DNA from: Paracoccaceae bacterium
GTDB taxonomy: Bacteria; Pseudomonadota; Alphaproteobacteria; Rhodobacterales; Rhodobacteraceae
Length of the DNA stretch: 64,000 nt
Direction: 5' to 3'
NCBI GenBank assembly: GCA_003567315.1
Contig: PWZT01000088.1
Span: forward strand, 25,610 to 89,609
Part shown: one piece after another, positions 1-64,000 of the stretch
Layout of the letters: every line of letters starts with the position of its first letter
How positions within the stretch are numbered: position 1 is the first letter of the stretch
The notes under the pieces: model-generated
What the model saw: only the letters and a program-made list of their open reading frames with translations
The model's database searches: none
Told to the model about the DNA's origin: nothing
Made by a program: the position numbers and the translations under genes

Positions 1-757
1 CGGAAGTCGTGACTCCGACAGAGTGCTCGAATTGCGCGGACAAGGATTTGTCGCGCGTCACCGCTGTCCAGTCATCTGCAAGGATCTTGGTTTCGGGGCG
101 GCCCAGATTCACCATAGGCTCGATGGTGAAAAACATACCTTCTTCGAGCCGGGGGCCGTGACCCGGGCGGCCATAATGCAAAACGTTCGGGGGCGCGTGG
201 AAAACGCGGCCCAGCCCGTGACCGCAAAAATCGCGGACAACAGACATGCGTTGACTTTCGACATAGCTCTGGATGGCGTGGCCAATATCCCCGAAGGTAT
301 TGCCGGGACGCACTGCCTCGATACCCAGCATCAGGGCATCATATGTGACCTGTATCAACCTCTCTGCCTTGCGCGGCAACTCGCCCGCGACATACATCCG
401 CGATGTATCGCCGAACCAGCCATCCACAATGACCGTGACATCGATGTTCAGAATATCGCCGGGTTTGAGGGTCTTGGTGCTGGGGATCCCGTGGCAGACA
501 ACATGGTTGACGGAGATGCAACTCGCGTGTTGATAGCCCCGATAACCGATAGTCGCCGATTTGGCACCGGCAGCGTTGACTTTCTCCGTGATGATCCTGT
601 CGATCTCCTCGGTCGTCTGTCCGGGGAAGACATGCTCTGTGATCTCGTCAAGAATGCGCGCGGCGACCTGACCGGCCTTGTGCATGCCCGCGAAATCCGC
701 TGACTCATGCAAACGGATTCCCTCTTTTGTGATGCGACCGTGATGCTTCTCGTCCAA
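1..757 (-). CDS. map: Type I methionine aminopeptidase, 3' end runs off the window (absent from the ORF track)
   Basis: Manual minus-strand translation from TTG at 757 (GAGGAG RBS upstream): ...SCISVNHVVCHGIP...DILNIDVTV...FGDTSRM...FCGHGLG..FH...FTIEPMVN...SAQFEHSV; these are the MetAP metal-ligand motifs. Confidence 0.96.
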   Translation of the reverse strand, partial: MDEKHHGRITKEGIRLHESADFAGMHKAGQVAARILDEITEHVFPGQTTEEIDRIITEKVNAAGAKSATIGYRGYQHASCISVNHVVCHGIPSTKTLKPGDILNIDVTVIVDGWFGDTSRMYVAGELPRKAERLIQVTYDALMLGIEAVRPGNTFGDIGHAIQSYVESQRMSVVRDFCGHGLGRVFHAPPNVLHYGRPGHGPRLEEGMFFTIEPMVNLGRPETKILADDWTAVTRDKSLSAQFEHSVGVTTS

Positions 758-957
758 GTAGCGGGCTCCTCATTCGCGCGGGCTGATCGCAAAATAGTGT
801 GGTGCGGGATGAAAAACCACCCTTCGCAACAGGCTTTTTTGACAATAACTCCGACAGCAGCTCTTATGCATTGTATGCTTTTGCCACAGCGGTCTGTGAG
901 CTGTGGTGCTTGAGGTGCCCGAGGATATGGCGAGCTTGACGGCCCAGAGGATATGAA

Positions 958-3774
958 ATGAAGGACAATGCCGCCGCCACACCGCTGGAGGCGCTGATAG
1001 TGGCGCAACGGCTCCTGCATGGCTCCAACCCGGATCAGATTGATGCAGATATAGAGCGGGCGCTGGCTCTGATCGCGACTGCCAGTGAAGCAGACCGCGC
1101 CTGCATCTTCATGATAAAGGATACTGTATTTCTCGCTAACACGCACGAATGGACAGGACACGGCATCTCGCCAGTGCGTCCCGAAGCGAAAGATACTCAT
1201 TACGATGAGGGCGATGCCTTCTGGCAGGCATTCGAACGCGATGGCATCTACCGTCTGGCCGATACCAGAGCTCTGCCACCGGAGAGCGACCTGCGCGCCT
1301 TGCTGACGCGTCAAGGCATCAAATCGCTGATCGCCGCTCCAATCCGGTCGGACAGGCATCGGATCGCGGGTTTCGTGACTTTGGATTACTGCAAGATCCC
1401 GCGCAACTTCACGCGGGAGGAAGAAATTGTCTTGAATGGTCTCGCTACCAGTTTGGGCGCGGCTTTCGAACTTACGCGGCTGAGGCGCAAATCATATGGC
1501 CTGGAGAGCGCACTCGCGGATGCGAGGTCGACTGTTTCGGCGATGGTGACAACTGCGCCCGAATTGCTTGTGGAATTCGATTCAGAGGGGCGGATCGTGG
1601 GCTTTCATCAGAGCCAGCCGATGATAATTGCGCTAGCGCCGGATGAGGTGATGGGTCAGGCTCTCGAAGCAGTTCTGCCGCCGCATGCTGCCCGCATATG
1701 CCGCCACGCCATGGCCCAGGTAGATGAAAGAGGCTTGTCCGACAGTTTCGGCTACAGTTTGCAAATTGGCGACGAACGAAAGCGCTATCGCGGCCATGCC
1801 ACGGCCAGGCGTTACGACGCAAGACTGTCGCAGCGCGGCTATTTGCTCGTAGTCCGCGATGTCACCGAGAGCAACAAGCTGGACAAACAGGTCCGCCAGC
1901 TCGGACGCCTTGCGGAATTGTCAAGCAATATCATTATGCTCATGGATTCCGAGTGCAGGGTCACATGGATAAATCCGGCCTGCGCCGAACGCACGGGTAA
2001 AAGTGCAAAGGCAGCAATCGGGCAAAATCCGCTTGATGTGCTTGGGCTGAGTGACTCTGCGCCTGACATCGCACAACAGATTTCAGCCGCACTCGAGAGC
2101 GGCGATGTCGTTGACCGGGAGGTGCGTGTCGTTGGGGATAATGGTCTGCCTTACTGGCTCAAATTGAAAATGCAGCCCCTGCGGGACGCTGATGGTCAGA
2201 TCGAGAGCTATACGGCGCTGGGGAATGATATTACCGTTCAGAAACTTGCGACAGCGCGCGCGCTGCGCGAAAAATCGAAACTGCTCGATGCGTCGACCGA
2301 CGGGATCGCGATTGGTGACACGGCTGGTCGTCTGCGATATCTCAACCCGACGCTGCGCAGCCTGTTGAACGTACCCCACGACATGCAGGCAGAGGATTTG
2401 CGCTGGAGCGAGCTTTGTGGAGATGGCTGTAAGGCGCAAATGGAAGCGGTCGCAGAAGAACTGGAGGTCAAAGGAAGCTGGCGAGGCGAAATCCCTTTTC
2501 CTGATGCCAAGGCACCGAAACAGTATTTTGATCTGTCGATCACGCTGCAGGACGATGGGAGTGTCCTGACGCTGGTTCGGGATATTACAGAGCGAAAAGC
2601 ATCCGAGAAGGAGCATGCGCTGCTACGCGAACAGCTCCAGATCGCACAAAGCCGGAAGCTGGTTGCGCAACTTGCAAGTGCTGTGGCGCATGATCTCGTC
2701 AATTTACTGTCGGTCATCGGGATGACGGCAGAATCAATCAAGATAGGCACTGAACCTGCGACCCGTTTGGGTTTGCAAACCATAGAGGAGGCCACGCAGG
2801 ATGCGCTCACGCTTGTGAGTGCGATGAACAAGCTCGGGCTACGCAGATCGCAGCGTGTGTCGCTGGAGCTTTGTCATCTTATCGGGCAGGCCACTGACCT
2901 TCTGAAGCCCAGCCTGGACGCTCAGATACAGTTGTCACTTGATCTGCCGGGTCAGCCTGTAGAAGTGACAGGCGACAGAACCGAATTGATGCAGGTTCTT
3001 ATAAATCTTCTGGTCAATGCGCGTGATGCTATCGGTCCCGGACAAGCGCATGCCGGAGAAATCGGTTTGCGCCTGTACGCGCCCCAGCCGTCTCCGCAAG
3101 GGGGGCAGCCGGATATCGGAGAGTTTCGCGCTGATTGCGCCTATGTCTGTATCGAAATCCGTGACAACGGCGCTGGCATGGAACAATCCGTGAAAGACAG
3201 GATCTTCGAGCCCCATTTCACCACGAAAGGCGAGGAAGGCAGTGGTCTCGGCTTGAGCATCGTTGCAGATATTATCCGTGCGAACGCCGCTGCCTTGAGC
3301 TTCACGGCCGAAGCTGGGACTGGATCATGCGTGCGGATTTACTGGCCCGTCCCCGACTCTTCAGAACAAATTCGTGCGGGGCCTCTCCATGGGCTTCGGG
3401 TTCTGCTGCTCGAAGAAGAGCGCGCTTGCATGTCTGAACTGATGCAAGCTCTTTCAGACTCGGGTGCAGCGGTTACATGTTGCTGCGCAATTGAGGATGC
3501 CGTCGCCGCAGTCCGTGCAGAAGCCGATGAATGGGATGTGTTCGTGGCCGAGGCGATGAGGGATAGCTTTGAGGCGCTTCAGCCGTGTGAGCATCTGCAG
3601 GAAATTCAGGCGAGGTTGCCAATTTGCATGATGCCTGATGAAGATAATTTGAAAAACATTAAGAAAACTGTTCACCCTAGTCTGCCAAAGGGTGTTACAG
3701 TCATCTCTGATCGGGCGCAGCTGCTCGACCACCTCAAAAGCATTCATCGTCACCGCCCAAGTGCGAAAGACTGA
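958..3774 (+). CDS. Hybrid sensor histidine kinase: GAF, about 3 PAS domains, HisKA, HATPase, degenerate receiver
   Basis: H-box AVAHDLVNLL, N-box LINLLVNARDA, G1 IRDNGAGM, F IFEPHFTTK, G2 GSGLGL; PAS-like repeats; GAGG 7 nt before the ATG. Confidence 0.9.
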   Translation: MKDNAAATPLEALIVAQRLLHGSNPDQIDADIERALALIATASEADRACIFMIKDTVFLANTHEWTGHGISPVRPEAKDTHYDEGDAFWQAFERDGIYRLADTRALPPESDLRALLTRQGIKSLIAAPIRSDRHRIAGFVTLDYCKIPRNFTREEEIVLNGLATSLGAAFELTRLRRKSYGLESALADARSTVSAMVTTAPELLVEFDSEGRIVGFHQSQPMIIALAPDEVMGQALEAVLPPHAARICRHAMAQVDERGLSDSFGYSLQIGDERKRYRGHATARRYDARLSQRGYLLVVRDVTESNKLDKQVRQLGRLAELSSNIIMLMDSECRVTWINPACAERTGKSAKAAIGQNPLDVLGLSDSAPDIAQQISAALESGDVVDREVRVVGDNGLPYWLKLKMQPLRDADGQIESYTALGNDITVQKLATARALREKSKLLDASTDGIAIGDTAGRLRYLNPTLRSLLNVPHDMQAEDLRWSELCGDGCKAQMEAVAEELEVKGSWRGEIPFPDAKAPKQYFDLSITLQDDGSVLTLVRDITERKASEKEHALLREQLQIAQSRKLVAQLASAVAHDLVNLLSVIGMTAESIKIGTEPATRLGLQTIEEATQDALTLVSAMNKLGLRRSQRVSLELCHLIGQATDLLKPSLDAQIQLSLDLPGQPVEVTGDRTELMQVLINLLVNARDAIGPGQAHAGEIGLRLYAPQPSPQGGQPDIGEFRADCAYVCIEIRDNGAGMEQSVKDRIFEPHFTTKGEEGSGLGLSIVADIIRANAAALSFTAEAGTGSCVRIYWPVPDSSEQIRAGPLHGLRVLLLEEERACMSELMQALSDSGAAVTCCCAIEDAVAAVRAEADEWDVFVAEAMRDSFEALQPCEHLQEIQARLPICMMPDEDNLKNIKKTVHPSLPKGVTVISDRAQLLDHLKSIHRHRPSAKD

Positions 3775-3782
3775 CCACTATT

Positions 3783-4421
3783 ATGCGCCTCCTCATTGCA
3801 GATGATCACGAATTGCTGCGCGATACGCTGAGCACGTATCTGGGTCAGCAGCCGGATATCGTTATCGTCACGGCAGCTGATATCTGCGAGGCGATCGTCA
3901 TCCTCGAGCAATCCGAGCGGTTTGATCTGGTGCTTCTGGATTACGACATGCCTGGCATGCAGGGATTGCAAGGGCTGCGAAAGATTCTTGCAATGGTGGA
4001 TGCACCGCCTGTTGCGTTGATTTCCGGTATCGCAAAGCGCGACGTTATCGCGGAGGCCTTCGAGCATGGTGCGCAAGGTTTTTTGCACAAATCCATGCGC
4101 GCCGTGTCCCTTCTGCACGCAATTCGCTTCATGGTTCTGGGCGAACGTTTTGTTCCCGTTGAGTTTCTGGAGATCGAGCCACGGACTCAAGCTCGTACGA
4201 TAGCAGCGCATCACCAGATAGAGAGTGCCGCAAATCTGACCGACAGGGAGGAGGCTGTGCTGCGCGCGCTGTCCGTTGGCAAGACAAACAAGGAGATAGC
4301 TCGCGACCTCGGATTGAGCGAAGCGACGATAAAGCTGCATGTCAAGACGTTGTATCGAAGATTGGGTGTGAGTAATCGTACGCAAGCGGCGATAGCTGCG
4401 CAAAACGCTGGTCTTGTCTGA
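3783..4421 (+). CDS. NarL/FixJ-family (LuxR HTH) response regulator
   Basis: LLIADDH...DLVLLDYDMPG receiver; LTDREEAVL...GKTNKEIARDLGLSEATIKLHV LuxR HTH; 8 nt after the kinase. Confidence 0.93.
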   Translation: MRLLIADDHELLRDTLSTYLGQQPDIVIVTAADICEAIVILEQSERFDLVLLDYDMPGMQGLQGLRKILAMVDAPPVALISGIAKRDVIAEAFEHGAQGFLHKSMRAVSLLHAIRFMVLGERFVPVEFLEIEPRTQARTIAAHHQIESAANLTDREEAVLRALSVGKTNKEIARDLGLSEATIKLHVKTLYRRLGVSNRTQAAIAAQNAGLV

Positions 4422-4589
4422 CTGCGCATTTCTCCTGCATCTCGGCTCTGTCTGGATCCGCATCTCCGGGTGGGCGCCAAACATCGAATTCTCTGGTCTA
4501 TGGGTCAGGCCCAGTTGGACTGGTTTTTGAACGCCTTGTCTGTTATCGTTCGACAAAAGCTGCACAAAAGCAGTCGTGACGAGGCAGGC

Positions 4590-5621
4590 ATGAGCAGACA
4601 AACCACCCCCGGCGGGGTGTTCGCGATTGAGTTAGAGCGAACCGAAATTGATGAGGTGCAGGGGCTGGAACTGCGATGGCTGCGCGTCGGTGCGAGCTTT
4701 CGATGGTACGGCGCGCCTGTCAGGCTGGACGGGCCGCCCTCAGTTTTACCTCTCTGCGCGACGCAAGAGCACAACCAACTTCAAACCCGCGCGCGCGCTG
4801 TCGCTGAAAGGTTATCCGGTGTCATGCCAACGGTGGTACCGCGGGCGGGGGCGCAGATGTTACCATCTCAGGGGCTGGTAATGACGGATGGATCGCGGGT
4901 TTTTACCGCTCGCATTGTAGAGCATGGCTCATCGCATCTGTTCGTGTTCGAACATGGCTTGCCGGAGCAGGGCAGGCCATGCTGGATTATTGAATGCAAT
5001 GTTTCGGTCCCCGGACCGGAGCCGAGGGCGCAAGATGTAATCTGTTTTTCGTCGGATACGCTTCTTGCGACCCCACAGGGCGATCGCCCGATCGGAGAGC
5101 TGGCCGCGGGCGACAGGATCGTCACCCGAGACAATGGTCCCAAGAAAATCCTTTGGAAGGGTCAGACGGCACTATCAGGCACGGCGCTGCGGCAGCATCC
5201 TCACCTGCGACCTGTGAGAGTACGCCAATCGGCATTCTTGGAGGATCTTCCGACAGAGGATTTATGTGTATCCCCCGCGCACAGGATCCTGCTTACGGGC
5301 CCGCGCGCGCAGGCTCTTTTCGGCTGCGACGAGGTGCTCGTTCGGGCGCGTGACCTGATCGATTTCCAGACAGTTACTGTCGATCTCGCGTTGCATGGTG
5401 TGACATACATCCACCTGTTGCTGGACTCGCATCAGATCATCTTTGCGAATGGCGTGCCCACCGAGAGCTTTCATCCGGCGCTTGCTCCGGCCTCGGCGCT
5501 GCGCCGTCACGCCCACGAGTTACGGCGGATCGCGCCCGAATGGGTCGCAGAGCCTGACCGATACGGCCCGACTGCGAGGCGCTGTCTCGCGGCCGGAGAG
5601 GCAGCTCTTCTCGCCGCCTGA
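4590..5621 (+). CDS. Hint (Hedgehog/intein-like, Hint_2) domain protein
   Basis: VICFSSDTLLATPQG...GDRIVTRDNG, SPAHRILL, YIHLLLDSHQIIFANGVPTESFHP; start moved to ATG 4590. Confidence 0.88.
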   Translation: MSRQTTPGGVFAIELERTEIDEVQGLELRWLRVGASFRWYGAPVRLDGPPSVLPLCATQEHNQLQTRARAVAERLSGVMPTVVPRAGAQMLPSQGLVMTDGSRVFTARIVEHGSSHLFVFEHGLPEQGRPCWIIECNVSVPGPEPRAQDVICFSSDTLLATPQGDRPIGELAAGDRIVTRDNGPKKILWKGQTALSGTALRQHPHLRPVRVRQSAFLEDLPTEDLCVSPAHRILLTGPRAQALFGCDEVLVRARDLIDFQTVTVDLALHGVTYIHLLLDSHQIIFANGVPTESFHPALAPASALRRHAHELRRIAPEWVAEPDRYGPTARRCLAAGEAALLAA

Positions 5622-5639
5622 GGCGCCGACAGCCGGATG

Positions 5640-5667
5640 TTGACACTGGCCTTGCGGCCTGTATAAG
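5640..5667 (+). promoter_or_regulatory. Sigma70-type promoter of rpsD
   Basis: TTGACA (5640-5645), 16-nt spacer, TATAAG (5662-5667). Confidence 0.75.
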
Positions 5668-5807
5668 CCGCGCAGCCGGGACACATCTGTCTGCGGTTTC
5701 ATTGGTGTTGGGGGCCCTCGCAAGAGGAAGCCTGTCGCCCGGTAGCCCCGGGAGAGGACAACGCCCTTCCATTTGCCCGCAACGGGCCTGACCGAAGGAG
5801 ATCAGCC

Positions 5808-6428
5808 GTGACCAAACGCACGTCTGCCAAATACAAGATCGACCGCCGCATGGGCGAAAACATCTGGGGCCGCCCCAAGAGCCCTGTCAACAAGCGCGAA
5901 TATGGCCCGGGCCAGCATGGCCAGCGCCGCAAGGGCAAGATGTCGGATTTCGGCACGCAGCTTCGCGCCAAGCAGAAGCTCAAGGGCTATTATGGTGATC
6001 TGACCGAGAAGCAGTTTCGCCGCATCTATGCCGAAGCCGAGCGCGTGAAGGGTGATACTGGTGAAAACCTTATCGGGCTTCTTGAGCGTCGGCTCGATGC
6101 GATCGTCTATCGCGCGAAATTCGTGCCGACGGTCTTCGCAGCCCGCCAATTCGTGAACCACGGCCATGTGACTGTGAATGGAACCCGCGTGAATATTCCG
6201 AGCTACCGTGTGCGCGAAGGTGATGTGATTGCCATCCGTGACAAATCCAAGCAGCTTGCCGTTGTGCTGGAAGCGGTTGGCCTGGCCGAGCGTGATGTTC
6301 CGGATTACCTCGACGTTGATCACTCCAAGATGACCGCGACCTTCCTGCGCCCCCCGTCGCTGGGCGATGTGCCTTTTCCGGTACAAATGGAGCCCAACCT
6401 CGTTGTCGAGTTCTACGCAAAGAACTGA
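5808..6428 (+). CDS. rpsD: 30S ribosomal protein S4
   Basis: [14 protein letters not shown]...KQKLKGYYG...[11 protein letters not shown]...[22 protein letters not shown] start. Confidence 0.98.
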
Positions 6429-6452
6429 TCTTTGTGAGAAAGCTCACTACCG

Positions 6453-6480
6453 AAGCCCTGCCCATATGGTGGGGCTTTCT
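6453..6480 (+). terminator. Probable intrinsic terminator after rpsD
   Basis: AAGCCCTGCC-catat-GGTGGGGCTT, 10-bp stem with two G-U pairs, followed by a T-rich run. Confidence 0.55.
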
Positions 6481-6543
6481 GGTATTTCTTGGCGGAAAAG
6501 CCGAACTTTTCGGGCTGTGGATGCCACAGCGATCTTGGGTCAG

Positions 6544-7539
6544 ATGTCTGAATTGCAATCCCACAGACTTTCCGTTGCGCCGATGATGGATTGGACCGAC
6601 AGGCATTGTCGGGTGTTACATCGTCAACTCAGTGCGCATGCGCAGCTTTATACTGAGATGGTCACAGCCCCAGCGCTTGTGCGTGGTGGGGCGCTTCATC
6701 TTCTGGAGCATGATCCCGTCGAGCATCCTGTTGTGCTACAATTGGGAGGGTCCGATCCCTCTGAATTGGCACTGGCCGCGCGTATGGGCTGGGAGGCTGG
6801 TTATCGCGAGATCAATCTGAATTGCGGCTGCCCGTCGGATCGCGTGCAATCCGGTTGCTTCGGTGCAGTCTTGATGACCCAGCCGGAGCTTGTGCGCGAT
6901 ATCTGCACTTCGATGTGCGACGCGAGCCCGGCGAAGGTCACGGTAAAATGCCGTATCGGTGTAGATGATCAGAACCCGGATGAGGCCTTGCCCGCGTTTT
7001 TGGAAGTTCTGTCAGAGGCGGGAATAAATCATGTAATCATACATGCGCGCAAAGCCTGGTTGCAGGGGCTTTCGCCGAAGGAAAATCGCGAGATACCGCC
7101 TCTGGAACATGATCTCGTTGTGGCCATGAAAGCGGCGTTCCCGCATCTGCGCATCAGCCTCAATGGCGGGATCACCAGCCTTTCGCAAGCGCTTGCGTTT
7201 CTGGAGCGCGGGGTCGATGGCGTCATGATCGGCCGCGCGGCTTACCAGAGGCCGGGCGATATTCTTGGCCATGCCGATCGCGAGATTTTCGGCGCGGCGG
7301 AGGAGACTTGCGCCTTTGTCGCCCTCGACAAGATGCGCCCCTATATTTCGCGCGAACTGGCGAACGGTGTCCGGCTTGCTGCGATAACGCGCCATATGCT
7401 GGGGCTTTTTGCAGGCCGCCCCGGTGCGCGGCAGTGGCGTCGGATATTGTCTGAGAGGGCGCATGCTGCCGGCGCGGGCCTTGAAGTTCTCGATATGGCG
7501 GAAGAAGCGGTGCGCGACGCGGCCACGGAAGCAGCCTGA
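6544..7539 (+). CDS. dusA: tRNA-dihydrouridine(20/20a) synthase
   Basis: SVAPMMDWTDRHCR, LQLGGSDP, NLNCGCPSDRVQSGCFGA, HARKAWLQGLSPKENR, MIGRAAY. Confidence 0.95.
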   Translation: MSELQSHRLSVAPMMDWTDRHCRVLHRQLSAHAQLYTEMVTAPALVRGGALHLLEHDPVEHPVVLQLGGSDPSELALAARMGWEAGYREINLNCGCPSDRVQSGCFGAVLMTQPELVRDICTSMCDASPAKVTVKCRIGVDDQNPDEALPAFLEVLSEAGINHVIIHARKAWLQGLSPKENREIPPLEHDLVVAMKAAFPHLRISLNGGITSLSQALAFLERGVDGVMIGRAAYQRPGDILGHADREIFGAAEETCAFVALDKMRPYISRELANGVRLAAITRHMLGLFAGRPGARQWRRILSERAHAAGAGLEVLDMAEEAVRDAATEAA

Positions 7540-7642
7540 AGAACATCGGGCGCAAGAATAAACTATAAACGATAAAGTAATTTTGCTAAAAACCGCGTGT
7601 AGTCCATCTGCGTTCAGCCTGCTCGCAAGAAAGCTCTCTCCC

Positions 7643-8377
7643 ATGGTGCGTCCAAACGCTGGCCTGCGGCCGATTTCCCAACCCCTTCACCGACAATTGC
7701 GCGACCTCATGATGGCTCGCGTCGAAGCGGGAGAGTGGTCGCCGGGCACATATCTGCCGCCTGAAACGCGTCTTGCCGAAGAGTACGGAGTCGCTGTCGG
7801 AACCTTGCGGAAAGCGCTGCTCGATATGGCCGCCGAAGGCGTTGTAGTGCGCCGGCAGGGGAAAGGCACTGTAGTTGCGACACACGATAGCGACGCGGTC
7901 CTGTTTCGGTTCTTCAACCTGCGTCGTGCTGACGGTTCAACCCTGCGGCCCGAAAGCCGGGTGCTGTCCCGCACGAAGCGCAGCGCCAGCGATCAGGAGC
8001 GCGCGGCGCTTGTGCTCGGTTCTGCGTCTGAGGTGATTTGCATCACGCGCATCCGTGATGGTGACGGAGCGCCTATCATCTTCGAACATATCGTACTGGA
8101 TGCAGCACGATTTGGCGCTTTGGAGCACACACCGGAGTCCTTGCCGAACACGCTCTATCAGCTTTACCAAACTGATTTCGCAGCGACAGTGCACCGCGCC
8201 CGCGAGCGAGTGACAGCGACACTGGCACGCGGGGCATGCGCCGAAGCTCTGGGCGTTTCCGAAGACACGCCGCTCTTGCATATTCGTCGCGAGGCGCTCG
8301 ACTATACCGGGAGTACCATCGAGCTACGCCAATCATGGGTGAATACGGCGGGGCTACATTATCAGGCTGAAGTCTGA
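7643..8377 (+). CDS. GntR family regulator, HutC/UTRA subfamily
   Basis: wHTH LPPETRLAEEYGVAVGTLRKAL...RRQGKGTVV plus a UTRA-like C-terminal half. Confidence 0.9.
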   Translation: MVRPNAGLRPISQPLHRQLRDLMMARVEAGEWSPGTYLPPETRLAEEYGVAVGTLRKALLDMAAEGVVVRRQGKGTVVATHDSDAVLFRFFNLRRADGSTLRPESRVLSRTKRSASDQERAALVLGSASEVICITRIRDGDGAPIIFEHIVLDAARFGALEHTPESLPNTLYQLYQTDFAATVHRARERVTATLARGACAEALGVSEDTPLLHIRREALDYTGSTIELRQSWVNTAGLHYQAEV

Positions 8378-8548
8378 AGGCAGGGGCGACCACGCGCCGC
8401 GGCCGACTTGCGTCTTTTTCGGGCGGAATAGAGGGCGCGATGGCGTCGCGCCTCACAAGCCTTGAGCCTTTGCTCGCTTGCCGTTACCAGTTGTCGCCAA
8501 GGTCTGATCGCTCAGACCCGGATCAGGCGCCCTTCTGAAAGAGTCACC

Positions 8549-9436
8549 ATGCCAACCATAACGAAAGCCGTTTTTCCTGTTGCCGGTCTTGGCACGCGCT
8601 TCCTGCCTGCCACCAAGGCGATGCCCAAGGAATTGCTCCCAATCATCGACAAACCCATCGTGCAATATGCAGTAGAGGAAGCCATAGCAGCAGGCATCAC
8701 GGAACTCATCTTCGTCACCGGGCGTAACAAGCGGGCGGTCGGCGATCATTTCGATGCCAATCTCGAACTGGAAAACCAGTTGCTCGCCAAGGGCAAGGAC
8801 GAGTTGCGTGATATGGTGCGCAATATCGTGCCCGAGGGCGTGTCCTGCATTTTCGTGCGTCAACCGGAGCCTCTGGGACTGGGACATGCCGTGCTTTGCG
8901 CGGCTCCGGCGGTCGGGCATAACCCTTTCGCTGTGCTTCTGGCCGACGACCTCATGCGGGGCGAGACCCTGCCGACACAGGCCCTCGTTAACGCGTTCGA
9001 GACCGCGCAGCAGGCGCTGCTCTCGGTCTCCGAAGTCCCGCGCGAGCATGTGTCAAAATACGGTATCCTGCGCCCGGGTTCGACAGGACAAGACGCGTTG
9101 ATCGGAGTTGCAGGTCTGGTCGAAAAACCCGATCCCGATGATGCGCCCTCTCATATGGCGTCATTCGGGCGCTATGTCTTCACTGCCGAGATTTTCGATA
9201 TACTTCGCGACCTCCCGCCCGGTGCGGGCGGAGAGATACAGCTTGCTGATGCGATCGACCATCTGGCAGGGCAGGGCAAGGTCTCGGCAATTCTGAACCC
9301 GGCGCGTCGCTACGATTGTGGAGACAAGTTCGGGTATCTGAACGCAATTGTGGATTTCGCAATGGAGGCACCCGAGTACCGGGACGACTTCATTGATCTT
9401 CTGCGCACGCGGCTTTCAGAGCACGATGCGAAGTGA
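8549..9436 (+). CDS. galU: UTP-glucose-1-phosphate uridylyltransferase
   Basis: KAVFPVAGLGTRFLPATKAMPKELLPIIDKP, EPLGLGHAV, VEKP, GEIQLADA, RYDCGDK. Confidence 0.95.
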   Translation: MPTITKAVFPVAGLGTRFLPATKAMPKELLPIIDKPIVQYAVEEAIAAGITELIFVTGRNKRAVGDHFDANLELENQLLAKGKDELRDMVRNIVPEGVSCIFVRQPEPLGLGHAVLCAAPAVGHNPFAVLLADDLMRGETLPTQALVNAFETAQQALLSVSEVPREHVSKYGILRPGSTGQDALIGVAGLVEKPDPDDAPSHMASFGRYVFTAEIFDILRDLPPGAGGEIQLADAIDHLAGQGKVSAILNPARRYDCGDKFGYLNAIVDFAMEAPEYRDDFIDLLRTRLSEHDAK

Positions 9437-10467
9437 CAGCCATGTCCGATTCTGCGCGGCCAGTAATTCTTGTCACAGGGGGCGCCGGCTATATCGGCTC
9501 GCATGCCTGCAAGCTCTTGGCGCAGGCCGGCTATCTGCCTGTAACCTTTGACAATCTCTCGACCGGCTGGACAGAAGCGGTCAAATTCGGCCCGCTCGTC
9601 GTCGGTGACCTGCTCGATAAACCGGCACTGAAGGCGGTTTTCGATCACTACAAGCCCCGCGCTGTGATGCACTTTGCGGCGCTTAGCCAGGTAGGCGAGG
9701 CCGCGCGCGAGCCTGGTCTCTACTGGCGCAACAATCTCGGCGGCTCGCTCAATCTCGTAGAGGCGATGGTCGAGGCGGGGGGCAAGGACATCGTGTTTTC
9801 CTCCACCTGCGCGACCTATGGCGATCAGGACGGGGTCGTTCTGACCGAAGACAGCGCGCAGCAGCCGCTGAATGCCTATGGCAGCTCCAAACTCGCCGTG
9901 GAAGGCGTGTTGCGGGATTTTGGGACCAGCCACGGGCTGAATGCTGTGATTTTCAGGTATTTCAATGTCGCCGGTGCCGATCCGGAGGCCGAGATCGGTG
10001 AATGGCACAAGCCTGAAACGCATCTCATTCCGGTGATGATAGAGGCTGCGGCGGGCGCGCGCGAGGCGCTTTTGATCAATGGCCAGGATTATCCCACGCA
10101 TGACGGCACCTGTATCCGGGACTACGTGCATGTCATGGATCTGGTCGATGCCCATTTGCGTGGTCTGCGCTGGCTAGAGCAGGGGCGTGGCAGCCGTGTG
10201 TTTAATCTGGGCACCGGGGTTGGCTTTTCCGTGGCAGAGGTGATCCGAAACTGCCATGAAGGAACTGGACGAAACGTGCCCCATGCATTTGGTCCGCGCA
10301 GAGCAGGGGACGCGGCAGCCCTTGTCTCGGGCAGCCAGCGCGCGCAGCACGATCTTGGATGGAGCGCGCAGAGATCCTCGCTAAAGATGATGATCGAGGA
10401 TGCCTGGCGCTGGTATCTGACGGGGGGCTATTCGGAGCAGCCCTCGCAACGGACGGTCGAAGGCTGA
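9433..10467 (+). CDS. galE: UDP-glucose 4-epimerase
   Basis: VTGGAGYIGSH, HFAALSQVGE, FSSTCATYG, YGSSK, RYFNVAGAD, CIRDYVHV; 4-nt overlap with galU. Confidence 0.93.
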   Translation: MTAMSDSARPVILVTGGAGYIGSHACKLLAQAGYLPVTFDNLSTGWTEAVKFGPLVVGDLLDKPALKAVFDHYKPRAVMHFAALSQVGEAAREPGLYWRNNLGGSLNLVEAMVEAGGKDIVFSSTCATYGDQDGVVLTEDSAQQPLNAYGSSKLAVEGVLRDFGTSHGLNAVIFRYFNVAGADPEAEIGEWHKPETHLIPVMIEAAAGAREALLINGQDYPTHDGTCIRDYVHVMDLVDAHLRGLRWLEQGRGSRVFNLGTGVGFSVAEVIRNCHEGTGRNVPHAFGPRRAGDAAALVSGSQRAQHDLGWSAQRSSLKMMIEDAWRWYLTGGYSEQPSQRTVEG

Positions 10468-10481
10468 TCCCCGGAAGTCGT

Positions 10482-10814
<333 letters not shown>

Positions 10815-10983
10815 TCAATACAACTGCTCGCTGGCGTGAGATAAGTCAGCCGACAGGAATTGACCAGCCGAAACCGTGCAGGAAATGACCGAGTTATGGT
10901 CAAATAGCAGCCGCGATTTTGCCCGAATCGTAGAGCAGGTTCTTACCGAGAAAACATTGAACGGCTGAAACGGGCACAGGCAC

Positions 10984-11424
10984 ATGTTAACAACAGAATC
11001 GCACAGATTAGGAATGCTGCTCGGGGTATTCGGTATCCTGTTTGCAGGTCCTGTCATGGGCGAACAAGTTCAGGCCAGCCGCGCCAAGGTCGAACTGGCC
11101 AGTGTCAACCTGCCCGAGAATGCTCCGCGTCGCTGCTGGGCGCGCTATAGCTTGAGTAATGGGCAAAACCGCAATGGCTCGATTGAGGAGGTGGCCTTCC
11201 GGGTCCCCTGTCCGGAAGTCATGACATCCCGTTTCATCGAGACGCTGCAGCGCGCACTTGCAGCGCGCGACCATTATGATGGGCCAATCACTGGGCGTGC
11301 GGATTCAACTACGCGCGCGGCTGTCCAGAGTTATCAACGCGCCAATGGCTTCAACAGCCCCATTCTCACGCTTGAAACCGCGCAACGCCTCGGGCTGGTC
11401 CCTATCGAAGTCACCCGGAACTGA
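10984..11424 (+). CDS. Exported peptidoglycan-binding domain protein
   Basis: Signal-peptide-like N-terminus; LQRALAARDHYDGPITG..DSTTRAAVQSYQ resembles PG_binding_1. Confidence 0.75.
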   Translation: MLTTESHRLGMLLGVFGILFAGPVMGEQVQASRAKVELASVNLPENAPRRCWARYSLSNGQNRNGSIEEVAFRVPCPEVMTSRFIETLQRALAARDHYDGPITGRADSTTRAAVQSYQRANGFNSPILTLETAQRLGLVPIEVTRN

Positions 11425-11428
11425 TAAA

Positions 11429-11461
11429 GAAACGCGCGCCTCTGCCTGAAACGCGCGTTTC
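11429..11461. terminator. Hairpin between convergent genes, candidate bidirectional terminator
   Basis: GAAACGCGCG...CGCGCGTTTC, 10-bp inverted repeat. Confidence 0.5.
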
Positions 11462-11477
11462 CCTTGCATGTCGACGC

Positions 11478-12956
11478 TTAGTCTTCGAGGCTGAGAGCCA
11501 CAAACCGCGGATCGCCATCACGACGCAGCAGCACCAGGAGCGAGCGGCGCCCAGCTTCGCGTGCTTCCTCCGCGCGGGCTTCCAGATCCTCGACTGATGC
11601 AATCGGCTGCTGGTTCGCCTCGGTGATCAGATCACCTGCGCGGATGCCCTTTTCTGCGGCGTCACTGTCAGGATCGACCTCGCGCACGATAATTCCCGAC
11701 ATATTGGACGGCAGCTCCAGCTCAGCACGAACATCATCATCAAGTGCTTGCAGTGTCATGCCGAGGTAGCTCGCGGGGGCTTCGGGTTCAGGCGCTTCAG
11801 GCGCGCCCTCACGTGCGGCTGCCTCGAACAATTCCCGCTGCCCAAGCGTCACTGTCAGCGTCATTTCTTCCCCGTTACGGAATACGACGACTTCCACATC
11901 GCGCCCGACGCCTGCATCACCGACGCGGCGCACGAGCGTGCGTGTGTCGCTGACATCACCGTCGTCAAAACGCAGGATCACATCGCCGGACAGCATGCCG
12001 GCTTCCTTCGACGGGCCATCCATGACATCGGTCACCATGGCGCCTTCGGCTTCGTCCAGCCCAATCGCATCAGCCATTTCCGCGGTCACATCCTGAATGC
12101 GCACCCCGAGCCAACCGCGACGCGTGGTACCGAATTCCATGAGCTGGTCGATGACATTCGTGGCCACAGTCGACGACATGGCAAAGCCAATCCCGATCGA
12201 GCCACCTGTCGGCGACAGGATAGCCGTGTTCACGCCGATCACCTCACCATCCATGTTGAAGAGCGGGCCACCCGAGTTGCCGCGATTGATGGCGGCATCA
12301 GTCTGGATGTAGTCGTCGAAATTGCCCTGCAGTGCGCGTCCACGGGCAGAAATGATCCCTGCGCTAACCGAGAAGCCCTGACCAAGCGGGTTGCCCACGG
12401 CGATCACCCAGTCGCCCACGCGTGCAGCTTCCGCATCGCCCCATGGCACATGCGGTAGCTCGGTATCATGATCGACCTTCAGCAGGGCGATGTCGGTCGC
12501 GGGGTCTGTTCCGACCAGTTCAGCGGGCAATTCCAGCCCCGAAAAGAACTCGACAGTGATTTCATCCGCACCTTCGATCACGTGGTTGTTCGTGACGATG
12601 AACCCATCGTCCGTAATCACGAAACCCGAGCCTAGTGCCTGATTGCGGCGCGGGCGGTCTGGACGCTCGCGCGGGCCATCAAAGAAGTCACGGAAGAAAT
12701 CCTCGAAGGGCGATCCCTCTGGGAGGCGCGGATCACCTTCAAGCCGTGATGCTACCGTCGAGGTGGTCGTGATATTGACCACCGCCGGGCTGACGCGTTC
12801 CGCCAGATCCGCAAAACTCTCCGGGCGGTTTTCCTGCGCCTGTGCAGTTGAAAGGGATGCAAGGCCCACGACCAGTGCAAAAGCCAATAGTCTGAGCGTT
12901 TGGAACGCGCCCGGCCTGTTTGCCCCGGTATCAGCGGCAGATGACATTGTGAACAC
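11478..12956 (-). CDS. degP: Do/DegP (HtrA) periplasmic serine protease with two PDZ domains
   Basis: GSGF, VTNNHV, TDIALLK, IQTDAAINRGNSGGPL, two PDZ-like C-terminal regions. Confidence 0.93.
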   Translation of the reverse strand: MFTMSSAADTGANRPGAFQTLRLLAFALVVGLASLSTAQAQENRPESFADLAERVSPAVVNITTTSTVASRLEGDPRLPEGSPFEDFFRDFFDGPRERPDRPRRNQALGSGFVITDDGFIVTNNHVIEGADEITVEFFSGLELPAELVGTDPATDIALLKVDHDTELPHVPWGDAEAARVGDWVIAVGNPLGQGFSVSAGIISARGRALQGNFDDYIQTDAAINRGNSGGPLFNMDGEVIGVNTAILSPTGGSIGIGFAMSSTVATNVIDQLMEFGTTRRGWLGVRIQDVTAEMADAIGLDEAEGAMVTDVMDGPSKEAGMLSGDVILRFDDGDVSDTRTLVRRVGDAGVGRDVEVVVFRNGEEMTLTVTLGQRELFEAAAREGAPEAPEPEAPASYLGMTLQALDDDVRAELELPSNMSGIIVREVDPDSDAAEKGIRAGDLITEANQQPIASVEDLEARAEEAREAGRRSLLVLLRRDGDPRFVALSLED

Positions 12957-13078
12957 TCCTCTGGATCAATTTGGCTTTTCACAAAGCCTATTGTCAGCCG
13001 ACAACTTATTGCCCGAATGCAAAAACGCAATTTGCGTTTTATGCTCTCAACCAGTCGTGAAAATCCGTCAGCGGGTCA

Positions 13079-13279
13079 CTATCCGCCGATCATCCCTGAA
13101 ACGGTCACAACCCCCGCGCCCAATGCCAGCGCGACCATGCCTATCATGCGCCGCGCTTCCACCGGCATATCGGTGAGCATCCGCAGGATCTCTTCAATGC
13201 GACGAGGGGCCAGTGCGAAGACCAGCCCCTCGAAGATCATGACCAGCCCGATGGCCAGAACGATCGTTTGCAAAGTCAA
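13079..13279 (-). CDS. DUF2065-type small membrane protein
   Basis: TTG start with AAGGA RBS; LAIGLVMIFEGLVFALAP...RRMIGMVALALG; usual position after hflC. Confidence 0.8.
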   Translation of the reverse strand: MTLQTIVLAIGLVMIFEGLVFALAPRRIEEILRMLTDMPVEARRMIGMVALALGAGVVTVSGMIGG

Positions 13280-13289
13280 TTTGGCATCC

Positions 13290-14294
13290 TTAGTTGCCGA
13301 TGATCTCTTCCAACTCCCGCACCGCATCAGGCTCATCCGGATCAGCTTCCGGCGCCCGCTGCTGGATGACATCGGGATCTTCAGCAATCCGATCTGCCGC
13401 CTCGCGCACAGCCGCAAGCACTTCTTCACCCGCGCCGTCCGACCGCAGGAAGGTGAAGAACTCGCTATCAGGCCGCAAGACCATGGTCGCATTGTCAGCC
13501 CGCAATGCGCGTTCATAGCTCTGCATCGAGCGGGTGAAGGCAAAGAACTCGGGGTCGAGATTGTAGGCTTCGGCATAGATCGTGTTACGCTCGGCATCTG
13601 CCTCGCCGCGAACGATCTCGGCCTCACGTCGCGATGCGGAGACAAGCTCGATCACGGTGCGATCTGCGAGTGCGCGCACGCGTTGCGCTGCCTCGTTGCC
13701 GCGCGCACGCTCGTCAGCCGCTTCGCGTTCGCGCTCAGCACGCATCCGCGCAAAGGTCGCTTCGAGGTTTTCGGCCGGGAGGTCGGTGCGCGTCAGTCGC
13801 ACATCGATCACTTCGACCCCGAGGGTTTGGGCTTCGCGACGCGCGAGGTCGCGGATGCGGTTCATCAGCGCCGTGCGGTCTTCAGACAGCACTGCTGTCG
13901 ATGGCACCGACCCGAGCACTTCGCGAATTGCAGCGTTCATGATCCGGTCCATCCGACCTTGTGCGGCCCGCGCACCGTCAACCCCGACGGCCTCGCGGAA
14001 GCGACGAACATCGGTCAGGCGCCAGCGCAGAAACGCGTCCACCACGAGCCTGCGGTCGTCGAGCGGTGTGACCTCAAGCGGTTGCGTCTGAAGCCCCAGA
14101 ATCCGCGCGTCATACCGCGCCACTTCTTGGATAAACGGAATTTTGAAGCCGAGGCCCGGCTCGGTAATTTCCTGTCTGACCTGACCAAACTGCAGAACCA
14201 GAACATTTTCTCGTTCATCCACCACAAAGATCGAGGAAAACGCTGTTATGATCCCCACTGCCACAAGGGGGATCAGGATACCTGCTTTTTTCAT
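13290..14294 (-). CDS. hflC: FtsH modulator HflC
   Basis: SPFH domain: VLQFGQV..EPGLGFKIPFIQ, MRAEREREA, DPEFFAFTRSMQSY. Confidence 0.95.
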   Translation of the reverse strand: MKKAGILIPLVAVGIITAFSSIFVVDERENVLVLQFGQVRQEITEPGLGFKIPFIQEVARYDARILGLQTQPLEVTPLDDRRLVVDAFLRWRLTDVRRFREAVGVDGARAAQGRMDRIMNAAIREVLGSVPSTAVLSEDRTALMNRIRDLARREAQTLGVEVIDVRLTRTDLPAENLEATFARMRAEREREAADERARGNEAAQRVRALADRTVIELVSASRREAEIVRGEADAERNTIYAEAYNLDPEFFAFTRSMQSYERALRADNATMVLRPDSEFFTFLRSDGAGEEVLAAVREAADRIAEDPDVIQQRAPEADPDEPDAVRELEEIIGN

Positions 14295-15445
14295 CAGTTT
14301 GCGCTCCTCTGGCGTTGCAGTTGGTCTAGCGGCAGGAAGGGCAGGACGCCGCTGCTTCCACCTTCTCCGGTCGCGGTCACGTTATCCAATATTGTGAGGT
14401 TCATATCGCCCAGGACGCGCTCCATTGTTTCCAGATACATCCGCCGACGCGTCACTTCCGGGGCGTTCACATATTCGGTGTAGACCGAAACGAAGCGCGC
14501 CGCTTCACCCTGAGCATTGTTGATCACTTCGGCACGATAGGCTTCTGCCTCTTCGGTGATCTGTGCTGCCTGACCTCGAGCTTGCGCCAGCACCCGGTTG
14601 GCGTAGGCATCGGCCTCGCGCTCAAGCCGGTCGCGCTCCTGACGCGCTGTCTGCACATCACGGAACGCGTTGATCACCTGCTCGGGCGGGTCTGCCTTGT
14701 CGAAGTTCACGCGGATCACGTTGATGCCCGAATCGTAGCTGTCGAGCAGCTGCTGCACTGCGCCGCGCAAATCGGCGGCAATAGAGCCGCGGTCCCGGTT
14801 GAGAATGGGCGAAAGCTCCGAGCGCGCAATGATGTCGCGCATCGCGGATTCTGACGCCGCACGAACGGTTTCGCGCGGATCAGCGAGGTTGAAAAGGAAT
14901 CGCGCCGGATCGGCGACATTCCAGACGATCTGAAACTCGATATCCACCACGGCTTCGTCGCGTGTCAGCATCAGGCCAGTATCAAGCTGACTGCGCCCGG
15001 TGCCCACTTCCGTCACGCGCTCGGTCGTCACCTGAACGATCTCATGCGTGACCACGGGCCAGGGGGCGAAGTTCAGACCAGGTTCGCCGGTCTTGTAGAA
15101 TTGACCGAACAGAAGCTCGACCGAGCGTTCCTCCGGTCGCACCGAATAAAACGACGCAAACGCCCAGGCCACAACAAGTGCGGCAAGCCCCAGCAAAACC
15201 CCGCGCTTGGAGAAGCCTGGTCCACCAGACCCGCCTCCGCCCTTGCCGCCTTTACCGCCGCCGCCCATCAGGACGCGCAGCTGCTCCTGGCCTTTCTTGA
15301 CGATTTCGTCGATCTCGGGGACGGGAGGTTGACCGTCACCACCACGTCCACCGCCACCGCTGCCGCCGCTGCCACGGTTGCCGCCACGGTTTCCACCGCC
15401 GCCCCATGGTCCCCCACTGTTTCCAGACATCCGGACTCCATTCAT
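14294..15445 (-). CDS. hflK: FtsH modulator HflK
   Basis: GPWGGG, Gly-rich N-terminus, MLTRDE, ASESAMRDII, PEVTRRRMYLETME; start may instead be 15430. Confidence 0.95.
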   Translation of the reverse strand: MNGVRMSGNSGGPWGGGGNRGGNRGSGGSGGGGRGGDGQPPVPEIDEIVKKGQEQLRVLMGGGGKGGKGGGGSGGPGFSKRGVLLGLAALVVAWAFASFYSVRPEERSVELLFGQFYKTGEPGLNFAPWPVVTHEIVQVTTERVTEVGTGRSQLDTGLMLTRDEAVVDIEFQIVWNVADPARFLFNLADPRETVRAASESAMRDIIARSELSPILNRDRGSIAADLRGAVQQLLDSYDSGINVIRVNFDKADPPEQVINAFRDVQTARQERDRLEREADAYANRVLAQARGQAAQITEEAEAYRAEVINNAQGEAARFVSVYTEYVNAPEVTRRRMYLETMERVLGDMNLTILDNVTATGEGGSSGVLPFLPLDQLQRQRSAN

Positions 15446-15499
15446 GTTAGTGGTTTCATATTTCGCGTAAAGTGGACCAAGCCACCCTCAATTCAACCC

Positions 15500-16861
15500 T
15501 CAGTCGCTGTGGCTGCGCGTCGCAGTCCGCATGGTCACCAGTTCCTCCGACATGGTCGGGTGTACAGCCAATGTGCGGTCGAAATCTGCCTTTGTAGCGC
15601 CCATGCCAATGGCGACCCCTGCAAGCTGGATCATCTCGCCAGCATGATCTGCCACGATATGGCACCCTAGCACCTTGTCGGTTTCGCGGCAAACGATGAG
15701 CTTCATCATCGCGCGATTGTCACGTCCTGCAAAGAGGCTGTGCATGGGACGAAACGCCGCTGCATAGATATCGACCGGGCCTTGCGCGCGCGCTTCTTCC
15801 TCGGTCAGGCCGACGGTGCCGTATTCCGGCTGGGTGAAGATCGCGGTCGGGATCAGCCCATGATCGAAATAGCTGGGCTTGCCGCCGAAGACCGTGTCGG
15901 CGAAAGCATGGCCTTCGCGAATCGCGACAGGTGTGAGATTGGCCCGGTCCGTCACATCGCCAACTGCATAGATGGAAGGGATTTTCGACTGGCTGTAGTT
16001 ATCCACGGGAATTGCGCCATTGGCCTTCAGCTCCAGCCCCAGCGCCTCCAGCCCGAGCCCATCCGTGTTGGGGCGCCGACCCGTTGCACAGAGCACGGCA
16101 TCATAGCTGCGGTCATGGCCCGTGCTGGCCTTGACATGGGTCTGGCCATCGCGCTGTTCGATCGCGATCACATCGGTTCCGAGATGCAGATCGACACCAC
16201 TCGCCATCATTTCATTCGCGATATGGCCCCGCGACTCCTCGTCAAAGCCCCGCAGGATCTGCGCGCCGCGATAGAATTGTGTGGTCGTCACGCCGAGGCC
16301 ATTGAAGATGCAGGCAAACTCACTCGCGATATAGCCGCCGCCCACGATCAGGATTGATTTCGGAAGCTCGTCCATCAGAAAGACATCGTTCGAGGTCATG
16401 CAGCCCATACCCTGCCATTCCTCCGGTACGACCGGTCGGCCGCCTGTGGCGATCAGGATATGCTTTGCCGTCACCTCGCGCCCATCATTGAGGCGGACCT
16501 CATGCGGACCAGCGACTGTCGCACGGCAGTCGTGTATCTCCACGCCCGAGCGATCGAGATTGGCGCGGTAGATGCCTTCGAGCCGCTGCAATTCCGCATC
16601 GAGCTTCGAGCGGAAGCTCGGCCAGTCAAACGCACCGATCTGCGCCTCCCACCCGTAGGCTGCCGCATCTGCCACGGATTGCGGGAAACCCGATGCAAAG
16701 ACCATCAGCTTCTTGGGCACGCAGCCGCGAATGACGCAGGTGCCGCCCAGCCGGTATTCCTCTGCGAGTGCAACCCGCGCGCCATAGCCTGCGGAAATCC
16801 GCGCCGCGCGCACGCCGCCCGAGCCGCCGCCTATGACAAAGAGGTCGTAGTCGAATGCCAT
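15500..16861 (-). CDS. gor: Glutathione-disulfide reductase
   Basis: GGGSGG, GGTCVIRGCVPKK redox disulfide, GGGYIASE, LTPVAIREG, HPTMSEE. Confidence 0.96.
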   Translation of the reverse strand: MAFDYDLFVIGGGSGGVRAARISAGYGARVALAEEYRLGGTCVIRGCVPKKLMVFASGFPQSVADAAAYGWEAQIGAFDWPSFRSKLDAELQRLEGIYRANLDRSGVEIHDCRATVAGPHEVRLNDGREVTAKHILIATGGRPVVPEEWQGMGCMTSNDVFLMDELPKSILIVGGGYIASEFACIFNGLGVTTTQFYRGAQILRGFDEESRGHIANEMMASGVDLHLGTDVIAIEQRDGQTHVKASTGHDRSYDAVLCATGRRPNTDGLGLEALGLELKANGAIPVDNYSQSKIPSIYAVGDVTDRANLTPVAIREGHAFADTVFGGKPSYFDHGLIPTAIFTQPEYGTVGLTEEEARAQGPVDIYAAAFRPMHSLFAGRDNRAMMKLIVCRETDKVLGCHIVADHAGEMIQLAGVAIGMGATKADFDRTLAVHPTMSEELVTMRTATRSHSD

Positions 16862-16871
16862 GTTGCTGCCT

Positions 16872-17660
16872 TCAGATATTCGAGAAGATGTTGCGCGCCT
16901 CGCCCACATCGATCCGGCGTTCGCTGGTCTCGGCCACGCCAGTGGTCAGGTCGCGCAACTCGCATGTGCCATCCGCGTGGCCGATGACCACGACATCGGC
17001 GATGTCCACGAACAGCCCGTTTTCGACGACCCCGGGCACCTGATTCAGAACCAGCGAAAGCTGGCGCGGATTGCCGATCCGGCCCAGGTCGAGATCGAGG
17101 ATATAGTTCCCTTCATCGGTGACAAAGGGTTGGTCTTCATTCATGCGCAGGGTCGACTGACGCCCCATCACATCGACCGAGGCCAGCACTTCCTCGACCA
17201 GTGCCTTTGTGGCCTTCCAGCCGAATGGCACCACCTCGACGGGCAAGGGAAAGGCCCCGAGTGTTTTTACTTCCTTTGCGGCATCAGTGATGACGATCAT
17301 CTGGTCCGACGCTGTTGCCACGATCTTTTCCTGCAATAACGCGCCGCCCCCGCCCTTGATCAGTGTAAGCTCCGCATCGAATTCGTCGGCGCCGTCAATC
17401 GTCAGGTCCAGCCAGCGCGCCTCGTCCAGCGAGACGACATTGATGCCGACATCACGCGCAAGCTGCGCTGTCCGGGTCGAGGTTGGCACCGCAAGGATAC
17501 GCAGCCCTTCTTGCTTCACCCGCGTCCCGAGCCTGCGCACCATCCAAGCAGCGGTCGAGCCCGTACCAAGCCCTACGCGCATACCATCTTGCACGAAATC
17601 GGCAGCGCAATGGGCACTTGCGTATTTCGCACGGTCGATCGGGGTCAACTGGTCGGTCAT
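16872..17660 (-). CDS. rpiA: Ribose-5-phosphate isomerase A
   Basis: VGLGTGSTA, IDGADE, IKGGGGALLQEKIVA, PGVVENGLF. Confidence 0.96.
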   Translation of the reverse strand: MTDQLTPIDRAKYASAHCAADFVQDGMRVGLGTGSTAAWMVRRLGTRVKQEGLRILAVPTSTRTAQLARDVGINVVSLDEARWLDLTIDGADEFDAELTLIKGGGGALLQEKIVATASDQMIVITDAAKEVKTLGAFPLPVEVVPFGWKATKALVEEVLASVDVMGRQSTLRMNEDQPFVTDEGNYILDLDLGRIGNPRQLSLVLNQVPGVVENGLFVDIADVVVIGHADGTCELRDLTTGVAETSERRIDVGEARNIFSNI

Positions 17661-17749
17661 GATCAAGCCCTTTCTGCGCCTGTGGGCCTTATAGGCGTTT
17701 TCGTGGCCTGGGGAAAAGCAGATTCGGGACACTCGGCCCGACAGCCACC

Positions 17750-18139
17750 TCAGCGCTGGATCGTTTGCAGATAGGCATCAAGCGCGATGATCGGCTCTGG
17801 CAGCAGTCGCGAGAGGCCACGATCAGTCTCCACCCGTGTCAGGCGCCCGGTCAGCAGATCGCCGAAATTCGGCATCTCGACACCCTCATAGACAATTTCC
17901 CCGCGCGCATACCCGTCGAGCTTATCGAGCACCCTGCGTTGAGGATAAGTGCCACCTGCGCGCGCCGTGATCGCTGTCAGATCCGGCATCTGCGCGCCGC
18001 CACGCCCATCCTCGCCATGGCAGGACGCGCAGTTCTGCATATAAAGATTGCGCCCGGCCTGTGGGCTGGTCCAAGGGGAACAGGCACCGAGCAAAGCAAG
18101 CGCCGCGCCGACAGACATGAAAGCTCTGGATAACGTCAT
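17750..18139 (-). CDS. Small monoheme cytochrome c, probable lipoprotein
   Basis: Lipobox LLGAC, heme motif CASCH, distal EMP. Confidence 0.82.
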   Translation of the reverse strand: MTLSRAFMSVGAALALLGACSPWTSPQAGRNLYMQNCASCHGEDGRGGAQMPDLTAITARAGGTYPQRRVLDKLDGYARGEIVYEGVEMPNFGDLLTGRLTRVETDRGLSRLLPEPIIALDAYLQTIQR

Positions 18140-18283
18140 GACGCAAGACTGGCCCAATTCCGTCCGGCTGCCAAGGGGGCAATCGCGCTGTAATGTCTGC
18201 TTTTCCCAGCGACTGGTCGCTTTGGAGCCAGTTGCAGACCTGGCTTAGGCTAGAAGTCCGACTGTTCCGGAGGGAGATATCGC

Positions 18284-19654
18284 ATGTTTTTGTCGGTTTT
18301 CGATATGTTCAAGATCGGGATCGGCCCATCCTCGTCGCATACGATGGGGCCAATGGTGGCGGCAGCGCGCTTTCTCGCGCATCTTCGCGGGCTGTCTTTC
18401 AATGTCACGGGGCTGCGCGCCAGCCTGCATGGCTCGCTGGCCTTCACCGGGGTGGGGCATGCGACAGATCGCGCCGTGATCCTCGGGCTCGCAGGGTTCA
18501 CGCCCGACGGGTATGATGCAGAGCGTGCCGAGGCAACGCTCGCGCAAATCCACCGCACCAGCGAGATCGAGGCCGAGGGTCTGGGACGGCTACGGTTCCA
18601 GCCGAAATCCGATCTGATCTTCGATTACGGCCCGCCACTGCCCGGCCACGCCAATGGCCTGCGCCTGATGGCCACAGACGCGCAGGGCGATGTGATCGCG
18701 CAAGAAGTGTATTACTCCATCGGCGGCGGTTTTGTTGTCACCGAAGCTGAACTTGGCGCGGCGCCCGCGAAATCTGCCGCCGTGGTCCCCTATCCGTTCG
18801 AGTCAGCTGCACAGATGCTTGAGATGGCGCGGAGCTCGGGCAAGAGCATCGCGCAGATGAAACGCGCCAACGAGCTTGCCTTCATTGGGCCGAACACGCT
18901 GGATCAGGGCGTGCGGCGCATCTGGCAGGTCATGAATGATTGCATCGAGCGCGGGCTGAGCGCTGAGGGCACTCTTCCCGGCGGGTTGCATGTGCGCCGC
19001 CGCGCCAAGGGAATTCGCGAGGCGCTGGAGCGCGAGCGTGGCCTCAACCTGACAGCCCCCCATGTCATCAATGACTGGATCAGCACCTACGCGATGGCTG
19101 TGAACGAGGAAAACGCCGCTGGTGGGCAAGTGGTGACAGCACCTACCAATGGCGCGGCCGGCGTGGTTCCCGCAACGATTCGCTACTGGCTGGATCATGT
19201 CCCAGGCGCTTCGGAAGTGCGGGTGGGGGAGTTCCTGCTGACAGCGGCGGCAATTGGAGGGCTGGTGAAGCACAACGCCTCGATTTCAGGCGCGGAATGC
19301 GGCTGTCAGGCGGAAGTCGGCTCGGCTTCTGCCATGGCGGCTGCGGGGCTCGCGGCGGTGCTTGGCGGCACGCCGGAGCAGGTGGAAAATGCCGCCGAAA
19401 TCGCGCTCGAACATCATCTTGGCATGACCTGCGATCCGGTGAAGGGTCTGGTGCAGGTGCCGTGCATCGAGCGCAACGGGCTGGGCGCGATCAAGGCGGT
19501 CTCGGCCGCAAGCCTCGCGCTGCGCGGCGATGGCTCGCATTTCATGCCGCTCGATAATTGCATCGAGGCCATGCGCCAGACCGGCGCCGATATGTCGGAA
19601 AAATACAAGGAAACTGCCCTTGGCGGGCTTGCGGTCAATATCCCGAATTGCTGA
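18284..19654 (+). CDS. sdaA: L-serine ammonia-lyase (Fe-S dependent)
   Basis: [59 protein letters not shown]. Confidence 0.96.
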
Positions 19655-19741
19655 AGGCTGCGCTGAATTTGAGCCAAATCATAGTCGAGCAGTGACGGGG
19701 GCCACATAGTCAGCATCAGGCAAACTAGTACGGAGGCCGAG

Positions 19742-20074
19742 ATGCAGCTTTATGAAGTCGAAGTGACCTGTCCCGATAAGGAAAGTGCACGCGAGATTGC
19801 CCGCGCTTGCCTTCAGGCGCGGCTCATCGCCTGTGCGAATCTGCTGCCCAAGGTCGAGAGCCTGTTCTGGTGGCAGGGCCAGATCGACTCGGAGAGCGAA
19901 GTGCTCTTGCGGATGAAGACGCCCGCCGCCAATTTCGCGGCGGTCTGCAGCAAGATCGGCGCCAGCCACCCGTTCGAGTTGCCCGCCATCATCGCGCTGC
20001 CCGCGCAAGGAATGGGGCCGGGTGTTGCTGACTGGGTGGCAGAGGAAACTCAGGCCGCGAAGATCTGCGACTGA
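19742..20074 (+). CDS. cutA: Divalent-cation tolerance protein CutA
   Basis: RLIACANL, SLFWWQGQI, HPFELPAIIA. Confidence 0.9.
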   Translation: MQLYEVEVTCPDKESAREIARACLQARLIACANLLPKVESLFWWQGQIDSESEVLLRMKTPAANFAAVCSKIGASHPFELPAIIALPAQGMGPGVADWVAEETQAAKICD

Positions 20075-20463
20075 TCGGCAAAGCCTTTCACCTCGATCGG
20101 ATTGCCAGACGGGTCACGAAAGAACATGGTCCACTGCTCGCCGGGCTGGCCTTCGAACCGCAGGCTTGGCGGGATGACGAACTCGATCCCGGCCTCTTCC
20201 AGCCGCGCGGCAAGCGCCTTGAAGCGCGCGACATCCAGCACAAGGCCGAAATGCGGCATTGGCACCATATGATCGCCAACCTTGCCCGTGGTCTCATTGG
20301 GAAAGGGTGCGCCCAGATGCAGGCTGATCTGATGGCCGAAGAAGTCGAAATCCACCCAGGTTTCCGTGCTACGCCCTTCCATGCAGCCAAGAACCTCGCC
20401 ATAGAATCGGCGCGCTTCGTCCAGATCATGAACGTGATAGGCGAAATGAAACGGCATGAGCAT
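20050..20463 (-). CDS. VOC/glyoxalase family protein
   Basis: FHFAYHV..LDEARRFYG, VDFDFFGHQ, PHFG, TMFFRDPSGNPIEVK. Confidence 0.88.
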   Translation of the reverse strand: MLMPFHFAYHVHDLDEARRFYGEVLGCMEGRSTETWVDFDFFGHQISLHLGAPFPNETTGKVGDHMVPMPHFGLVLDVARFKALAARLEEAGIEFVIPPSLRFEGQPGEQWTMFFRDPSGNPIEVKGFADQSQIFAA

Positions 20464-20600
20464 TGTTGGCCTCCTTCAACGTGACCTGCCTCAATCACTG
20501 GTGAAATGCAATCTGATATGAATTCGTTTGGCCTCAAACACGCATTCTCACTGCGGTTCTCTATGCATTGCCCACAAGTGCGCGCACAGCGCCTTGCTAC

Positions 20601-20629
20601 TGGACGCGCGGGCAGCACGCTCCTATAAG
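20601..20629 (+). promoter_or_regulatory. Candidate sigma70 promoter of the ileS leader
   Basis: TGGACG (20601-20606), 17-nt spacer, TATAAG (20624-20629); predicted +1 at or near the uORF ATG at 20637. Confidence 0.6.
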
Positions 20630-20636
20630 GCGGCGC

Positions 20637-20684
20637 ATGTCACGGATATCGATCATTCAGCGAATTAGCGGCCCGGCACTCTGA
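20637..20684 (+). CDS. Putative Ile-rich leader peptide MSRISIIQRISGPAL (15 aa)
   Basis: ATG TCA CGG ATA TCG ATC ATT CAG CGA ATT AGC GGC CCG GCA CTC TGA; four Ile codons directly upstream of ileS. Confidence 0.65.
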   Translation: MSRISIIQRISGPAL

Positions 20685-20704
20685 CGCGCCCGGAGTGCCG
20701 GGCC
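20670..20704 (+). promoter_or_regulatory. Perfect 12-bp GC-rich hairpin in the ileS leader, no U-tract
   Basis: GGCCCGGCACTC (20670-20681) / GAGTGCCGGGCC (20693-20704). Confidence 0.7.
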
Positions 20705-20750
20705 AGCCTTGGCGCCCGCCATCCAGAAATATCGCATGAGTGACAGACAC

Positions 20751-23669
20751 ATGACCGACACGATCGACTACAAAGACACGCTTTCCCTGCCCGAAACCGA
20801 CTTCCCGATGCGCGCAGGCTTGCCCGCGCGCGAGCCCGAATGGCTTGCGCGATGGGAGCGGCTGGGCATCTATGACCGACTGCGCGCGCAGGCCGAGGGC
20901 CGCAAGCCCTTCATCCTCCATGACGGCCCTCCTTACGCCAATGGCCATCTCCATATCGGCCACGCGCTCAACAAGGTGCTGAAGGATTTCATCACCCGCT
21001 CGCAGCAGATGCTGGGGCGCGATGCGCGCTACGTGCCGGGCTGGGATTGCCACGGCTTGCCCATCGAGTGGAAGATCGAAGAGCAATACCGGGCCAAGGG
21101 GCTCGACAAGGACAAGGTCGATATCGTTGATTTCCGTCAGGAATGCCGCCGTTTCGCCGAAGGCTGGATCGATGTGCAGCGCGACGAATTCAAGCGGCTG
21201 GGCATCACCGGCAAATGGGACGATCCTTATCTGACCATGGATTACCACGCCGAAGCCGTCATCGCCGATGAGTTCATGAAGCTTCTGATGAACGGCTCGC
21301 TCTATCAGGGGTCGAAGCCTGTCATGTGGTCGCCAGTGGAAAAGACCGCTCTGGCCGAGGCTGAGGTCGAATACCACGACCATACCTCTCACACCATATG
21401 GGTGAAGTTTCCCGTCACGGAGTTTGGGGACGCTGCGTCCGATCTGAGTATTTTCGGCAAGACGAAGCCCGTATCGGTGGTGATCTGGACTACGACGCCT
21501 TGGACAATTCCACAGAACCGGGCAGTCTGTTTCGGACCTGAGATTTCTTACGGGCTTTATGAAGTGACCGAAGTGATGGAAGGGGGTAAGGAAGAGCCGG
21601 GGGCACTGATCATTTTGGCTGACGCATTGGCGGAAAGCGCTTTGAATGCGGCGAAGGTGAAGGCCGAGCGCAAGCAGGACATAGCCCCCAAAGCGCTCGG
21701 CGCGCTGGTGCTGTCACATCCATTCCGCAGCGTCGAAGGCGCGCAAGGCGAATGGGATTTCGATGTTCCCATGCTCCCCGGCGATCATGTCACCGACGAG
21801 GCCGGGACCGGTTTCGTCCATACCGCCCCCAGCCATGGCGATGACGACTATCAGATCGGGCTTAAGCACGGCCTGCCCATGACCTATAATGTGCTCGAAG
21901 ATGGCAGCTACCGTGCTGACCTTCCACTCTTCGGGGGCGAGGTGATCGTCAAGCCCGATGGCAAGGAGGGCGGCGCCAATGTCGCGGTCATCAAGCAACT
22001 GGCCTATGCAGGCGCGCTGTTCGCAAAAGGCAAGATGCGCCATTCCTACCCGCATAGCTGGCGCTCGAAAGCGCCGCTGATCTATCGCAACACCGCGCAA
22101 TGGTTCGCCGCCATCGACAAGCCGCTCGAGGACGGGATGGGCACACATGGCGACACCATCCGAGCCCGCGCGCTCGAATCCATCGACAATCTTGTGACAT
22201 GGACCCCCCGGACCGGGCGCAACCGGCTTTATTCCATGATCGAGGCGCGGCCTGACTGGGTGCTCTCGCGCCAGCGCGCCTGGGGCGTGCCGCTGACCTG
22301 TTTCGTGAAAAAAGGCGCAAAGCCGACCGATCCCGATTTCCTGCTTCGCGACCCGGAAGTGAATGCCCGCATCGTCGCCGCTTTCGAAAAAGACGGCGCT
22401 GATGTCTGGTATGTGCAAGGATTTAAGGAACGTGTCCTTGAAAACCTTCACGATCCTGATGCTTATGATCAGATTTTTGACATTCTGGATGTCTGGTTCG
22501 ACTCCGGTTCGACCCATGCCTTCGTGCTCCGCGACCGTGAAGACGGCAGTCCTGACGGAATTGCCGATCTCTATCTCGAAGGCACCGACCAGCATCGCGG
22601 CTGGTTCCATTCCTCGATGCTGCAAGCCTGCGCCACCAAGGGCCGCGCGCCCTATCACGGGGTGCTGACGCATGGCTTCACGCTGGACGAAAAGGGCATG
22701 AAGATGTCCAAATCGCTCGGCAATACCATCGCGCCGCAAGAGGTGATTGACCAATATGGCGCCGATATCCTGCGGCTCTGGGTCGCGCAATCCGACTACA
22801 CGGTCGATCTGCGCATCGGCAAGGAAATCCTCAAGGGCGTCGCCGATAGCTACCGGCGGCTGCGCAACACCATGCGCTTCATGCTGGGCAATCTCGCAGG
22901 TTTCACGGAAGAAGAGCGCGTGGCGCCAGAGGATATGCCGGAGTTGGAGCAATGGGTTCTGCACCGTCTGGCGCAGCTCGATGCGCAGGTGCGCAAGGGC
23001 TACGCGGCCTACGACTTTCAGGGCGTTTTCCGCGAGTTGTTCGCTTTTGCGACATCGGATCTCTCGGCATTCTATTTCGACATCCGCAAGGATGCGCTCT
23101 ATTGTGATACACCCTCATCGCTGCGTTGGCGGGCTGCGCGGACTGTGCTGGACATCCTTTTCCACCGACTGACAACCTGGCTCGCGCCAGTGCTGGTATT
23201 CACGATGGAAGATGTCTGGCTCTCGCGCTTTCCCGGCGAGGGCTCTTCGGTGCATCTGCAGGACTTCCCCGATACGCCAGCGGATTGGCTCAATGAACCA
23301 CTGGCGCAGAAATGGGCGGGCATCCGGCAGGCGCGGCGGGTGGTAACGGCCGCGCTCGAAATTCAGCGCCGCGACAAGGAAATCGGCGCGTCACTGGAGG
23401 CCGCGCCGGTGGTCCATGTGCGCGATGCCGAGATCATGACCGCGCTGAAATCCGTCGATTTCGCGGATGTCTGCATCACTTCGGGCATGGTTCTGACTGC
23501 TGACCCGGTTCCGGCCGAAGCTTTCCGCCTGCCGGAAGTGCAGGGCATCGGCGTGATTTTCGAGCGCGCCGAGGGGCAGAAATGCCAGCGCTGCTGGAAG
23601 ATCAGCGCGGATGTCGGCAGCCATAGCCATCCGGGCACATGTGCACGTTGTAACGAGGCGCTTGGGTGA
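20751..23669 (+). CDS. ileS: Isoleucine-tRNA ligase (type 1)
   Basis: DGPPYANGHLHIGH, PGWDCHGLP, WTTTPWT, GTGFVHTAPSHG, KMSKS, C-terminal CQRC...CARC zinc site; alternative in-frame ATG at 20736. Confidence 0.98.
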   Translation: MTDTIDYKDTLSLPETDFPMRAGLPAREPEWLARWERLGIYDRLRAQAEGRKPFILHDGPPYANGHLHIGHALNKVLKDFITRSQQMLGRDARYVPGWDCHGLPIEWKIEEQYRAKGLDKDKVDIVDFRQECRRFAEGWIDVQRDEFKRLGITGKWDDPYLTMDYHAEAVIADEFMKLLMNGSLYQGSKPVMWSPVEKTALAEAEVEYHDHTSHTIWVKFPVTEFGDAASDLSIFGKTKPVSVVIWTTTPWTIPQNRAVCFGPEISYGLYEVTEVMEGGKEEPGALIILADALAESALNAAKVKAERKQDIAPKALGALVLSHPFRSVEGAQGEWDFDVPMLPGDHVTDEAGTGFVHTAPSHGDDDYQIGLKHGLPMTYNVLEDGSYRADLPLFGGEVIVKPDGKEGGANVAVIKQLAYAGALFAKGKMRHSYPHSWRSKAPLIYRNTAQWFAAIDKPLEDGMGTHGDTIRARALESIDNLVTWTPRTGRNRLYSMIEARPDWVLSRQRAWGVPLTCFVKKGAKPTDPDFLLRDPEVNARIVAAFEKDGADVWYVQGFKERVLENLHDPDAYDQIFDILDVWFDSGSTHAFVLRDREDGSPDGIADLYLEGTDQHRGWFHSSMLQACATKGRAPYHGVLTHGFTLDEKGMKMSKSLGNTIAPQEVIDQYGADILRLWVAQSDYTVDLRIGKEILKGVADSYRRLRNTMRFMLGNLAGFTEEERVAPEDMPELEQWVLHRLAQLDAQVRKGYAAYDFQGVFRELFAFATSDLSAFYFDIRKDALYCDTPSSLRWRAARTVLDILFHRLTTWLAPVLVFTMEDVWLSRFPGEGSSVHLQDFPDTPADWLNEPLAQKWAGIRQARRVVTAALEIQRRDKEIGASLEAAPVVHVRDAEIMTALKSVDFADVCITSGMVLTADPVPAEAFRLPEVQGIGVIFERAEGQKCQRCWKISADVGSHSHPGTCARCNEALG

Positions 23670-23881
23670 AGCTGCGTATTCTCACAGGTCTTCTGATGGG
23701 CACGATGATGTCGGTTGTGATTTCCGGCATCATCACCTTCATCAATACAGGCATGGATGCCGGCTTTCCGCTGCGCTGGGCGCGGGCCTGGTTCGTCGCC
23801 TGGTGCATCGCAGTGCCAATGGCCATTGTCTTGTCCCCGATTGCGCGCGCATGGGCCGAACGCCTGACGACACCGAAATAA
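23666..23881 (+). CDS. DUF2798-like small membrane protein
   Basis: MSVVISGIITFINTG..FPLRWARAWFVAWCIAVP; GTGA overlap with the ileS stop. Confidence 0.75.
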   Translation: MKLRILTGLLMGTMMSVVISGIITFINTGMDAGFPLRWARAWFVAWCIAVPMAIVLSPIARAWAERLTTPK

Positions 23882-24126
23882 GGGCCGCGCTGATGGCCCT
23901 GGCTACCGCGCGCGGGGCGGGCAAGAGCTTTTGCCCGTCCGAGGTCGCACGCGGACTTGCAACGGAGTGGCGCCCGTTGATGCCCGAGATCCGACGTGTC
24001 GCCGCAGGGCTTCAGGCCGAGGGCGCGTTGGTCGCCACGCAGAAGGGCCGTCCGGTTGAGGTGAGAGTTGCGCGCGGGCCGATCCGTCTCGCGCTGGCCT
24101 CTGGACAGATCGGGCCGCGCCGCTAG
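23851..24126 (+). CDS. DUF3253-like small protein
   Basis: RGAGKSFCPSEVAR..WRPLMPEIRRVA..ATQKG..RGPIRL. Confidence 0.75.
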   Translation: MGRTPDDTEIRAALMALATARGAGKSFCPSEVARGLATEWRPLMPEIRRVAAGLQAEGALVATQKGRPVEVRVARGPIRLALASGQIGPRR

Positions 24127-24152
24127 CTCTCCGGTCTCAGACAGGAGAGCGT

Positions 24153-24818
24153 ATGAAACGAGCATTGGTGATCGGATCGTCCGGCGGGATCGGAAGCGCA
24201 TTGAGCGAAGCCCTGAGCGAGCAGGGCTGGCAGGTGACAGGGCTGTCACGGTCTCACAACGGGCTTGATGTCACGAGCGAAGCGTCAGTGGCCGAACATC
24301 TCGACAGCCTCGAAGGCCCTTTCCAGCGCATCCTGATCGCCACAGGCGCGCTCGAGATCAACGGCCACACGCCCGAAAAGGCGCTCAAGCACCTCTCGGC
24401 GGATGCGCTGGGTGCTCAATTCGCGCTCAACACCATCGGGCCTGCGCTGGTGATGAAACATGCGCTGCGGCTGCTGCCGCGCGATGAGCCCTCGGTCATG
24501 GCAGCGCTGTCGGCACGCGTGGGTTCGATCGGCGACAACAGGGCAGGGGGGTGGCACAGCTACCGCGCCTCCAAGGCGGCACTGAACCAGATCATCCGCG
24601 GCGCGGCCATCGAGATTGGGCGCACGCATCGCGAAGCGGTGTGTGTGGCGCTGCACCCTGGCACGGTCGCCACGAAATTCACGGAGAAATACCTTGGGCG
24701 TCATCCAGCAGTTCCGCCTGCGGAAGCCGCGCAGAATCTCTTGCAGGTGATCGACTCGCTGACGCCAGAGCAAAGTGGGGCGTTTTTCGATTGGGCCGGG
24801 AAACCTGTGCCATGGTAA
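24153..24818 (+). CDS. SDR oxidoreductase, CsgA/C-factor-like
   Basis: VIGSSGGIG, ALSARVGSIGDNRAGGWHSYRASKAALNQ, LHPGTV. Confidence 0.9.
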   Translation: MKRALVIGSSGGIGSALSEALSEQGWQVTGLSRSHNGLDVTSEASVAEHLDSLEGPFQRILIATGALEINGHTPEKALKHLSADALGAQFALNTIGPALVMKHALRLLPRDEPSVMAALSARVGSIGDNRAGGWHSYRASKAALNQIIRGAAIEIGRTHREAVCVALHPGTVATKFTEKYLGRHPAVPPAEAAQNLLQVIDSLTPEQSGAFFDWAGKPVPW

Positions 24819-26338
24819 AACTAGCTCTGGTGCTGGGCGACCAGTTGAGCGCCGATATTGCTGCGCTCCAGGCAGCAGATAAGCAAACCGATGTGGTCGT
24901 GATGGCCGAGGTCGCGGCGGAAGCCGAATATGTGCCGCATCACCCCAAGAAGATCGCCTTCCTTTTTACGGCCATGCGCAAATTCGCTGCGCAGTTGCGC
25001 GACAAGGGATGGAAGGTCGCCTATACCAGCTTGGATGACCCTGACAATTCTGGCTCAATCTCTGGCGAATTGCTGCGCCGCACGGAAGAATTTGAAGCAT
25101 CGGCTGTGCTGGCGACAGAACCCGGCGAATGGCGTCTAATCCATGAATTGCAGGACTTGCCGCTTGATGTGACGCTTTTGCCCGATGACCGGTTTATCTG
25201 TTCGCACGGGGAATTCGAAGACTGGGCCGAGGGGCGCAAATCGCTGCGGATGGAGTATTTCTACCGCGAGATGCGTCGCAAGACCGGGCTGTTGATGGAG
25301 GGTGACAAACCTGCAGGCGGGAAGTGGAATTTCGATCACGACAACCGCAAGCCTGCCACGGATGATCTCTTTCGCAAGGGGCCGCCCAAGGCGCAGGGCG
25401 ATCCTGTTCTCGAGGAAGTTCTGGAGCTTGTGGAAAAGCGCTTTTCCGACAATTTCGGCGCATTGCGCCCGTTTCACTTCCAGACCGATAGGGCCGGGGC
25501 GTTGCGCGCGCTCGATCATTTCATCGAACACGCGCTGCCGGATTTCGGGACCTATCAGGACGCGATGCTGCAGGACGATCCGTATCTCTATCACGCTGTC
25601 ATTGGGCTATATCTGAATGCGGGGTTGCTGGGGCCGTTCGAGGTATGCAACAGGGCCGAGGAAGCGTATCACTCGGGCCATGCGCCGCTCAATTCGGTGG
25701 AAGGCTTCATTCGCCAGATCATCGGCTGGCGCGAGTTCGTGCGCGGCATCTATTTTCTGGAAGGCCCTGAGTATCCACGCCGCAATGCGCTCAACCACCA
25801 GCGTAAACTCCCGGCATTCTACTGGGGTGCTGAAACGCGCATGAATTGTATCGCGCAAGCTGTTGGTCAGACACACGATCTTGCCTATGCGCATCATATC
25901 CAGCGGCTTATGGTGACGGGAAATTTCGCACTGCTGGCCGGGGTCAATCCGGCCGAGGTGCATGAATGGTACCTTGCAGTCTATGCCGATGCATATGAAT
26001 GGGTCGAGGCCCCCAACACCGTGGGCATGTCACAATTCGCCGATGGCGGGATACTGGGCTCGAAACCTTATGTCAGTTCCGGGGCCTATATCGACCGCAT
26101 GTCGGATTACTGCAAATCCTGTCATTACAAGGTGAAGGACAAGACTGGCGAGAAGGCGTGCCCGTTCAATCTGCTTTACTGGCACTTCCTGATCCGCCAC
26201 CGTGCGCGGTTCGAAGGCAATCCACGCATGGCGCAGATGTATCGAACCTTCGACCGGATGGACAAATCCCGGCGCGAGATAGTTCTGGCGGAGGCTGATG
26301 CATTTCTGGACAGGCTTTCCCGCGGGACACTCGTCTGA
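24812..26338 (+). CDS. Fe-S bacterial cryptochrome/(6-4) photolyase (CryB/PhrB family)
   Basis: LVLGDQL, HHPKKI, RMEYFYREMR, WNFDHDNRK, RQIIGWREF, HHIQRLM; Cys in MNC, YCKSC, ACPF. Confidence 0.9.
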   Translation: MVKLALVLGDQLSADIAALQAADKQTDVVVMAEVAAEAEYVPHHPKKIAFLFTAMRKFAAQLRDKGWKVAYTSLDDPDNSGSISGELLRRTEEFEASAVLATEPGEWRLIHELQDLPLDVTLLPDDRFICSHGEFEDWAEGRKSLRMEYFYREMRRKTGLLMEGDKPAGGKWNFDHDNRKPATDDLFRKGPPKAQGDPVLEEVLELVEKRFSDNFGALRPFHFQTDRAGALRALDHFIEHALPDFGTYQDAMLQDDPYLYHAVIGLYLNAGLLGPFEVCNRAEEAYHSGHAPLNSVEGFIRQIIGWREFVRGIYFLEGPEYPRRNALNHQRKLPAFYWGAETRMNCIAQAVGQTHDLAYAHHIQRLMVTGNFALLAGVNPAEVHEWYLAVYADAYEWVEAPNTVGMSQFADGGILGSKPYVSSGAYIDRMSDYCKSCHYKVKDKTGEKACPFNLLYWHFLIRHRARFEGNPRMAQMYRTFDRMDKSRREIVLAEADAFLDRLSRGTLV

Positions 26339-26377
26339 TGTAGGGCTCTTGCCCAAGCGCGATGGCTCGCCTATCCA

Positions 26378-27487
26378 GTGAAAATGACTTCGCCGCGCTA
26401 CACTGACATTGTTGCCAACCTCCCTGCCACAGTGCCCTTTGTCGGGCCAGAGGCGCATATGCGCGCATCGGGGCGCGCCTTTCGCGCGCGGCTTGGCGCG
26501 AATGAAAGCGTGTTCGGGCCATCGCCCAAGGCGCAGGCGGCGATGCAGGAGGCTGTGGGCGAGCTTTGGATGTATGGCGATTCCGAATGCCATGACTTGC
26601 GCCTCGCACTTGCCGAACATCACGGCATCGCGCCCGAGAACATCCTCGTGGGCGAGGGGATTGATGGTCTGCTCGGCAATCTCGTCCGGCTGGTCGTTGG
26701 CCCGGGCGATGCTGTCGTGACCTCGGATGGGGCCTATCCGACTTTCAACTACCATGTTGCGGGCTTTGGTGGCGTTCTGCACAAGGTGCCTTACCGCGAT
26801 GATCATGAAGACCCGGCAGCGCTTCTGGAGCGCGCTGAAGCGGTTTCGGCGAAGCTTCTGTATTTCTGCAATCCTGACAATCCGATGGGAAGCTGGCATT
26901 CCGCGCGCATCGTCCAGCGGATGATGGACGCAGTTCCCGAGGGTACGCTGCTGGTTGTCGATGAAGCCTATATCGACGCGGCCCCCGAGGGGACGGCGCC
27001 ACCCATAGACCCGGATAATCCGCAGGTCATTCGGATGCGGACATTTTCCAAGCTCTACGGCCTTGCGGGCTTGCGGGTCGGTTACGCCATCGCCGCAGCG
27101 CCGCTGATCGCCATGTTCGACCGGATTCGCAATCATTTCGGTATGGGCAGGCTTGCCCAGATCGGTGCGCTGGCGGCGTTGCAGGATCAGGCGTGGTTGG
27201 AGCATGTGCACGGTGAGGTGAGTGCGGCCCGAGCGCGCCTTGCGCAGATCGCGGCTGACAATGGCCTGCATGCGCTGCCATCAGCGACCAATTTCGTCAC
27301 GATGGATTGTGGCCGCGACGGCGCCTTTGCGCGGCGGTTGGTCGCGGCGCTGATGGCGCGCGATGTCTTCGTACGCATGCCTTTCGTCGCGCCGCATGAT
27401 CGCTGCATCCGCGTCAGTGCCGGCACCGCGCAGGACTGCGAGATTTTCGCACAGGCCGTGCGCGACGCGTTGAAGGGTATCGACTGA
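26378..27487 (+). CDS. PLP-dependent aminotransferase class I/II (HisC-like)
   Basis: LGANES, CNPDNPMG, VDEAY, RTFSKLYGLAGLRVGY. Confidence 0.88.
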   Translation: MKMTSPRYTDIVANLPATVPFVGPEAHMRASGRAFRARLGANESVFGPSPKAQAAMQEAVGELWMYGDSECHDLRLALAEHHGIAPENILVGEGIDGLLGNLVRLVVGPGDAVVTSDGAYPTFNYHVAGFGGVLHKVPYRDDHEDPAALLERAEAVSAKLLYFCNPDNPMGSWHSARIVQRMMDAVPEGTLLVVDEAYIDAAPEGTAPPIDPDNPQVIRMRTFSKLYGLAGLRVGYAIAAAPLIAMFDRIRNHFGMGRLAQIGALAALQDQAWLEHVHGEVSAARARLAQIAADNGLHALPSATNFVTMDCGRDGAFARRLVAALMARDVFVRMPFVAPHDRCIRVSAGTAQDCEIFAQAVRDALKGID

Positions 27488-27692
27488 CGCGAGGTGAGGG
27501 CGGTGCCAAGAAGCTTGCGTTCATTCCGGTGCGTCCGCGCGTTGACGTGGTGTGACGTAAGTGGAGGAAGGTAGAGACACCCGGCCCACTCCTCCCCGGC
27601 CTTTACCACTTGGTAACGCTGTTGCTGATTCCTTCTGCTCTCAGAGAAATGGACAGCACTTGCGTCGGAAATTTATGCACTTTGCCGTCGCT

Positions 27693-27709
27693 TGCCTGAA
27701 TATTCAGCA
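27693..27709. promoter_or_regulatory. Palindromic TGC-N11-GCA site (NtrC-like)
   Basis: TGCCTGAATATTCAGCA containing the perfect palindrome CTGAATATTCAG, about 90 bp before the ABC operon. Confidence 0.4.
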
Positions 27710-27795
27710 TCGGCCCGAGCGACCTAGCGTGCGCCACGCCATGATCTTTTGTTCGCGGGGGCTGTCAGAGAACATCGGCATGTCTAAACCAGAGG

Positions 27796-28794
27796 ATGTC
27801 ACAGATGCGTCTGCCCTTTCTTGCAAGTTCCGCCGTTCTGGCCCTGTCCACCCAAGCTTCCGCCCTGACCGAAGTGACCTTCGGCACCAACTGGCTGCCG
27901 CAGGCCGAACATGGCGGTTTCTATCAATCCGTCGCCGATGGAACCTATGCCGAATGTGGGCTGGATGTGACCATCATCCCCGGTGGACCACAAGTGAACA
28001 ATCGCGCTCTCTTGATGGCCGATCGTATCCAGTTCCATATGGGCGGTGATCTGTTACAGGCCTTCAACGCGGTCGCCGAGGACATCCCTGTGGTTGCTGT
28101 GATGGCCTCTTTCCAGCGTCACCCGCAGGTCATTATCTCACACCCTGGAGAGGCCGATACATGGGAAGAGCTTAAGGATCTGACGCTCTTCATCGGGGAT
28201 AACGGTTATACCTCCTACTACCAGTGGATGATCTCGGAGCATGGCTTCACCTCCGAGCAACGGCAACCCTACACATTTAATCCGGCCCCGTTCCTCGCCA
28301 ATCCCCGGTCCGGGATGCAGGGCTTCCTGTCTTCCGAGCCCTACGCCATCCAGAGTGAGGCCGGGTTTGAACCCAATGTCTTCCTGATCGCCGATGCGGG
28401 CTATTCCACCTATGCCACCACGGTCGAGGTCATGCAGTCCACCATCGACACCAACCCCGAGGCGGTGGAGTGTTTCGTCAACGGCTCGATCCTGGGTTGG
28501 TATAACTTCCTCTATGGCGACAACGAGGATGCAATCCAGATGATCCTTGATGCCAATGAGGACATGACCCGCGATCGGATCGATTTCGCCATCGACATGA
28601 TGATCGATTTCGGCATCGTGGACAGTGACTCCGCGCTCGAACTCGGGATCGGGGCCATGACTGAAGAAGAGGTGGAAGCCTTTTACACCTCAATGGTCGA
28701 GGCCGGCGTGGTCGAGGCAGGACTCGACTGGACCCCTGCCGTGAATTTTGACTTCGTAAATCAGGGTCTCGGGATGGAGCTGCGCCCCGAATAA
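27796..28794 (+). CDS. ABC transporter substrate-binding protein, NMT1/THI5-like
   Basis: Signal peptide; TNWLPQAEHGGFYQ, PGGPQVN, QGFLSSEPY. Confidence 0.85.
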   Translation: MSQMRLPFLASSAVLALSTQASALTEVTFGTNWLPQAEHGGFYQSVADGTYAECGLDVTIIPGGPQVNNRALLMADRIQFHMGGDLLQAFNAVAEDIPVVAVMASFQRHPQVIISHPGEADTWEELKDLTLFIGDNGYTSYYQWMISEHGFTSEQRQPYTFNPAPFLANPRSGMQGFLSSEPYAIQSEAGFEPNVFLIADAGYSTYATTVEVMQSTIDTNPEAVECFVNGSILGWYNFLYGDNEDAIQMILDANEDMTRDRIDFAIDMMIDFGIVDSDSALELGIGAMTEEEVEAFYTSMVEAGVVEAGLDWTPAVNFDFVNQGLGMELRPE

Positions 28795-28825
28795 GGGTAC
28801 TGCGCTGCCGCAAAAGGGGGATTTC

Positions 28826-29605
28826 ATGACACCTGCGCCGATGGGCCAGAGATCGCGCGTTCTGGACATGACCCGCGTGACCAAGACCTTCAATGGCGAT
28901 GTGGTCGCGCTGCGGGACATGGATTTGTCGGTCAATAGCGGAGATTTCATTTCACTGCTGGGCCCGTCGGGCTGTGGCAAATCCACGGCCCTGCGGTTGA
29001 TCGCGGGGCTGTCGAACACCAGCGCCGGGCGCATCACCTGGGCCGGGGGGCAGTCGGAAAACGATCTGGGCGTGGTTTTTCAGGAGCCCACGCTCATGCC
29101 CTGGGCGACCGTGGCGCAGAATGTCTGGTTGCCTTTCCGGCTGAAGGGGCAGAGCTATGCTTCGGTCAAGGACGAGATCCTTGAGGCGCTGCGGCTGGTC
29201 GGGCTGGAGAATTTTCTGGAGTCCTATCCGCGGGAATTGTCCGGGGGCATGAAGATGCGCGTCTCCATCGCCCGCGCGATGGTGACAAAGCCGCGGCTGA
29301 TCCTGATGGATGAACCATTCGCTGCGCTCGATGAGATCACGCGCTTTCGCCTGAACAACGATCTGCTAACGCTCAAGGCACGGATCGGTTGCACGGTGAT
29401 CTTTGTGACGCATTCGGTGTTTGAGTCGGTATTTCTGTCTGACCGAATTGTCGTTATGGCGGCCCGGCCAGGCCGGGTGATCCGCGAGGTGCATGTGGAC
29501 GCGCCCTATCCGCGGTCCGAGGAATTCCGCACCTCCGCCGAGTATGCCGCGCTTTGCCGCGAGGCCTCGGACGCGTTGCGTGAGGCGATGGGAGAGATTG
29601 CATGA
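28826..29605 (+). CDS. ABC ATP-binding protein (TauB/SsuB/NitT type)
   Basis: GPSGCGKST, VVFQEPTLMPW, LSGGMKMRV, LMDEPF, FVTHS. Confidence 0.93.
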   Translation: MTPAPMGQRSRVLDMTRVTKTFNGDVVALRDMDLSVNSGDFISLLGPSGCGKSTALRLIAGLSNTSAGRITWAGGQSENDLGVVFQEPTLMPWATVAQNVWLPFRLKGQSYASVKDEILEALRLVGLENFLESYPRELSGGMKMRVSIARAMVTKPRLILMDEPFAALDEITRFRLNNDLLTLKARIGCTVIFVTHSVFESVFLSDRIVVMAARPGRVIREVHVDAPYPRSEEFRTSAEYAALCREASDALREAMGEIA

Positions 29606-30471
29606 GCATTGCCGAGAACCAGTCGCGTATATCGGAGAGCCAGCCGCTATATGACGCCGATGATCTTAAACGCTTACGCGCAGCCCGGTTCGAGCGTTTC
29701 GGCCGCTGGCTTCTGCCAGTGGTGGTGCTGATCGCCGCGATCTGGCTTTGGGACCGGATCGTTGTATGGAACGAGATCCCGCATTTCATCCTGCCGCGCC
29801 CCGGTCTGGTGATGCAAACGCTGATAAGCGACTGGCCCATGCTGTTCAGTGCGCTGATGATCACCTTGCAGATCACGATGATGGCGCTGGCCGTCGCTGT
29901 TATCGGCGGGGTCGGGCTGGCGGTGCTGTTCACGCAAAGCCGTCTGGTCGAGATGTCGTTCTACCCCTATGCGGTCATTATGCAGGTCACTCCGGTGGTC
30001 GCCATCGCGCCCCTGATCTTCATCTATGTGGACAGCCGCACTGCGGGGCTGCTGCTCTGCGCTTGGCTGGTCGCGTTCTTTCCGGTGCTCGCCAACACCA
30101 CGCTGGGGCTGAATTCGGCCGATCACAACCTGCGCGACCTGTTCCGCATCTACGGCGCCTCGCGCTGGCAGACGCTTCGCTACCTGCGCCTGCCCTCGGC
30201 GCTGCCCTATTTCCTGGGGGGCTTGCGCATCGCCGGGGGGCTTGCGCTGATCGGCGCGGTGGTCGCGGAGTATGTCGCGGGCACGGGTGGTCATGGTTCC
30301 GGCCTCGCGTTCCGCATTCTGGAAGCCGGGTATCGCCTGAACATCCCGCGTATGTTCGCCGCCCTGATCCTGATTGCCGTCACTGGGGTGATCATCTTCG
30401 CGGGTCTGTCGTTTCTCAGCCACATGCTGCTACGTAAATGGCACGAGAGCGCCGTGAAGCGAGAGACATGA
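29602..30471 (+). CDS. ABC permease (TauC/SsuC type)
   Basis: Multiple TM segments; EAA-like LFRIYGASRWQTLRYLRLPSALP. Confidence 0.92.
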   Translation: MSIAENQSRISESQPLYDADDLKRLRAARFERFGRWLLPVVVLIAAIWLWDRIVVWNEIPHFILPRPGLVMQTLISDWPMLFSALMITLQITMMALAVAVIGGVGLAVLFTQSRLVEMSFYPYAVIMQVTPVVAIAPLIFIYVDSRTAGLLLCAWLVAFFPVLANTTLGLNSADHNLRDLFRIYGASRWQTLRYLRLPSALPYFLGGLRIAGGLALIGAVVAEYVAGTGGHGSGLAFRILEAGYRLNIPRMFAALILIAVTGVIIFAGLSFLSHMLLRKWHESAVKRET

Positions 30472-31742
30472 TGGATTTCAAGACGCTGCCTGCTGCTGGC
30501 CCGTTCAGGCTGGAGAATGTAACTGTGCCCGCCTGCCTTCTGGGAAAGGAGGGCGGGCTGGTCCGCCATGCGGTGACCATCGACGGTGGCAAACTTTCGG
30601 ACGCGCCTGATGTGCCGGTGATCGATATGGGCGGGGCGATGGTGCTGCCCTGCTTCATCGACATGCATACGCATCTGGACAAGGGTCATATCTGGCCGCG
30701 CAGCCCCAACCCGGACGGCAGTTTCATGGGCGCGCTGACCACGGTCGCTGCCGACCGCGAGGCGAACTGGAGCGCCGAGGATGTGCGCGCGCGCATGGAT
30801 TTTGCGCTGCGCTGCGCCTTCGCGCATGGCACACGCGCCATCCGCACCCATATCGACAGCCTTGCCCCACAGGACGCGATTTCCTGGCCGGTCCTTGCCG
30901 AGCTGCGCGCGAAATGGGCCGGGCGGATTGCGTTGCAGGGGGCATCGCTGGCCGGGATCGACCGCGCGGATCTGAACGGCGACTACGCGCGCACGGCGGA
31001 TATTGTCGCCGAACATGGCGGTGTGCTGGGCATGGTCACCTACCCCGTGGACGGGTTGAAGGACCGCCTGCGCCAACTGTTCCAACTGGCCATCGCGCGC
31101 GATCTGGAACTGGATTTCCATGCCGACGAGTCGGGCGACCCGAATGCGGCGACCCTGCGCGCGATTGCCGAGGTTGCGCTGGAGACAGGCTTTGCCCGGC
31201 CCATCACGGTCGGCCATTGCTGCTCGCTCGCAGTCCAACCCGAGGCCGAGGCGCTGGACTCGCTTGATCTGGTGGCGCGCGCGGGGCTGAACATCGTGTC
31301 GCTGCCGATGTGCAACATGTATCTGCAGGACCGCACGCCCGGGTGCACGCCGCGCTGGCGGGGGATCACGCTGGTCCATGAGATGAAAGCACGCGGCATC
31401 AATGTGAGTTTTGCCTCCGACAATACCCGCGATCCGTTCTATGCTTACGGCGATCTCGACATGCTCGAGGTGCTGCGCGAAGCGACGCGGATCGCCCATC
31501 TCGATCATTCAGATCCCGACTGGATCAACGCCTTCCTGACCAACCCCGCGCGCGCCTGCAGCCTCGATGCGCCCAGCCTTGCGCCCGGCGCGCCTGCTGA
31601 TCTGATCATCCTGCGCGCGCGCAGCTGGACCGAGGCGCTGGCGCGCCCGCAATCCGACCGGATCGTGTTGCGGGCGGGGCGCGCGATTGACCGATCGCTT
31701 CCTGATTATGCCGAGCTTGACCATCTGACGAGGACGCCATGA
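30468..31742 (+). CDS. Amidohydrolase-superfamily deaminase (cytosine deaminase-like; substrate uncertain)
   Basis: DMHTHLDK, FHADES, GHCCSL, ASDNTRDPFY metal-binding motifs. Confidence 0.88.
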   Translation: MMDFKTLPAAGPFRLENVTVPACLLGKEGGLVRHAVTIDGGKLSDAPDVPVIDMGGAMVLPCFIDMHTHLDKGHIWPRSPNPDGSFMGALTTVAADREANWSAEDVRARMDFALRCAFAHGTRAIRTHIDSLAPQDAISWPVLAELRAKWAGRIALQGASLAGIDRADLNGDYARTADIVAEHGGVLGMVTYPVDGLKDRLRQLFQLAIARDLELDFHADESGDPNAATLRAIAEVALETGFARPITVGHCCSLAVQPEAEALDSLDLVARAGLNIVSLPMCNMYLQDRTPGCTPRWRGITLVHEMKARGINVSFASDNTRDPFYAYGDLDMLEVLREATRIAHLDHSDPDWINAFLTNPARACSLDAPSLAPGAPADLIILRARSWTEALARPQSDRIVLRAGRAIDRSLPDYAELDHLTRTP

Positions 31743-33139
31743 AACCCAATGTCGCTGCCGCCAAAGCCGCCTTGTCGCATCTGGAAATCGACGAAAATCC
31801 GGTCTCGATCCGCGCCAAGTCGCGTGATTTCTTCTGGTATTCGCCCGTGCTCAAGGCAAGGATGGATCATCTGGAAGGCGATTTCGTCGTGGCCCCCCGC
31901 AACGAGGCCGAAGTGATCGCAGTGCTCAAGACCTGTTACGCCCATGACGTGCCAGTGACCACGCGCGGGGCGGGCACAGGCAATTACGGGCAGGCCATGC
32001 CGATGTCGGGCGGCTGCATCCTGCATATGAAGAACATGGCCGCCGTGAAGGAAGTGCATCCGGGCCGTGTGATCGTGGAGCCGGGCTGCCTGCTCAAGGA
32101 TGTGGATGCCGAATGCAAGGCGCAGTCAGGGCAGGAATTGCGCATGTTCTCCAGCACATGGGCCACGGCGACCATCGGGGGCTTTGTCGCGGGCGGCTCG
32201 GGGGGGATAGGCTCCTGCACATGGGGCTCGCTGCGGGACTTGGGCAATATCATCCGCCTGCGCGTTGTCACGATGGAGGAAGAGCCGCGCGTCCTGGAGT
32301 TTCGCGGCGAGGAACTGGCGCGCGTCAGCCACGCCTATGGCACCAACGGCATCATCACCGAACTGGAGATGCCGCTGGCCCCGGCCTATGACTGGGTGGG
32401 GCTCTTCGTTGCCTTCGACGATTTCGATGCCGCGCTCGACTATACCGAAACGCTGGCCAATCAGGACGGCATCCTCATCAAGATCGCCAGCGTCTACGAA
32501 GCCCCCACTGCGCATAGCTATTTCCAGCGCGTGGCCCCTTATGTCAGCGAGGGCACGCATCTGGTCGGCCTGATGGTCGCGCCGCAATCCATGGACGGGT
32601 TCAACACCTTCACGGCGCGCAGACCCGAGGCGAAGATCATCTACCAATCCGGGCAGAGCGACTGGGCGCGCGATCCCGGCCCGGTCTTTGAATATGGCTG
32701 GAACCACACCACTCTGCGCGCGCTGAAGGTCGATCCAAGCATCACCTATCTGCAAGTGCGCTATGGCTATCCCAGCCATGCCGAAAAGGTTCGCGCGATG
32801 CGCAAGGCACTTTCGCCCGAAGTGTTGCAGCATCTGGAAGTCATCCGCGAGAACGGCAAGGTCATGTTCGCCGGGCTGAGCCTGGTGAAATTCACCACCG
32901 AGGACCGGCTGGACGAGATCGTGCGGATGCACGAGGACGCAGGCTGCATGATCTTCAACCCGCACCGCTTCACGCTTGAGGAAGGCGGGCGGCAGACAGT
33001 CGATGACCGGCAGTTGAATTTCAAGCGCGAGGCCGACCCCAAGGGGCTGCTCAATCCCGGCAAGATGATCGCCTGGGACGATCCGCATTGGAGCTATGAC
33101 CGGATCTATGAATATCCCGGCATGAAGGCCGCCGAGTGA
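31739..33139 (+). CDS. FAD-binding oxidoreductase (FAD_binding_4, GlcD-like fold)
   Basis: PVTTRGAGTGNYG, ATIGGFVAGGSGG, C-terminal DPKGLLNPGK. Confidence 0.85.
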   Translation: MKPNVAAAKAALSHLEIDENPVSIRAKSRDFFWYSPVLKARMDHLEGDFVVAPRNEAEVIAVLKTCYAHDVPVTTRGAGTGNYGQAMPMSGGCILHMKNMAAVKEVHPGRVIVEPGCLLKDVDAECKAQSGQELRMFSSTWATATIGGFVAGGSGGIGSCTWGSLRDLGNIIRLRVVTMEEEPRVLEFRGEELARVSHAYGTNGIITELEMPLAPAYDWVGLFVAFDDFDAALDYTETLANQDGILIKIASVYEAPTAHSYFQRVAPYVSEGTHLVGLMVAPQSMDGFNTFTARRPEAKIIYQSGQSDWARDPGPVFEYGWNHTTLRALKVDPSITYLQVRYGYPSHAEKVRAMRKALSPEVLQHLEVIRENGKVMFAGLSLVKFTTEDRLDEIVRMHEDAGCMIFNPHRFTLEEGGRQTVDDRQLNFKREADPKGLLNPGKMIAWDDPHWSYDRIYEYPGMKAAE

Positions 33140-33720
33140 TGACCCGCGCGCTCGTCCTCTTTGCCCATCCCTGCCCCGAAAGCTTCTCCGCCGCGCTGCA
33201 TACCCGCGTGGTCGAGACGCTGACGGCGCGCGGTTGGGAGGTGGATGATTGCGACCTCAATGCCGAAGGCTTCTCGCCTGTGCTGACCGAGGCCGAGCGG
33301 CGCGGCTATCACGATGTCGGCCCCAATCTCGCGCCAGTGCAGCCCTATGTGGAGCGCGTGCAGGCCGCGCAGGCGTTGGTGCTGGTCTTTCCAGTGTGGA
33401 ATTTCGGCTATCCTGCTATCCTGAAAGGGTTTTTCGACCGCGTGTTCCTGCCCGGCGTCTCCTTCCGGCTGGAAGCGGGCAAGGTGCGCCCCAACCTCAC
33501 GCATATCCGTAAGCTTGCGGCAGTTACCACCTATGGCGGCACACGGCTGCGCGCGATTCTTGCAGGCGATCCGCCGCGCCATGTGGTCAAGCGCGCGCTC
33601 TGGCATGTGACACGGCCCGAGAAACTGCGCTATCTTGCGCTTTATGACATGAACCGCGCCAGCGATGCACAGCGTGCGGGGTTTCTGGCCCATGTGGGCC
33701 GCGAGATGGAGAGGCTGTGA
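33136..33720 (+). CDS. Flavodoxin-fold NAD(P)H-dependent oxidoreductase, copy 1
   Basis: AHPCPESF, FPVWNFGYPAILKGFFDRVF. Confidence 0.88.
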   Translation: MMTRALVLFAHPCPESFSAALHTRVVETLTARGWEVDDCDLNAEGFSPVLTEAERRGYHDVGPNLAPVQPYVERVQAAQALVLVFPVWNFGYPAILKGFFDRVFLPGVSFRLEAGKVRPNLTHIRKLAAVTTYGGTRLRAILAGDPPRHVVKRALWHVTRPEKLRYLALYDMNRASDAQRAGFLAHVGREMERL

Positions 33721-34346
33721 TGCGCGCGCTTGTCGTCTATTGCCACCCCGATCCGGCGAGCTTTACAGCCGCCATCCGCGATCTGGTGCTGGCGCGGCTG
33801 GAGCGTGCGGGTGCCGAGACCCGGCTGCATGATCTTTACGCACAGGGGTTCCAGCCCTGCCTGACGCAGGCTGAATGGCAGGGCTATCTGCAAAGCCCTG
33901 AGAACCGCGCGCCTGTGGCAAATGCAACCGAGGATCTGCTGTGGTGCGATACGCTGATCTTCGTCTATCCGACTTGGTGGTATGGGCTGCCCGCGATGCT
34001 GAAAGGCTGGCTCGACCGCGTGCTTTTGCCCGAGGTGGCCTTCCTGATGCCCGACGGGGTGAACAAGACGATCCGCCCGGGGCTGGGCCATATCACGCGG
34101 ATGGGTGTGTTCACGACCTGCGGGGCAAGCCGCTGGCTGACCTTCTTCATCGGCGCGCCGGGCAAGCGCACGCTTCTGCGCGGGGTGCGGCTGCTATGCG
34201 CGCGGCGCTGCCGCACTGCCTTTGCCGCGCATTACCTCATGGACAGCTCCACACCCGAGAGCCGCAAGGCGCATCTTGCCCGCGTGGGCGCGAAGCTCGA
34301 CAAGCTGATCGGCGCGCGCAGCCAGCCTAGCGAGGTAACCGCATGA
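33717..34346 (+). CDS. Flavodoxin-fold NAD(P)H-dependent oxidoreductase, copy 2
   Basis: CHPDPASF, YPTWWYGLPAMLKGWLDRV. Confidence 0.88.
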   Translation: MMRALVVYCHPDPASFTAAIRDLVLARLERAGAETRLHDLYAQGFQPCLTQAEWQGYLQSPENRAPVANATEDLLWCDTLIFVYPTWWYGLPAMLKGWLDRVLLPEVAFLMPDGVNKTIRPGLGHITRMGVFTTCGASRWLTFFIGAPGKRTLLRGVRLLCARRCRTAFAAHYLMDSSTPESRKAHLARVGAKLDKLIGARSQPSEVTA

Positions 34347-35254
34347 GTGTTCCAATTCTCGACTGGGCCGATCATGCGCGCGACCCGGAAGGATTTGCGC
34401 GGGCGCTCGGCGCCACCTGTCGCAAAACCGGGTTCTTCCTGCTCAAAGGGCATGGCATCCCCGAGACTTTGATTGCCGAGGTGTTCCGCCACTCGGAGCA
34501 GTTCTTCGCTCAAGGCGAGGAAGCCAAGCGCCCGCTCTCCATCGCCACCAATCCACATAATCGCGGCTGGGCCTATATGGGTTCGGAATCACTCGACGAG
34601 ACATCCGGCCAGAGCGACCGCAAGGAGGCGTTCAATATCGGGCTCGATCTGAGCCCCGATGATCCGCGCGTGCTGGCGGGAGAGCCCTTTCGCGGCGTCA
34701 ATCTCTGGCCCGATCTGCCGAGGTTTCGCGATGTGATGCTCGATTATTTTAACGCGGTCTGGGAGCTTTCAGTCGCGCTGATGCAGCCGGTCGCGCGCGA
34801 TCTGGGCCTGCCCCCGCACCATTTCGCTGCTGATTTCGATGCGCCAATGGCGATCCTGCGGCTGCTGTCCTATCCGGCGGCCAGCGGCGCGGAAGGCGAG
34901 ATCGGCGCGGGCGCGCATACGGATTACGGCGCGCTGACATTGCTTCTGACCGATGGCGCGCCGGGATTGCAGGTGCGCCCGCGCGGGCAGGACTGGCAGG
35001 ATGTGCCGCATCTCGACGGGGCTTTCATCGTCAATATCGGCGATTGCCTGATGCGCTGGACCAATGACATCTATGTCTCGACCCCGCATCGCGTTCTGCC
35101 CCCGCCGCGCGCGCGCAAATCGGTGGCTTTCTTTCTCGACCCCAACCCGGATGCGCAGATTGAGGTGCTGCCGGGCACAGGCGCACCGAAATACGCCCCT
35201 GTCAGCGGGGCGGAGTATCTGCAATCGCGCCTGAGCGCGACTTACAGCACATGA
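34343..35254 (+). CDS. 2OG-Fe(II) oxygenase, isopenicillin N synthase-like family
   Basis: GFFLLKGHGI, HTDYG (HxD), NIGD, STPHRV, RKSVAFF (RxS). Confidence 0.9.
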   Translation: MSVPILDWADHARDPEGFARALGATCRKTGFFLLKGHGIPETLIAEVFRHSEQFFAQGEEAKRPLSIATNPHNRGWAYMGSESLDETSGQSDRKEAFNIGLDLSPDDPRVLAGEPFRGVNLWPDLPRFRDVMLDYFNAVWELSVALMQPVARDLGLPPHHFAADFDAPMAILRLLSYPAASGAEGEIGAGAHTDYGALTLLLTDGAPGLQVRPRGQDWQDVPHLDGAFIVNIGDCLMRWTNDIYVSTPHRVLPPPRARKSVAFFLDPNPDAQIEVLPGTGAPKYAPVSGAEYLQSRLSATYST

Positions 35255-35261
35255 GGGACTG

Positions 35262-36029
35262 ATGCGACGGCTGGACTGGGCGGATTATCGCAGCGCGGAA
35301 TATGCGCAGATCGACCCGATGCGCACCATCGCGATCCTGCCCACAGCGGCGATCGAGCAACATGGGCCGCATCTGCCAGTCGGCGTGGATATGATGATCA
35401 ATGAGGGGCTGCTGGCGCTGTTGCGGGAACGCTGCCCCGAGGACCTCGATATCCGTATCCTGCCCATACAAGCGGTGGGCAAATCCAACGAGCACCTGCA
35501 TGCGCCCGGCACGCTGACCCTGAGTGCCGAGAATGCGTTGCGGATCTGGACGGAGATCGGGCTCTCGGTCGCCCGCGCCGGGGTGCGCAAGATCGTCATT
35601 GTTAACAGCCATGGCGGCAATCTGGATCTGATTTCGATCCTCGCGCGCGAGTTGCGGGTGGAGGCGGGGATGCTGGCCGTCAAAAGCCAATGGGGCAGTT
35701 TCGGCCAGCCCGAGGGCTTGTATTCAGCCGAGGAACTCGCCTTTGGAATTCATGGTGGTGATGTGGAGACCTCGCTGATGCGCGCCTTCCGGCCCGAGCT
35801 GGTCGATATGGGCGCGACGCGGAACTTCATCTCATCCGCGCAAACTGACAGCCTGTCGCCCATCGGGCCTGTCTCCTACGGCTGGATTGCAAGCGATCTG
35901 AATGCGGCCGGCACAGTCGGCGACGCAACGCGGGCGACAGCAGAGAAGGGCCATGCGACGGCCGCGCATTACGTTGCCGGTTTCATTGATCTATTGCGCA
36001 GGGTGGCGGCGCATGATTTGCCGAGATGA
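35262..36029 (+). CDS. Creatininase-family cyclic amidohydrolase
   Basis: EQHGPHLPVGVD, NSHGGN, HGGDVETS. Confidence 0.9.
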   Translation: MRRLDWADYRSAEYAQIDPMRTIAILPTAAIEQHGPHLPVGVDMMINEGLLALLRERCPEDLDIRILPIQAVGKSNEHLHAPGTLTLSAENALRIWTEIGLSVARAGVRKIVIVNSHGGNLDLISILARELRVEAGMLAVKSQWGSFGQPEGLYSAEELAFGIHGGDVETSLMRAFRPELVDMGATRNFISSAQTDSLSPIGPVSYGWIASDLNAAGTVGDATRATAEKGHATAAHYVAGFIDLLRRVAAHDLPR

Positions 36030-36243
36030 CATGACCAAGCCGCCCGGAAATGCGCTGTGATTTCGTCCGTTTCGTCCGCACAAGTGCGTTTTTCGGGGCC
36101 GGGTGTGAAAAGGTACAGGCGTATCGTCGAAGCGTCGGCGGAAAGGACGATGAGAGATCCGCTGCATGCCCTGAACCGCAATCATAAGAGTGGCGTTCGA
36201 TCAGCGTTCGCCAAGTCAAGGAGCCGCCTGCGCAGTTGAAAGA

Positions 36244-36318
36244 TGGCTGGGGTGGTAGGATTCGAACCTACGGTACACGGTACCAAAAACCGCTGCCTTA
36301 CCACTTGGCTACACCCCA
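36244..36318 (-). tRNA. tRNA-Gln(TTG), CCA encoded
   Basis: Minus strand TGGGGTGTAGCCAAGTGGTAAGGCAGCGGTTTTTGGTACCGTGTACCGTAGGTTCGAATCCTACCACCCCAGCCA; cloverleaf with TTG anticodon and GGTTCGAATCC T-arm. Confidence 0.97.
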
Positions 36319-36329
36319 ACTGTTCGCGG

Positions 36330-36358
36330 TATTTATCCAAGCGGGCCCAAGGCTGCAA
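36330..36358 (-). promoter_or_regulatory. Candidate sigma70 promoter of tRNA-Gln
   Basis: Minus strand TTGCAG, 17 nt, TAAATA. Confidence 0.55.
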
Positions 36359-36537
36359 GCCCTTATCGCCCGAAAAACGCGAGTGACTCTCCCGAGCTCG
36401 AATGCCGCTTTGTGGGCAGGGCGGTGGCGTCACCTGCGCACCACCGCCAGAGACCTTTCGTCCCGCCCCAGTTATTCGCACGATGCACCATCAGGCACCA
36501 GATCGCCCTTTCGAACGATGGCACAGAGAGACCGTGC

Positions 36538-37968
36538 TCAGAGACCTTTCGCCCGGTAGCTCGCAGCAACGCGCTGGATTGCGACGATGAAAGCGGCGGT
36601 GCGCAAATCATGTACATCGCTTCGCATGCGCCATTCCTCCGAGATCGCCTGGTAGGCCACCCGCATCGTATCGTCGAGCCCTGAGCGAACAAGTTGCAAC
36701 TCATCCGCACCTTGCAGGTAACGCTTCTTGAAATCCGGTGCGAGCTCCCAGCCGAGTTGCTTGTCCGCAGACAGCCGCTCGAGTTCCTGCACAAGTAGCA
36801 TCGCGTGCGCTTCTTCATTGCGCCGCTGCATCCGGCCGAAGCGGATATGGCTGAGATTTTTCACCCATTCGAAATAGGAGACCGTGACCCCGCCGGCGTT
36901 TGCATAAAGGTCCGGGATGATCACGACCTCTTTTTCGCGCAGAATTTCGTCGGCACCGGCTGTTACCGGACCATTGGCGGCCTCGATGATCAAGGGTGCA
37001 CGGATTCGCGATGCGTTGTTGACATTGATCACGCCTTCGAGGGCGGCAGGGATCAGGATATCGCAGTCCTCTTCCAGAACGGATGCACCATCCTCGACAT
37101 ATTGTCCGCCATCAAAATCCTTGACGCCGCCGGTTTCCACAATCCATTCGCGCAGCTTCTCTGGATCAATCCCCGAAGTGTTGACCACCGCACCGTCGCG
37201 TTCGATCACGCCGATGATCAGCGCATCATCCTCCTCGCGTAGGAATTTTGCTGCGTGGTAACCCACATTGCCCAAGCCCTGCACAATGATGCGCTTGCCG
37301 GATAACCCACCTTTCAGGCCAGTCTTCGCGACATCATCGGGGTGGCGGAAAAACTCGCGCAGGGCGTATTGCACACCACGCCCCGTTGCCTCCACGCGGC
37401 CCTTGATGCCGCCTGCATTGAGCGGCTTTCCAGTGACGCAGGCGCGGGCATTGATGTCGGTCGTGTTCATGCGTGCGTATTGATCTGCAATCCAGGCCAT
37501 TTCGCGCTCGCTCGTACCCATGTCGGGGGCGGGCACGTTCTGCGCCGGGTTGATCAGGTCGCGTTTGGCCAGTTCATAGGCGAAACGGCGGGTGATCTGC
37601 TCAAGCTCGTGCTCCTCGTATTTCCGGGGGTCGAGGCACAGCCCGCCCTTGGAGCCGCCGAATGGTGTTTCCACCAGTGCGCATTTGTAGGTCATCAGCG
37701 AGGCCAACGCCTCGACCTCGTTTTGATTCACTTCCGGTGCGTAGCGGATACCGCCCTTCACGGGCTCCATATGCTCCGAGTGCACTGAACGATACCCGAC
37801 GAAGGTTTCGATCTTCCCGCGCAACCGCACGCCGAAGCGAACGGTGTAGGTGGAGTTGCAGATCTGGATTTTCTCGGCTAGCCCTGGTGGCAGATCGAGA
37901 TGCGCGACCGCGCGCCTGTACATCAGATCGACATTTTCGCGAAAGGCCGGTTCCCGTGTGTCGAGCAT
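36538..37968 (-). CDS. gdhA: Glu/Leu/Phe/Val dehydrogenase (probably glutamate dehydrogenase)
   Basis: KGGIRY, MTYKCA, PFGGSKGG, VPAPDMGT, ATGRGV, QGLGNVG, EAANGP, ANAGGVTVSYFEW; GGAGG RBS. Confidence 0.92.
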   Translation of the reverse strand: MLDTREPAFRENVDLMYRRAVAHLDLPPGLAEKIQICNSTYTVRFGVRLRGKIETFVGYRSVHSEHMEPVKGGIRYAPEVNQNEVEALASLMTYKCALVETPFGGSKGGLCLDPRKYEEHELEQITRRFAYELAKRDLINPAQNVPAPDMGTSEREMAWIADQYARMNTTDINARACVTGKPLNAGGIKGRVEATGRGVQYALREFFRHPDDVAKTGLKGGLSGKRIIVQGLGNVGYHAAKFLREEDDALIIGVIERDGAVVNTSGIDPEKLREWIVETGGVKDFDGGQYVEDGASVLEEDCDILIPAALEGVINVNNASRIRAPLIIEAANGPVTAGADEILREKEVVIIPDLYANAGGVTVSYFEWVKNLSHIRFGRMQRRNEEAHAMLLVQELERLSADKQLGWELAPDFKKRYLQGADELQLVRSGLDDTMRVAYQAISEEWRMRSDVHDLRTAAFIVAIQRVAASYRAKGL

Positions 37969-38108
37969 GGTTGTCCCTCCTGCTGGTGTGGCGTCTTCGC
38001 GCCGGTTGAGTTCTCTTGCGCCCATCGTAGCCAGAAGTGCGCTTAATAAAACAGCATTTTTTATTTCATTTGCTGGTTAATCGCGCAGTCCGATTTTTTC
38101 GTGACCGG

Positions 38109-38702
38109 TCAGGTGCTGATGCCGACCGCTTTGCGCACCATTTCCCAGTAAATATCCTCGACCCGCGCGAGGCTCAGCCGTCCCCCCTCGCGATACCACG
38201 TATTAACTCCCGTCAGCATTGCGATCAGCGCAAATGTGGCCAGCTTGGTGTCCGGCACGGCGAACATGCCTGCCGATTTGCCGCGCGTGAGGATCGCTTC
38301 CAGACTGGCTTCATACTCGCGCCGCATCGCCTCGATCCGGGCGAAATTCTCGGGCTCCAGATTGCGCAGCTCCATATAGGCGATGAAGACAGCATCGCTG
38401 CGCGCGCGGTGAAACCGGATATGGAAACGGGTGAAATCTTCCAGCGCGGCGACAGGGCAATCCGGTGAGGGAAGAGCGCGCAATTCAGAAAGCAAATCCT
38501 GCATATGGGTCTGCATCAGATCAAAGAGCAAGCTTTGCTTGTCGGGCGTGTAGAGATAGAGCGCGCCCACCTGCACATCGGTTGCCTTGGCGATCATCCG
38601 CATCGACACTGCCGCATAGCCATGGCGCGCAAACAGCTGCAAGGCAGCGTCGCGCATGCGTGGGCGCGTGATTTCCGCTGAAGAGTTTTTCTTCCGTGCC
38701 AT
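38109..38702 (-). CDS. TetR/AcrR family regulator
   Basis: AALQLFARHGYAAVSMRMIAK..VQVGALYLY..DKQSLL. Confidence 0.9.
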   Translation of the reverse strand: MARKKNSSAEITRPRMRDAALQLFARHGYAAVSMRMIAKATDVQVGALYLYTPDKQSLLFDLMQTHMQDLLSELRALPSPDCPVAALEDFTRFHIRFHRARSDAVFIAYMELRNLEPENFARIEAMRREYEASLEAILTRGKSAGMFAVPDTKLATFALIAMLTGVNTWYREGGRLSLARVEDIYWEMVRKAVGIST

Positions 38703-38800
38703 GCCTGATTCATGCCCGCGAACATGCCCCACGCGCAAGCCCGCTTGCGCGCAGATGGGCGCCCGGGCTATCGTTACCCGATTAACGGGGCGCAGGAACA

Positions 38801-39118
38801 ATGACCATCACAAGGCGCGAAGGTATCACTGGCAGAGCCGTGCTTATCGCATGCGCAGTGCTGTTGCTGTCCAGTTGCCTGGGATCGCCCGATTTGCCCG
38901 CGCCGCGTGGGGATGGCGGCGGTGAGGCGCCGCAACTCTTGCCGATCGCCGGCATCCTCGCCCAGACCGCCGATGGGGTTCACACAGCGCGACTGACCGA
39001 TGCCACCCCCGAGGCCCGTGCCGCTGCCTTGCGCAGGCGCGCCGCGACTTTGCGCGGCCCCGTGCTCACCGCGCAGGAACGCGCGCGGATGCTTGCCTCA
39101 AACCCCCGCCTGCGTTGA
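38801..39118 (+). CDS. Hypothetical lipoprotein
   Basis: Lipobox LLSSC after a hydrophobic stretch; RAAALRRRAATLRGPVL C-terminus. Confidence 0.6.
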   Translation: MTITRREGITGRAVLIACAVLLLSSCLGSPDLPAPRGDGGGEAPQLLPIAGILAQTADGVHTARLTDATPEARAAALRRRAATLRGPVLTAQERARMLASNPRLR

Positions 39119-39895
39119 GTTTTCGATCTCGGCGAGTGCCGCGCGTTCCTCGGGGCGCAGGGCGCTTCGTTCGACCACAGCCGTATGGATCGAGAAAACC
39201 ACCGCGCCGGTCTTCGGCAGCTTCAACAGGCATTGCCGCTCGGACCGGATGAACTCACCCTGCATGCTCTTGTCTTTTGGCGCGCCCTCAAGCCGGGGCT
39301 GGAACAGCGCCGGGTTAGCGTAATGCAGCAGATTGGCGCGCCAGAGCGGTTGTTCAGGGCGCATCAGGTCGAACATGCGCTGCACGCGCGTGCCGATATT
39401 GGCATCGTAGCTGGCGACCGGTTTGTGAATGCGCATCATTGGCTTTCCGAGTTTTTCCGAGAGGGTCCAGCTGGACGGAAAGCAGAGCACGGCCCCGGTC
39501 AAAACATGCTCATCTTGCCCGGCGGGTTTTTGCAGAATGCAGAAATCCGCTTGCAGCAGATGCCCAAGGGTCCAGAGCGGATGCGCAGGGTCGATCTCGA
39601 CTTCCCGCTCATCCGGGCACTGCACAATGCCCCCGCGCCGCGTAAAACCATGCAGCAGAATATCGCGCAGCACCTCGTCCAGCAATTCTGCTGCTGCGTC
39701 CCGAGCCTGTGGCAATGCGCCCAGCACCTCTGCCGCGCGCGTGGCAAGCAACTCAGCGCGCGCCTGCATCTGCGCTGCATAGGCCGCATCGACCATGAGC
39801 CAATCCGCACGCGCAAGCGGCATGACGCCGGGCAAGCGGCGATATGCAGGGTTCACCCAAGGCGCGAAGGGAAGTTCCGGATGCAATACGGCCAT
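39098..39895 (-). CDS. DUF3445 / heme-dependent oxidative N-demethylase alpha-like protein
   Basis: LLQADFCIL, LTGAVLCFPSSWTLSEKLGKP..IHKPV, RSERQCL..LPKTGAVVFSIHT. Confidence 0.78.
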   Translation of the reverse strand: MAVLHPELPFAPWVNPAYRRLPGVMPLARADWLMVDAAYAAQMQARAELLATRAAEVLGALPQARDAAAELLDEVLRDILLHGFTRRGGIVQCPDEREVEIDPAHPLWTLGHLLQADFCILQKPAGQDEHVLTGAVLCFPSSWTLSEKLGKPMMRIHKPVASYDANIGTRVQRMFDLMRPEQPLWRANLLHYANPALFQPRLEGAPKDKSMQGEFIRSERQCLLKLPKTGAVVFSIHTAVVERSALRPEERAALAEIENSTQAGV

Positions 39896-39971
39896 ATCGA
39901 AGCGTTAATTTGAGTTGAATCCTGCGTCAAATATTTGTTGCGCGACGCGTGCGCCGCAGTAGGCTCTGCAC

Positions 39972-41105
39972 ATGGACAGTGCCACACCAGATTACACCTT
40001 GGGCATCGAAGAGGAGTATCTCCTCGTCGATGTCGAAACCTGCGCCCTCGTCGATGTGCCCGACGCATTGATGGAGGATTGCGCCAAAGAGCTTGGCGAC
40101 AAGGTCTCGCCCGAGTTTCTCGCCTGCCAGATAGAGGTCGGCACCGGCGTTTGCGCCAATATCGCCGAGGCGCGCGCCGATCTCGGGCATCTGCGCCGCA
40201 CCATCGCTGATTGTGCCGCGAATTACGGTATGGCCCCGCTTGCCGTCTCCTGCCATCCCTTCGCGGATTGGCACCAGCGCAAGCAGACCGAAAAGCAACG
40301 CTACAACGATCTCGCGCGCGATCTTGCGGGCGTGGTGCGGCGCATGCTGATCAGTGGCACGCATGTCCATGTCGGCCTGCCCGATGATGACCTGCGCATC
40401 GATATCATGCGCCAGATCACCTATTTCCTGCCACATCTTCTGGCGCTCTCGACTTCATCGCCGTTCTGGGGCGGGCAGGATACCGGGCTGAACAGCTACC
40501 GCCTGACGATCTTTGACAATCTGCCGCGCACGGGCCTGCCGCCCGACTTCATCAGCCATGGCGAGTATCGGCGCTCGGTCGATATGATCATCGATGCAGG
40601 GCTTATCGAGGATACGACCAAGATTTGGTGGGATATCCGCCCCTCGGCGCGGTTCCCGACGCTGGAGGCCCGGATATGCGATGTCATGCCATTCATGGAG
40701 CACACGCTGACCATCGCCGCTCTGGTGCAGTCGATCACGCGCATGCTGGTGGAGCTGCGCCGCCGCAATCAGCGCTGGCGCATCTATGACCGCTTCCTGA
40801 TCGCCGAGAACCGCTGGCGGGCACAGCGCTACGGGCCGCGCGAGGGGCTGTTGGATATCGGCAAGGGCGCTCTGGTGCCTGTGCCGCAGCTTGTCACTGA
40901 ACTGATCGAACTGCTGGAGGCCGATGCCATCACGCTCGATTGCGTCAATGAAGTGCGCGGGGCGCAGGATATTCTCGCGACGGGCACGAGTGCAGAGCGC
41001 CAACGTGCGGTCTATGGCGCAGCGGTCGAGCAGGGCGCGGATCAGGATGAGGCTTTGCGCGAAGTCGTGCGCGCGTTGATCACGGAGTTTCGCGCCGGGC
41101 TGTAG
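39972..41105 (+). CDS. Carboxylate-amine ligase (YbdK / GCS2 family)
   Basis: [49 protein letters not shown]. Confidence 0.9.
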
Positions 41106-41157
41106 TGGTGAGGTTCATGGTGGGCAGTCGCGCCGCTCCCCGTGGCAGCGCGCGGGC

Positions 41158-41820
41158 TCATAGAAGGGCTTTGAGCCGCGCGGCCTCCGAGGCGCAGGGC
41201 GTGAGCTTCTTGCGGTCTTCTCCCGGGTAGAAGCGCGCGCGCAGCGCAGTCGGCATGGGGGCGGCCGCCTCGACCATCACGCGCGGCCCGGTTTTTTCGG
41301 CTTCCCGGGCCCATGACTGCGCCAGCGCCATCTGCGCGGCCTTGGAGGCGCCATACGCCCCCATGAATTTATGGCCGGTCATGGTGTCGTCGATGAAAAG
41401 CGCAGTGGCCCGCGCGGGCGCGGCCAGCAAGAGCGGTGCGACCATCGGGATCAGCACCCCTGTTGCGCGGATATTGATCGCAACGCATTTGTCCCAGTCC
41501 TTGAGCGCGATGTGATCGGCGGGCGACATGGGCGGTGCGTGAATGGCCGTATGCACCCACAGATCGAGATGACCCCAACGATCATGAATGCCGCGGCACA
41601 GATGGCGCATCGCGTCATCCTTGGAAATATCCATGGCTGCGAGCGTCGCGCTGCCACCCTTGGCCTTGATCCGGTCGTCAAGCTCTTCCAGCGCGCCGAG
41701 CGTGCGGGCAAGCGCGATCACATGCCAGCCATCCGCTGCCATGGCTTCAGCCATCGCCGCGCCAAGCCCGCGCGAGGCGCCGGTGATCAGGACCCGTTTC
41801 TTGTCATCCACATCTGTCAT
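41158..41820 (-). CDS. SDR oxidoreductase (YciK-like)
   Basis: LITGASRGLG, YGASK, PMPTALRARFYPGED. Confidence 0.88.
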   Translation of the reverse strand: MTDVDDKKRVLITGASRGLGAAMAEAMAADGWHVIALARTLGALEELDDRIKAKGGSATLAAMDISKDDAMRHLCRGIHDRWGHLDLWVHTAIHAPPMSPADHIALKDWDKCVAINIRATGVLIPMVAPLLLAAPARATALFIDDTMTGHKFMGAYGASKAAQMALAQSWAREAEKTGPRVMVEAAAPMPTALRARFYPGEDRKKLTPCASEAARLKALL

Positions 41821-41976
41821 GCGCGCTCTGTTCCAGTTTGCGCAGAGTTTGGCAAGAGGGTCCGAAAGGCCGCAACCGCATTTCCAAATACCAGCATCGG
41901 CAATTTTCCGCTTGACTCGAATCCATTGCTGCGACCGACTGAAAGCACTCTGCCGGGGGGCTGATGGACAAATATA

Positions 41977-42423
41977 TTGAACGGGGGCTGCATGTTAATT
42001 CGGGGTCTGGCTACGCTTGGCGTGGCGTTGGTGCTATGGGTGCCTGCATTTCAGGCGCAGGCAGATCGTGTTGTCGCGCGTGTCAGTCTCAGCGGGCAGG
42101 TGATGCATGTCTATCATCATGGTCAGTTGCTTTATGAGTGGCCGGTCTCGACTGCTCGGTCGGGCAAGATCACCCCGACAGGCACATGGCGGCCGCAATT
42201 CCTGTCCCGCAACCATCGCTCCTCGCGCTACAACAACGCGCCCATGCCGTATTCGGTATTCTATTCCGGCCATTACGCCATCCACGGCACAGATCAGATA
42301 AATCGCCTCGGGCGCCCGGCCTCAGCGGGCTGTGTGCGCCTGCACCCAGACAATGCGCGGGTGTTCTTCGACATGGTGCGCAATGAGGGGATGGAGCAGA
42401 CCCGCGTGATTGTCGTGAATTGA
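41977..42423 (+). CDS. L,D-transpeptidase (YkuD family)
   Basis: WPVSTAR..TPTG, AIHGT..GRPASAGCVRL. Confidence 0.9.
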   Translation: MNGGCMLIRGLATLGVALVLWVPAFQAQADRVVARVSLSGQVMHVYHHGQLLYEWPVSTARSGKITPTGTWRPQFLSRNHRSSRYNNAPMPYSVFYSGHYAIHGTDQINRLGRPASAGCVRLHPDNARVFFDMVRNEGMEQTRVIVVN

Positions 42424-42549
42424 GGGCTGAGTCCTCAGCGCCACAGGATGGCCCCATGATCTGGTGGTGGTCGATTGCTGCTACCCAATGCGTCGCGGTT
42501 TCCCTATAGTCTTTGAGGAATACGAGACAATTAAGCCGAGGGAGAGGGC

Positions 42550-43017
42550 ATGCGCTGTCCGTTTTGCGGGAACACCGATACGCAAGTCAAGGATTCACGC
42601 CCTGCGGAAGATCACGGCGCCATACGCCGTCGGCGTTTCTGTCCGGCCTGTGGGGGGCGCTTCACGACCTATGAGCGGGTTCAACTGCGCGATCTCGTCG
42701 TGGTGAAATCCAATGGGCGGCGTGAGGCATTTGACCGCGAGAAACTCGAGCGGTCGGTGCGTATCGCCATGCAGAAGCGGCCCATCGAACATGAACGGAT
42801 TGACCAGATGATCTCGGGGATCGTGCGCCGGCTTGAAAGCCAGGGCGATACGGATATCCCCTCGAAGATGATCGGGGAGATCGTCATGGAAACCCTCGCG
42901 CGGATCGACACTGTGGCCTATGTCCGTTTTGCCAGTGTTTACAAGAATTTTCAGGAAGCCGATGATTTCGATAAATTCGTGTCGGAGTTGCGGCCCGATT
43001 CCAAATCCGTCGAGTAA
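42550..43017 (+). CDS. nrdR: Transcriptional repressor NrdR
   Basis: [31 protein letters not shown] cone, AYVRFASVY. Confidence 0.97.
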
Positions 43018-43020
43018 CGT

Positions 43021-44133
43021 TTGAGCATCGAGACGGATCGGCGGTTCATGCGAATGGCCATCGCGCTGGGCGCGCGTGGTCTGGGGCGTGCCTGGCCCAA
43101 CCCTGCGGTTGGATGCGTGCTTGTTCGTGAAGGTCGCGTTCTGGCGCGTGGCTGGACGCAGCAGGGTGGGCGGCCCCATGCTGAAGCGATGGCCCTTGCG
43201 CAGTGTGATGCGCGCGGCGCCACAGCCTATGTTAGCCTCGAGCCCTGCGCCCATCACGGCAAGACACCGCCTTGCGCCGATGCTCTGGTCGCGGCGGGTG
43301 TGTCGCGCGTTGTTACGGCGCTGACCGACCCCGATCCGCGTGTCTCCGGGAACGGGCATCGGTTGCTGCGGGCAGCTGGAATCAACGTGTCTGAGGGCAT
43401 CGAGGCAGAGGCGGCGCGCGCGGTCAATGAAGGCTTCCTGATGCGCATGACGGAAGGAAGGCCGTTCGTTACGTTGAAGCTCGCGTTGACGCTTGATGGA
43501 CGCATCGCCACGGCTTCGGGCGAGAGCCGCTGGATAACCGGACCCGAGGCGCGCGCGCGGGTGCATTTGATGCGCGCGCGGCATGACGGCGTTCTGGTGG
43601 GCGCGGGCACGGCGCGTGCGGATGATCCCGATTTACGGGTGCGTGGGCTCGGAGTTGCGCATCAGCCCGTGCGGATCGTGGCCACGCCCCGGCTGGATCT
43701 GCCGACACAAGGGCGGCTTTCGCGCACAGCGCGGGAGGTCCCGGTCTGGCTTTTGCATGGATCCCCTGCGCCCGAGTCTGCGAAAGCGTTCTGGGAGGCG
43801 CGGGGGGCGGAACTGATCGATTGCGTGAATGCTTCTGGCGCGCGCAAGGGGCTCGATCCGCGCGCGATGCTGCAGGCGCTGGGTGCGCGCGGGCTGACGC
43901 GCGTGCTCTGCGAAGGCGGCGGAGCGCTTGCGGCGAGCCTGATACGCGCGGGGCTGGTGGATGAGTTGGTGATCTTCTCGGCGGGCAAGCTCATCGGGGA
44001 TGAGGGGCGCGCAGGGCTGGGAGCGCTGGGGCTCAGCGCGCTGGCACAGGCGCCACAGTTTCGGCTCGTGGGTCTTGAGACGGTCGGGCCGGACGTGCTG
44101 CATCGCTGGCGTCGTGTCCCCGAGCAAGCGTGA
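43021..44133 (+). CDS. ribD: Bifunctional riboflavin deaminase/reductase
   Basis: PNPAVGC, HAE, LEPCAHHGKTPPC, KLALTLDGRIA, VLCEGG; TTG start. Confidence 0.96.
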   Translation: MSIETDRRFMRMAIALGARGLGRAWPNPAVGCVLVREGRVLARGWTQQGGRPHAEAMALAQCDARGATAYVSLEPCAHHGKTPPCADALVAAGVSRVVTALTDPDPRVSGNGHRLLRAAGINVSEGIEAEAARAVNEGFLMRMTEGRPFVTLKLALTLDGRIATASGESRWITGPEARARVHLMRARHDGVLVGAGTARADDPDLRVRGLGVAHQPVRIVATPRLDLPTQGRLSRTAREVPVWLLHGSPAPESAKAFWEARGAELIDCVNASGARKGLDPRAMLQALGARGLTRVLCEGGGALAASLIRAGLVDELVIFSAGKLIGDEGRAGLGALGLSALAQAPQFRLVGLETVGPDVLHRWRRVPEQA

Positions 44134-44146
44134 TCCAGCGGAGCGG

Positions 44147-44181
44147 CTTGCGCCGCAAGATCCTTGTTGGGGCTACGCCCC
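44147..44181. repeat. Two short adjacent palindromes (REP-like)
   Basis: CTTGCG-C-CGCAAG and GGGGC-TAC-GCCCC between ribD and tadA. Confidence 0.35.
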
Positions 44182-44242
44182 GTGCATGCCACCGCGCCCG
44201 AAAGCGTTTGAGCCGTATGGCGTGCCGCGTTAGAGGCAGATC

Positions 44243-44695
44243 ATGAGCGAATTCAGAAGCCATATGCAGATCGCCCTCGAGGAAGCGCGCGCCGCCGGGC
44301 TGCGCGGCGAGGTGCCGGTGGGCGCGGCAGTAATCGGGCCGGAGGGTGCGCTGCTGTCTTCAGAAGGCAACCGCACGCGGGAATTGCGCGACCCGACCGC
44401 ACATGCCGAGATGCTGGCGCTGCGCGCAGCCTGCGCGGCGCTCGGGCAGGAGCGGCTGACAGGTTGCGATCTCTATGTGACGCTGGAGCCGTGCCCGATG
44501 TGCGCCATGGCGATTTCGCATGCCCGAATCCGCAGGCTCTATTACGGCGCGGCCGATCCGAAATCCGGGGGCGTGGCGCAGGGGCCGCGGATATTTTCGC
44601 ATCCGCAATGTCACCATGTTCCCGAGATCTATGACGGGATCGCGGCGGAGGCCGCCGCGCAGCTCTTGCGGGGCTTTTTCGAGGCGTTGCGCTGA
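44243..44695 (+). CDS. tadA: tRNA adenosine(34) deaminase-like nucleoside deaminase
   Basis: GEVPVGA, DPTAHAE, TLEPCPMC, YGAADPKSG. Confidence 0.88.
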   Translation: MSEFRSHMQIALEEARAAGLRGEVPVGAAVIGPEGALLSSEGNRTRELRDPTAHAEMLALRAACAALGQERLTGCDLYVTLEPCPMCAMAISHARIRRLYYGAADPKSGGVAQGPRIFSHPQCHHVPEIYDGIAAEAAAQLLRGFFEALR

Positions 44696-44696
44696 G

Positions 44697-45335
44697 ATGC
44701 TGCAGGATCAGGTCATCGCATATTGCGAGCGCAGCGACTTCACCTATTGGAGCGAGCCCGTCAATGCTCTGACCAACGCGGCCTTTCTGATCGCGGCGGC
44801 TTTCGTCTGGCGCAGCACGGCGGGATTGCCTCTGGCGCGCGCGATGGCGATTGTTTTGGCGATCATCGGGGTCGGCTCATTTCTGTGGCACACCCATGCG
44901 ACAGGCTGGGCGGGGCTAGCGGATGTGATCCCCATCCTGATCTTCATCCTGCTCTATCTCTTTGCCGCCACCCGCGATTACCTGCATCTGCACCCGCTCT
45001 GGGCCTTGCTCGCAGTGATGCTCTTTCTGCCCTATGCCTTTGTTTTCGCCTGGGGGCTGGGGCAGATCCTGCCGGGGCTGGGGGCAAATGCGGCCTATTT
45101 CAGCGTCGCCGCGCTGATCGCAGGCTATGGGCTGTGGTTGCGCAAGACCGAGACAGGGCAGGGGCTCTTGATCGGAGCGGGGCTTTTGTGCGTCTCGCTA
45201 GGCTTTCGGATGGCGGATGGGGCAGTCTGTGATGTCTTTCCCATCGGCACGCATTTCATGTGGCATATCATGAATGCGATCATGCTGGGCTGGATGATCC
45301 ATGTCTATGTGAAGCATCGCCGGGCCATGACATGA
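44697..45335 (+). CDS. Ceramidase-domain (CREST-type) membrane protein
   Basis: YCER..EPVNALTN, GSFLWH, ADVIP, THFMWH; about 7 hydrophobic segments. Confidence 0.75.
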   Translation: MLQDQVIAYCERSDFTYWSEPVNALTNAAFLIAAAFVWRSTAGLPLARAMAIVLAIIGVGSFLWHTHATGWAGLADVIPILIFILLYLFAATRDYLHLHPLWALLAVMLFLPYAFVFAWGLGQILPGLGANAAYFSVAALIAGYGLWLRKTETGQGLLIGAGLLCVSLGFRMADGAVCDVFPIGTHFMWHIMNAIMLGWMIHVYVKHRRAMT

Positions 45336-45338
45336 GAA

Positions 45339-45368
45339 AGCCCCGACCCGCTTATGCGGATCGGGGCT
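45339..45368 (-). terminator. Intrinsic terminator of the atp operon (possibly bidirectional)
   Basis: AGCCCCGACCCGC-ttat-GCGGATCGGGGCT, 13-bp stem with one mismatch; TTTCT tail on the minus strand. Confidence 0.7.
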
Positions 45369-45392
45369 GGTGGAATTATGACTGCGCAGGGA

Positions 45393-45788
45393 TTATGCGA
45401 TCGTTTCGATCGCGCGGGCCAGATCATTGGCGGCCTTGTCCATCTGGTCTTTTTCCGGTCCGCTGCTCGCCTCGGCCTTGGCGCGCATCTCCTGCAGGAT
45501 TTCATCCAGCGCCGCGCGGCCCTCGGCATTGGCGGGATAGGCGCGCTCGGCCAGAACCGAGGTGCCCTGCGGCGAGATTTCCGCAAAACCACCCGTTACG
45601 ACGAAACGTGTCTCGCCCTCGGGCGCTTCCGAGATGAGAATCCCCGGCCGCAGTGTGGTGATGGTGGCCGCATGATCCGCCATGGCAGTCATGTCACCCT
45701 CGGCGGCCGGGATCTGCACGGCCCGCACCTGCCCCGAGGCGAGCTTGCGCTCGGGGCTGACGAGATCGAATTGCATCAGTTCTGCCAT
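45393..45788 (-). CDS. atpC: F1 ATP synthase epsilon
   Basis: [20 protein letters not shown]. Confidence 0.95.
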
Positions 45789-45798
45789 CTGGCCCTCC

Positions 45799-48107
<2,309 letters not shown>

Positions 48108-48128
48108 GGGAACTCCCTCTCACCGCCC

Positions 48129-49667
48129 TCAGGCGAAGTCTTTCGCGAAGTCGTCGAGTGCCGCGCGGATTTTCTCTTCCAGATCGCCCTTCACCTTGCG
48201 GTCATTATCGGTGATATCGTCGAGCAAATCCTTGTGGCGGCCACGCAGATGCGCGAGCAGCCCCTTCTCGAACCGGCCAACATCCTTGACTGCAACCTTG
48301 TCGAGATAGCCCTGTGTGCCCGCAAAGATCACGCAGACGATCTCGGCATTGGTCATGGGCGAATACTGGCCCTGCTTCATCAATTCGGTCAGACGCGCGC
48401 CACGGTTCAGGAGTTTCTGCGTGGAGGCATCGAGGTCCGAACCGAACTGCGCGAAGGCTGCCATCTCGCGATACTGCGCAAGCTCCAGCTTCACCGGGCC
48501 AGCGACCGATTTCATCGCGTCTGTCTGGGCCGAAGAGCCCACGCGGCTCACCGACAGACCCGTGTTCACAGCGGGGCGGATGCCCTGATAGAACAACTCG
48601 GTCTCGAGGAAGATCTGCCCGTCTGTGATCGAAATCACGTTGGTCGGGATAAAGGCCGACACGTCGCCGCCCTGCGTCTCGATGATCGGAAGCGCGGTCA
48701 GCGAGCCTGCGCCGTGATCCTCGTTGAGTTTCGCCGAGCGCTCCAGCAGGCGCGAGTGCAGGTAGAAAACGTCGCCCGGATAGGCTTCGCGGCCCGGCGG
48801 GCGGCGCAGCAGGAGCGACATCTGGCGATAGGCCACGGCCTGTTTCGAGAGGTCATCATAGATGATGAGCGCATGGCGGCCATTGTCACGGAAATGCTCG
48901 GCCATCGCGGTCGCGGCATAGGGGGCGAGGAACTGCATTGGTGCAGGATCCGAGGCGGTCGCGGCGACGACAATCGAATATTCGATCGCGCCCGACTCCT
49001 CGAGCTTCTTCACAAGTTGAGCCACAGTCGAGCGCTTCTGGCCCACAGCAACATAGACGCAGTAGAGCTTCTTGCTCTCATCGTCGCCTGCGGCCTCGTT
49101 ATAGCTCTTCTGGTTCAGGATCGTGTCTAGCGCCACGGCGGTCTTGCCGGTCTGGCGGTCGCCAATGATCAATTCGCGCTGGCCACGGCCGATCGGGATC
49201 ATCGCATCCACTGATTTCAGGCCCGTCGCCATCGGCTCATGCACCGATTTGCGCGGAATGATGCCGGGGGCCTTCACATCGGCCACAGCGCGCCCCGACG
49301 CCTTGATCTCGCCCTTGCCATCAATCGGGTTGCCCAGACCGTCGACCACGCGACCAAGCAGCTCGTCGCCCACGGGCACGTCCACAATGGATTTGGTGCG
49401 CTTGACGGTGTCGCCTTCCTTGATGCCCCGGTCATCGCCGAAGATCACGATGCCGACATTGTCCATCTCGAGGTTGAGCGCCATGCCGCGAATGCCGCCA
49501 GGAAACTCGACCATCTCACCGGCCTGCACATTGTCGAGGCCATGGACACGGGCAATCCCGTCACCCACAGAGAGCACGCGGCCCACTTCAGCGACTTCGA
49601 CATCCTGTCCGAAGTTCTTGATCTGCTCCTTGAGGATGGCAGAAATCTCAGCAGCTTGGATACCCAT
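48129..49667 (-). CDS. atpA: F1 ATP synthase alpha
   Basis: [29 protein letters not shown]. Confidence 0.99.
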
Positions 49668-50234
49668 TTATCCGACCTCTTTCATGCTGTTCTTGAGGGC
49701 CGCGAGCTGCGCACGGATCGAGCTGTCGATCATTTGCGAGCCCACCTTGATGACGAGACCGCCGATGAGGCTTTCATCGACGGTCAGCTTGAGTTTGATC
49801 TCCTTGCCGACACGCGCTTTCAGCGTCTTTGCGAGTTCGGCCTCCTGTGATTTGGTCAGCGCATTCGCCGAGGTGACTTCTGCCGTGACCTCGCCCTTCT
49901 CCTCGGCGATCAACTCGCGCAGGCTGGTAATGACCTGCGGCAGCGCGAAGAGGCGGCGTTTGCTGGCCATGAGGCCAAGCGCGCCTGTCATGTTCTGCGA
50001 AAGCTTCATCTTTTTGGCGACCGCCGTGATAGCTGTTGTGACCTGATCGCGCGAATAAACCGGCGATGTGATGAGGCTGCGCAGATCGGTGCTTTCCGTC
50101 AGCGCCCCGTCAAGCGCATCGACATCCGTTTCAAGAGCGTCGAGCGAATTGGACTCCTTGGCGAGTTCAAAGACGGCTGTGGCATAGCGCATGGCGATGC
50201 CGGAGGAGATCGAAGCTGGTTCGGACACGTCCAT
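49668..50234 (-). CDS. atpH: F1 ATP synthase delta
   Basis: [31 protein letters not shown]; start ATG 50234 or GTG 50228. Confidence 0.96.
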
Positions 50235-50316
50235 CCTTCCATCTGTTTCGCACCAGCCCTCGCGTCGGTCTGATGCCATGAATGCTGAGTGTTACGCGGC
50301 ATGTGAAATCGGCGCG

Positions 50317-50345
50317 GGTTTAGCAGAGGGTTTTTCGTGCTGCAA
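50317..50345 (-). promoter_or_regulatory. Candidate sigma70 promoter of atpHAGDC
   Basis: Minus strand TTGCAG, 17 nt, TAAACC. Confidence 0.55.
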
Positions 50346-50444
50346 CACTCAAGGCCACGGCTTCGTGAGAAACCGGCGTATAATTGGTCTGGCCGCTGCG
50401 ACAATCTGCCTCAAGCTTGCGCTATCATGTCCCTGCTTGCGCAA

Positions 50445-51314
50445 TCATTTCCCTTGCACTTTGCCAGATTGCGCGGCGGCGTCTGCAAGGAAACGATGAT
50501 TCCTGACCTGATCATTTGCTTTATCCGCTCTGGCCTCGCTCAACCCGAATAAAACAGGCCCGTTGCGCCAAGCCGGACGCGTGCCACCCGCCCTTACCGG
50601 ATCGAGGATGCGCAGGGGTTTGCCTTCGCGCACGCTCAGGCCAGAGGGGCGCACATCATCCGGCGCGCGCGTCGCTTCGACCAGAAGCACACCGCCGGCA
50701 TGATATTTCGAGAGTTTGCGCCCCATACGCTCCAGCATCATCGCCCAACGCAGCCACGCGCCCTTGTCGCGCGGTGGAAAGAACAGCGCCGCCGAGTGCA
50801 GGCCGACCTCGAAGCCATGCTCGACCAGCAGCGTCTCGACCTGCCCCAGCGAATAGGGCCGACCGAGCGCGAACGGTGTGCCATCCCTGCGCGCCCAGAG
50901 CCCCGAGCGATTGGGCACGACCAATATGATCTTCGCCCCCACTTTCAGTACGCGCGCGGCTTCTTCCATCAAGGCGGCCGGGCGTTCGGAGGTCTCGATC
51001 CCGTGCAGTATCACCAACCGGTCCAGACTGTCAGTCGCCAATGGCCAGCTCGTCTCCTGCACCAGAACCGAGTGATTGGCCGTCTCTGCGGGCCAGTGCA
51101 TCACACCCTGTTGCCCCGGCATCAGCGAGATCACCCGCTTCGCGTCACGCAGGAAGGGCCGCATCAGCGGGGCCGCGAAGCCGAAGCCCGCCACGGACAT
51201 TCCGCGCGCATCGGGCCAGCGCGCCTGCAACTGATCACGCATCGCCTTTTGCGCCGCGCGACCGAGCGTGGTCGTATAGTAGAAATCACGCAGAAAGCAG
51301 ACATCCTGATGCAT
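50445..51314 (-). CDS. Class I SAM-dependent methyltransferase (Methyltransf_11-like), divergent from gloB
   Basis: AGFGFAAP, DSLDRLVILHGIE, VVPNRSGLWAR. Confidence 0.85.
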   Translation of the reverse strand: MHQDVCFLRDFYYTTTLGRAAQKAMRDQLQARWPDARGMSVAGFGFAAPLMRPFLRDAKRVISLMPGQQGVMHWPAETANHSVLVQETSWPLATDSLDRLVILHGIETSERPAALMEEAARVLKVGAKIILVVPNRSGLWARRDGTPFALGRPYSLGQVETLLVEHGFEVGLHSAALFFPPRDKGAWLRWAMMLERMGRKLSKYHAGGVLLVEATRAPDDVRPSGLSVREGKPLRILDPVRAGGTRPAWRNGPVLFGLSEARADKANDQVRNHRFLADAAAQSGKVQGK

Positions 51315-51399
51315 GGGGTGAGGTCGCGTCCGATGGTTGCCTTGCCTGTGACGATGCCCCACACTGACTCAAGCTGAGAAAAATGCAAGGAAAAGACCC

Positions 51400-52167
51400 A
51401 TGGCTCTGGAAATGATGGCAGTCCCCTGTTTGCGCGACAATTACGCCTATCTCGTGCATGATCCCGGCAGCGGGCGCACCGCCGTCGTCGATGTGCCTGA
51501 CACCGCCCCTGTTCATGATGCGCTCGAAGCACGCGGCTGGACACTCACTGACATCCTCATCACGCATCATCATGACGACCATATCGGCGGTGTCATGCGC
51601 CTGCGCGAGGATACAGGTGCCGCGGTATGGGGCGCCAGGGCCGATGCGCACCGCTTGCCGCCGCTCGACCATGCGCTTGCCGAGGGCGATACAGTCTCGA
51701 TCGGCGCGGAAGCGGGGACCGTGATCGATGTGCCGGGGCATACCGTCGGGCATATCGCCTTTCATTTCCCCGACTCGCAGCTCGCCTTCACGGCCGACAG
51801 CCTGATGATCTGCGGTTGTGGACGGCTTTTCGAGGGAACGCCCGAACAGATGTTGCAAAGCCTGCGCAAGCTTATGGCACTGCCGGATGAGACGCTGATC
51901 TGCTCAGGCCATGACTATACCAACGGCAATCTCGCCTTCGCCCGCAGCGTGGATCCTGACAATGAGGCATTGGCCGAGCGCATGGACCAGGTTGCGGCTG
52001 ATCGCGCCGCCGGGCGCCCCATGGCCGTGGCCACGCTGGCGCTCGAGAAAGCGACCAACCCGTTTCTGCGTGCAACGGATGACGCGCTCAAACGAAGCCA
52101 CCACATGACAGAGGCAATCGATGTCGAAATGTTCGCGCATCTTCGTGCGCTGAAAGACACGTTCTGA
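51400..52167 (+). CDS. gloB: Hydroxyacylglutathione hydrolase (glyoxalase II)
   Basis: DNYAY, THHHDDHIGG, PGHT, ADSL..GCGRLFEG, GHDY, TNPFLR. Confidence 0.95.
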   Translation: MALEMMAVPCLRDNYAYLVHDPGSGRTAVVDVPDTAPVHDALEARGWTLTDILITHHHDDHIGGVMRLREDTGAAVWGARADAHRLPPLDHALAEGDTVSIGAEAGTVIDVPGHTVGHIAFHFPDSQLAFTADSLMICGCGRLFEGTPEQMLQSLRKLMALPDETLICSGHDYTNGNLAFARSVDPDNEALAERMDQVAADRAAGRPMAVATLALEKATNPFLRATDDALKRSHHMTEAIDVEMFAHLRALKDTF

Positions 52168-52335
52168 AAGATGATCTGGCAGGCAATTCTTAAGAATTCT
52201 TGCCAGATTCACCTTGTTGCGCCAAAGTTGAACAAAAATAACTTGAAGCGCGCTGAATAAAGCCGAAGTTAACACTATGAGGCGAAACTGGTTGCCGGTT
52301 AGCCGACCAACCGATCAAGAACAGGAGCTCCCACC

Positions 52336-54654
52336 GTGCCAAGTTTCTCAACCACACTGGAGCAGTCAATCCACGGCGCATTGGCCCTGGCAAACTCGCG
52401 GCGTCACGAATTCGCGACGCTCGAACATCTGCTGCTGTCACTGATCGATGAGCCCGATGCCAGCCGCGTGATGCTGGCGTGCAATGTCGATCTTGATGAA
52501 CTGCGCAAGACGCTCGAGGAATTCATCGAGGATGAACTCGCCTCGCTGGTCACGGATATCGAGGGCTCTGAAGCCGTGCCAACCGCGGCCTTTCAACGTG
52601 TCATCCAGCGTGCGGCGATTCATGTCCAGAGCTCGGGGCGCAACGAGGTGACTGGCGCAAATGTGCTGGTTGCGATCTTCGCCGAGCGGGAGTCGAACGC
52701 GGCCTATTTCCTGCAGGAACAGGACATGACGCGCTATGACGCCGTCAACTTCATCGCGCATGGGGTGGCGAAGAATTCCGATTACTCGGAATCGCGCCCG
52801 GTGACTGGGGCCGACGAGGAGCCCGAACAGTCGAGCAAATCGGATGAGAAACCGAAGGAAACCGCGCTAGGCAAGTATTGCGTGGATCTGAATGCAAAGG
52901 CCGTGCAGGGCGATGTCGATCCGCTGATCGGGCGCTCTGCTGAGGTCGAGCGCTGCATTCAGGTGCTCTGCCGCCGACGCAAGAACAACCCGCTTCTGGT
53001 GGGCGATCCGGGGGTCGGCAAGACAGCGATCGCTGAAGGGCTTGCCAAGAAGATCGTCGAAGGTGAGACACCCGATATTCTCGCCAATTCCACGATTTTT
53101 TCGCTTGATATGGGCGCGTTGCTGGCAGGCACGCGCTATCGGGGCGACTTCGAGGAACGCCTGAAATCGGTTGTGCAGGAGTTGGAAGATCACCCGGACG
53201 CGGTGCTTTTCATCGACGAGATTCATACGGTTATCGGTGCTGGCGCGACCTCGGGTGGGGCGATGGATGCCTCGAATCTGCTCAAGCCTGCGCTTCAGGG
53301 CGGGAAACTGCGCTGCATGGGTTCGACCACTTATAAGGAATTCCGCCAGCATTTCGAAAAGGACCGCGCCCTGTCGCGGCGTTTTCAGAAGATCGATGTG
53401 GTGGAGCCGACTGTCTAGGACGCAATCAAGATCCTTATGGGTCTGAAGCCCTACTTCGAAGAGCATCACGAAATCCGCTACACCAACGATGCGGTAAAGA
53501 CTGCCGTCGAACTCTCGGCGCGCTACATCAACGATCGAAAACTGCCCGACAAGGCGATCGATGTGATCGACGAAGCGGGTGCTGCTCAGCACTTGCTATC
53601 GGGATCCAAGCGGAGAAAGACGATCAGCCCCAAGGAGATCGAGGCCGTGGTCGCCAAGATCGCCCGCATTCCGCCGAAGAGCGTCTCCAAGGACGATTCG
53701 GAGGTGCTGCGCGATCTCGAATCCGCGCTCAAGCGCGTGGTCTTCGGCCAAGACGCGGCCATCGAGGCGCTGTCCTCGGCGATCAAGCTCGCCCGCGCGG
53801 GTCTGCGCGAGCCGGAAAAGCCCATCGGCAACTATCTGTTCGCAGGGCCCACTGGTGTGGGCAAGACCGAGGTGGCCAAGCAACTGGCGGATTCGCTCGG
53901 TGTGGAACTGCTGCGCTTCGACATGTCGGAATACATGGAGAAACACGCGGTCTCGCGCTTGATCGGGGCGCCGCCGGGCTATGTCGGCTTCGATCAGGGC
54001 GGGCTTCTGACCGATGGAGTGGACCAGCACCCGCATTGCGTGCTCCTGCTCGACGAAATTGAGAAGGCGCATCCGGATGTCTACAACATCCTGTTGCAGG
54101 TGATGGATCACGGCCAATTGACCGACCATAATGGCCGGACCGTGAATTTCCGCAATGTCATCCTGATCATGACTTCGAATGCAGGCGCGGCCGAGCAGGC
54201 GAAAGCCGCCATCGGTTTCGGGCGCGAGCGGCGCGAAGGCGAGGACACGGCGGCCATCGAGCGGACCTTCACGCCCGAATTCCGCAACCGTCTGGATGCC
54301 GTGATCAGCTTCGCCCCGCTGCCGAAAACGGTTATCATGCGAGTTGTCGAGAAATTCGTGCTGCAACTCGAAGCGCAGTTGATGGATCGCAATGTCACCA
54401 TCGAGCTGAGCGAAGAGGCTGCGGCCTGGCTGGGCGAGAAAGGCTATGATGACAAGATGGGTGCGCGGCCTCTGGCGCGGGTGATCCAGGAACACATCAA
54501 GAAGCCGCTGGCCGAGGAACTGCTGTTCGGCAAGCTCGCCAAGGGCGGGGTTGTGCGGGTGCAGATGCGCGATGGCAAGCTTGTCCTCGAGATGGATGGC
54601 CCGGACGCAAAGCGCCTGACGGGCAACAATCCGCCCTTGCTGACAGCAGACTGA
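52336..54654 (+). pseudogene. clpA: ATP-dependent Clp protease ATP-binding subunit ClpA interrupted by one in-frame TAG (53416-53418)
   Basis: ORFs 52336-53418 and 53437-54654 share a frame; Walker A GDPGVGKT and GPTGVGKT; ...VVEPTV*DAIKILMGLK...; may be a sequence error. Confidence 0.9.
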
Positions 54655-54680
54655 CCGAGCCCGCGGTCTCGAGACTTCAG

Positions 54681-54719
54681 AGCGGCGTCCGGACCAGCAG
54701 CCGGGCGCCGCTATTCTTT
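54681..54719 (+). terminator. Probable terminator after clpA
   Basis: AGCGGCGTCCGG / CCGGGCGCCGCT stem followed by ATTCTTT. Confidence 0.6.
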
Positions 54720-54736
54720 CAGGGCAGGCGCTTTTC

Positions 54737-55513
54737 ATGCTCATACCGATCCGCGATCATAACCCGTCCAGCAAGCGCCCCTATGTCACTTATGCGCTGA
54801 TGATCACGAATGTGGTCGTGTTCGCCCTGTATTTCCCGCTTTTCGGCGATAGCCACGCGCTGATGCGCTTCTTCCAGCAATGGGGCATGCTGCCTGCCCG
54901 GCTGAGCAGCGGCGAGGGGTTCGTGACGCTCATCTCGCATCAGTTCCTGCATGGAGACCTTTTGCATCTCGGCGCCAACATGCTGTTTCTGTGGATTTTT
55001 GGTGACAACATGGAAGAGGTCTGGGGTCGTTGGAAGTTCCTCGGGTTCTATCTGCTCTGCGGATTTGCCGCGGCAGGCCTGCAATTTTTCACGGAGCCGA
55101 ATTCGACCATCCCGATGGTCGGCGCCTCGGGTGCCATCGCAGGCGTGCTGGGCGGGTATTTCCTGTTCTATCCGCGCGCGCGCGTCGACATTTTCTTCTT
55201 TCTCATCATAATCTTCCGCATCATCCCGATCCCGGCCTGGGTCGTTCTGGGAAGCTGGTTCGTGTTCCAGCTTCTCGGCGGGCTCAGCATTCCGGCCGAT
55301 GCGGGCGGGGTGGCCTATTGGGCGCATGCGGGCGGGTTCATGGCCGGGGTGGTCCTGTCCTTTCCGCTCTGGCTCAGGATGGGCGGTGCCGAGTATTGGC
55401 GCCGTTGCGAAGGGCATCCGCCAAATGCCGAAGCGCAATACCGTTTCGTGAAGACCAGCATCCCGGCCGCCGGGCGCAAGCGCCGTTTCCGGCCCAGCCC
55501 GTGGCGCCGATAG
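54737..55513 (+). CDS. Rhomboid family intramembrane serine protease
   Basis: FLHG..HLGANM..LWIFGDNME, VGASGAIAG, AYWAHAGG. Confidence 0.93.
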   Translation: MLIPIRDHNPSSKRPYVTYALMITNVVVFALYFPLFGDSHALMRFFQQWGMLPARLSSGEGFVTLISHQFLHGDLLHLGANMLFLWIFGDNMEEVWGRWKFLGFYLLCGFAAAGLQFFTEPNSTIPMVGASGAIAGVLGGYFLFYPRARVDIFFFLIIIFRIIPIPAWVVLGSWFVFQLLGGLSIPADAGGVAYWAHAGGFMAGVVLSFPLWLRMGGAEYWRRCEGHPPNAEAQYRFVKTSIPAAGRKRRFRPSPWRR

Positions 55514-55526
55514 CGCGTGCTGCACC

Positions 55527-56429
55527 ATGGAGCCCTGGGTCCTTCTGTCGATCAGCGCGGCCGCGTTTCAGACCCTGCGCTTCATGCTGCAGAAGCGGCT
55601 CAGCATGGGCAGCCTCAGTGCCGGCGGCGCGACGCTCGCGCGGTTTCTCTTCGCGGCGCCTGTTGTGGCCCTGTTTGCGCTGGCCATCATCCTGTCAGGC
55701 GAGGACGCGCATCTGCATCTGACGCTGCCCTTCTGGGTCTATGCGGCGATCGGCGGTCTGACGCAGATCCTCGCGACATGGTGCGTGGTCCTGCTTTTTG
55801 CGGAACGCAATTTCGCAGTCGGCATCACCTTCAAGAAAACCGAGGTCGTCCAGACCGCACTGGTGGGGTTTCTGTTGCTGGGCGACCGGGTCTCGATGCT
55901 GGGTATGGCGGCCATCATCCTAGGCCTTGTGGGCGTGCTGATCCTGTCCGAAACGCCCGGTCTGAGCGGGCGCTGGTGGCAGCGCCTTGCTTCGCGCGCA
56001 ACGGTCCTGGGTGTGGCCTCGGGCGCATTTTTCGCAGTCTCGGCGGTGGGCTATCGCGCGGCCACGCTCGAGATCGCCAGCGATGATCCCTTCGCGCGGG
56101 CCGTGCTGACGCTCTGCGTGGTCACGGCAATGCAGACCCTGGCGCTGTCGCTCTGGCTGCGCTGGCGCGAGCCGGGGCAGGTGGGACGGGTGGTCGCTGC
56201 GCATCGCGTGGGCGTCTGGCTGGGGCTTCTGGGCATGGCGGGCAGCCTGTGCTGGTTCACCGCCTTCACGCTCCAGAATGCCGCACTTGTGTTTGCGGTC
56301 GGGCAAGTGGAGGTGATCTTCTCGATCCTCGCCGCGACACTGTTTTTCGGCGAGCGGATCACGGCGCGCGAATTTGCCGGCATCACGCTGATCACCGTGT
56401 CAGTGATCGGGGTGGTGAGCTTCGGCTGA
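55527..56429 (+). CDS. DMT/EamA family transporter
   Basis: About 10 hydrophobic segments in two repeats; FAVGITFKKTE, GQVEVIFS. Confidence 0.85.
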   Translation: MEPWVLLSISAAAFQTLRFMLQKRLSMGSLSAGGATLARFLFAAPVVALFALAIILSGEDAHLHLTLPFWVYAAIGGLTQILATWCVVLLFAERNFAVGITFKKTEVVQTALVGFLLLGDRVSMLGMAAIILGLVGVLILSETPGLSGRWWQRLASRATVLGVASGAFFAVSAVGYRAATLEIASDDPFARAVLTLCVVTAMQTLALSLWLRWREPGQVGRVVAAHRVGVWLGLLGMAGSLCWFTAFTLQNAALVFAVGQVEVIFSILAATLFFGERITAREFAGITLITVSVIGVVSFG

Positions 56430-56447
56430 GCACTCCTGATGCGCGAC

Positions 56448-57545
56448 TCATGAAAGCGGCACGACGCAATCGCAGATACGCAGCCGCACGCGCGCGCCGA
56501 CATCGATCATGGCGCCCGCGCCCGAGATCACAAGCATGCAGCGCTCGCCTTCCTGCACCCAGTAGAGTTGGTCATGGCCGCGAAATTCGCGACCAACAAC
56601 CGAGGCGGGGCCATCGGGATCGGGCTCCAGCATGATCTGCTCGGGCCGGACCGAGAGCGACACGGCCCCGTTTGCCGCACGCGACAGCGGCAGCGTGCCG
56701 AATTCGGTCTTGGCCTCCATCCCCGAGGCCGTGCCGCTCAGAATGTTCGATCGGCCCAGGAAAGAGGCGACGAAGGCCGAGACCGGGTTGCGATAGATCT
56801 CGTCAGGCGTACCGATCTGCAGTACGCGGCCTTTCTCCATGACCGCGATGCGGTCGGCCACGGCCATGGCCTCTTCCTGATCATGCGTGACGAGGATCGC
56901 GGCCGAGCCAGCCTCTTTCAACAGCCTGCGCACCTCCTGCCGGGTCTCAACCCGCATCGCCGCGTCAAGATTGGAAAACGGCTCGTCCAGCAACACCAGC
57001 GGGGGCGCGACGGCCAGCGTGCGGGCCAAGGCCACACGCTGTTGCTGCCCCCCCGACAATTCATGCGGCTTGCGCGCGCCAAGCCCCTCCAGCCCGACGA
57101 GTTCAAGCATCTCATGTGCCCGCGCCTCGGCCTCCGCGCGGGAGCGCTTGCGCAGACCGAATTTCACATTTTCCAACACATTGAGATGCGGAAACAATGC
57201 ATAATCCTGAAACACGAAGCCGATGCCGCGCGCCTCGGGCGGCAGGTGGGTGATATCGCGTCCGCGCAGGCGGATGCGGCCTTCATCGGGGGGCTCAAAC
57301 CCGCCGATCATGCGCAATGTAGTCGTTTTGCCGCAGCCTGACGGGCCCAGCAAGGCCATCATCTCGCCTTCGCCCAGATCGAAGCTCACCCGTTCGACCG
57401 CCGCCGCATCATCGCAGGCGAAGGTTTTGCGCAGCCGCTCGACGCTGAGCAGCACGGTCTTGGGTTTCGTGCGATACCCGAGCGGCGATGCCTCGGCGGG
57501 CATCTTGAAGGACAGGGTTTTGGCGAGGCTGTTCATGGTGATCAT
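56448..57545 (-). CDS. Stand-alone ABC ATP-binding protein (FbpC/PotA type with TOBE-like tail)
   Basis: GPSGCGKTT, VFQDYALFPHL, LSGGQQQRV, LDEPF, VTHDQEEA; start 57545 or 57536. Confidence 0.88.
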   Translation of the reverse strand: MITMNSLAKTLSFKMPAEASPLGYRTKPKTVLLSVERLRKTFACDDAAAVERVSFDLGEGEMMALLGPSGCGKTTTLRMIGGFEPPDEGRIRLRGRDITHLPPEARGIGFVFQDYALFPHLNVLENVKFGLRKRSRAEAEARAHEMLELVGLEGLGARKPHELSGGQQQRVALARTLAVAPPLVLLDEPFSNLDAAMRVETRQEVRRLLKEAGSAAILVTHDQEEAMAVADRIAVMEKGRVLQIGTPDEIYRNPVSAFVASFLGRSNILSGTASGMEAKTEFGTLPLSRAANGAVSLSVRPEQIMLEPDPDGPASVVGREFRGHDQLYWVQEGERCMLVISGAGAMIDVGARVRLRICDCVVPLS

Positions 57546-57708
57546 ATAGGCAAGGACTTCAGTGATGTCATGGCGCAAAATAAGAGCGGCGAAAAGGGGG
57601 AGAAGCCTGCGCGCATAGCCGCAAGGTATCCCGGCGCGCGGGAAATGGGATTGCCCAAGCGCGACGCTCTCGCGCATAGTGCGCGCAAATCGTCGCACAG
57701 GACAGAGC

Positions 57709-58653
57709 ATGGCCCATACTCGCAACCCCGGAGTCCCGCTGGCGCTGGAAGATCTCGTTTCGGTCAATCGCCCGGCCGCGGAGCGCCGCGCCGCCTCGCT
57801 GGTCGCAAGGCGGTCGCTGAAGGGCGCGCATCAGGCGGCATGGCTCCTCAATGCCATTGCCTGCATGGATCTGACGACGCTCGCGGGTGATGACACGCCC
57901 GCGCGGGTGCGCCGTCTATGCGCGAAGGCCCGGCGTCCGCTGAGCGATGAAGTCGTCGCCGGGCTGGGCCTGTCCGAGATGCCCAAAACCGGCGCGGTCT
58001 GTGTTTATCCGACGATGGTGGCGACTGCGGTGGACGCGCTCGCGGGCTCCGGCATTCCGGTGGCTTCGGTCGCGACTGGGTTTCCGGCGGGGCTGATGCC
58101 GCTTGATCTGCGGCTGGCCGAGATCCGGTATGCGGTCGATCAGGGCGCGCAGGAGATTGATATCGTCATCACCCGCGCGCATGTGCTGGGTGGGGCGTGG
58201 ACGGCGCTTCATGACGAGGTGGCCGCCATGCGCGAAGCCTGCGGGGCCGCGCATCTCAAGGCTATCCTTGCGACGGGCGATCTGGTGACGCTCACCAATG
58301 TCCATGCGGCCTCGCTGGTTGCGATGCAGGCCGGGGCGGATTTCATAAAGACCTCGACCGGCAAGGAAACGGTCAATGCCACGCTGCCCGTGGGGCTGAC
58401 CATGTGCCGCGCGATCCGCGAGTATCGCGCAGCAACCGGGCATATCGTGGGCTTCAAGCCTGCGGGGGGCATGAAGACTGCCAAGGATGCGCTGGGCTGG
58501 CAGGTGCTGATGCGCGAGGAGCTGGGGCTAGAGTGGCTACGCCCGGATTTGTTCCGGCTTGGTGCGTCCTCGATGCTCGCCGATATCGAGCGGCAATTAT
58601 CGCATCATGTGACCGGGCGCTATGCTGCCCATCACCGGCACGCGCTCGCCTGA
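57709..58653 (+). CDS. deoC: Deoxyribose-phosphate aldolase (long form)
   Basis: DLTTLAGDDT, ASVATGFPAG, EIDIVI, DFIKTSTGK, GFKPAGG, RLGASS. Confidence 0.95.
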   Translation: MAHTRNPGVPLALEDLVSVNRPAAERRAASLVARRSLKGAHQAAWLLNAIACMDLTTLAGDDTPARVRRLCAKARRPLSDEVVAGLGLSEMPKTGAVCVYPTMVATAVDALAGSGIPVASVATGFPAGLMPLDLRLAEIRYAVDQGAQEIDIVITRAHVLGGAWTALHDEVAAMREACGAAHLKAILATGDLVTLTNVHAASLVAMQAGADFIKTSTGKETVNATLPVGLTMCRAIREYRAATGHIVGFKPAGGMKTAKDALGWQVLMREELGLEWLRPDLFRLGASSMLADIERQLSHHVTGRYAAHHRHALA

Positions 58654-58666
58654 GGGAGGGGTGCCC

Positions 58667-60952
58667 ATGATCACGGAGATACTGGAAAACATGTCCTACG
58701 GCCCCGCCCCCGAGAGCGATGCGCTTGCCCGCGACTGGCTGGCGCGTGGCCCGTTCGGGCATTTCATCAATGGCCGGTTCACCAAGCCGGGCGTTCTGTT
58801 CGAGACCCGCGATCCCGCGCGCGATGCCGTGCTAGCCGAAGTCTCGCAGGGCAGCGAGGCGGATGTCGCGGCGGCTGTCGAGGCTGCAACGGCGGCGTTC
58901 CCGGCGTGGTCGGCCCTTCCGGGGTATCATCGTGCGCGTTACCTCTATGCCATCGCGCGCCAGATCCAGAAGCGCGAGCGGCTTTTTGCAGTGCTGGAAT
59001 CGCTCGATAACGGCAAGCCGCTGCGCGAAGCGCGGGATGGGGATGTGCCGCTTGCCGTGCGGCATTTCTACCATCACGCGGGCTGGGCCGAGCTTGTTGC
59101 GGAGGAGTTCCCGGGGCAGGAACCGCATGGGGTCTGCGGGCAGATCATCCCGTGGAATTTCCCGCTGCTGATGCTGGCATGGAAAATCGCGCCGGCCTTG
59201 GCGGCGGGCAACACAGTCGTGCTGAAACCAGCCGAATACACGCCGCTGACGGCGCTGCTCTTCGCCGAAATCTGTGTGGAGGCGGGGCTGCCCGCGGGCG
59301 TGGTGAATATCGTGACCGGCGATGGCGCGACGGGCGCTGCGCTGGTGACGCATCCGGGGGTTGCCAAGATCGCCTTCACGGGCTCGACCGAAGTGGGCCG
59401 CGAGATAAGGCGCGCGACAGCCGGGAGCGGCAAGGCGCTGACGCTGGAGTTGGGCGGCAAATCGCCGTTTCTGGTGTTTGCTGATGCCGACCTGGATGCG
59501 GCGGTTGAAGGGGTCGTCGATGCGATCTGGTTCAATCAGGGCGAGGTCTGCTGTGCGGGCTCGCGCATACTGGTCGCCGATGCCGTGGCAGAACGCTTCA
59601 CGGCCAAGCTGCGCGCGCGGATGGAGAGCTTGCGCGTGGGCGATCCGCTCGACAAATCGACCGATATCGGCGCGATCGTGCATCCGCGCCAGCTTGCGCG
59701 CATCCGCGATCTGGTAGCGCAAGGGGTCGCGGCGGGGGGCGTGCTGCATCAGGGGTACGCGCCCGAGGGCTGTTTCTGCGCGCCTGCGTTGATGCTTGAA
59801 GTGTCGCCCGCAAATCCATGTTTCAGCGAGGAAATATTCGGGCCGATTGCCGTTGTGACCAGTTTCCGTACACCCGATGAGGCCATCGAGTTGGCCAATA
59901 ACACCCGCTACGGGCTCGCGGCCTCGATCTGGTCGGAGAATCTGACGCTCGCGCTTGATATGGCTGCGCGTATCAAGGCGGGCGTGGTCTGGATCAACGC
60001 GACCAACCTGTTCGATGCCAATGCGCCCTTTGGCGGTATGCGCGAGAGCGGGTTCGGCCGCGAAGGCGCGCGCGAGGGGATGGCGGCCTATCTGCGGCCT
60101 CTCGATGCGACCGCTGCCACTGCGCCGGACCCGATTGCACCGCTGCCGCAACCTGTCGCGATCACCGGCATCGACCGCACGCACAAGCTCTATATCGGCG
60201 GGGCGCAGAAACGCGCGGATAACGGGCAGAGCTATTCGATTATTCAGGACGGCAGGCTCTTGGGCCATGCGCCGCTTGGTAGCCGCAAGGATGTGCGCAA
60301 CGCGGTCGAGGCCGCGCAGAAGGCAGGCGGGTGGACCCGGATGAGCGGGCATCAGCGCGCGCAGGTGCTCTATTTCCTCGGCGAGAACCTGAGCGCGCGG
60401 GCGGCCTCGCTGGAACATTTCGTGGCCGCAGAGCAGATCGAGGCCGCGATTGCGCGTTGTTTCCATTACGCAGCCTGGGCCGACAAATTAGACGCAAGGG
60501 TGCACGACACGCAGGGCCAGCATGTCACCCTGGCGATGAAAGAGCCTTTCGGCGTGATGGGGCTTATCTGCGCGGAAGAGGCCCCGCTTCTCGGCGCGCT
60601 CTCGCTCATTCTCCCGGCCATCGCGATGGGCAACCGGGTTGTGGCCGTAGCGCCGCAAGCCGCGCCCTTGGCGGTTCTGGAGCTTGCGCAGGTGCTCGCC
60701 TGTTCCGATGTGCCGGGGGGCGTGGTGAACATCCTCTCGGGGCCGAAGGCCGATCTGGCGCAGACACTTGCGGCGCATGAGGATGTGGCCGCGCTCTGGT
60801 CCGCTGCGCCGGAGCTGGCAGATATGATCGAGCGCGAGAGTGCGGGAAATCTCAAGCCGGTGTGGCAGGTGACGGATGCGACAGGGCAGGGGCGGCGTTT
60901 TCTGGAAGTCGCAGTGCAGATCAAGACGATCTGGATTCCATACGGCGCTTGA
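58667..60952 (+). CDS. Extended two-module aldehyde dehydrogenase (ALDH16-like)
   Basis: IIPWNFP, FTGST, LELGGKSP, GEVCCAG, EEIFGP, followed by a second partial ALDH module. Confidence 0.88.
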   Translation: MITEILENMSYGPAPESDALARDWLARGPFGHFINGRFTKPGVLFETRDPARDAVLAEVSQGSEADVAAAVEAATAAFPAWSALPGYHRARYLYAIARQIQKRERLFAVLESLDNGKPLREARDGDVPLAVRHFYHHAGWAELVAEEFPGQEPHGVCGQIIPWNFPLLMLAWKIAPALAAGNTVVLKPAEYTPLTALLFAEICVEAGLPAGVVNIVTGDGATGAALVTHPGVAKIAFTGSTEVGREIRRATAGSGKALTLELGGKSPFLVFADADLDAAVEGVVDAIWFNQGEVCCAGSRILVADAVAERFTAKLRARMESLRVGDPLDKSTDIGAIVHPRQLARIRDLVAQGVAAGGVLHQGYAPEGCFCAPALMLEVSPANPCFSEEIFGPIAVVTSFRTPDEAIELANNTRYGLAASIWSENLTLALDMAARIKAGVVWINATNLFDANAPFGGMRESGFGREGAREGMAAYLRPLDATAATAPDPIAPLPQPVAITGIDRTHKLYIGGAQKRADNGQSYSIIQDGRLLGHAPLGSRKDVRNAVEAAQKAGGWTRMSGHQRAQVLYFLGENLSARAASLEHFVAAEQIEAAIARCFHYAAWADKLDARVHDTQGQHVTLAMKEPFGVMGLICAEEAPLLGALSLILPAIAMGNRVVAVAPQAAPLAVLELAQVLACSDVPGGVVNILSGPKADLAQTLAAHEDVAALWSAAPELADMIERESAGNLKPVWQVTDATGQGRRFLEVAVQIKTIWIPYGA

Positions 60953-61001
60953 CGGCGCTTTGCAACGCGCTCAACTTGGCGCAAACGAGGGGGGAAGTGT
61001 G

Positions 61002-62039
61002 ATGCGTGCAGCGGTTTTGAGGGAGTATCGCAAGGATCTGAGCCTTGAGACCGTGCCAGATCCGGTTTGCGAGGAAGATGGTGTGATTCTGCGCACGCTG
61101 GCTTGCGGCATTTGCCGCTCGGACTGGCATGGCTGGGTCGGGGGCCATCCCCGGGTGAAGCCGGGCCAGATTCCGGGCCATGAATATTGCGGCGAGGTGG
61201 TCGAGGCCGGGCCGCGCTCGGGATGGCGCGTTGGCGACAAGGTGATCGCCCCCTTCATTCTCGCCTGCGGGAGTTGCCCTGCCTGCCGCGCGGGCGTGTC
61301 GAACACCTGCCCGGACCAGCGCCTGCCCGGTTTCGTGGAACCCGGCGCCTTTGCCGATCACATCAGCGTGCCGCATGCCCATAACCTCGCGCGGCTGCCT
61401 GAAGGCATGTCGCCTGTGCTGGCCGCAGGGCTGGGTTGCCGGGTGACGACGGCCTTTCATGCGCTCACGGATCGCGCAGCACTGCGCCCCGGCGAATGGT
61501 TGGCCGTGCATGGGACGGGCGGGATCGGACTTGCCACGCTGATCCTTGGCCGTGCGCTTGGCGCGCGTGTGATCGCGGTCGATATCGTGCCCGAAAAGCT
61601 CGAACATGCCACGCAACTCGGCGCTGATGCCGTGATTGATGCGCGGACGGGCGATGTCGCGGAGGCCATCCGCGATCTGACAGGCGGTGGCGCGCATGTC
61701 TCGGTCGAGGCGCTGGGGGTCGAGGTCACGACCAATGCGTCGCTGCAATGCCTGCGGCCTCTGGGGCGGCATGTGCAGGTTGGCATGACCGTGGGCCATA
61801 ACGCGCGGATGGAACTGGACATGAGCGCGGTCTATCTCAAGAACCTCGCACTTTACGGCACGCGCGGGATGCCTGCGCATAAATACCCCTCGCTGCTGAA
61901 CATGATCGCGGCAGGGTTGGTGGATTTCGCGCCGATGATCGCGCGCGAAGTGCCGCTCTCGCAGGCGGGTGCGGAGCTTGCGGCCTTCGATGGCCCGATG
62001 CCGCCGGGCGTGGCCGTGATCTCGGATTTCCAGCGCTGA
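61002..62039 (+). CDS. Zinc-dependent alcohol dehydrogenase (MDR family)
   Basis: CGICRSDWH, GHEYCG, CGSCPACRAGVSNTC, GTGGIG. Confidence 0.92.
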   Translation: MRAAVLREYRKDLSLETVPDPVCEEDGVILRTLACGICRSDWHGWVGGHPRVKPGQIPGHEYCGEVVEAGPRSGWRVGDKVIAPFILACGSCPACRAGVSNTCPDQRLPGFVEPGAFADHISVPHAHNLARLPEGMSPVLAAGLGCRVTTAFHALTDRAALRPGEWLAVHGTGGIGLATLILGRALGARVIAVDIVPEKLEHATQLGADAVIDARTGDVAEAIRDLTGGGAHVSVEALGVEVTTNASLQCLRPLGRHVQVGMTVGHNARMELDMSAVYLKNLALYGTRGMPAHKYPSLLNMIAAGLVDFAPMIAREVPLSQAGAELAAFDGPMPPGVAVISDFQR

Positions 62040-62056
62040 TGTGAGGCCCTTTCCCT

Positions 62057-62085
62057 TTGCACGCGGAAGGCTTTCAGGCTAAGGG
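62057..62085 (+). promoter_or_regulatory. Candidate sigma70 promoter of purQ
   Basis: TTGCAC, 17 nt, TAAGGG. Confidence 0.5.
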
Positions 62086-62119
62086 CTGCGCATAACCCTG
62101 CCTCACGGAGCCCGCTGCG

Positions 62120-62788
62120 ATGAAAGCCGCTGTCATCACCTTTCCGGGGTCGAATTGCGACCGCGACCTTGCCATGGCCTTCGAGCAGGCGGGCGCGGAG
62201 GTTGTCCGGGTCTGGCATAAGGACACGGATCTGCCACAAGGCACCGATATCGTGGGTATTCCCGGCGGGTTCTCCTTTGGCGACTACCTGCGCTGCGGGG
62301 CGATTGCGGCGCGCTCGCCGATCGCGAAACCTGTGGTCGAGTTTGCCGCGAATGGTGGGCATGTGCTGGGCATATGCAACGGGTTTCAGGTGCTTCTGGA
62401 GATGGGCCTCTTGCCCGGCGCGCTGCTGCGCAATGCCAATCTGCGCTATATCTGCAAGCCCGTTGGCCTGCGGGTGGAGACATCCCAAAGCCCCTTCACC
62501 AGCGCCTATGGCGAAGGCGACGCGATCACAGTGCCCATCGCGCATCACGACGGCAATTACACCGCTGATCCCGAGACGCTGGCGCGGCTTTCAGGCGAAG
62601 GGCGCGTGGCGTTTCGGTATCTGGACACGCCCAATGGCTCTGTCGATGACATCGCCGGCATACTCTCGGAAAACCGGCGGGTGCTGGGCATGATGCCGCA
62701 TCCCGAACGCGCCTGCTCGCCGATCCATGGCAGCACGGATGGCCGGCGCCTGTTCGACGCCCTCATCAGCGCCTTTGCGCCCGCCTGA
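62120..62788 (+). CDS. purQ: FGAM synthase glutaminase subunit
   Basis: [33 protein letters not shown]. Confidence 0.97.
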
Positions 62789-62844
62789 GCGCGCGGCGTC
62801 TCACGCGCGCTTGAGCAGGCGCAGCAAAGCTCGTATTGTAACGC

Positions 62845-64000
62845 ATGGTCAAGGATCCCGAGCTGGACAATCGCCGCGTGAGCATACTGGGGATCCCGCT
62901 CTGGGGGCGGGTCGTGGTTGTCGTTTTGCTGCTCGTGGCGCTGGTCAGCACATGGTTCGTCAATTCTTTCCTGTCTGAAAGCTTCACTGATTCCACGCGC
63001 AACCGCGCCGAATTGCGACTGGTGCTCTATTCGGGAAATATCCAGTCGGAGTTGCAGCGCAATTCCGTTGTGCCGCTCTTGCTGGCGCGCGATCCGGAAC
63101 TGATTTTCGCGCTTCAGGAAGGGAATTTCACCGCCACCTCGCAGCGTCTGATCGATCTGCAATCCGAGATCGGAGCGGCCTCCATCGAGTTGCTGGACAA
63201 TTCCGGACGCGTCATGGCCGCGACCGACCGCAACCAGCTTGGCAAGAACCGCTCGGGCGAAGCCTCCTTTGTCGAGGCGCGGCGATCCTCGGACACGTCG
63301 TTTCTGGTGCAGGAACTCGACAGTGGCGGTTTCGGTTTTTCCTTCTCACGTTCGATCCGACTGGGTGGCGAAGTGCTGGGTGTCGTGACGGTGGGCGCGG
63401 ATCTGTCGAAATTCGAGCGCAGCTGGGCGGGCTTTGCGGATGCCGTGGCGCTGCTCGATTCCAGCGGGCGGATCATTCTGGCGACCGAGCCACGCTGGCG
63501 CGGGCGTACGCTCGAGGATGCCCTGGCCGCGCGCGATGCGCCCTCGGCAATCGCCCGGGCCTTGCGTGCGACAGCGGATTGGGCGCAACCGCAGCCTGAT
63601 ACCTTCGTGCGCGGCGAGGCGGTGCTGCGCTCGGAGGTCCGGGTGCCGTTTCGGGGCTGGCGGTTGGTCAGTTTCACGCGCTACGACTCAGTGCGCGAGA
63701 GTGTGAATGCCGCGATTGCGCTGATGCTGACCGGCTTCGCGCTGCTGTTGGCTTTGGTATTCTACATTCTCAGTCGCCGGGCCTGGTCGCAATCGGCGGT
63801 GTTCCAGCAGGAATCGGAGGAGCTGCGCGCACTCAATGCCCGCCTGCAACGCGAGATCGCAGCCCGATTGCGGGTCCAGAAGGATCTCGCTGTGGCTGAG
63901 CAGACACTCGCGCAATCCGCCAAGCTCGCCAGCCTCGGCGAAATGTCGGCGTCGGTCAGCCATGAGTTGAACCAGCCGCTCGCGGCGATGAAGACCTATC
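62845..64000 (+). CDS. DctB-like membrane sensor histidine kinase, truncated by the window end (absent from the ORF track)
   Basis: Manual translation from ATG 62845: TM, periplasmic domain (ELQRNSVVPLLLARD), TM, KLASLGEMSASVSHELNQPL H-box. Confidence 0.88.
   Translation, partial: MVKDPELDNRRVSILGIPLWGRVVVVVLLLVALVSTWFVNSFLSESFTDSTRNRAELRLVLYSGNIQSELQRNSVVPLLLARDPELIFALQEGNFTATSQRLIDLQSEIGAASIELLDNSGRVMAATDRNQLGKNRSGEASFVEARRSSDTSFLVQELDSGGFGFSFSRSIRLGGEVLGVVTVGADLSKFERSWAGFADAVALLDSSGRIILATEPRWRGRTLEDALAARDAPSAIARALRATADWAQPQPDTFVRGEAVLRSEVRVPFRGWRLVSFTRYDSVRESVNAAIALMLTGFALLLALVFYILSRRAWSQSAVFQQESEELRALNARLQREIAARLRVQKDLAVAEQTLAQSAKLASLGEMSASVSHELNQPLAAMKTY

Follow-up and report, generated by a model that had tools for sequence, protein, structure and literature searches.

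In Escherichia coli, the pheM leader peptide is rich in the cognate amino acid and controls pheST through ribosome stalling. The pheM leader is SD-led and combines alternative 1:2, 2:3 and 3:4 hairpins with a U-tract terminator. The element described here, an upstream open reading frame (uORF) in front of ileS in an alphaproteobacterium, resembles it in that a cognate-rich leader peptide precedes an aminoacyl-tRNA synthetase gene. Unlike pheM, it is probably leaderless and has a single hairpin, which lies at a constant distance from one invariant, proposed sensor codon; in addition, we found no antiterminator, and the genus of the organism studied lacks a U-tract. The pheST system is cited as the gamma-proteobacterial example in a study of Actinobacteria, which also covers the T-boxes that serve ileS itself in Firmicutes and Actinobacteria and sense tRNA-Ile charging (PMC1262725). 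A T-box is a large structured RNA that senses the tRNA directly, with no ORF, and in this it differs from the element.

For the Alphaproteobacteria, we found little on the regulation of aminoacyl-tRNA synthetases in the accessible literature: a uORF motif before cysS in Rhodobacterales and, for Caulobacter, small leader CDSs in front of trpS and ileS. The former, uORFC-8-2, has an AUG uORF with Cys codons and two stems, and Brewer et al. (2021, PMC8632094) proposed that it works as a ribosome-mediated attenuator. It shares with the ileS element the bacterial order, an aminoacyl-tRNA synthetase target, a conserved AUG uORF and cognate codons, but its target and sequence differ, the first stem contains its Cys codons, and in some members a U-run follows the second stem. 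We considered and rejected membership of the ileS element in uORFC-8-2; with its Ile codons and ileS target it is analogous only, and neither the uORFC-8-2 paper nor its supplement mentions ileS (PMC8632094). The Caulobacter crescentus ‘ileS leader CDS’, CCNA_03934, comes from ribosome profiling (Schrader et al., 2014); in the portions of that article searched it served only as a negative control, with no sequence analysis or mechanism given (PMC4117421). It too is a small CDS upstream of an alphaproteobacterial ileS, and it is presumably homologous to the element. In the full-text literature this was the only mention of an alphaproteobacterial ileS leader that we found.

Two leaderless systems are also relevant. 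The attenuator ORF trpL of Sinorhizobium meliloti is leaderless and is translated according to Ribo-seq (PMC10117765); according to the abstracts on trpL/rnTrpL, the attenuator terminates transcription and releases an RNA that acts in trans as an sRNA. Like the ileS element, if the latter is indeed leaderless, trpL is a leaderless leader-peptide ORF in Alphaproteobacteria; unlike it, trpL carries Trp codons and precedes a biosynthetic operon. Mycobacterial leaderless poly-Cys uORFs are described as amino-acid-responsive attenuators of downstream genes (bioRxiv 10.1101/834739). Going by the abstract, they and the ileS element are alike as short leaderless ORFs rich in one amino acid, and they differ in phylum (Actinobacteria), amino acid (Cys) and operons. 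Leader-peptide attenuation is a known kind of regulation, of which the ileS element would be a fresh variant.

The window, by which we mean the entire 64,000-nucleotide stretch of DNA analysed, contains ileS on the forward strand at 20751–23669. Its 972-residue product is the isoleucyl-tRNA synthetase IleRS (Pfam tRNA-synt_1, E 1e-121, with Anticodon_1 and zf-FPG_IleRS). The ATG at 20751 is kept across the genus as the ileS start, and an in-frame ATG at 20736 is not conserved. Upstream, on the same strand, the 15-codon uORF at 20637–20684 encodes MSRISIIQRISGPAL and ends in TGA (codons ATG TCA CGG ATA TCG ATC ATT CAG CGA ATT AGC GGC CCG GCA CTC TGA); its start, frame and stop are conserved. 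Four Ile codons are present, ATA at 20646, ATC at 20652, and ATT at 20655 and 20664. A gap of 66 nt (20685–20750) separates the uORF from ileS. A divergent upstream gene, at 20050–20463 on the reverse strand, belongs to the VOC/glyoxalase family (Pfam Glyoxalase, E 2.4e-11); we mention it for context only.

The uORF is directly preceded by a promoter. Read from the sequence, TGGACG at 20601–20606 is followed by a 17-nt spacer, TATAAG at 20624–20629, 7 nt, and the ATG at 20637. Within the longer −35 element CTGGACG (20600–20606, forward strand), 17 nt 5' of the −10 box, CTGGAC is invariant in 17/17 same-genus leaders, and within the −10 element CCTATAAG (20622–20629, forward strand) CCTATAA is invariant in the genus. 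The −35/−10 pair is conserved across genera, with CTGGAC, TTTACC or CTTGCC at the −35 place in other genera. The end of the −10 hexamer lies 6–7 nt before the uORF ATG in 84/101 family leaders, and the distance between the two is fixed across the class. The mRNA of ileS is therefore probably leaderless or near-leaderless, with its 5' end predicted at, or a few bases from, the uORF AUG. A generic promoter scanner called no promoter at the uORF of the window because TATAAG fails its rule of T at position 6. The promoter pair, the ATG, the 15-codon ORF, its four Ile codons and the 66-nt gap had all been described in an earlier reading made from the sequence of the window, without database searches (the sequence-only reading), and that description is correct base for base. 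Its statement that no SD precedes the ATG also holds. The AAGG in the −10 box was considered as an SD and rejected: relatives carry AACG, AAGC or AACC at this place, and because the bases after TATAA vary (G or C), we interpret the TATAAG region as a promoter box rather than an SD. No conserved SD was found before the uORF among the leaders compared.

The uORF recurs in 17/17 same-genus genomes. A model of it matches 170/301 genomes and 84/112 genera of the order, with about one match per genome, and all 30 order-level matches inspected lie just upstream of ileS. Pattern matches in a genome collection extend this beyond the order: 77/120 lie 98–199 nt upstream of ileS in named Alphaproteobacteria. 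In Caulobacterales, the module stands upstream of ileS in Brevundimonas and in two MAGs. By these matches, the module is conserved across Alphaproteobacteria, and the element provides a testable answer to how ileS is regulated class-wide, also in model and applied organisms such as Agrobacterium, Rhizobium, Ensifer, Mesorhizobium, Azospirillum, Ruegeria and Sulfitobacter. Other genes behind the module encode an IlvN-like ACT protein, an AAA_33 P-loop protein and, in one case, threonine dehydratase. The IlvN-like assignment rests on a fold comparison, with only sub-threshold sequence matches against Pfam, NCBIfam and the PDB. Known RNA families do not account for the element. A permissive Rfam scan (E ≤ 10) of 20300–20900 returned only a CRISPR-DR match on the opposite strand, attributable to chance, and at seven related loci a scan at the gathering threshold gave no match at the element. 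We consequently rejected a T-box and other known Rfam leaders on the absence of any Rfam match at the window or these seven loci. The element is a candidate for a new Rfam or uORF family.

To describe the family we used a set of 105 unique leaders. All 105 have an in-frame ATG 16–33 nt upstream of the CGA codon, compared with 5 and 2 for the two alternative frames; none of the 105 has an in-frame stop, compared with 46 and 49 for the alternative frames. Distances from the ATG to the core take only the values 21, 24, 27 or 30 nt, and the stop is TGA in 102/105. The uORF of the window is thus, on family comparison, not a chance ORF. Ile makes up 23.9% of leader peptide residues, with 1–6 Ile per peptide, and the three codons before CGA encode Ile in 72%, 77% and 54% of leaders, respectively. 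At these Ile codons, ATC, ATT and ATA replace one another synonymously; in the window this variable tract spans 20646–20657 on the forward strand (ATA 20646, ATC 20652, ATT 20655). The core that follows, CGA-ATT-A (20661–20667, forward strand), encodes Arg-Ile and is the proposed sensing site. CGA is present in 104/105 leaders, the exception being a synonymous CGC, and ATT in 105/105.

Relative to the ileS genes of the organisms that carry them, the leaders are enriched in rare codons. Apart from the invariant ATT, leader Ile codons comprise 132 ATC, 89 ATT and 41 ATA, so that ATT and ATA make up 50%, versus 5.5% in ileS, where ATC accounts for 94.6%, ATT for 5% and ATA for 0.5%. CGA stands at 99% at its leader position versus 1.6% of Arg codons in ileS.

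Immediately downstream of the core is hairpin 1 (20670–20704, forward strand), a perfect 14-bp stem (20670–20683 paired with 20691–20704) closed by a 7-nt loop; the uORF stop codon lies inside the hairpin, at the top of the stem. Folding of 20630–20770 gives −57.1 kcal/mol (z −3.6). The spacer between ATT and the CCCGG of the stem base is 5 nt in 105/105 leaders, and it is again 5 nt in divergent class-level matches found with a looser pattern that permitted 3–8 nt. The stem base CCCGG/CCGGG is invariant at the nucleotide level, and the loop is variable within the genus. Covariation was assessed from a covariance-model alignment, with a stricter cut-off and with 11 reverse-strand matches to the palindromic hairpin left out, together with pair counts anchored on the stem base. 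Eight of the 14 pairs change on both sides; the observed values were reached by 0/500 shuffles, and the signal collapses in slid controls. RNAalifold, run on a MAFFT alignment of 86 sequences, returned no more than the six basal pairs of hairpin 1, owing to misalignment of the upper stem and loop. In other genera a second hairpin follows, in which GGCG..CGCG covaries with GGUG..CGCA (34 C-G, 19 U-A, 1 U-G, 0 C-A). The window's genus retains only TTGGCGCC of hairpin 2, at 20709–20716, within a C-rich spacer (20705–20735, forward strand).

The leader comparison establishes that the uORF is under coding constraint, that the codon pair and its spacing are invariant, that the hairpin covaries and that the promoter geometry is conserved. 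The sequence-only reading had proposed an isoleucine-sensing leader and an alignment of ileS upstream regions for the ATG, the Ile codons and the stop; these are conserved in the genus (17/17), the family and the class. Its emphasis within the leader has to be shifted. The Ile codons are conserved, but the ATA at codon 4 (not conserved among the 17 same-genus leaders) and the cluster at codons 4–7 are not the conserved core, and the invariant position is the ATT of codon 10, after CGA. The uORF was recognised and the 14-bp hairpin missed, whose 5-nt spacing from ATT is the second defining feature. The module is specific neither to Rhodobacteraceae nor to ileS, being class-wide and found before other genes.

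We consider it likely that the element encodes a regulatory leader peptide that is translated and controls ileS, acting through ribosome stalling that responds to Ile-tRNA. The invariant Ile codon stands before the gene for IleRS, and the sensing of Ile-tRNA is well supported by the comparative evidence. We infer that the uORF is translated here from a leaderless mRNA, with Ile-tRNA as the signal and negative feedback as the outcome. In the proposed mechanism, the ileS mRNA would begin at the uORF AUG or no more than a few bases from it. A 70S ribosome would translate the 15 codons until its P site holds CGA and its A site AUU, a slow pair of codons that are each rare in the host. The hairpin base would then be 5 nt past AUU, about at the mRNA entrance of the ribosome. 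With scarce Ile-tRNA(Ile) the ribosome would wait at AUU; with plentiful Ile-tRNA(Ile) it would proceed, unwind the hairpin and terminate at the UGA within. The length of the wait at AUU would therefore report IleRS output and would be converted into ileS expression. The most sensible sign is negative feedback, in which low charging gives more IleRS. The other gene contexts, threonine dehydratase and the IlvN-like ACT protein, argue for the logic of an Ile regulon, and one shared leader would link ileS with isoleucine-pathway genes. If it works in this way, the element would be a compact system in which to study how ribosome position becomes a regulatory decision, built from an invariant rare-codon pair and a fixed hairpin spacing, with no antiterminator. 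It might serve as a natural reporter of Ile-tRNA charging and may bear on how cells respond to mupirocin and other IleRS inhibitors.

The direction of the response depends on what the hairpin does. Were it to stay folded ahead of the stalled ribosome and act as a terminator, as in Rhizobiaceae, the kinetics would predict less ileS in starvation, which is the physiologically wrong direction. Therefore, either the stem base is covered by the stalled ribosome or the assumed logic is not the right one. A rival explanation is a pyrBI-like coupling attenuator with the opposite logic, in which expression is blocked at the hairpin, through termination or pausing, if no translating ribosome reaches it in time; a stall at the Ile codon would then lower ileS, and IleRS synthesis would track translational capacity. 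The geometry of the leader suits such coupling. The 5' arm of the hairpin lies entirely within the uORF, which stops in the loop, and some 12 nt separate the hairpin base from the start of the P-site codon; ribosome structures and frameshift signals indicate that a helix at this distance can stay folded. The tail after the hairpin points the same way in some lineages: 4–6 U in Rhizobiaceae and Brevundimonas, where a GC stem followed by a U-run, the feature of an intrinsic terminator, is present. It speaks against coupling in most Rhodobacteraceae, which have 0–2 U in the 8 nt after the stem and no U-tract. The window is among these; its tail reads CAGCCTTG, and we found no terminator-like site before ileS and no T-run after hairpin 1. 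Nor did we find a conserved antiterminator or mutually exclusive pairing, covariation backing hairpins 1 and 2 only, a result that a coupling attenuator would accommodate. Coupling would, however, place an essential enzyme under positive feedback, low Ile-tRNA giving less IleRS. It is hard to square with the class-wide conservation of an Ile codon at the site, and threonine dehydratase and the IlvN-like protein should be induced when Ile is short. On balance we regard coupling as quite unlikely.

A different explanation has the sequence act at the RNA or DNA level, with an ORF that is incidental; the element would then be an operator to which IleRS or some other protein binds, a site of RNase E entry beside a stabilising hairpin, or an unrecognised riboswitch. 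In its favour, CGAAUUA and the CCCGG/CCGGG base are nucleotide-invariant, almost without synonymous change, and the C-terminus of the peptide varies freely (PAL, PAR, PAP, PVA) while the stem is kept. GA|AUU in the core also fits the RNase E preference, RN|WUU. Such strict invariance of CGAAUUA exceeds coding needs and could reflect a role at the RNA level, for example as an RNase E-type site. An incidental ORF would nevertheless not hold its ATG in every leader, avoid all in-frame stops and change length in steps of three, nor keep that ATG at a set distance from the −10 box across the class, and the synonymous variation at the other Ile codons would be left unexplained. In addition, Rfam gives no match, and the loop, the seat of any anticodon mimic, is variable. 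We think it very unlikely that the ORF is incidental. Least probable, to a degree that we give it little weight, is a function of the peptide itself, as a trans-acting micropeptide (peTrpL-like) or as a nascent arrest peptide sensing a small molecule in the exit tunnel (TnaC, SpeFL): members throughout the class share the motif R-I-[STI]-x-P-[AV], UGA is the near-universal stop and a trans role has been described for an S. meliloti leader peptide (PMC7298713), but the N-terminal half varies, the residues that follow Pro-Ala vary together with the covarying stem, conserved residues fall where there are nucleotide constraints such that selection on peptide and on RNA is inseparable, and induction of IleRS by free Ile makes little physiological sense.

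Returning to the Ile-tRNA-responsive leader peptide, the step by which it would act on ileS looks lineage-dependent. In the window, the segment 5' of the ileS start, TCGCATGAGTGA (20732–20743, forward strand), which includes an SD-like GAG, is complementary to uORF codons 6–9 (20653–20663). In the MFE fold of the ribosome-free leader, 20653–20663 pairs with 20732–20735 and 20737–20743, and we tentatively assign the segment on this basis. A ribosome parked on the Ile codons might block this pairing; the resemblance to ermC, a leader ORF segment complementary to an SD-proximal region, is that of a candidate only. Folding in the window's genus gives an ileS TIR accessibility of 0.41 for the ribosome-free leader versus 0.59 with a ribosome on the uORF. 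By equilibrium folding, accessibility does not differ between a ribosome at AUU and one at the stop (0.59 versus 0.60 in the genus, 0.50 versus 0.50 in other genera). The SD-masking duplex scores z −1.23 against shuffles genus-wide, and cognate versus non-cognate duplexes within the genus give p of about 0.10. The helix is absent from other genera (z +0.22), where pairing of the Ile-codon tract with the downstream spacer is likewise not significant (z −0.19); pairing of the GGCGC segment after hairpin 1 with the ileS start AUGUGCGCC is not significant either (z −0.47). SD masking in the window's genus is thus no more than suggestive, and an ermC-like control, although the output step that we favour there, seems to us rather unlikely.

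A more general design needs no RNA switch. Here a single hungry pair of rare codons, CGA-AUU, would stand 5 nt before the hairpin, exactly the length of one ribosome entry, and the stalled ribosome, in place of an alternative RNA fold, would decide the fate of the hairpin and with it termination, Rho access or SD exposure; the arrangement would have been kept since early alphaproteobacterial evolution and reused as an Ile regulon comprising ileS, the IlvN-like ACT protein, threonine dehydratase and the AAA_33 protein. We advance this design tentatively, as a possibility that we hold to be somewhat less likely than not. For the window's genus, the alternatives to SD masking are protection of the 5' end from RNases, or the action of Rho on the C-rich spacer, in which the ratio of C to G is 1.9 in the window and 2.6 after hairpin 2 in other genera.

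The leader lies between a divergent gene of the VOC/glyoxalase family (20050–20463, − strand) and ileS, which begins at the ATG at 20751 on the + strand and encodes a 972-residue isoleucyl-tRNA synthetase (tRNA-synt_1, E 1e-121; Anticodon_1; zf-FPG_IleRS). Reading the sequence directly, we find a −35 element, TGGACG (20601–20606, +), a 17-nt spacer and a −10 element, TATAAG (20624–20629, +), 7 nt before an ATG at 20637. This ATG opens a 15-codon uORF (20637–20684, +; ATG TCA CGG ATA TCG ATC ATT CAG CGA ATT AGC GGC CCG GCA CTC TGA; product MSRISIIQRISGPAL), separated from ileS by a 66-nt gap. These boxes and spacings, and the identity of the downstream gene, are exactly as described in the sequence-only reading, which had proposed that a leaderless, isoleucine-rich uORF acts as an isoleucine-sensing leader peptide of ileS. 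Absent from that description is a hairpin: a perfect, GC-rich stem of 14 bp (hairpin 1; 20670–20683 with 20691–20704, +) carries the uORF stop codon at the upper end of its 5′ arm. Positions 20630–20770 fold with a predicted energy of −57.1 kcal/mol (z = −3.6 relative to shuffles), and a terminator-type scan of the window detected no T-run 3′ of hairpin 1. Another ATG, in frame at 20736 and 15 nt before the ileS start, would prepend MSDRH to the protein; because it is shared with one close relative only (locus L002), the start is taken to be 20751.

All 17 genomes fetched from the same genus keep the 15-codon ORF, in the form M-x4-(I/V)-I-x-R-I-S-x-P-A-L-stop, behind an invariant promoter, CTGGAC-N17-CCTATAA, with CATG 6–7 nt after the −10 box. 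After 60 further loci, the family set comprised 105 unique leaders. Every one has an in-frame ATG 16–33 nt upstream of the CGA codon (the other two frames give 5 and 2), and none contains an in-frame stop (46 and 49 in those frames). The ATG-to-CGA distance is 21, 24, 27 or 30 nt only, the peptide is 14–18 residues long, the stop is TGA in 102 leaders, and the −10 hexamer ends 6–7 nt from the ATG in 84 of 101. Indels that come only in multiples of three, combined with synonymous variation, are the hallmark of a translated frame. The ATG, isoleucine codons and stop of the proposed peptide are conserved in both sets, and comparison across genomes shows, at the level of sequence, that the uORF is under coding constraint and that the promoter geometry is maintained.

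The family consensus peptide is M-x(2-5)-F-A-I-I-I-R-I-[S/T/I]-x-P-A-L-stop. Isoleucine accounts for 23.9% of residues (1–6 per peptide) and occupies the three positions preceding Arg in 72%, 77% and 54% of leaders, with ATC, ATT and ATA interchanging freely. In the Arg-Ile core, the codons are CGA in 104 of 105 leaders (the exception is the synonymous CGC) and ATT in all 105, followed nearly always by A. Both core codons are rare in the organisms that carry them: in their ileS coding sequences, ATC, ATT and ATA make up 94.6, 5.0 and 0.5% of Ile codons, and CGA makes up 1.6% of Arg codons. In 105 of 105 leaders, exactly 5 nt lie between the core ATT and the CCCGG with which hairpin 1 begins, and the same spacing recurs in distant relatives, where the search pattern permitted 3–8 nt. 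Throughout these alignments, both the rare CGA-AUU pair and its spacing from the hairpin are invariant. Isoleucine sensing by a leader peptide is supported, but the role given to the ATA codon is not; the conserved sensor would be the CGA-AUU pair together with the hairpin.

In an alignment of 99 leaders, which was built with a covariance model, is fitted to it and favours the structure, 88% of hairpin 1 cells pair and 8 of the 14 pairs have changes in both partners (63 cells). These values are not reached in any of 500 shuffles, and sliding the partner strand collapses the signal. Alignment-free pair counts anchored on the stem base also support hairpin 1. Changes in the upper stem alter the C-terminus of the peptide (PAL, PAR, PAP, PVA), indicating that the constraint on this part is on the RNA and not on the peptide. 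A second, downstream hairpin (hairpin 2), in which GGCG...CGCG covaries with GGUG...CGCA (34 C-G, 19 U-A, 1 U-G and 0 C-A), is present in most genera; the window's genus retains only a collapsed remnant of it, TTGGCGCC (20709–20716, +). This pattern of covariation shows the hairpins to be real.

Of 301 genomes of the order, 170 (84 of 112 genera) match a covariance model of the genus element, usually with a single hit, and all 30 of the order-level matches fetched lie directly upstream of ileS. A family-wide model has matches in 65 of the 401 genomes sampled from the class, several of which have two or three copies. An exact-pattern scan, with one genome per species, gives at least 120 loci; 77 of the 120 matches listed are located 98–199 nt upstream of ileS. 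Among the matches listed, the named carriers include Rhodobacterales (Ruegeria, Sulfitobacter, Gemmobacter, Frigidibacter, Cypionkella), Rhizobiaceae (Agrobacterium, Rhizobium, Ensifer), other Hyphomicrobiales (Mesorhizobium, Bosea, Methylobacterium, Roseibium), Acetobacteraceae, Sneathiella and Caulobacterales (Brevundimonas, Hyphomonas, Maricaulis). Beyond Rhodobacteraceae the peptides often contain one to three isoleucines only; they nevertheless retain R-I-[STI]-x-P with its CGA-AUU-A coding, and with it the hairpin, the 5-nt spacer and, shortly upstream of the ATG, a −10-like box.

Unexpectedly, the leader module, consisting of the uORF with its CGA-AUU core, the spacer and hairpin 1, also precedes other genes. 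At 30 fetched loci (L205:2473–2921 from Azospirillum soli, L160, L188, L249, L252, L125, L127, L132, L136 and others), a uORF of the form ..R-I-[ST]-x-P.. with a CGAATTA-N4-CCCGG hairpin lies 40–140 nt upstream of a small stand-alone protein of 86–125 residues. This protein matches no Pfam family. Its AlphaFold2 model (pLDDT 90.4) is an ACT domain whose nearest match is valine-bound E. coli IlvN (5ypp; TM 0.72–0.75), and it is also similar to other acetohydroxyacid synthase small subunits. The protein is probably a regulatory subunit tied to branched-chain amino acids. In a single example (L172:3572–3605; uORF MNQRINSARIMAPAL), from a MAG labelled Candidatus Marinimicrobia whose contig carries a doubtful-looking taxonomic label, the module is 44 nt upstream of a 413-residue threonine dehydratase (PALP, E 3e-68, and ACT), which catalyses the first step of isoleucine synthesis. 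At L130, L137 and L265, it precedes a P-loop protein of ~165–180 residues (AAA_33, E 8e-33). Such a spread over ileS and other genes is what an isoleucine-responsive leader common to a small regulon would look like. Judged by its genomic neighbours, the element is spread across the class and serves several genes besides ileS, a correction to the sequence-only reading.

We consider an isoleucine-sensing leader peptide the probable general explanation for ileS, and any specific output mechanism doubtful. The ileS mRNA would be leaderless; when Ile-tRNA is scarce, the ribosome would wait at the AUU and ileS expression would rise. The geometry from codon pair to hairpin is suggestive. A ribosome holding CGA in its P site and AUU in its A site would have about 12 nt between its first P-site base and the first base of the stem, a distance that, judging from ribosome structures and frameshift signals, puts the helix at the mRNA entrance. 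The hairpin would stay intact or only frayed during the wait and be unwound once the ribosome advances.

A U-tract 3′ of hairpin 1 is absent in the window and most Rhodobacteraceae and comprises 4–6 U in Rhizobiaceae and Brevundimonas, making termination at hairpin 1 plausible in those two groups only. At L177, L162, L220 and L178 (Agrobacterium, Rhizobium, Ensifer) and L206 (Brevundimonas), hairpin 1 and its 4–6 U resemble an intrinsic terminator and are followed by a second hairpin, GGCG..CGCC. By analogy with the S. meliloti trp attenuator, these leaders may release a short RNA of ~85–95 nt. The pre-ileS spacer is C-rich and G-poor (C/G 1.9 in the window and 2.6 after hairpin 2 elsewhere, versus 0.96 upstream of the promoter), a composition compatible with a Rho loading site. 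In the ribosome-free leader of the window's genus, uORF codons 6–9 (20653–20663) are predicted to pair with 20732–20743, just upstream of the ileS start, and a ribosome on the uORF raises the predicted accessibility from 0.41 to 0.59. The two segments are more complementary than shuffled ones (mean z −1.23); however, cognate pairs show no significant advantage over non-cognate pairs (p about 0.10), and other genera give no signal. Constrained folding predicts the same ileS TIR accessibility with the ribosome at the AUU as at the stop, and neither it nor alignment-based analysis found a conserved antiterminator. The reverse logic, in which the hairpin remains folded in front of the stalled ribosome as a terminator and starvation lowers ileS, is unlikely, as it would put an essential enzyme under positive feedback and as threonine dehydratase is preceded by the same leader.

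No Rfam 15 family matches the leader in the window or at seven related loci, and it is therefore not a T-box. Among the closest known systems is the E. coli pheST attenuator, cited in PMC1262725. Also close are uORFC-8-2, a Cys-codon uORF upstream of cysS in Rhodobacterales (PMC8632094), S. meliloti trpL, a leaderless attenuator ORF (PMC10117765), and the leaderless poly-Cys uORFs of mycobacteria (bioRxiv 10.1101/834739). Caulobacterales relatives carry the leader module, and a Caulobacter ribosome profiling study has CCNA_03934, named as an “ileS leader CDS”, for a negative control (PMC4117421). This mention is the only trace of the element that we found; the literature covered, which excludes most subscription journals, contains no analysis of the ileS leader beyond that phrase, and an earlier description is possible.

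Several features vary among individual loci. One Rhodobacteraceae leader (L079; G244:C1, about 3518457–3518700) has three tandem hairpin-1-like units (..GGCGCTCTGACCCAG..CCGGG..) between uORF and ileS, stretching it to about 190 nt. In most Rhodobacteraceae (L034–L120), ileS starts with ATGTGCGCCGA (MCAD..) after the SD AAGGACGCC; in the window's genus, it starts with MTDT.. and has neither the MCAD-type start nor hairpin 2. GCGCC in the MCAD-type start and GGCGC in hairpin 2 are complementary, but their pairing is not significant (z −0.47). The window's own assembly (G000), a MAG of 102 contigs (90% complete, 2.8% contamination), contains a second, partial ileS (contig C88:33–1933) with a 93% identical N-terminus and its own leader copy (76 bits), which looks more like an admixture of strains or species than like a true paralogue.

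Follow-up and report, generated by a model that had tools for sequence, protein, structure and literature searches.

Pterins form the ring system found in folate and in numerous pigments. A cytosine-deaminase-like enzyme, Arad3529 of Agrobacterium radiobacter (Rhizobium rhizogenes) K84, was reportedly shown by Fan et al. in J Am Chem Soc in 2013 to be a pterin deaminase (EC 3.5.4.11), and is said to have been placed there at the start of an "undescribed pterin degradation pathway". In cluster I of Cupriavidus sp. LA-1, which supports growth on pterins, a pterin deaminase produces lumazines, the pyrazine ring is oxidised, and it is then opened or rearranged by an amide-attacking enzyme (Doi et al., Commun Biol 2025, PMC12391406). 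The enzymes of this cluster are a molybdenum lumazine dehydrogenase, an amidase-signature 6,7-dihydroxylumazine isomerase and a UbiD-type xanthine-8-carboxylate decarboxylase, together with purine/pyrimidine permeases (PMC12391406). In Rhizobiales and Rhodobacterales, a cytosine-deaminase-like gene replaces the pterin deaminase, and the pterin deaminase activity of Arad_3529 is cited in this context (PMC12391406). The statement in the original prediction that pterin and lumazine breakdown is poorly defined genetically is out of date in view of this pathway, albeit its enzymes are different from those described below.

We studied a candidate operon for the uptake and catabolism of an N-heterocycle in a stretch of 64,000 nucleotides (hereafter, the window) from a Rhodobacteraceae bacterium from a soda lake. 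Its deaminase is of the same CodA-like type as Arad3529, and both the protein family NF005759 and synteny link the window to Rhizobium "pterin deaminase" proteins. In Rhizobium the operon comes with a LysR regulator, a single reductase gene, a creatininase gene placed apart and a RidA gene, and without the 2-oxoglutarate (2OG) oxygenase, whereas the window encodes two reductases and the 2OG oxygenase. With Cupriavidus cluster I the likeness is one of proposed steps, namely deamination of a pterin to a lumazine, oxidation and the action of an amide-attacking enzyme. A molybdenum-dependent pathway of the Cupriavidus type was rejected for this operon because its molybdenum dehydrogenase, isomerase, UbiD protein and permeases are all missing from the nine genes. 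No molybdenum lumazine dehydrogenase was found in the flanks of the operon in the window either, and UbiD had no match anywhere in the 90%-complete genome; three MoCoBD_1 (Mo-hydroxylase) proteins are encoded on other contigs.

Gene content and coupling of the operon

As shown in Table 1, nine open reading frames on the same strand make up the operon, and each of them matches the Pfam family to which it had been ascribed in the original prediction.

Table 1. Features of the operon and its upstream region (window coordinates).
Feature	Coordinates	Strand	Basis
Presumed promoter/leader, 308-nt intergenic region	27488..27795	+	Position 5' of the SBP gene
NMT1/THI5-like periplasmic substrate-binding protein (SBP), NitT/TauT-type ABC importer	27796..28794	+	Pfam NMT1, 49 bits
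ABC transporter ATP-binding subunit	28826..29605	+	Pfam ABC_tran, 110 bits
ABC transporter permease	29602..30471	+	Pfam BPD_transp_1, 82 bits
CodA-like amidohydrolase, probable pterin-type deaminase	30468..31742	+	Pfam Amidohydro_3/1; NF005759/PRK07583
VAO/PCMH-fold FAD protein	31739..33139	+	Pfam FAD_binding_4; PDB 6V42 orthologue type
NQO1/NQO2-like flavodoxin-fold NAD(P)H oxidoreductase 1	33136..33720	+	Pfam Flavodoxin_2, 100 bits
NQO1/NQO2-like flavodoxin-fold NAD(P)H oxidoreductase 2, tandem paralogue	33717..34346	+	Pfam Flavodoxin_2, 106 bits
2-oxoglutarate/Fe(II) oxygenase, DIOX_N type, accessory	34343..35254	+	Pfam DIOX_N 93 bits + 2OG-FeII_Oxy 82 bits
Creatininase-family metal-dependent amidohydrolase	35262..36029	+	Pfam Creatininase (PF02633), 221 bits

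Six successive start/stop overlaps of 4 nt, also predicted earlier, are confirmed by the coordinates and the sequence. Four are ATGA overlaps (at 29602, which joins the ATPase and permease genes, and at 30468, 31739 and 34343), and the two at 33136 and 33717 are GTGA overlaps with an alternative ATG 3 nt downstream of each. The remaining junctions are gaps of 31 nt between the SBP and ATPase genes and of 7 nt between the 2OG oxygenase and creatininase genes. The longest reading frame of the deaminase (Amidohydro_3/1, listed as 30438/30468-31742) begins at 30438, and its start is likely the coupled one at 30468 (or 30471) instead.

The intergenic region upstream of the SBP gene gave no Rfam family at E<=1, neither a TPP nor a xanthine riboswitch, and no convincing sigma-70 site on the + strand. 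In 48 related loci the corresponding region is occupied by a divergent Rid-family gene. The window lacks this gene, and neither a regulator nor a RidA gene was found near its operon. The operon sequence was matched in DNA metagenomes only.

Conservation of the gene order and sister modules

The genomic neighbourhoods of 80 fetched genomes were compared. The order SBP, ATPase, permease, deaminase, FAD protein, reductase(s), optionally 2OG oxygenase, and creatininase-family protein is repeated among them and the flanking genes do not recur across the 80 loci, so the arrangement is far beyond chance. The same order is found in five loci of other alphaproteobacterial families, in agreement with the co-conservation that had been expected, and also on Rhizobium and Sulfitobacter plasmids. 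The operon is kept in around one quarter of the genera of Rhodobacteraceae, and in Rhizobium, and it belongs to a recognised, uncharacterised operon family. The original description as a nine-gene unit holds for the window and not for the conserved unit: the 2OG gene is present in 42 of the 80 related loci and the RidA gene that usually accompanies the operon is missing from the window, in such a way that the conserved unit consists of eight genes plus, usually, the divergent RidA gene. Most Rhodobacteraceae loci have two Flavodoxin_2 copies, and Rhizobium has a single one.

The core of this arrangement is tight, as the deaminase, FAD and Flavodoxin_2 genes adjoin in 76 of the 80 loci and do so in five further alphaproteobacterial families as well, and in a family survey the NF005759 matches over cut-off adjoined a FAD gene in almost every genome; one relative has the operon without a FAD gene in cis. 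Folate-specific genes (carboxypeptidase G, AbgAB) do not recur near the operon in the 80 loci.

Sister modules with a triad of CodA-like amidohydrolase, creatininase-family protein and 6V42-like FAD protein were detected in Klebsiella, Pantoea and Ruegeria sp. TM1040, also with RidA and, in the enterobacterial ones, with an NMT1-type importer. The identity of their FAD proteins is 37-42%, the NF005759 scores of their amidohydrolases (220-269 bits) stay under the cut-off, and a PDR/VanB reductase or a TauD oxygenase stands in place of the Flavodoxin_2 and DIOX_N genes. Their substrate probably differs from that of the operon. In the Klebsiella and Pantoea modules it is the PDR/VanB reductase that takes the place of Flavodoxin_2, which fits a role of the Flavodoxin_2 proteins as electron donors to an oxygenase; the Ruegeria module has no reductase gene.

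Homologies of the encoded proteins

The deaminase scores 616.7 bits on NF005759/PRK07583 (cut-off 403) and just 128.4 bits on the CodA model NF006685/PRK09230, under its 483-bit cut-off. Its residues were read from alignments to the CodA structures 1K6W and 4R7W and from a MAFFT alignment. The metal and catalytic residues of CodA (HxH, His214, Glu217, His246 and Asp313 in CodA numbering) are all kept, Gln156-Glu157 of the FPQE motif correspond to a two-residue gap, and Asp314 is replaced by Asn. Gln156 is the cytosine-binding residue of CodA. These data support the earlier expectation that the protein is not a canonical cytosine or creatinine deaminase. The operon-type deaminases share the clade motif SDNTRDPFYAYGD, and the window protein clusters with its Rhodobacteraceae and Rhizobium orthologues, separate from CodA. 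The syntenic protein of Rhizobium leguminosarum is 52% identical to it and reaches 701.9 bits on NF005759, and a 96%-identical copy of that Rhizobium protein carries the unreviewed name "Pterin deaminase" in UniProt (A0A2Z4YP06). On this sequence evidence, the CodA-like amidohydrolase is a probable pterin-type deaminase.

The FAD protein matches PDB 6V42, entitled [quoted passage not shown], with a phmmer E-value of 1.6e-174 across residues 4-465 and 56% identity, and its AlphaFold model (pLDDT 81) superposes on that structure with a TM-score of 0.90. Entries 6V42 and 6V43 (released 2020-12-02) have in common with it the VAO/PCMH fold and the FAD_binding_4 domain, and the next structural matches are D-lactate dehydrogenases at around 20% identity. 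The window protein is 66-94% identical to its counterparts across Rhodobacteraceae, and 6V42 falls with the operon-type proteins, being 66% identical to the Rhizobium protein and just 41% to the sister-module type. A literature search found no publication on 6V42/6V43, so the link to folate catabolism is that of the PDB title. At 56% identity, transfer of function from 6V42 to the FAD protein is probable.

The two oxidoreductases are 37% identical to each other; the first matches the NADPH quinone oxidoreductase 3LCM and NQO1, and the second the quinone reductase 4GI5 and NQO2. The 2OG oxygenase carries HTD...H and RKS motifs and has 9OVH, 6JYV and thymine dioxygenase 5C3P as its best PDB relatives. 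In the creatininase-family protein the metal motifs ExHGxHLP...D and NSHGGN are present. It reaches 77.5 bits on the creatininase equivalog TIGR04448 (cut-off 235), on which basis a true creatininase (EC 3.5.2.10) was rejected, and 92.5 bits on MftE (cut-off 172), with IolN and ArfB likewise under their cut-offs.

Regarding the importer, the N-terminus of the SBP resembles a signal peptide. The structures nearest to its AlphaFold model (pLDDT 87) are ThiY (formylaminopyrimidine-binding, 3IX1), the thiamin-binding SBP 4NMY and Thi5, at 14-17% identity. The best NCBIfam matches of the ATPase are ATPases of the nitrate, taurine and sulfonate types, every one under its cut-off.

Candidate substrate and proposed route

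With a probability of around 0.5, the homologies point to an operon that takes up pterins (2-amino-4-oxopteridines such as pterin, 6-substituted pterins and folate fragments) and breaks them down oxidatively without molybdenum. The 56% identity to 6V42 and the Rhizobium relative named "Pterin deaminase" support the pterin candidate put forward originally, and the proximity of the SBP model to pyrimidine-ring-binding proteins was counted in its favour. Counted against it were the lack of recurrent folate-specific genes nearby, the Ruegeria module with no reductase gene, and the relative whose operon has no FAD gene in cis.

We infer the substrate and every chemical step as follows. A pterin would be brought into the cell by the NMT1-type ABC importer and lose its 2-amino group as ammonia through the CodA-like amidohydrolase, giving the corresponding lumazine, which the VAO-fold FAD protein would then oxygenate. 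Since the FAD protein would have no NAD(P)H binding of its own, its reduction would depend on the two NQO-like flavoproteins, which probably form a heterodimer. Where present, the 2OG/Fe(II) oxygenase could carry out a second oxidation, either hydroxylation of a ring C-H or a thymine-7-hydroxylase-like oxidation of the C6 side chain. The creatininase-fold hydrolase would open the cyclic amide, or remove the formyl or oxalyl amide, made by these oxidations, and in most relatives a Rid-family protein may handle reactive imines. The set from import to ring opening may form a "complete pathway", possibly for nitrogen scavenging, as was suggested in the original prediction.

A similar logic is known from the Rut pathway of E. 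coli (RutA-G), in which a uracil-type ring is attacked by a flavin oxygenase that a distinct flavin reductase supplies, and which continues with an amidohydrolase, the Rid-family RutC and the NAD(P)H-dependent flavoprotein RutE. Its protein families are unrelated to those of the operon (RutA folds like luciferase, RutB resembles isochorismatases and RutF belongs to the flavin reductases), and, unlike the operon, it has neither a deaminase nor an ABC importer.

The enzymes could instead break down an aminated or oxidised purine-type base (e.g. isoguanine, 8-oxoguanine or a related bicyclic base) via a xanthine-like product, on which the oxygenases and the hydrolase would then act, an option that we consider unlikely. 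E. coli CodA is annotated as a cytosine/isoguanine deaminase, and a paralogous NF005759 deaminase (43% identical) lies in another Rhodobacteraceae genome, next to genes for an NMT1 importer and for a DIOX_N oxygenase that both have an upstream xanthine riboswitch RF03054 (46 and 37 bits), so that NF005759 proteins may also act on purine-like rings. A xanthine riboswitch also adjoins the Klebsiella sister module, and NMT1-type and pcbC-like dioxygenase genes were linked with purine oxidation by Yu and Breaker (PMC7373994). However, the window has no RF03054 match, and a core-motif search that covered the 80 operon-type loci and the genome to which the window belongs found none either. The riboswitch-linked unit has another SBP subfamily and a 2OG enzyme just 33% identical, and among studied proteins the one nearest to the FAD protein bears the label of folate and not purine catabolism. 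It is quite improbable that the operon serves to import and convert a pyrimidine derived from thiamin (HMP, aminomethylpyrimidine or formylaminopyrimidine). In this scheme the creatininase-fold protein would be a deformylase, the deaminase would strip off the amino group at position 4, and methyl or hydroxymethyl groups would be oxidised by the 2OG and FAD enzymes. The nearest SBP structures, the membership of the formamide hydrolase ArfB in the creatininase family, and the relationship of the 2OG enzyme to thymine dioxygenase, a ring-methyl oxidiser, agree with such a role, but the sequence likeness of the SBP to ThiY is very weak (E 1.7e-4, 17% identity), the upstream region has no TPP riboswitch, tenA, thiD and thiE are neither in nor beside the operon in any of the 80 loci, the deaminase would ruin the pyrimidine for salvage, and the homologies of the FAD protein and the deaminase favour pterins.

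Automatic annotations of the two hydrolases read "cytosine deaminase" and "creatininase", from which creatinine or cytosine utilisation by a creatininase plus a cytosine/creatinine deaminase could be proposed. Such a use is hardly credible given the low scores on TIGR04448 and PRK09230, the deletion of Gln156, a second, CodA-like gene elsewhere in the same genome that retains the FPQ motif, and the known creatinine routes, which offer no role to a VAO-fold flavoprotein, NQO-like reductases or a 2OG oxygenase. With a low but appreciable probability, the substrate would be some other N-heterocycle or cyclic amide, and the folate label would not transfer at 56% identity. The amidohydrolase/creatininase/FAD triad recurs in sister modules with different transporters and accessory enzymes, which suggests a scaffold adapted to several substrates; on the other hand, the operon-type FAD proteins and deaminases fall into tight orthologue groups whose synteny extends from Rhizobium to Rhodobacteraceae, and conservation of such kind usually accompanies a conserved substrate class. 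If pterins are the substrate, as we favour, the operon would encode a degradation route distinct from those characterised biochemically so far.

Layout and surroundings of the operon

Reading of the open reading frames gave nine genes on the + strand, whose products are listed in the table together with the neighbouring features. The junction sequence confirmed the six consecutive start/stop overlaps of the original prediction, all of them 4 nt long; the ATPase gene is separated from the binding-protein (SBP) gene by 31 nt, and a spacing of 7 nt precedes the last gene, that of the creatininase-family protein. Translation of the deaminase probably begins at the coupled ATG (30468) rather than at the start of the longest ORF, at 30438. 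The host is a Rhodobacteraceae MAG near Roseinatronobacter/Natronohydrobacter, from soda-lake metagenomes, and each of the operon genes is present in its genome as a single copy.

Features of the operon and its neighbourhood in the window
Feature	Position	Strand	Product or content	Basis
Operon	27796-36029	+	Nine genes	ORF reading
Gene 1		+	NMT1/THI5-like binding protein	Pfam
Gene 2		+	ABC ATPase	Pfam
Gene 3		+	ABC permease	Pfam
Gene 4 (deaminase)		+	Amidohydro_3/Amidohydro_1	Pfam
Gene 5		+	FAD_binding_4	Pfam
Genes 6 and 7		+	Flavodoxin_2, twice	Pfam
Gene 8		+	DIOX_N + 2OG-FeII_Oxy oxygenase	Pfam
Gene 9		+	Creatininase family	Pfam
ATGA overlaps	29602, 30468, 31739, 34343			Junction sequence
GTGA overlaps	33136, 33717			Junction sequence
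DPRP gene	24551-26338	+	Photolyase-related protein	Pfam
tRNA-Gln	36244-36318	-	Anticodon TTG	
Glutamate dehydrogenase gene	36538-38025		Convergent to the operon	
Genes past glutamate dehydrogenase	38109-41105		TetR regulator, HODM_asu-like protein, GCS2-family protein	

Upstream, a histidinol-phosphate-aminotransferase-like (PRK08153-type) gene ends 308 nt before the operon, which is bounded downstream by the tRNA-Gln gene, 215 nt past the last stop codon, and by the glutamate dehydrogenase gene. The G+C content of the operon (0.61-0.66 at 28000-36000) is slightly higher than that of both flanks (0.57-0.61). No riboswitch was found in the window, and 5' of the SBP gene neither a conserved operator (no common 10-mer exceeded background) nor a TGGCAC-N5-TTGC-like sigma-54 promoter was detected. 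A search for evidence of co-transcription found the sequence in no RNA run. The DPRP protein, encoded around 1.5 kb 5' of the operon, belongs to a family of the CryB/PhrB type, which has a lumazine derivative as antenna pigment; its proximity is probably a coincidence, the neighbourhood being variable among related loci. Likewise, conservation beside the operon in other genomes was not found for the TetR gene or for those of the HODM_asu-like protein (haem-dependent oxidative N-demethylase alpha-subunit-like) and the GCS2-family, glutamate-cysteine ligase-like protein.

The encoded proteins

The deaminase scored 616.7 bits on NCBIfam model NF005759 (cut-off 403), whereas on PRK09230, the model of CodA, it reached only 128 bits (cut-off 483). 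When aligned to CodA structures it retains HxH, His214, Glu217, His246 and Asp313; Gln156-Glu157, with which CodA recognises cytosine, are lost in a gap of the alignment, and Asn takes the place of Asp314. A creatinine/cytosine operon was ruled out by model scores and these active-site residues. In a small tree the deaminase belongs to a clade of Rhodobacteraceae and Rhizobium orthologues (support 90/97), with the common motif SDNTRDPFYAYGD, which is distant from CodA and separate from the amidohydrolases of the sister modules, amidohydrolase/creatininase/FAD triads of Klebsiella, Pantoea and Ruegeria. A second CodA-like gene, located elsewhere in the same genome, retains the FPQ motif. The operon deaminase shares 52% identity with its syntenic counterpart in Rhizobium, which also matches NF005759 (701.9 bits) and of which a 96%-identical copy bears the UniProt name 'Pterin deaminase'.

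The FAD protein gave the main lead: it matched PDB entries 6V42/6V43 over its full length (E 1.6e-174), and its AlphaFold model (pLDDT 81) superposed on 6V42 with a TM of 0.90. The title of this entry, as retrieved by Foldseek, is 'Crystal structure of the flavin oxygenase with cofactor bound involved in folate catabolism'; a literature search found no publication on 6V42/6V43. After 6V42, the closest structures are those of D-lactate and D-2-hydroxyglutarate dehydrogenases, which share about 20% identity. 6V42 falls in the operon-type orthologue group, sharing 66% identity with the Rhizobium protein and 41% with that of the sister type from Klebsiella, and its best match among 400 alphaproteobacterial genomes reached 67% identity. 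The two flavodoxin-fold proteins are NQO1/NQO2 quinone reductase-like and 37% identical to each other. The FAD gene is always followed by such reductases or, in the enterobacterial sister modules, accompanied by one of the PDR/VanB type; as its product has no NAD(P)H site, this would suit an oxygenase supplied with electrons from outside, in agreement with the 6V42 title. To our knowledge, true oxygenase chemistry in the VAO fold is known so far just for EncM-like enzymes.

Both the HxD...H triad and the RxS motif are found in the 2OG oxygenase, whose nearest solved structures are an ethylene-forming-enzyme-like protein, the PA4191-like 6JYV and a fungal thymine dioxygenase. In the creatininase-family protein the fold and metal motifs are present, with scores well under the equivalog cut-offs for creatininase, MftE, IolN and ArfB. 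The nearest structures to the model of the SBP (pLDDT 87) are ThiY, Thi5 and a thiamin-binding SBP, with identities of 14-17%.

Conservation and distribution

Eighty related loci were obtained by scanning species-representative genomes with the FAD protein. When these were searched by tblastn with the nine proteins of the operon, essentially all the sufficiently long ones had the order SBP-ATPase-permease-deaminase-FAD-reductase-reductase-(2OG)-creatininase, and the flanking genes of the window recurred in none of the 80; the operon is thus a conserved unit. All-against-all clustering of every ORF in these loci placed the deaminase in 76 of them, Flavodoxin_2 in 76 (in two copies in most), the creatininase in 65 and the 2OG oxygenase in just 42. 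Neighbours that could name a substrate, such as genes for Mo enzymes, UbiD, an amidase or folate hydrolases, did not recur in the 80 loci; the only recurrent flank gene is a divergent 130-aa Rid-family gene 5' of the SBP gene (48/80; e.g., L001:5470-5862). This gene is missing in the window at 27187-27795, where the PRK08153-type gene adjoins the operon, and the four Rid genes of the genome are all on other contigs.

A plasmid of Sulfitobacter pontiacus carries the operon plus RidA. On Rhizobium megaplasmids the arrangement is creatininase / LysR / SBP-ATPase-permease-deaminase-FAD-one reductase / RidA; with respect to this version, the operon of the window has the reductase duplicated, a 2OG oxygenase added and the creatininase gene joined in, whereas the adjacent regulator and the adjacent RidA are absent. 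PaoABC genes adjoin the operon in R. leguminosarum WSM1325 and are absent in Rhizobium sp. K1/93. The deaminase-FAD-reductase core is contiguous in five more alphaproteobacterial families. The sister modules (L085, Klebsiella pneumoniae plasmid p2B17602; L087, Pantoea sp. SO10; L086, Ruegeria sp. TM1040 megaplasmid) share the triad of a CodA-like amidohydrolase, a member of the creatininase family and a 6V42-like FAD protein (identity 37-42%), and they also have RidA, but where the operon has Flavodoxin_2/DIOX_N those of Klebsiella and Pantoea have a PDR/VanB reductase, and that of Ruegeria a TauD oxygenase together with a glutamine amidotransferase.

In a survey of the family with one genome per genus (201 genomes), an FAD orthologue with 66% identity or more was found in about 47, and an NF005759 deaminase over the cut-off in 52, nearly always beside the FAD gene. 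The unit is patchily distributed, in around a quarter of the sampled Rhodobacteraceae genera, and in Sulfitobacter, Palleronia and Rhizobium it is carried on plasmids. This restricted presence, the plasmid carriage and the G+C shift suggest that the operon is a horizontally mobile accessory unit. One Rhodobacteraceae locus (L096, G119:C47, 7904-13469) has SBP-ATPase-permease-deaminase-Flavodoxin_2-creatininase without the FAD gene, a 49%-identical FAD homologue being encoded on a separate contig of that genome. Among 14 well-known control genomes, the NF005759 cut-off was exceeded in one, Synechococcus elongatus, a hit of note since pterin glycosides abound in cyanobacteria.

Pterins as putative substrate

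Three independent lines point to pterins as the putative substrate: the 6V42 title, the 'Pterin deaminase' name attached to a 96%-identical copy of the syntenic Rhizobium protein, and the literature, in which the cytosine-deaminase-like Arad_3529 of A. radiobacter is a pterin deaminase and CDA-like genes stand in for the Cupriavidus-type pterin deaminase in Rhizobiales and Rhodobacterales (PMC12391406; PMC9513972). The first two, which the sequence alone could not provide, give support to the pteridine interpretation that had been proposed for the operon. A 2013 paper on Arad3529 reportedly placed this enzyme, from its genome context, at the start of a pterin degradation pathway not described before.

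The most serious rival is a purine-type substrate. In another Rhodobacteraceae genome (L095, G031:C6), xanthine riboswitches (RF03054) at 3727-3775 and 6775-6825 (46 and 37 bits) lie one 5' of an NMT1-type SBP gene and the other 5' of a DIOX_N 2OG gene, and after these come genes for a LysR protein and for a deaminase of NF005759 that shares 43% identity with that of the operon; this locus is a distinct small unit tying the deaminase family to xanthine-sensing control. A xanthine riboswitch also adjoins the Klebsiella sister module, and the literature associates this riboswitch class with purine oxidation (PMC7373994). However, the L095 unit has an SBP of another subfamily and a 2OG enzyme only 33% identical, and the xanthine aptamer is absent from the window and, by core-motif search, from the 80 loci and the window's own genome. 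A thiamin pyrimidine, for which the one basis is the weak similarity of the SBP, is a weak candidate, with neither a TPP riboswitch nor partner genes found; some other, unnamed heterocycle is the remaining alternative.

If the substrate is a pterin, it would be imported and its 2-amino group hydrolysed off to yield a lumazine, a uracil ring with a fused pyrazine. The VAO-fold protein, without an NAD(P)H site, would oxygenate the lumazine with external electrons from the NQO-like reductases; alternatively, this pair may maintain quinonoid diaminouracil-type intermediates in the reduced state. For the optional 2OG oxygenase two roles are conceivable: hydroxylation of a pyrazine C-H, the step of the Cupriavidus Mo enzyme, or oxidation of a C6 methyl/hydroxymethyl side chain in a thymine dioxygenase-like manner. 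In 6,7-dihydroxylumazine the oxidised pyrazine ring has the structure of a cyclic oxamide, and this compound, or a formyl/oxalyl-aminouracil from oxidative cleavage, would be a plausible substrate of the creatininase-fold amidohydrolase, whose family includes a cyclic-amide hydrolase and a formamide hydrolase. The Rid protein of most relatives would suit reactive imine/enamine products.

The published Cupriavidus pathway differs in its Mo lumazine dehydrogenase, amidase-signature isomerase and UbiD decarboxylase, which are not encoded in the operon; no UbiD was found in the genome, and its Mo-hydroxylases are on other contigs than the operon. The Rut pathway is similar in overall logic, but its folds are unrelated. 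We give a probability of roughly 35% to the tentative reading that the operon encodes a complete Mo-independent destruction of the pteridine ring, widespread in marine/soda-lake Rhodobacteraceae and rhizobia, in which a VAO oxygenase acting on lumazine with electrons from the NQO-like reductases, and a creatininase-fold enzyme opening the oxidised pyrazine ring, replace the Mo dehydrogenase, the isomerase and the UbiD decarboxylase.

The operon is a Rhodobacteraceae member of an already recognised operon family, one enzyme of which is published and a homologue of a second crystallised. Pterins come from nearly all cells, as folate, biopterin, molybdopterin fragments and pigments, and are released to soil and sea; we know of a single described pathway for their bacterial degradation (2025), which is molybdenum-dependent. 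Cultured carriers, among them Sulfitobacter pontiacus BL28, Silicimonas algicola DSM 103371, Mameliella alba and Rhizobium leguminosarum, the crystal structure of a homologue and commercial pterins are already at hand. If the operon family is a second, flavin-based route, it would account for the recycling of this nitrogen-rich ring, with its five N per pterin, by bacteria that abound in the sea and the rhizosphere; the VAO fold may hold new oxygenase chemistry, and functions would be gained for several large protein families, wrongly annotated in thousands of genomes as 'cytosine deaminase', 'creatininase' or 'FAD-binding oxidoreductase'.

Follow-up and report, generated by a model that had tools for sequence, protein, structure and literature searches.

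A stretch of 64,000 nt of DNA (hereafter the window; positions 25610-89609 of contig C23 of the source assembly) contains a clpA gene interrupted by an in-frame TAG codon, which raises the question of whether this codon is a real mutation, an error in the assembled sequence, a stop that ribosomes read through, or the border between two separately made polypeptides. The gene lies on the + strand (52336..54654) and comprises 772 codons, the internal TAG included: 360 codons run from a GTG start at 52336 to the TAG, and a further 411 lead to a TGA stop at 54652-54654. The GTG is preceded, at a distance of 8 nt, by the Shine-Dalgarno (SD) sequence AGGAG (52323..52327, + strand), with a predicted anti-SD duplex of -6.6 kcal/mol. 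Positions 53401-53439 of the window read GTG GAG CCG ACT GTC TAG GAC GCA ATC AAG ATC CTT ATG, the TAG being codon 361 (53416..53418, + strand; G000:C23:79025-79027, where G000 is the source genome). No second stop or frameshift was found across the 772 codons, in agreement with the initial annotation of this DNA, which had described a single TAG splitting an otherwise intact gene. The upstream open frame (52336..53418, + strand) codes for 360 aa (39.4 kDa), while the downstream frame, if begun at the ATG for Met368 (53437..54654, + strand), codes for 405 aa (44.6 kDa); reading through the stop would give a product of 84.7 kDa. The gene is flanked upstream by gloB (hydroxyacylglutathione hydrolase; 51400-52167) and downstream by a gene for a rhomboid protease (54737-55513).

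The read-through protein scored 1121.5 bits against the NCBIfam equivalog TIGR02639 (cut-off 993.15), covering profile positions 2-733 of 734, and it formed one continuous alignment with Escherichia coli ClpA (PDB 1KSF) over residues 7-746 (E = 2e-289). Since both long halves match one protein end to end, the arrangement cannot be the product of chance. Pfam analysis placed the Clp_N and AAA domains (the N domain and the large AAA+ subdomain of the first module, D1) before the stop, and AAA_lid_9, AAA_2 and ClpB_D2-small after it. In D1, the Walker A motif GDPGVGKT (residues 223-230; 53002-53025), the Walker B motif LFIDEIH (residues 291-297; 53206-53226) and the Arg fingers R348/R349 of the RRFQKID strand (within 53377-53397) all precede codon 361, which bears out the earlier statement that the stop falls past the D1 ATPase core. 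The second module, D2, contains a Walker A motif GPTGVGKT (residues 504-511; 53845-53868), a Walker B motif LLLDEIEKA (residues 570-578; 54043-54069) and the ClpP-docking IGF loop AIGFGR (residues 625-630; 54208-54225), which aligns with SIGLIH of E. coli; all these motifs are on the + strand. The alignment with E. coli ClpA revealed no middle-domain insert, the long coiled-coil M domain being the mark of ClpB and ClpC. Further, ClpB chains matched the query in two separate stretches, unlike E. coli ClpA. The score, the N domain followed by two AAA+ modules, and the IG(F/L) loop without an M domain all place the protein in the ClpA equivalog; the uninterrupted reading frame of a member is, however, broken by the one TAG at codon 361. 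The locus as written thus represents a clpA bearing a nonsense lesion rather than an intact ClpA member.

The closest ClpA proteins, with 91-94% identity, bear the name Roseinatronobacter, a genus of soda-lake Rhodobacteraceae, and these names assign the source genome to that genus. Comparison with these close relatives, a check proposed by the initial annotation, showed that none of the 19 congeners with an aligned full-length clpA has a stop at codon 361; all 19 have Glu at this position, encoded by GAG in 15 and by GAA in four. A single G-to-T transversion, turning the GAG of Glu361 into TAG as had been supposed, would thus explain the stop. No in-frame stop was seen in clpA of the 43 other species representatives of the genus, nor in 150 further genera of the family, each represented by one genome; clpA was free of detected internal lesions in 41 of these 43 congeners and in 148 of the 150 other genera. 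ClpA itself is present in 150 of 151 genomes of the family, the source genome counted, and in all 136 of good quality. Residue 361 varies: among 160 ClpAs from Alphaproteobacteria it is E in 88, P in 33, D in 17 and A in 12, with other residues in the remainder.

Searches for a same-species copy of the gene, in collections that may leave out records of the source genome itself, gave none with or without the stop. Exact look-ups of both clpA fragments returned no match, and a 43-nt pattern that left the variable base as N had no exact match in metagenome contigs. Protein-guided scans found nothing closer than 87% in genome contigs or 85% in metagenome contigs, and a search of 5.8 billion proteins found no ClpA closer than 94%. 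One protein, P0002 (915 aa, ENA; 1690 bits), was considered as a near-identical wild-type allele and rejected, since its identity is 84% and it contains an internal duplication. In P0002, residues of about 434-576 occur in tandem, which may reflect a chimeric assembly or a true internal duplication of the first part of D2. In the clpA of a congener (G191:C4:278106-280616), one open frame of 845 aa matches residues 1-90 and then 56-772, which suggests that part of the N domain has been duplicated in tandem and in frame.

The gene bears no trace of decay beyond the stop itself. At columns invariant in the other 19 sequences the source clpA has no private substitutions (the congeners have 0-4 each), and pairwise comparison with its nearest relatives gives a dN/dS of 0.02-0.05 both before and after the stop, the same as between intact copies. 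This agrees with the absence of further decay noted at the outset, and implies that the downstream half has not drifted. The lack of private changes, together with the low dN/dS of both halves, points to a change that either is very recent on the scale of the species branch or does not exist in the organism. In the latter case the organism would have GAG, and the T at 53416 would exist only in the assembled bin, as might result from low coverage, from an oxidative G-to-T artefact of the library, from faulty polishing, or from the assembler having picked a minor variant among the strains. Zero decay favours such an error, as does the intact state of the partner genes clpS (G000:C69:17248-17484) and clpP (contig C66) in the source genome; intact clpS fits a recent mutation no better than it fits an error or a variant of low abundance. 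The presence of ClpA in nearly every genome of the family also argues for an error: as ClpA is near-universal and under strong purifying selection, a fixed null allele is unexpected a priori.

The quality of the assembly bears on this point in both directions. The source assembly is a metagenome bin of 2.84 Mb in 102 contigs, with 63.5% G+C, 90% completeness and 2.8% contamination, and its contig statistics look like those of a short-read bin. A 3.9-kb contig, C88, duplicates positions 18281-22570 of the window (C23:43890-48179) at 78-83% nucleotide identity, and three similar contig pairs were observed (C1/C43, C11/C14 and C48/C75). Such duplicates are congeneric contamination or a strain mixture in the bin, and because the bin holds some congeneric contamination its consensus may mix strains, which weakens the case for a real mutation. 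In addition, the G-to-T change creates a new CTAG, a tetranucleotide that the source genome avoids (609 occurrences observed against about 1788 expected from trinucleotides, a ratio of 0.34), which counts in favour of an error. Against an error, the TAG lies in the middle of its contig, 79 kb into the 133 kb of C23 and away from its ends, and consensus-level substitution errors are generally rare in short-read assemblies. The accuracy of the consensus was assessed with ORFs from 800 kb of the congener G009, used in tblastn searches of the source genome with a threshold of at least 75% identity; another genome, G024, was too distant to serve as a reference, only 62 of 203 ORFs reaching at least 70% identity. 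The comparison took in about 213 orthologues, with some 94,000 residues aligned, and clpA had the only genuine internal stop; the upper 95% limit for other broken genes is thus 1.4%, which indicates a generally accurate consensus. The other apparent internal stops proved to be over-extended 5′ ends of crude ORF calls or wrong-frame ORFs. A genome-wide scan for same-frame ORF pairs was uninformative, since it returned 1771 pairs that were mostly neighbouring genes.

A stop so placed, with the frame fully open on both sides, could in principle be read through by programmed or efficient decoding of TAG (a suppressor tRNA, pyrrolysine, or a leaky context), yielding full-length ClpA; the initial annotation had listed low-level readthrough among its options. 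The variability of residue 361 means that any inserted residue would probably be tolerated, and the 10% of the genome that is missing could hold a suppressor tRNA. However, none of the 41 tRNAs predicted by ARAGORN in this 90%-complete genome has a CUA anticodon. Stop codon usage at 185 conserved gene ends of the source genome was TGA 132, TAA 28 and TAG 25; since TAG ends 25 of these 185 genes, it is an ordinary working terminator here. Nor did any other internal TAG appear among the approximately 213 genes compared, and a 105-nt stretch covering the stop and what follows it is predicted to fold no better than shuffled sequences (z = -0.31), so that no structured RNA element follows it. Programmed readthrough would be marked by a conserved stop and by a decoding tRNA or a stimulatory RNA element; here the stop is not conserved in relatives, TAG terminates normally, and neither a CUA tRNA nor RNA structure was found, which leaves programmed readthrough unsupported and, in our view, very improbable.

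The position of the stop within the protein invites a different explanation. Glu361 corresponds to E352 of E. coli ClpA. It directly follows the RRFQKID Arg-finger strand, where the small (lid) subdomain of D1 makes its first turn, and the stop falls where the lid joins the D1 large subdomain. PDB constructs of the D1 large subdomain of ClpB, ClpC and Hsp104 end at positions equivalent to query residues 358-367, and the Pfam lid domain starts right after. The upstream product would thus contain a complete N domain and D1 large subdomain while lacking the lid, D2 and the AIGFGR loop; the downstream frame, taken from Met368, encodes the greater part of the D1 lid (profile position 11 of 104 onwards), along with the D2 AAA+ module, the IGF loop and D2-small. 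Such a clean break, with an ATG within seven codons of the stop, might allow ClpA to be made as two chains, ribosomes re-initiating at ATG368 or at GTG438 and the N-D1-large and lid-D2 fragments assembling non-covalently to form an unfoldase with partial activity. Bacterial ribosomes are known to re-initiate after nonsense codons. Of the in-frame starts beyond the stop, one alone has a good SD: the GTG at codon 438 (53632..53649, + strand, for this start together with its SD), preceded at a spacing of 9 nt by an SD-like AAGGAG (predicted duplex -8.5 kcal/mol) that itself encodes Lys-Glu; if this start were used, a D2-only fragment of 36.7 kDa would speculatively be produced. A precedent for cooperation between fragments is provided by Thermus thermophilus ClpB, the halves of which are described as reconstituting activity when expressed separately (Beinker et al. 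2005, J Biol Chem 280:37965, as cited in PMC4239642).

Several observations nevertheless make a two-chain ClpA improbable. The earlier remark that the ATG at 53437 has no clear SD holds, its anti-SD duplex of -3.5 kcal/mol comparing poorly with the value at the true start, and a protein begun there would miss the first seven residues of the lid. Met368 is not a conserved start, since it is replaced by Thr in two congeners. The T. thermophilus precedent involved a cut between D1 and D2, not inside D1. A naturally split protein would be marked by a downstream start with a ribosome-binding site and by recurrence of the split in relatives; the split is, however, unique to the source genome, and a congener whose clpA is broken nine codons further on has no usable start nearby in its downstream frame. 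The breaks found in other clpA genes are, besides, scattered along the sequence (at about residues 70, 339, 370, 448 and 540).

These other breaks are of several kinds. In the congener just mentioned (G022), a 1-nt deletion has turned GGGCCTG into GGGCTG at clpA codon 370 (in locus L025, G022:C22:105500-109000, at about locus positions 1735-1745, ATGGGCCTG has become ATGGGCTGA). In a second congener, G012, whose genome is a single contig, about 53 nt have been deleted out of frame in the N domain, at residues 63-80 (L250, G012:C1:3777500-3781800, - strand), and this clpA is probably a genuine pseudogene. Frameshifts were found near residue 448 in G178 and near residue 540 in G130, which represent other genera of the family. 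A soil metagenome clpA that is 72% identical (L211, Ga0209474_10009538) has an in-frame TAG at residue 339 (locus positions 1997-1999), in the context YRN*FEKD, a position at which the source clpA has His. The clpB of a further congeneric genome (G206, C9:24835-25692) likewise contains one in-frame TAG.

These cases have a bearing on both of the leading explanations. Lone in-frame stops thus occur in metagenome-derived Clp genes at roughly the 1% level, and the isolated TAGs of the soil clpA and the congeneric clpB are what would be expected if such stops could arise as errors. On the other hand, clpA is occasionally inactivated for real, since the ∼53-nt deletion in G012 is unlikely to be a base-calling error; genuine disruption of clpA within the genus, in G012 and G022, favours a real mutation over an artefact. 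Taking the evidence together, an artefact is possible, though on balance we regard it as less likely than a real mutation.

The lesions at residues 339, 361 and 370 had at one stage the appearance of a hotspot at the D1 hinge, which dissolved once the copies broken at about residues 70, 448 and 540 were included. Similarly, an excess of broken clpA genes in the genus, apparent at 25 genomes (p = 0.02), fell to p = 0.08 when all 44 were counted: three of 44 in the genus against two of 150 in other genera, a difference that is not significant (Fisher test). It might still be imagined that clpA is under episodic selection for inactivation in Roseinatronobacter and that truncation leaves a functional N-D1 fragment. 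The evidence for this is the three independent lesions in 44 species representatives, two of them within 10 codons of each other at the D1-large/lid hinge; with its N-D1 part cleanly folded, the truncated protein could retain a function that needs no ClpP, for instance the sequestration of ClpS or of substrate, or could associate with a C-terminal chain made by re-initiation. We consider this idea quite improbable.

The reading we favour, with a probability of about 0.55, is that the TAG is a real and very recent loss-of-function nonsense allele of clpA, with no programmed function. The stop is the sole defect of the gene in a consensus that is otherwise clean over about 213 orthologues, it lies mid-contig, it is a substitution and hence not the usual error of a short-read consensus, and the genus is seen to lose clpA elsewhere. 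Four options had been put forward by the initial annotation; the artefact and the recent loss-of-function allele emerge from the comparison as favoured, while low-level readthrough, given the normal use of TAG and the absence of a suppressor tRNA and of structure after the stop, and a two-chain ClpA, given an unconserved Met368 with no SD before it, do not.

If the allele is real, the change from GAG to TAG at Glu361 would have arisen very recently in the lineage or population behind the Roseinatronobacter bin. Ribosomes would be expected to terminate at codon 361 and to release a 39-kDa fragment made up of the N domain and the D1 large subdomain. Given present knowledge of ClpA, this fragment would neither form a stable hexamer nor couple to ClpP; without the D1 lid, D2 and the IGF loop, proteolysis by ClpAP, including the ClpS-dependent degradation of N-degron substrates, would be lost or nearly so. 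To our knowledge, ClpA is the only known partner of ClpS. The only other Hsp100 protein detected in the source genome was one ClpB, encoded on contig C100; ClpB, ClpXP-type proteolysis and other systems would presumably continue to operate. Near-cognate misreading of UAG might supply full-length ClpA, at most in trace amounts, and this product would probably be active, since residue 361 tolerates many residues. Re-initiation at ATG368, 18 nt past the stop, could also yield a little C-terminal fragment.

A real T at 53416 would mean that the population, or part of it, lives without ClpAP and ClpS-dependent N-degron proteolysis, and that clpA is dispensable, at least for a while, in this soda-lake lineage of Rhodobacteraceae. 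If instead the T is an artefact, the matter is one of annotation only, and the gene should be flagged for checking and called neither a pseudogene nor two genes. Nothing suggests altered decoding or a new protein architecture, and neither outcome touches an open question: the gene is well known, and it carries either a commonplace lesion or an error.

The protein encoded by the repaired frame has the layout of E. coli ClpA (1KSF/1R6B), the unfoldase of ClpAP: an N domain, D1, D2 and an IGL/IGF loop, with no M domain. The two loci differ in that the codon equivalent to E352 of E. coli is a TAG here, which makes the 84.7-kDa protein impossible as written, and in that clpS, directly upstream of clpA in E. 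coli, lies on the separate contig C69. Hsp100 genes with internal starts are known, E. coli ClpA65 being made from Met169 and ClpB79/80 from an internal GTG; these starts lie at the N domain/D1 boundary, have ribosome-binding signals of their own, are conserved, and coexist with the full-length product. A restart in the clpA described here would share with them the production of more than one polypeptide from one clp gene by means of a second in-frame start, but the restart proposed here would lie downstream of a stop within D1, lacks an SD, and occurs in this assembly alone. The split ClpB of T. thermophilus, as cited above, indicates that Hsp100 AAA+ modules can cooperate without a covalent link; in what is cited, however, the split was engineered, it separates NBD1-M from NBD2 instead of parting the large subdomain of D1 from the small one, and the reconstitution concerns ClpB rather than ClpA. 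The lesion also resembles the ordinary nonsense pseudogenes and null alleles of non-essential genes that occur in bacterial populations and genome bins; these arise by a single-base change to a stop, have no compensating features, and are not conserved at the stop, as is the case here. The sporadic, independent lesions of clpA in G012, G022, G130, G178 and L211 fit the same pattern, and the present gene differs from such pseudogenes only in having as yet undergone no secondary decay.
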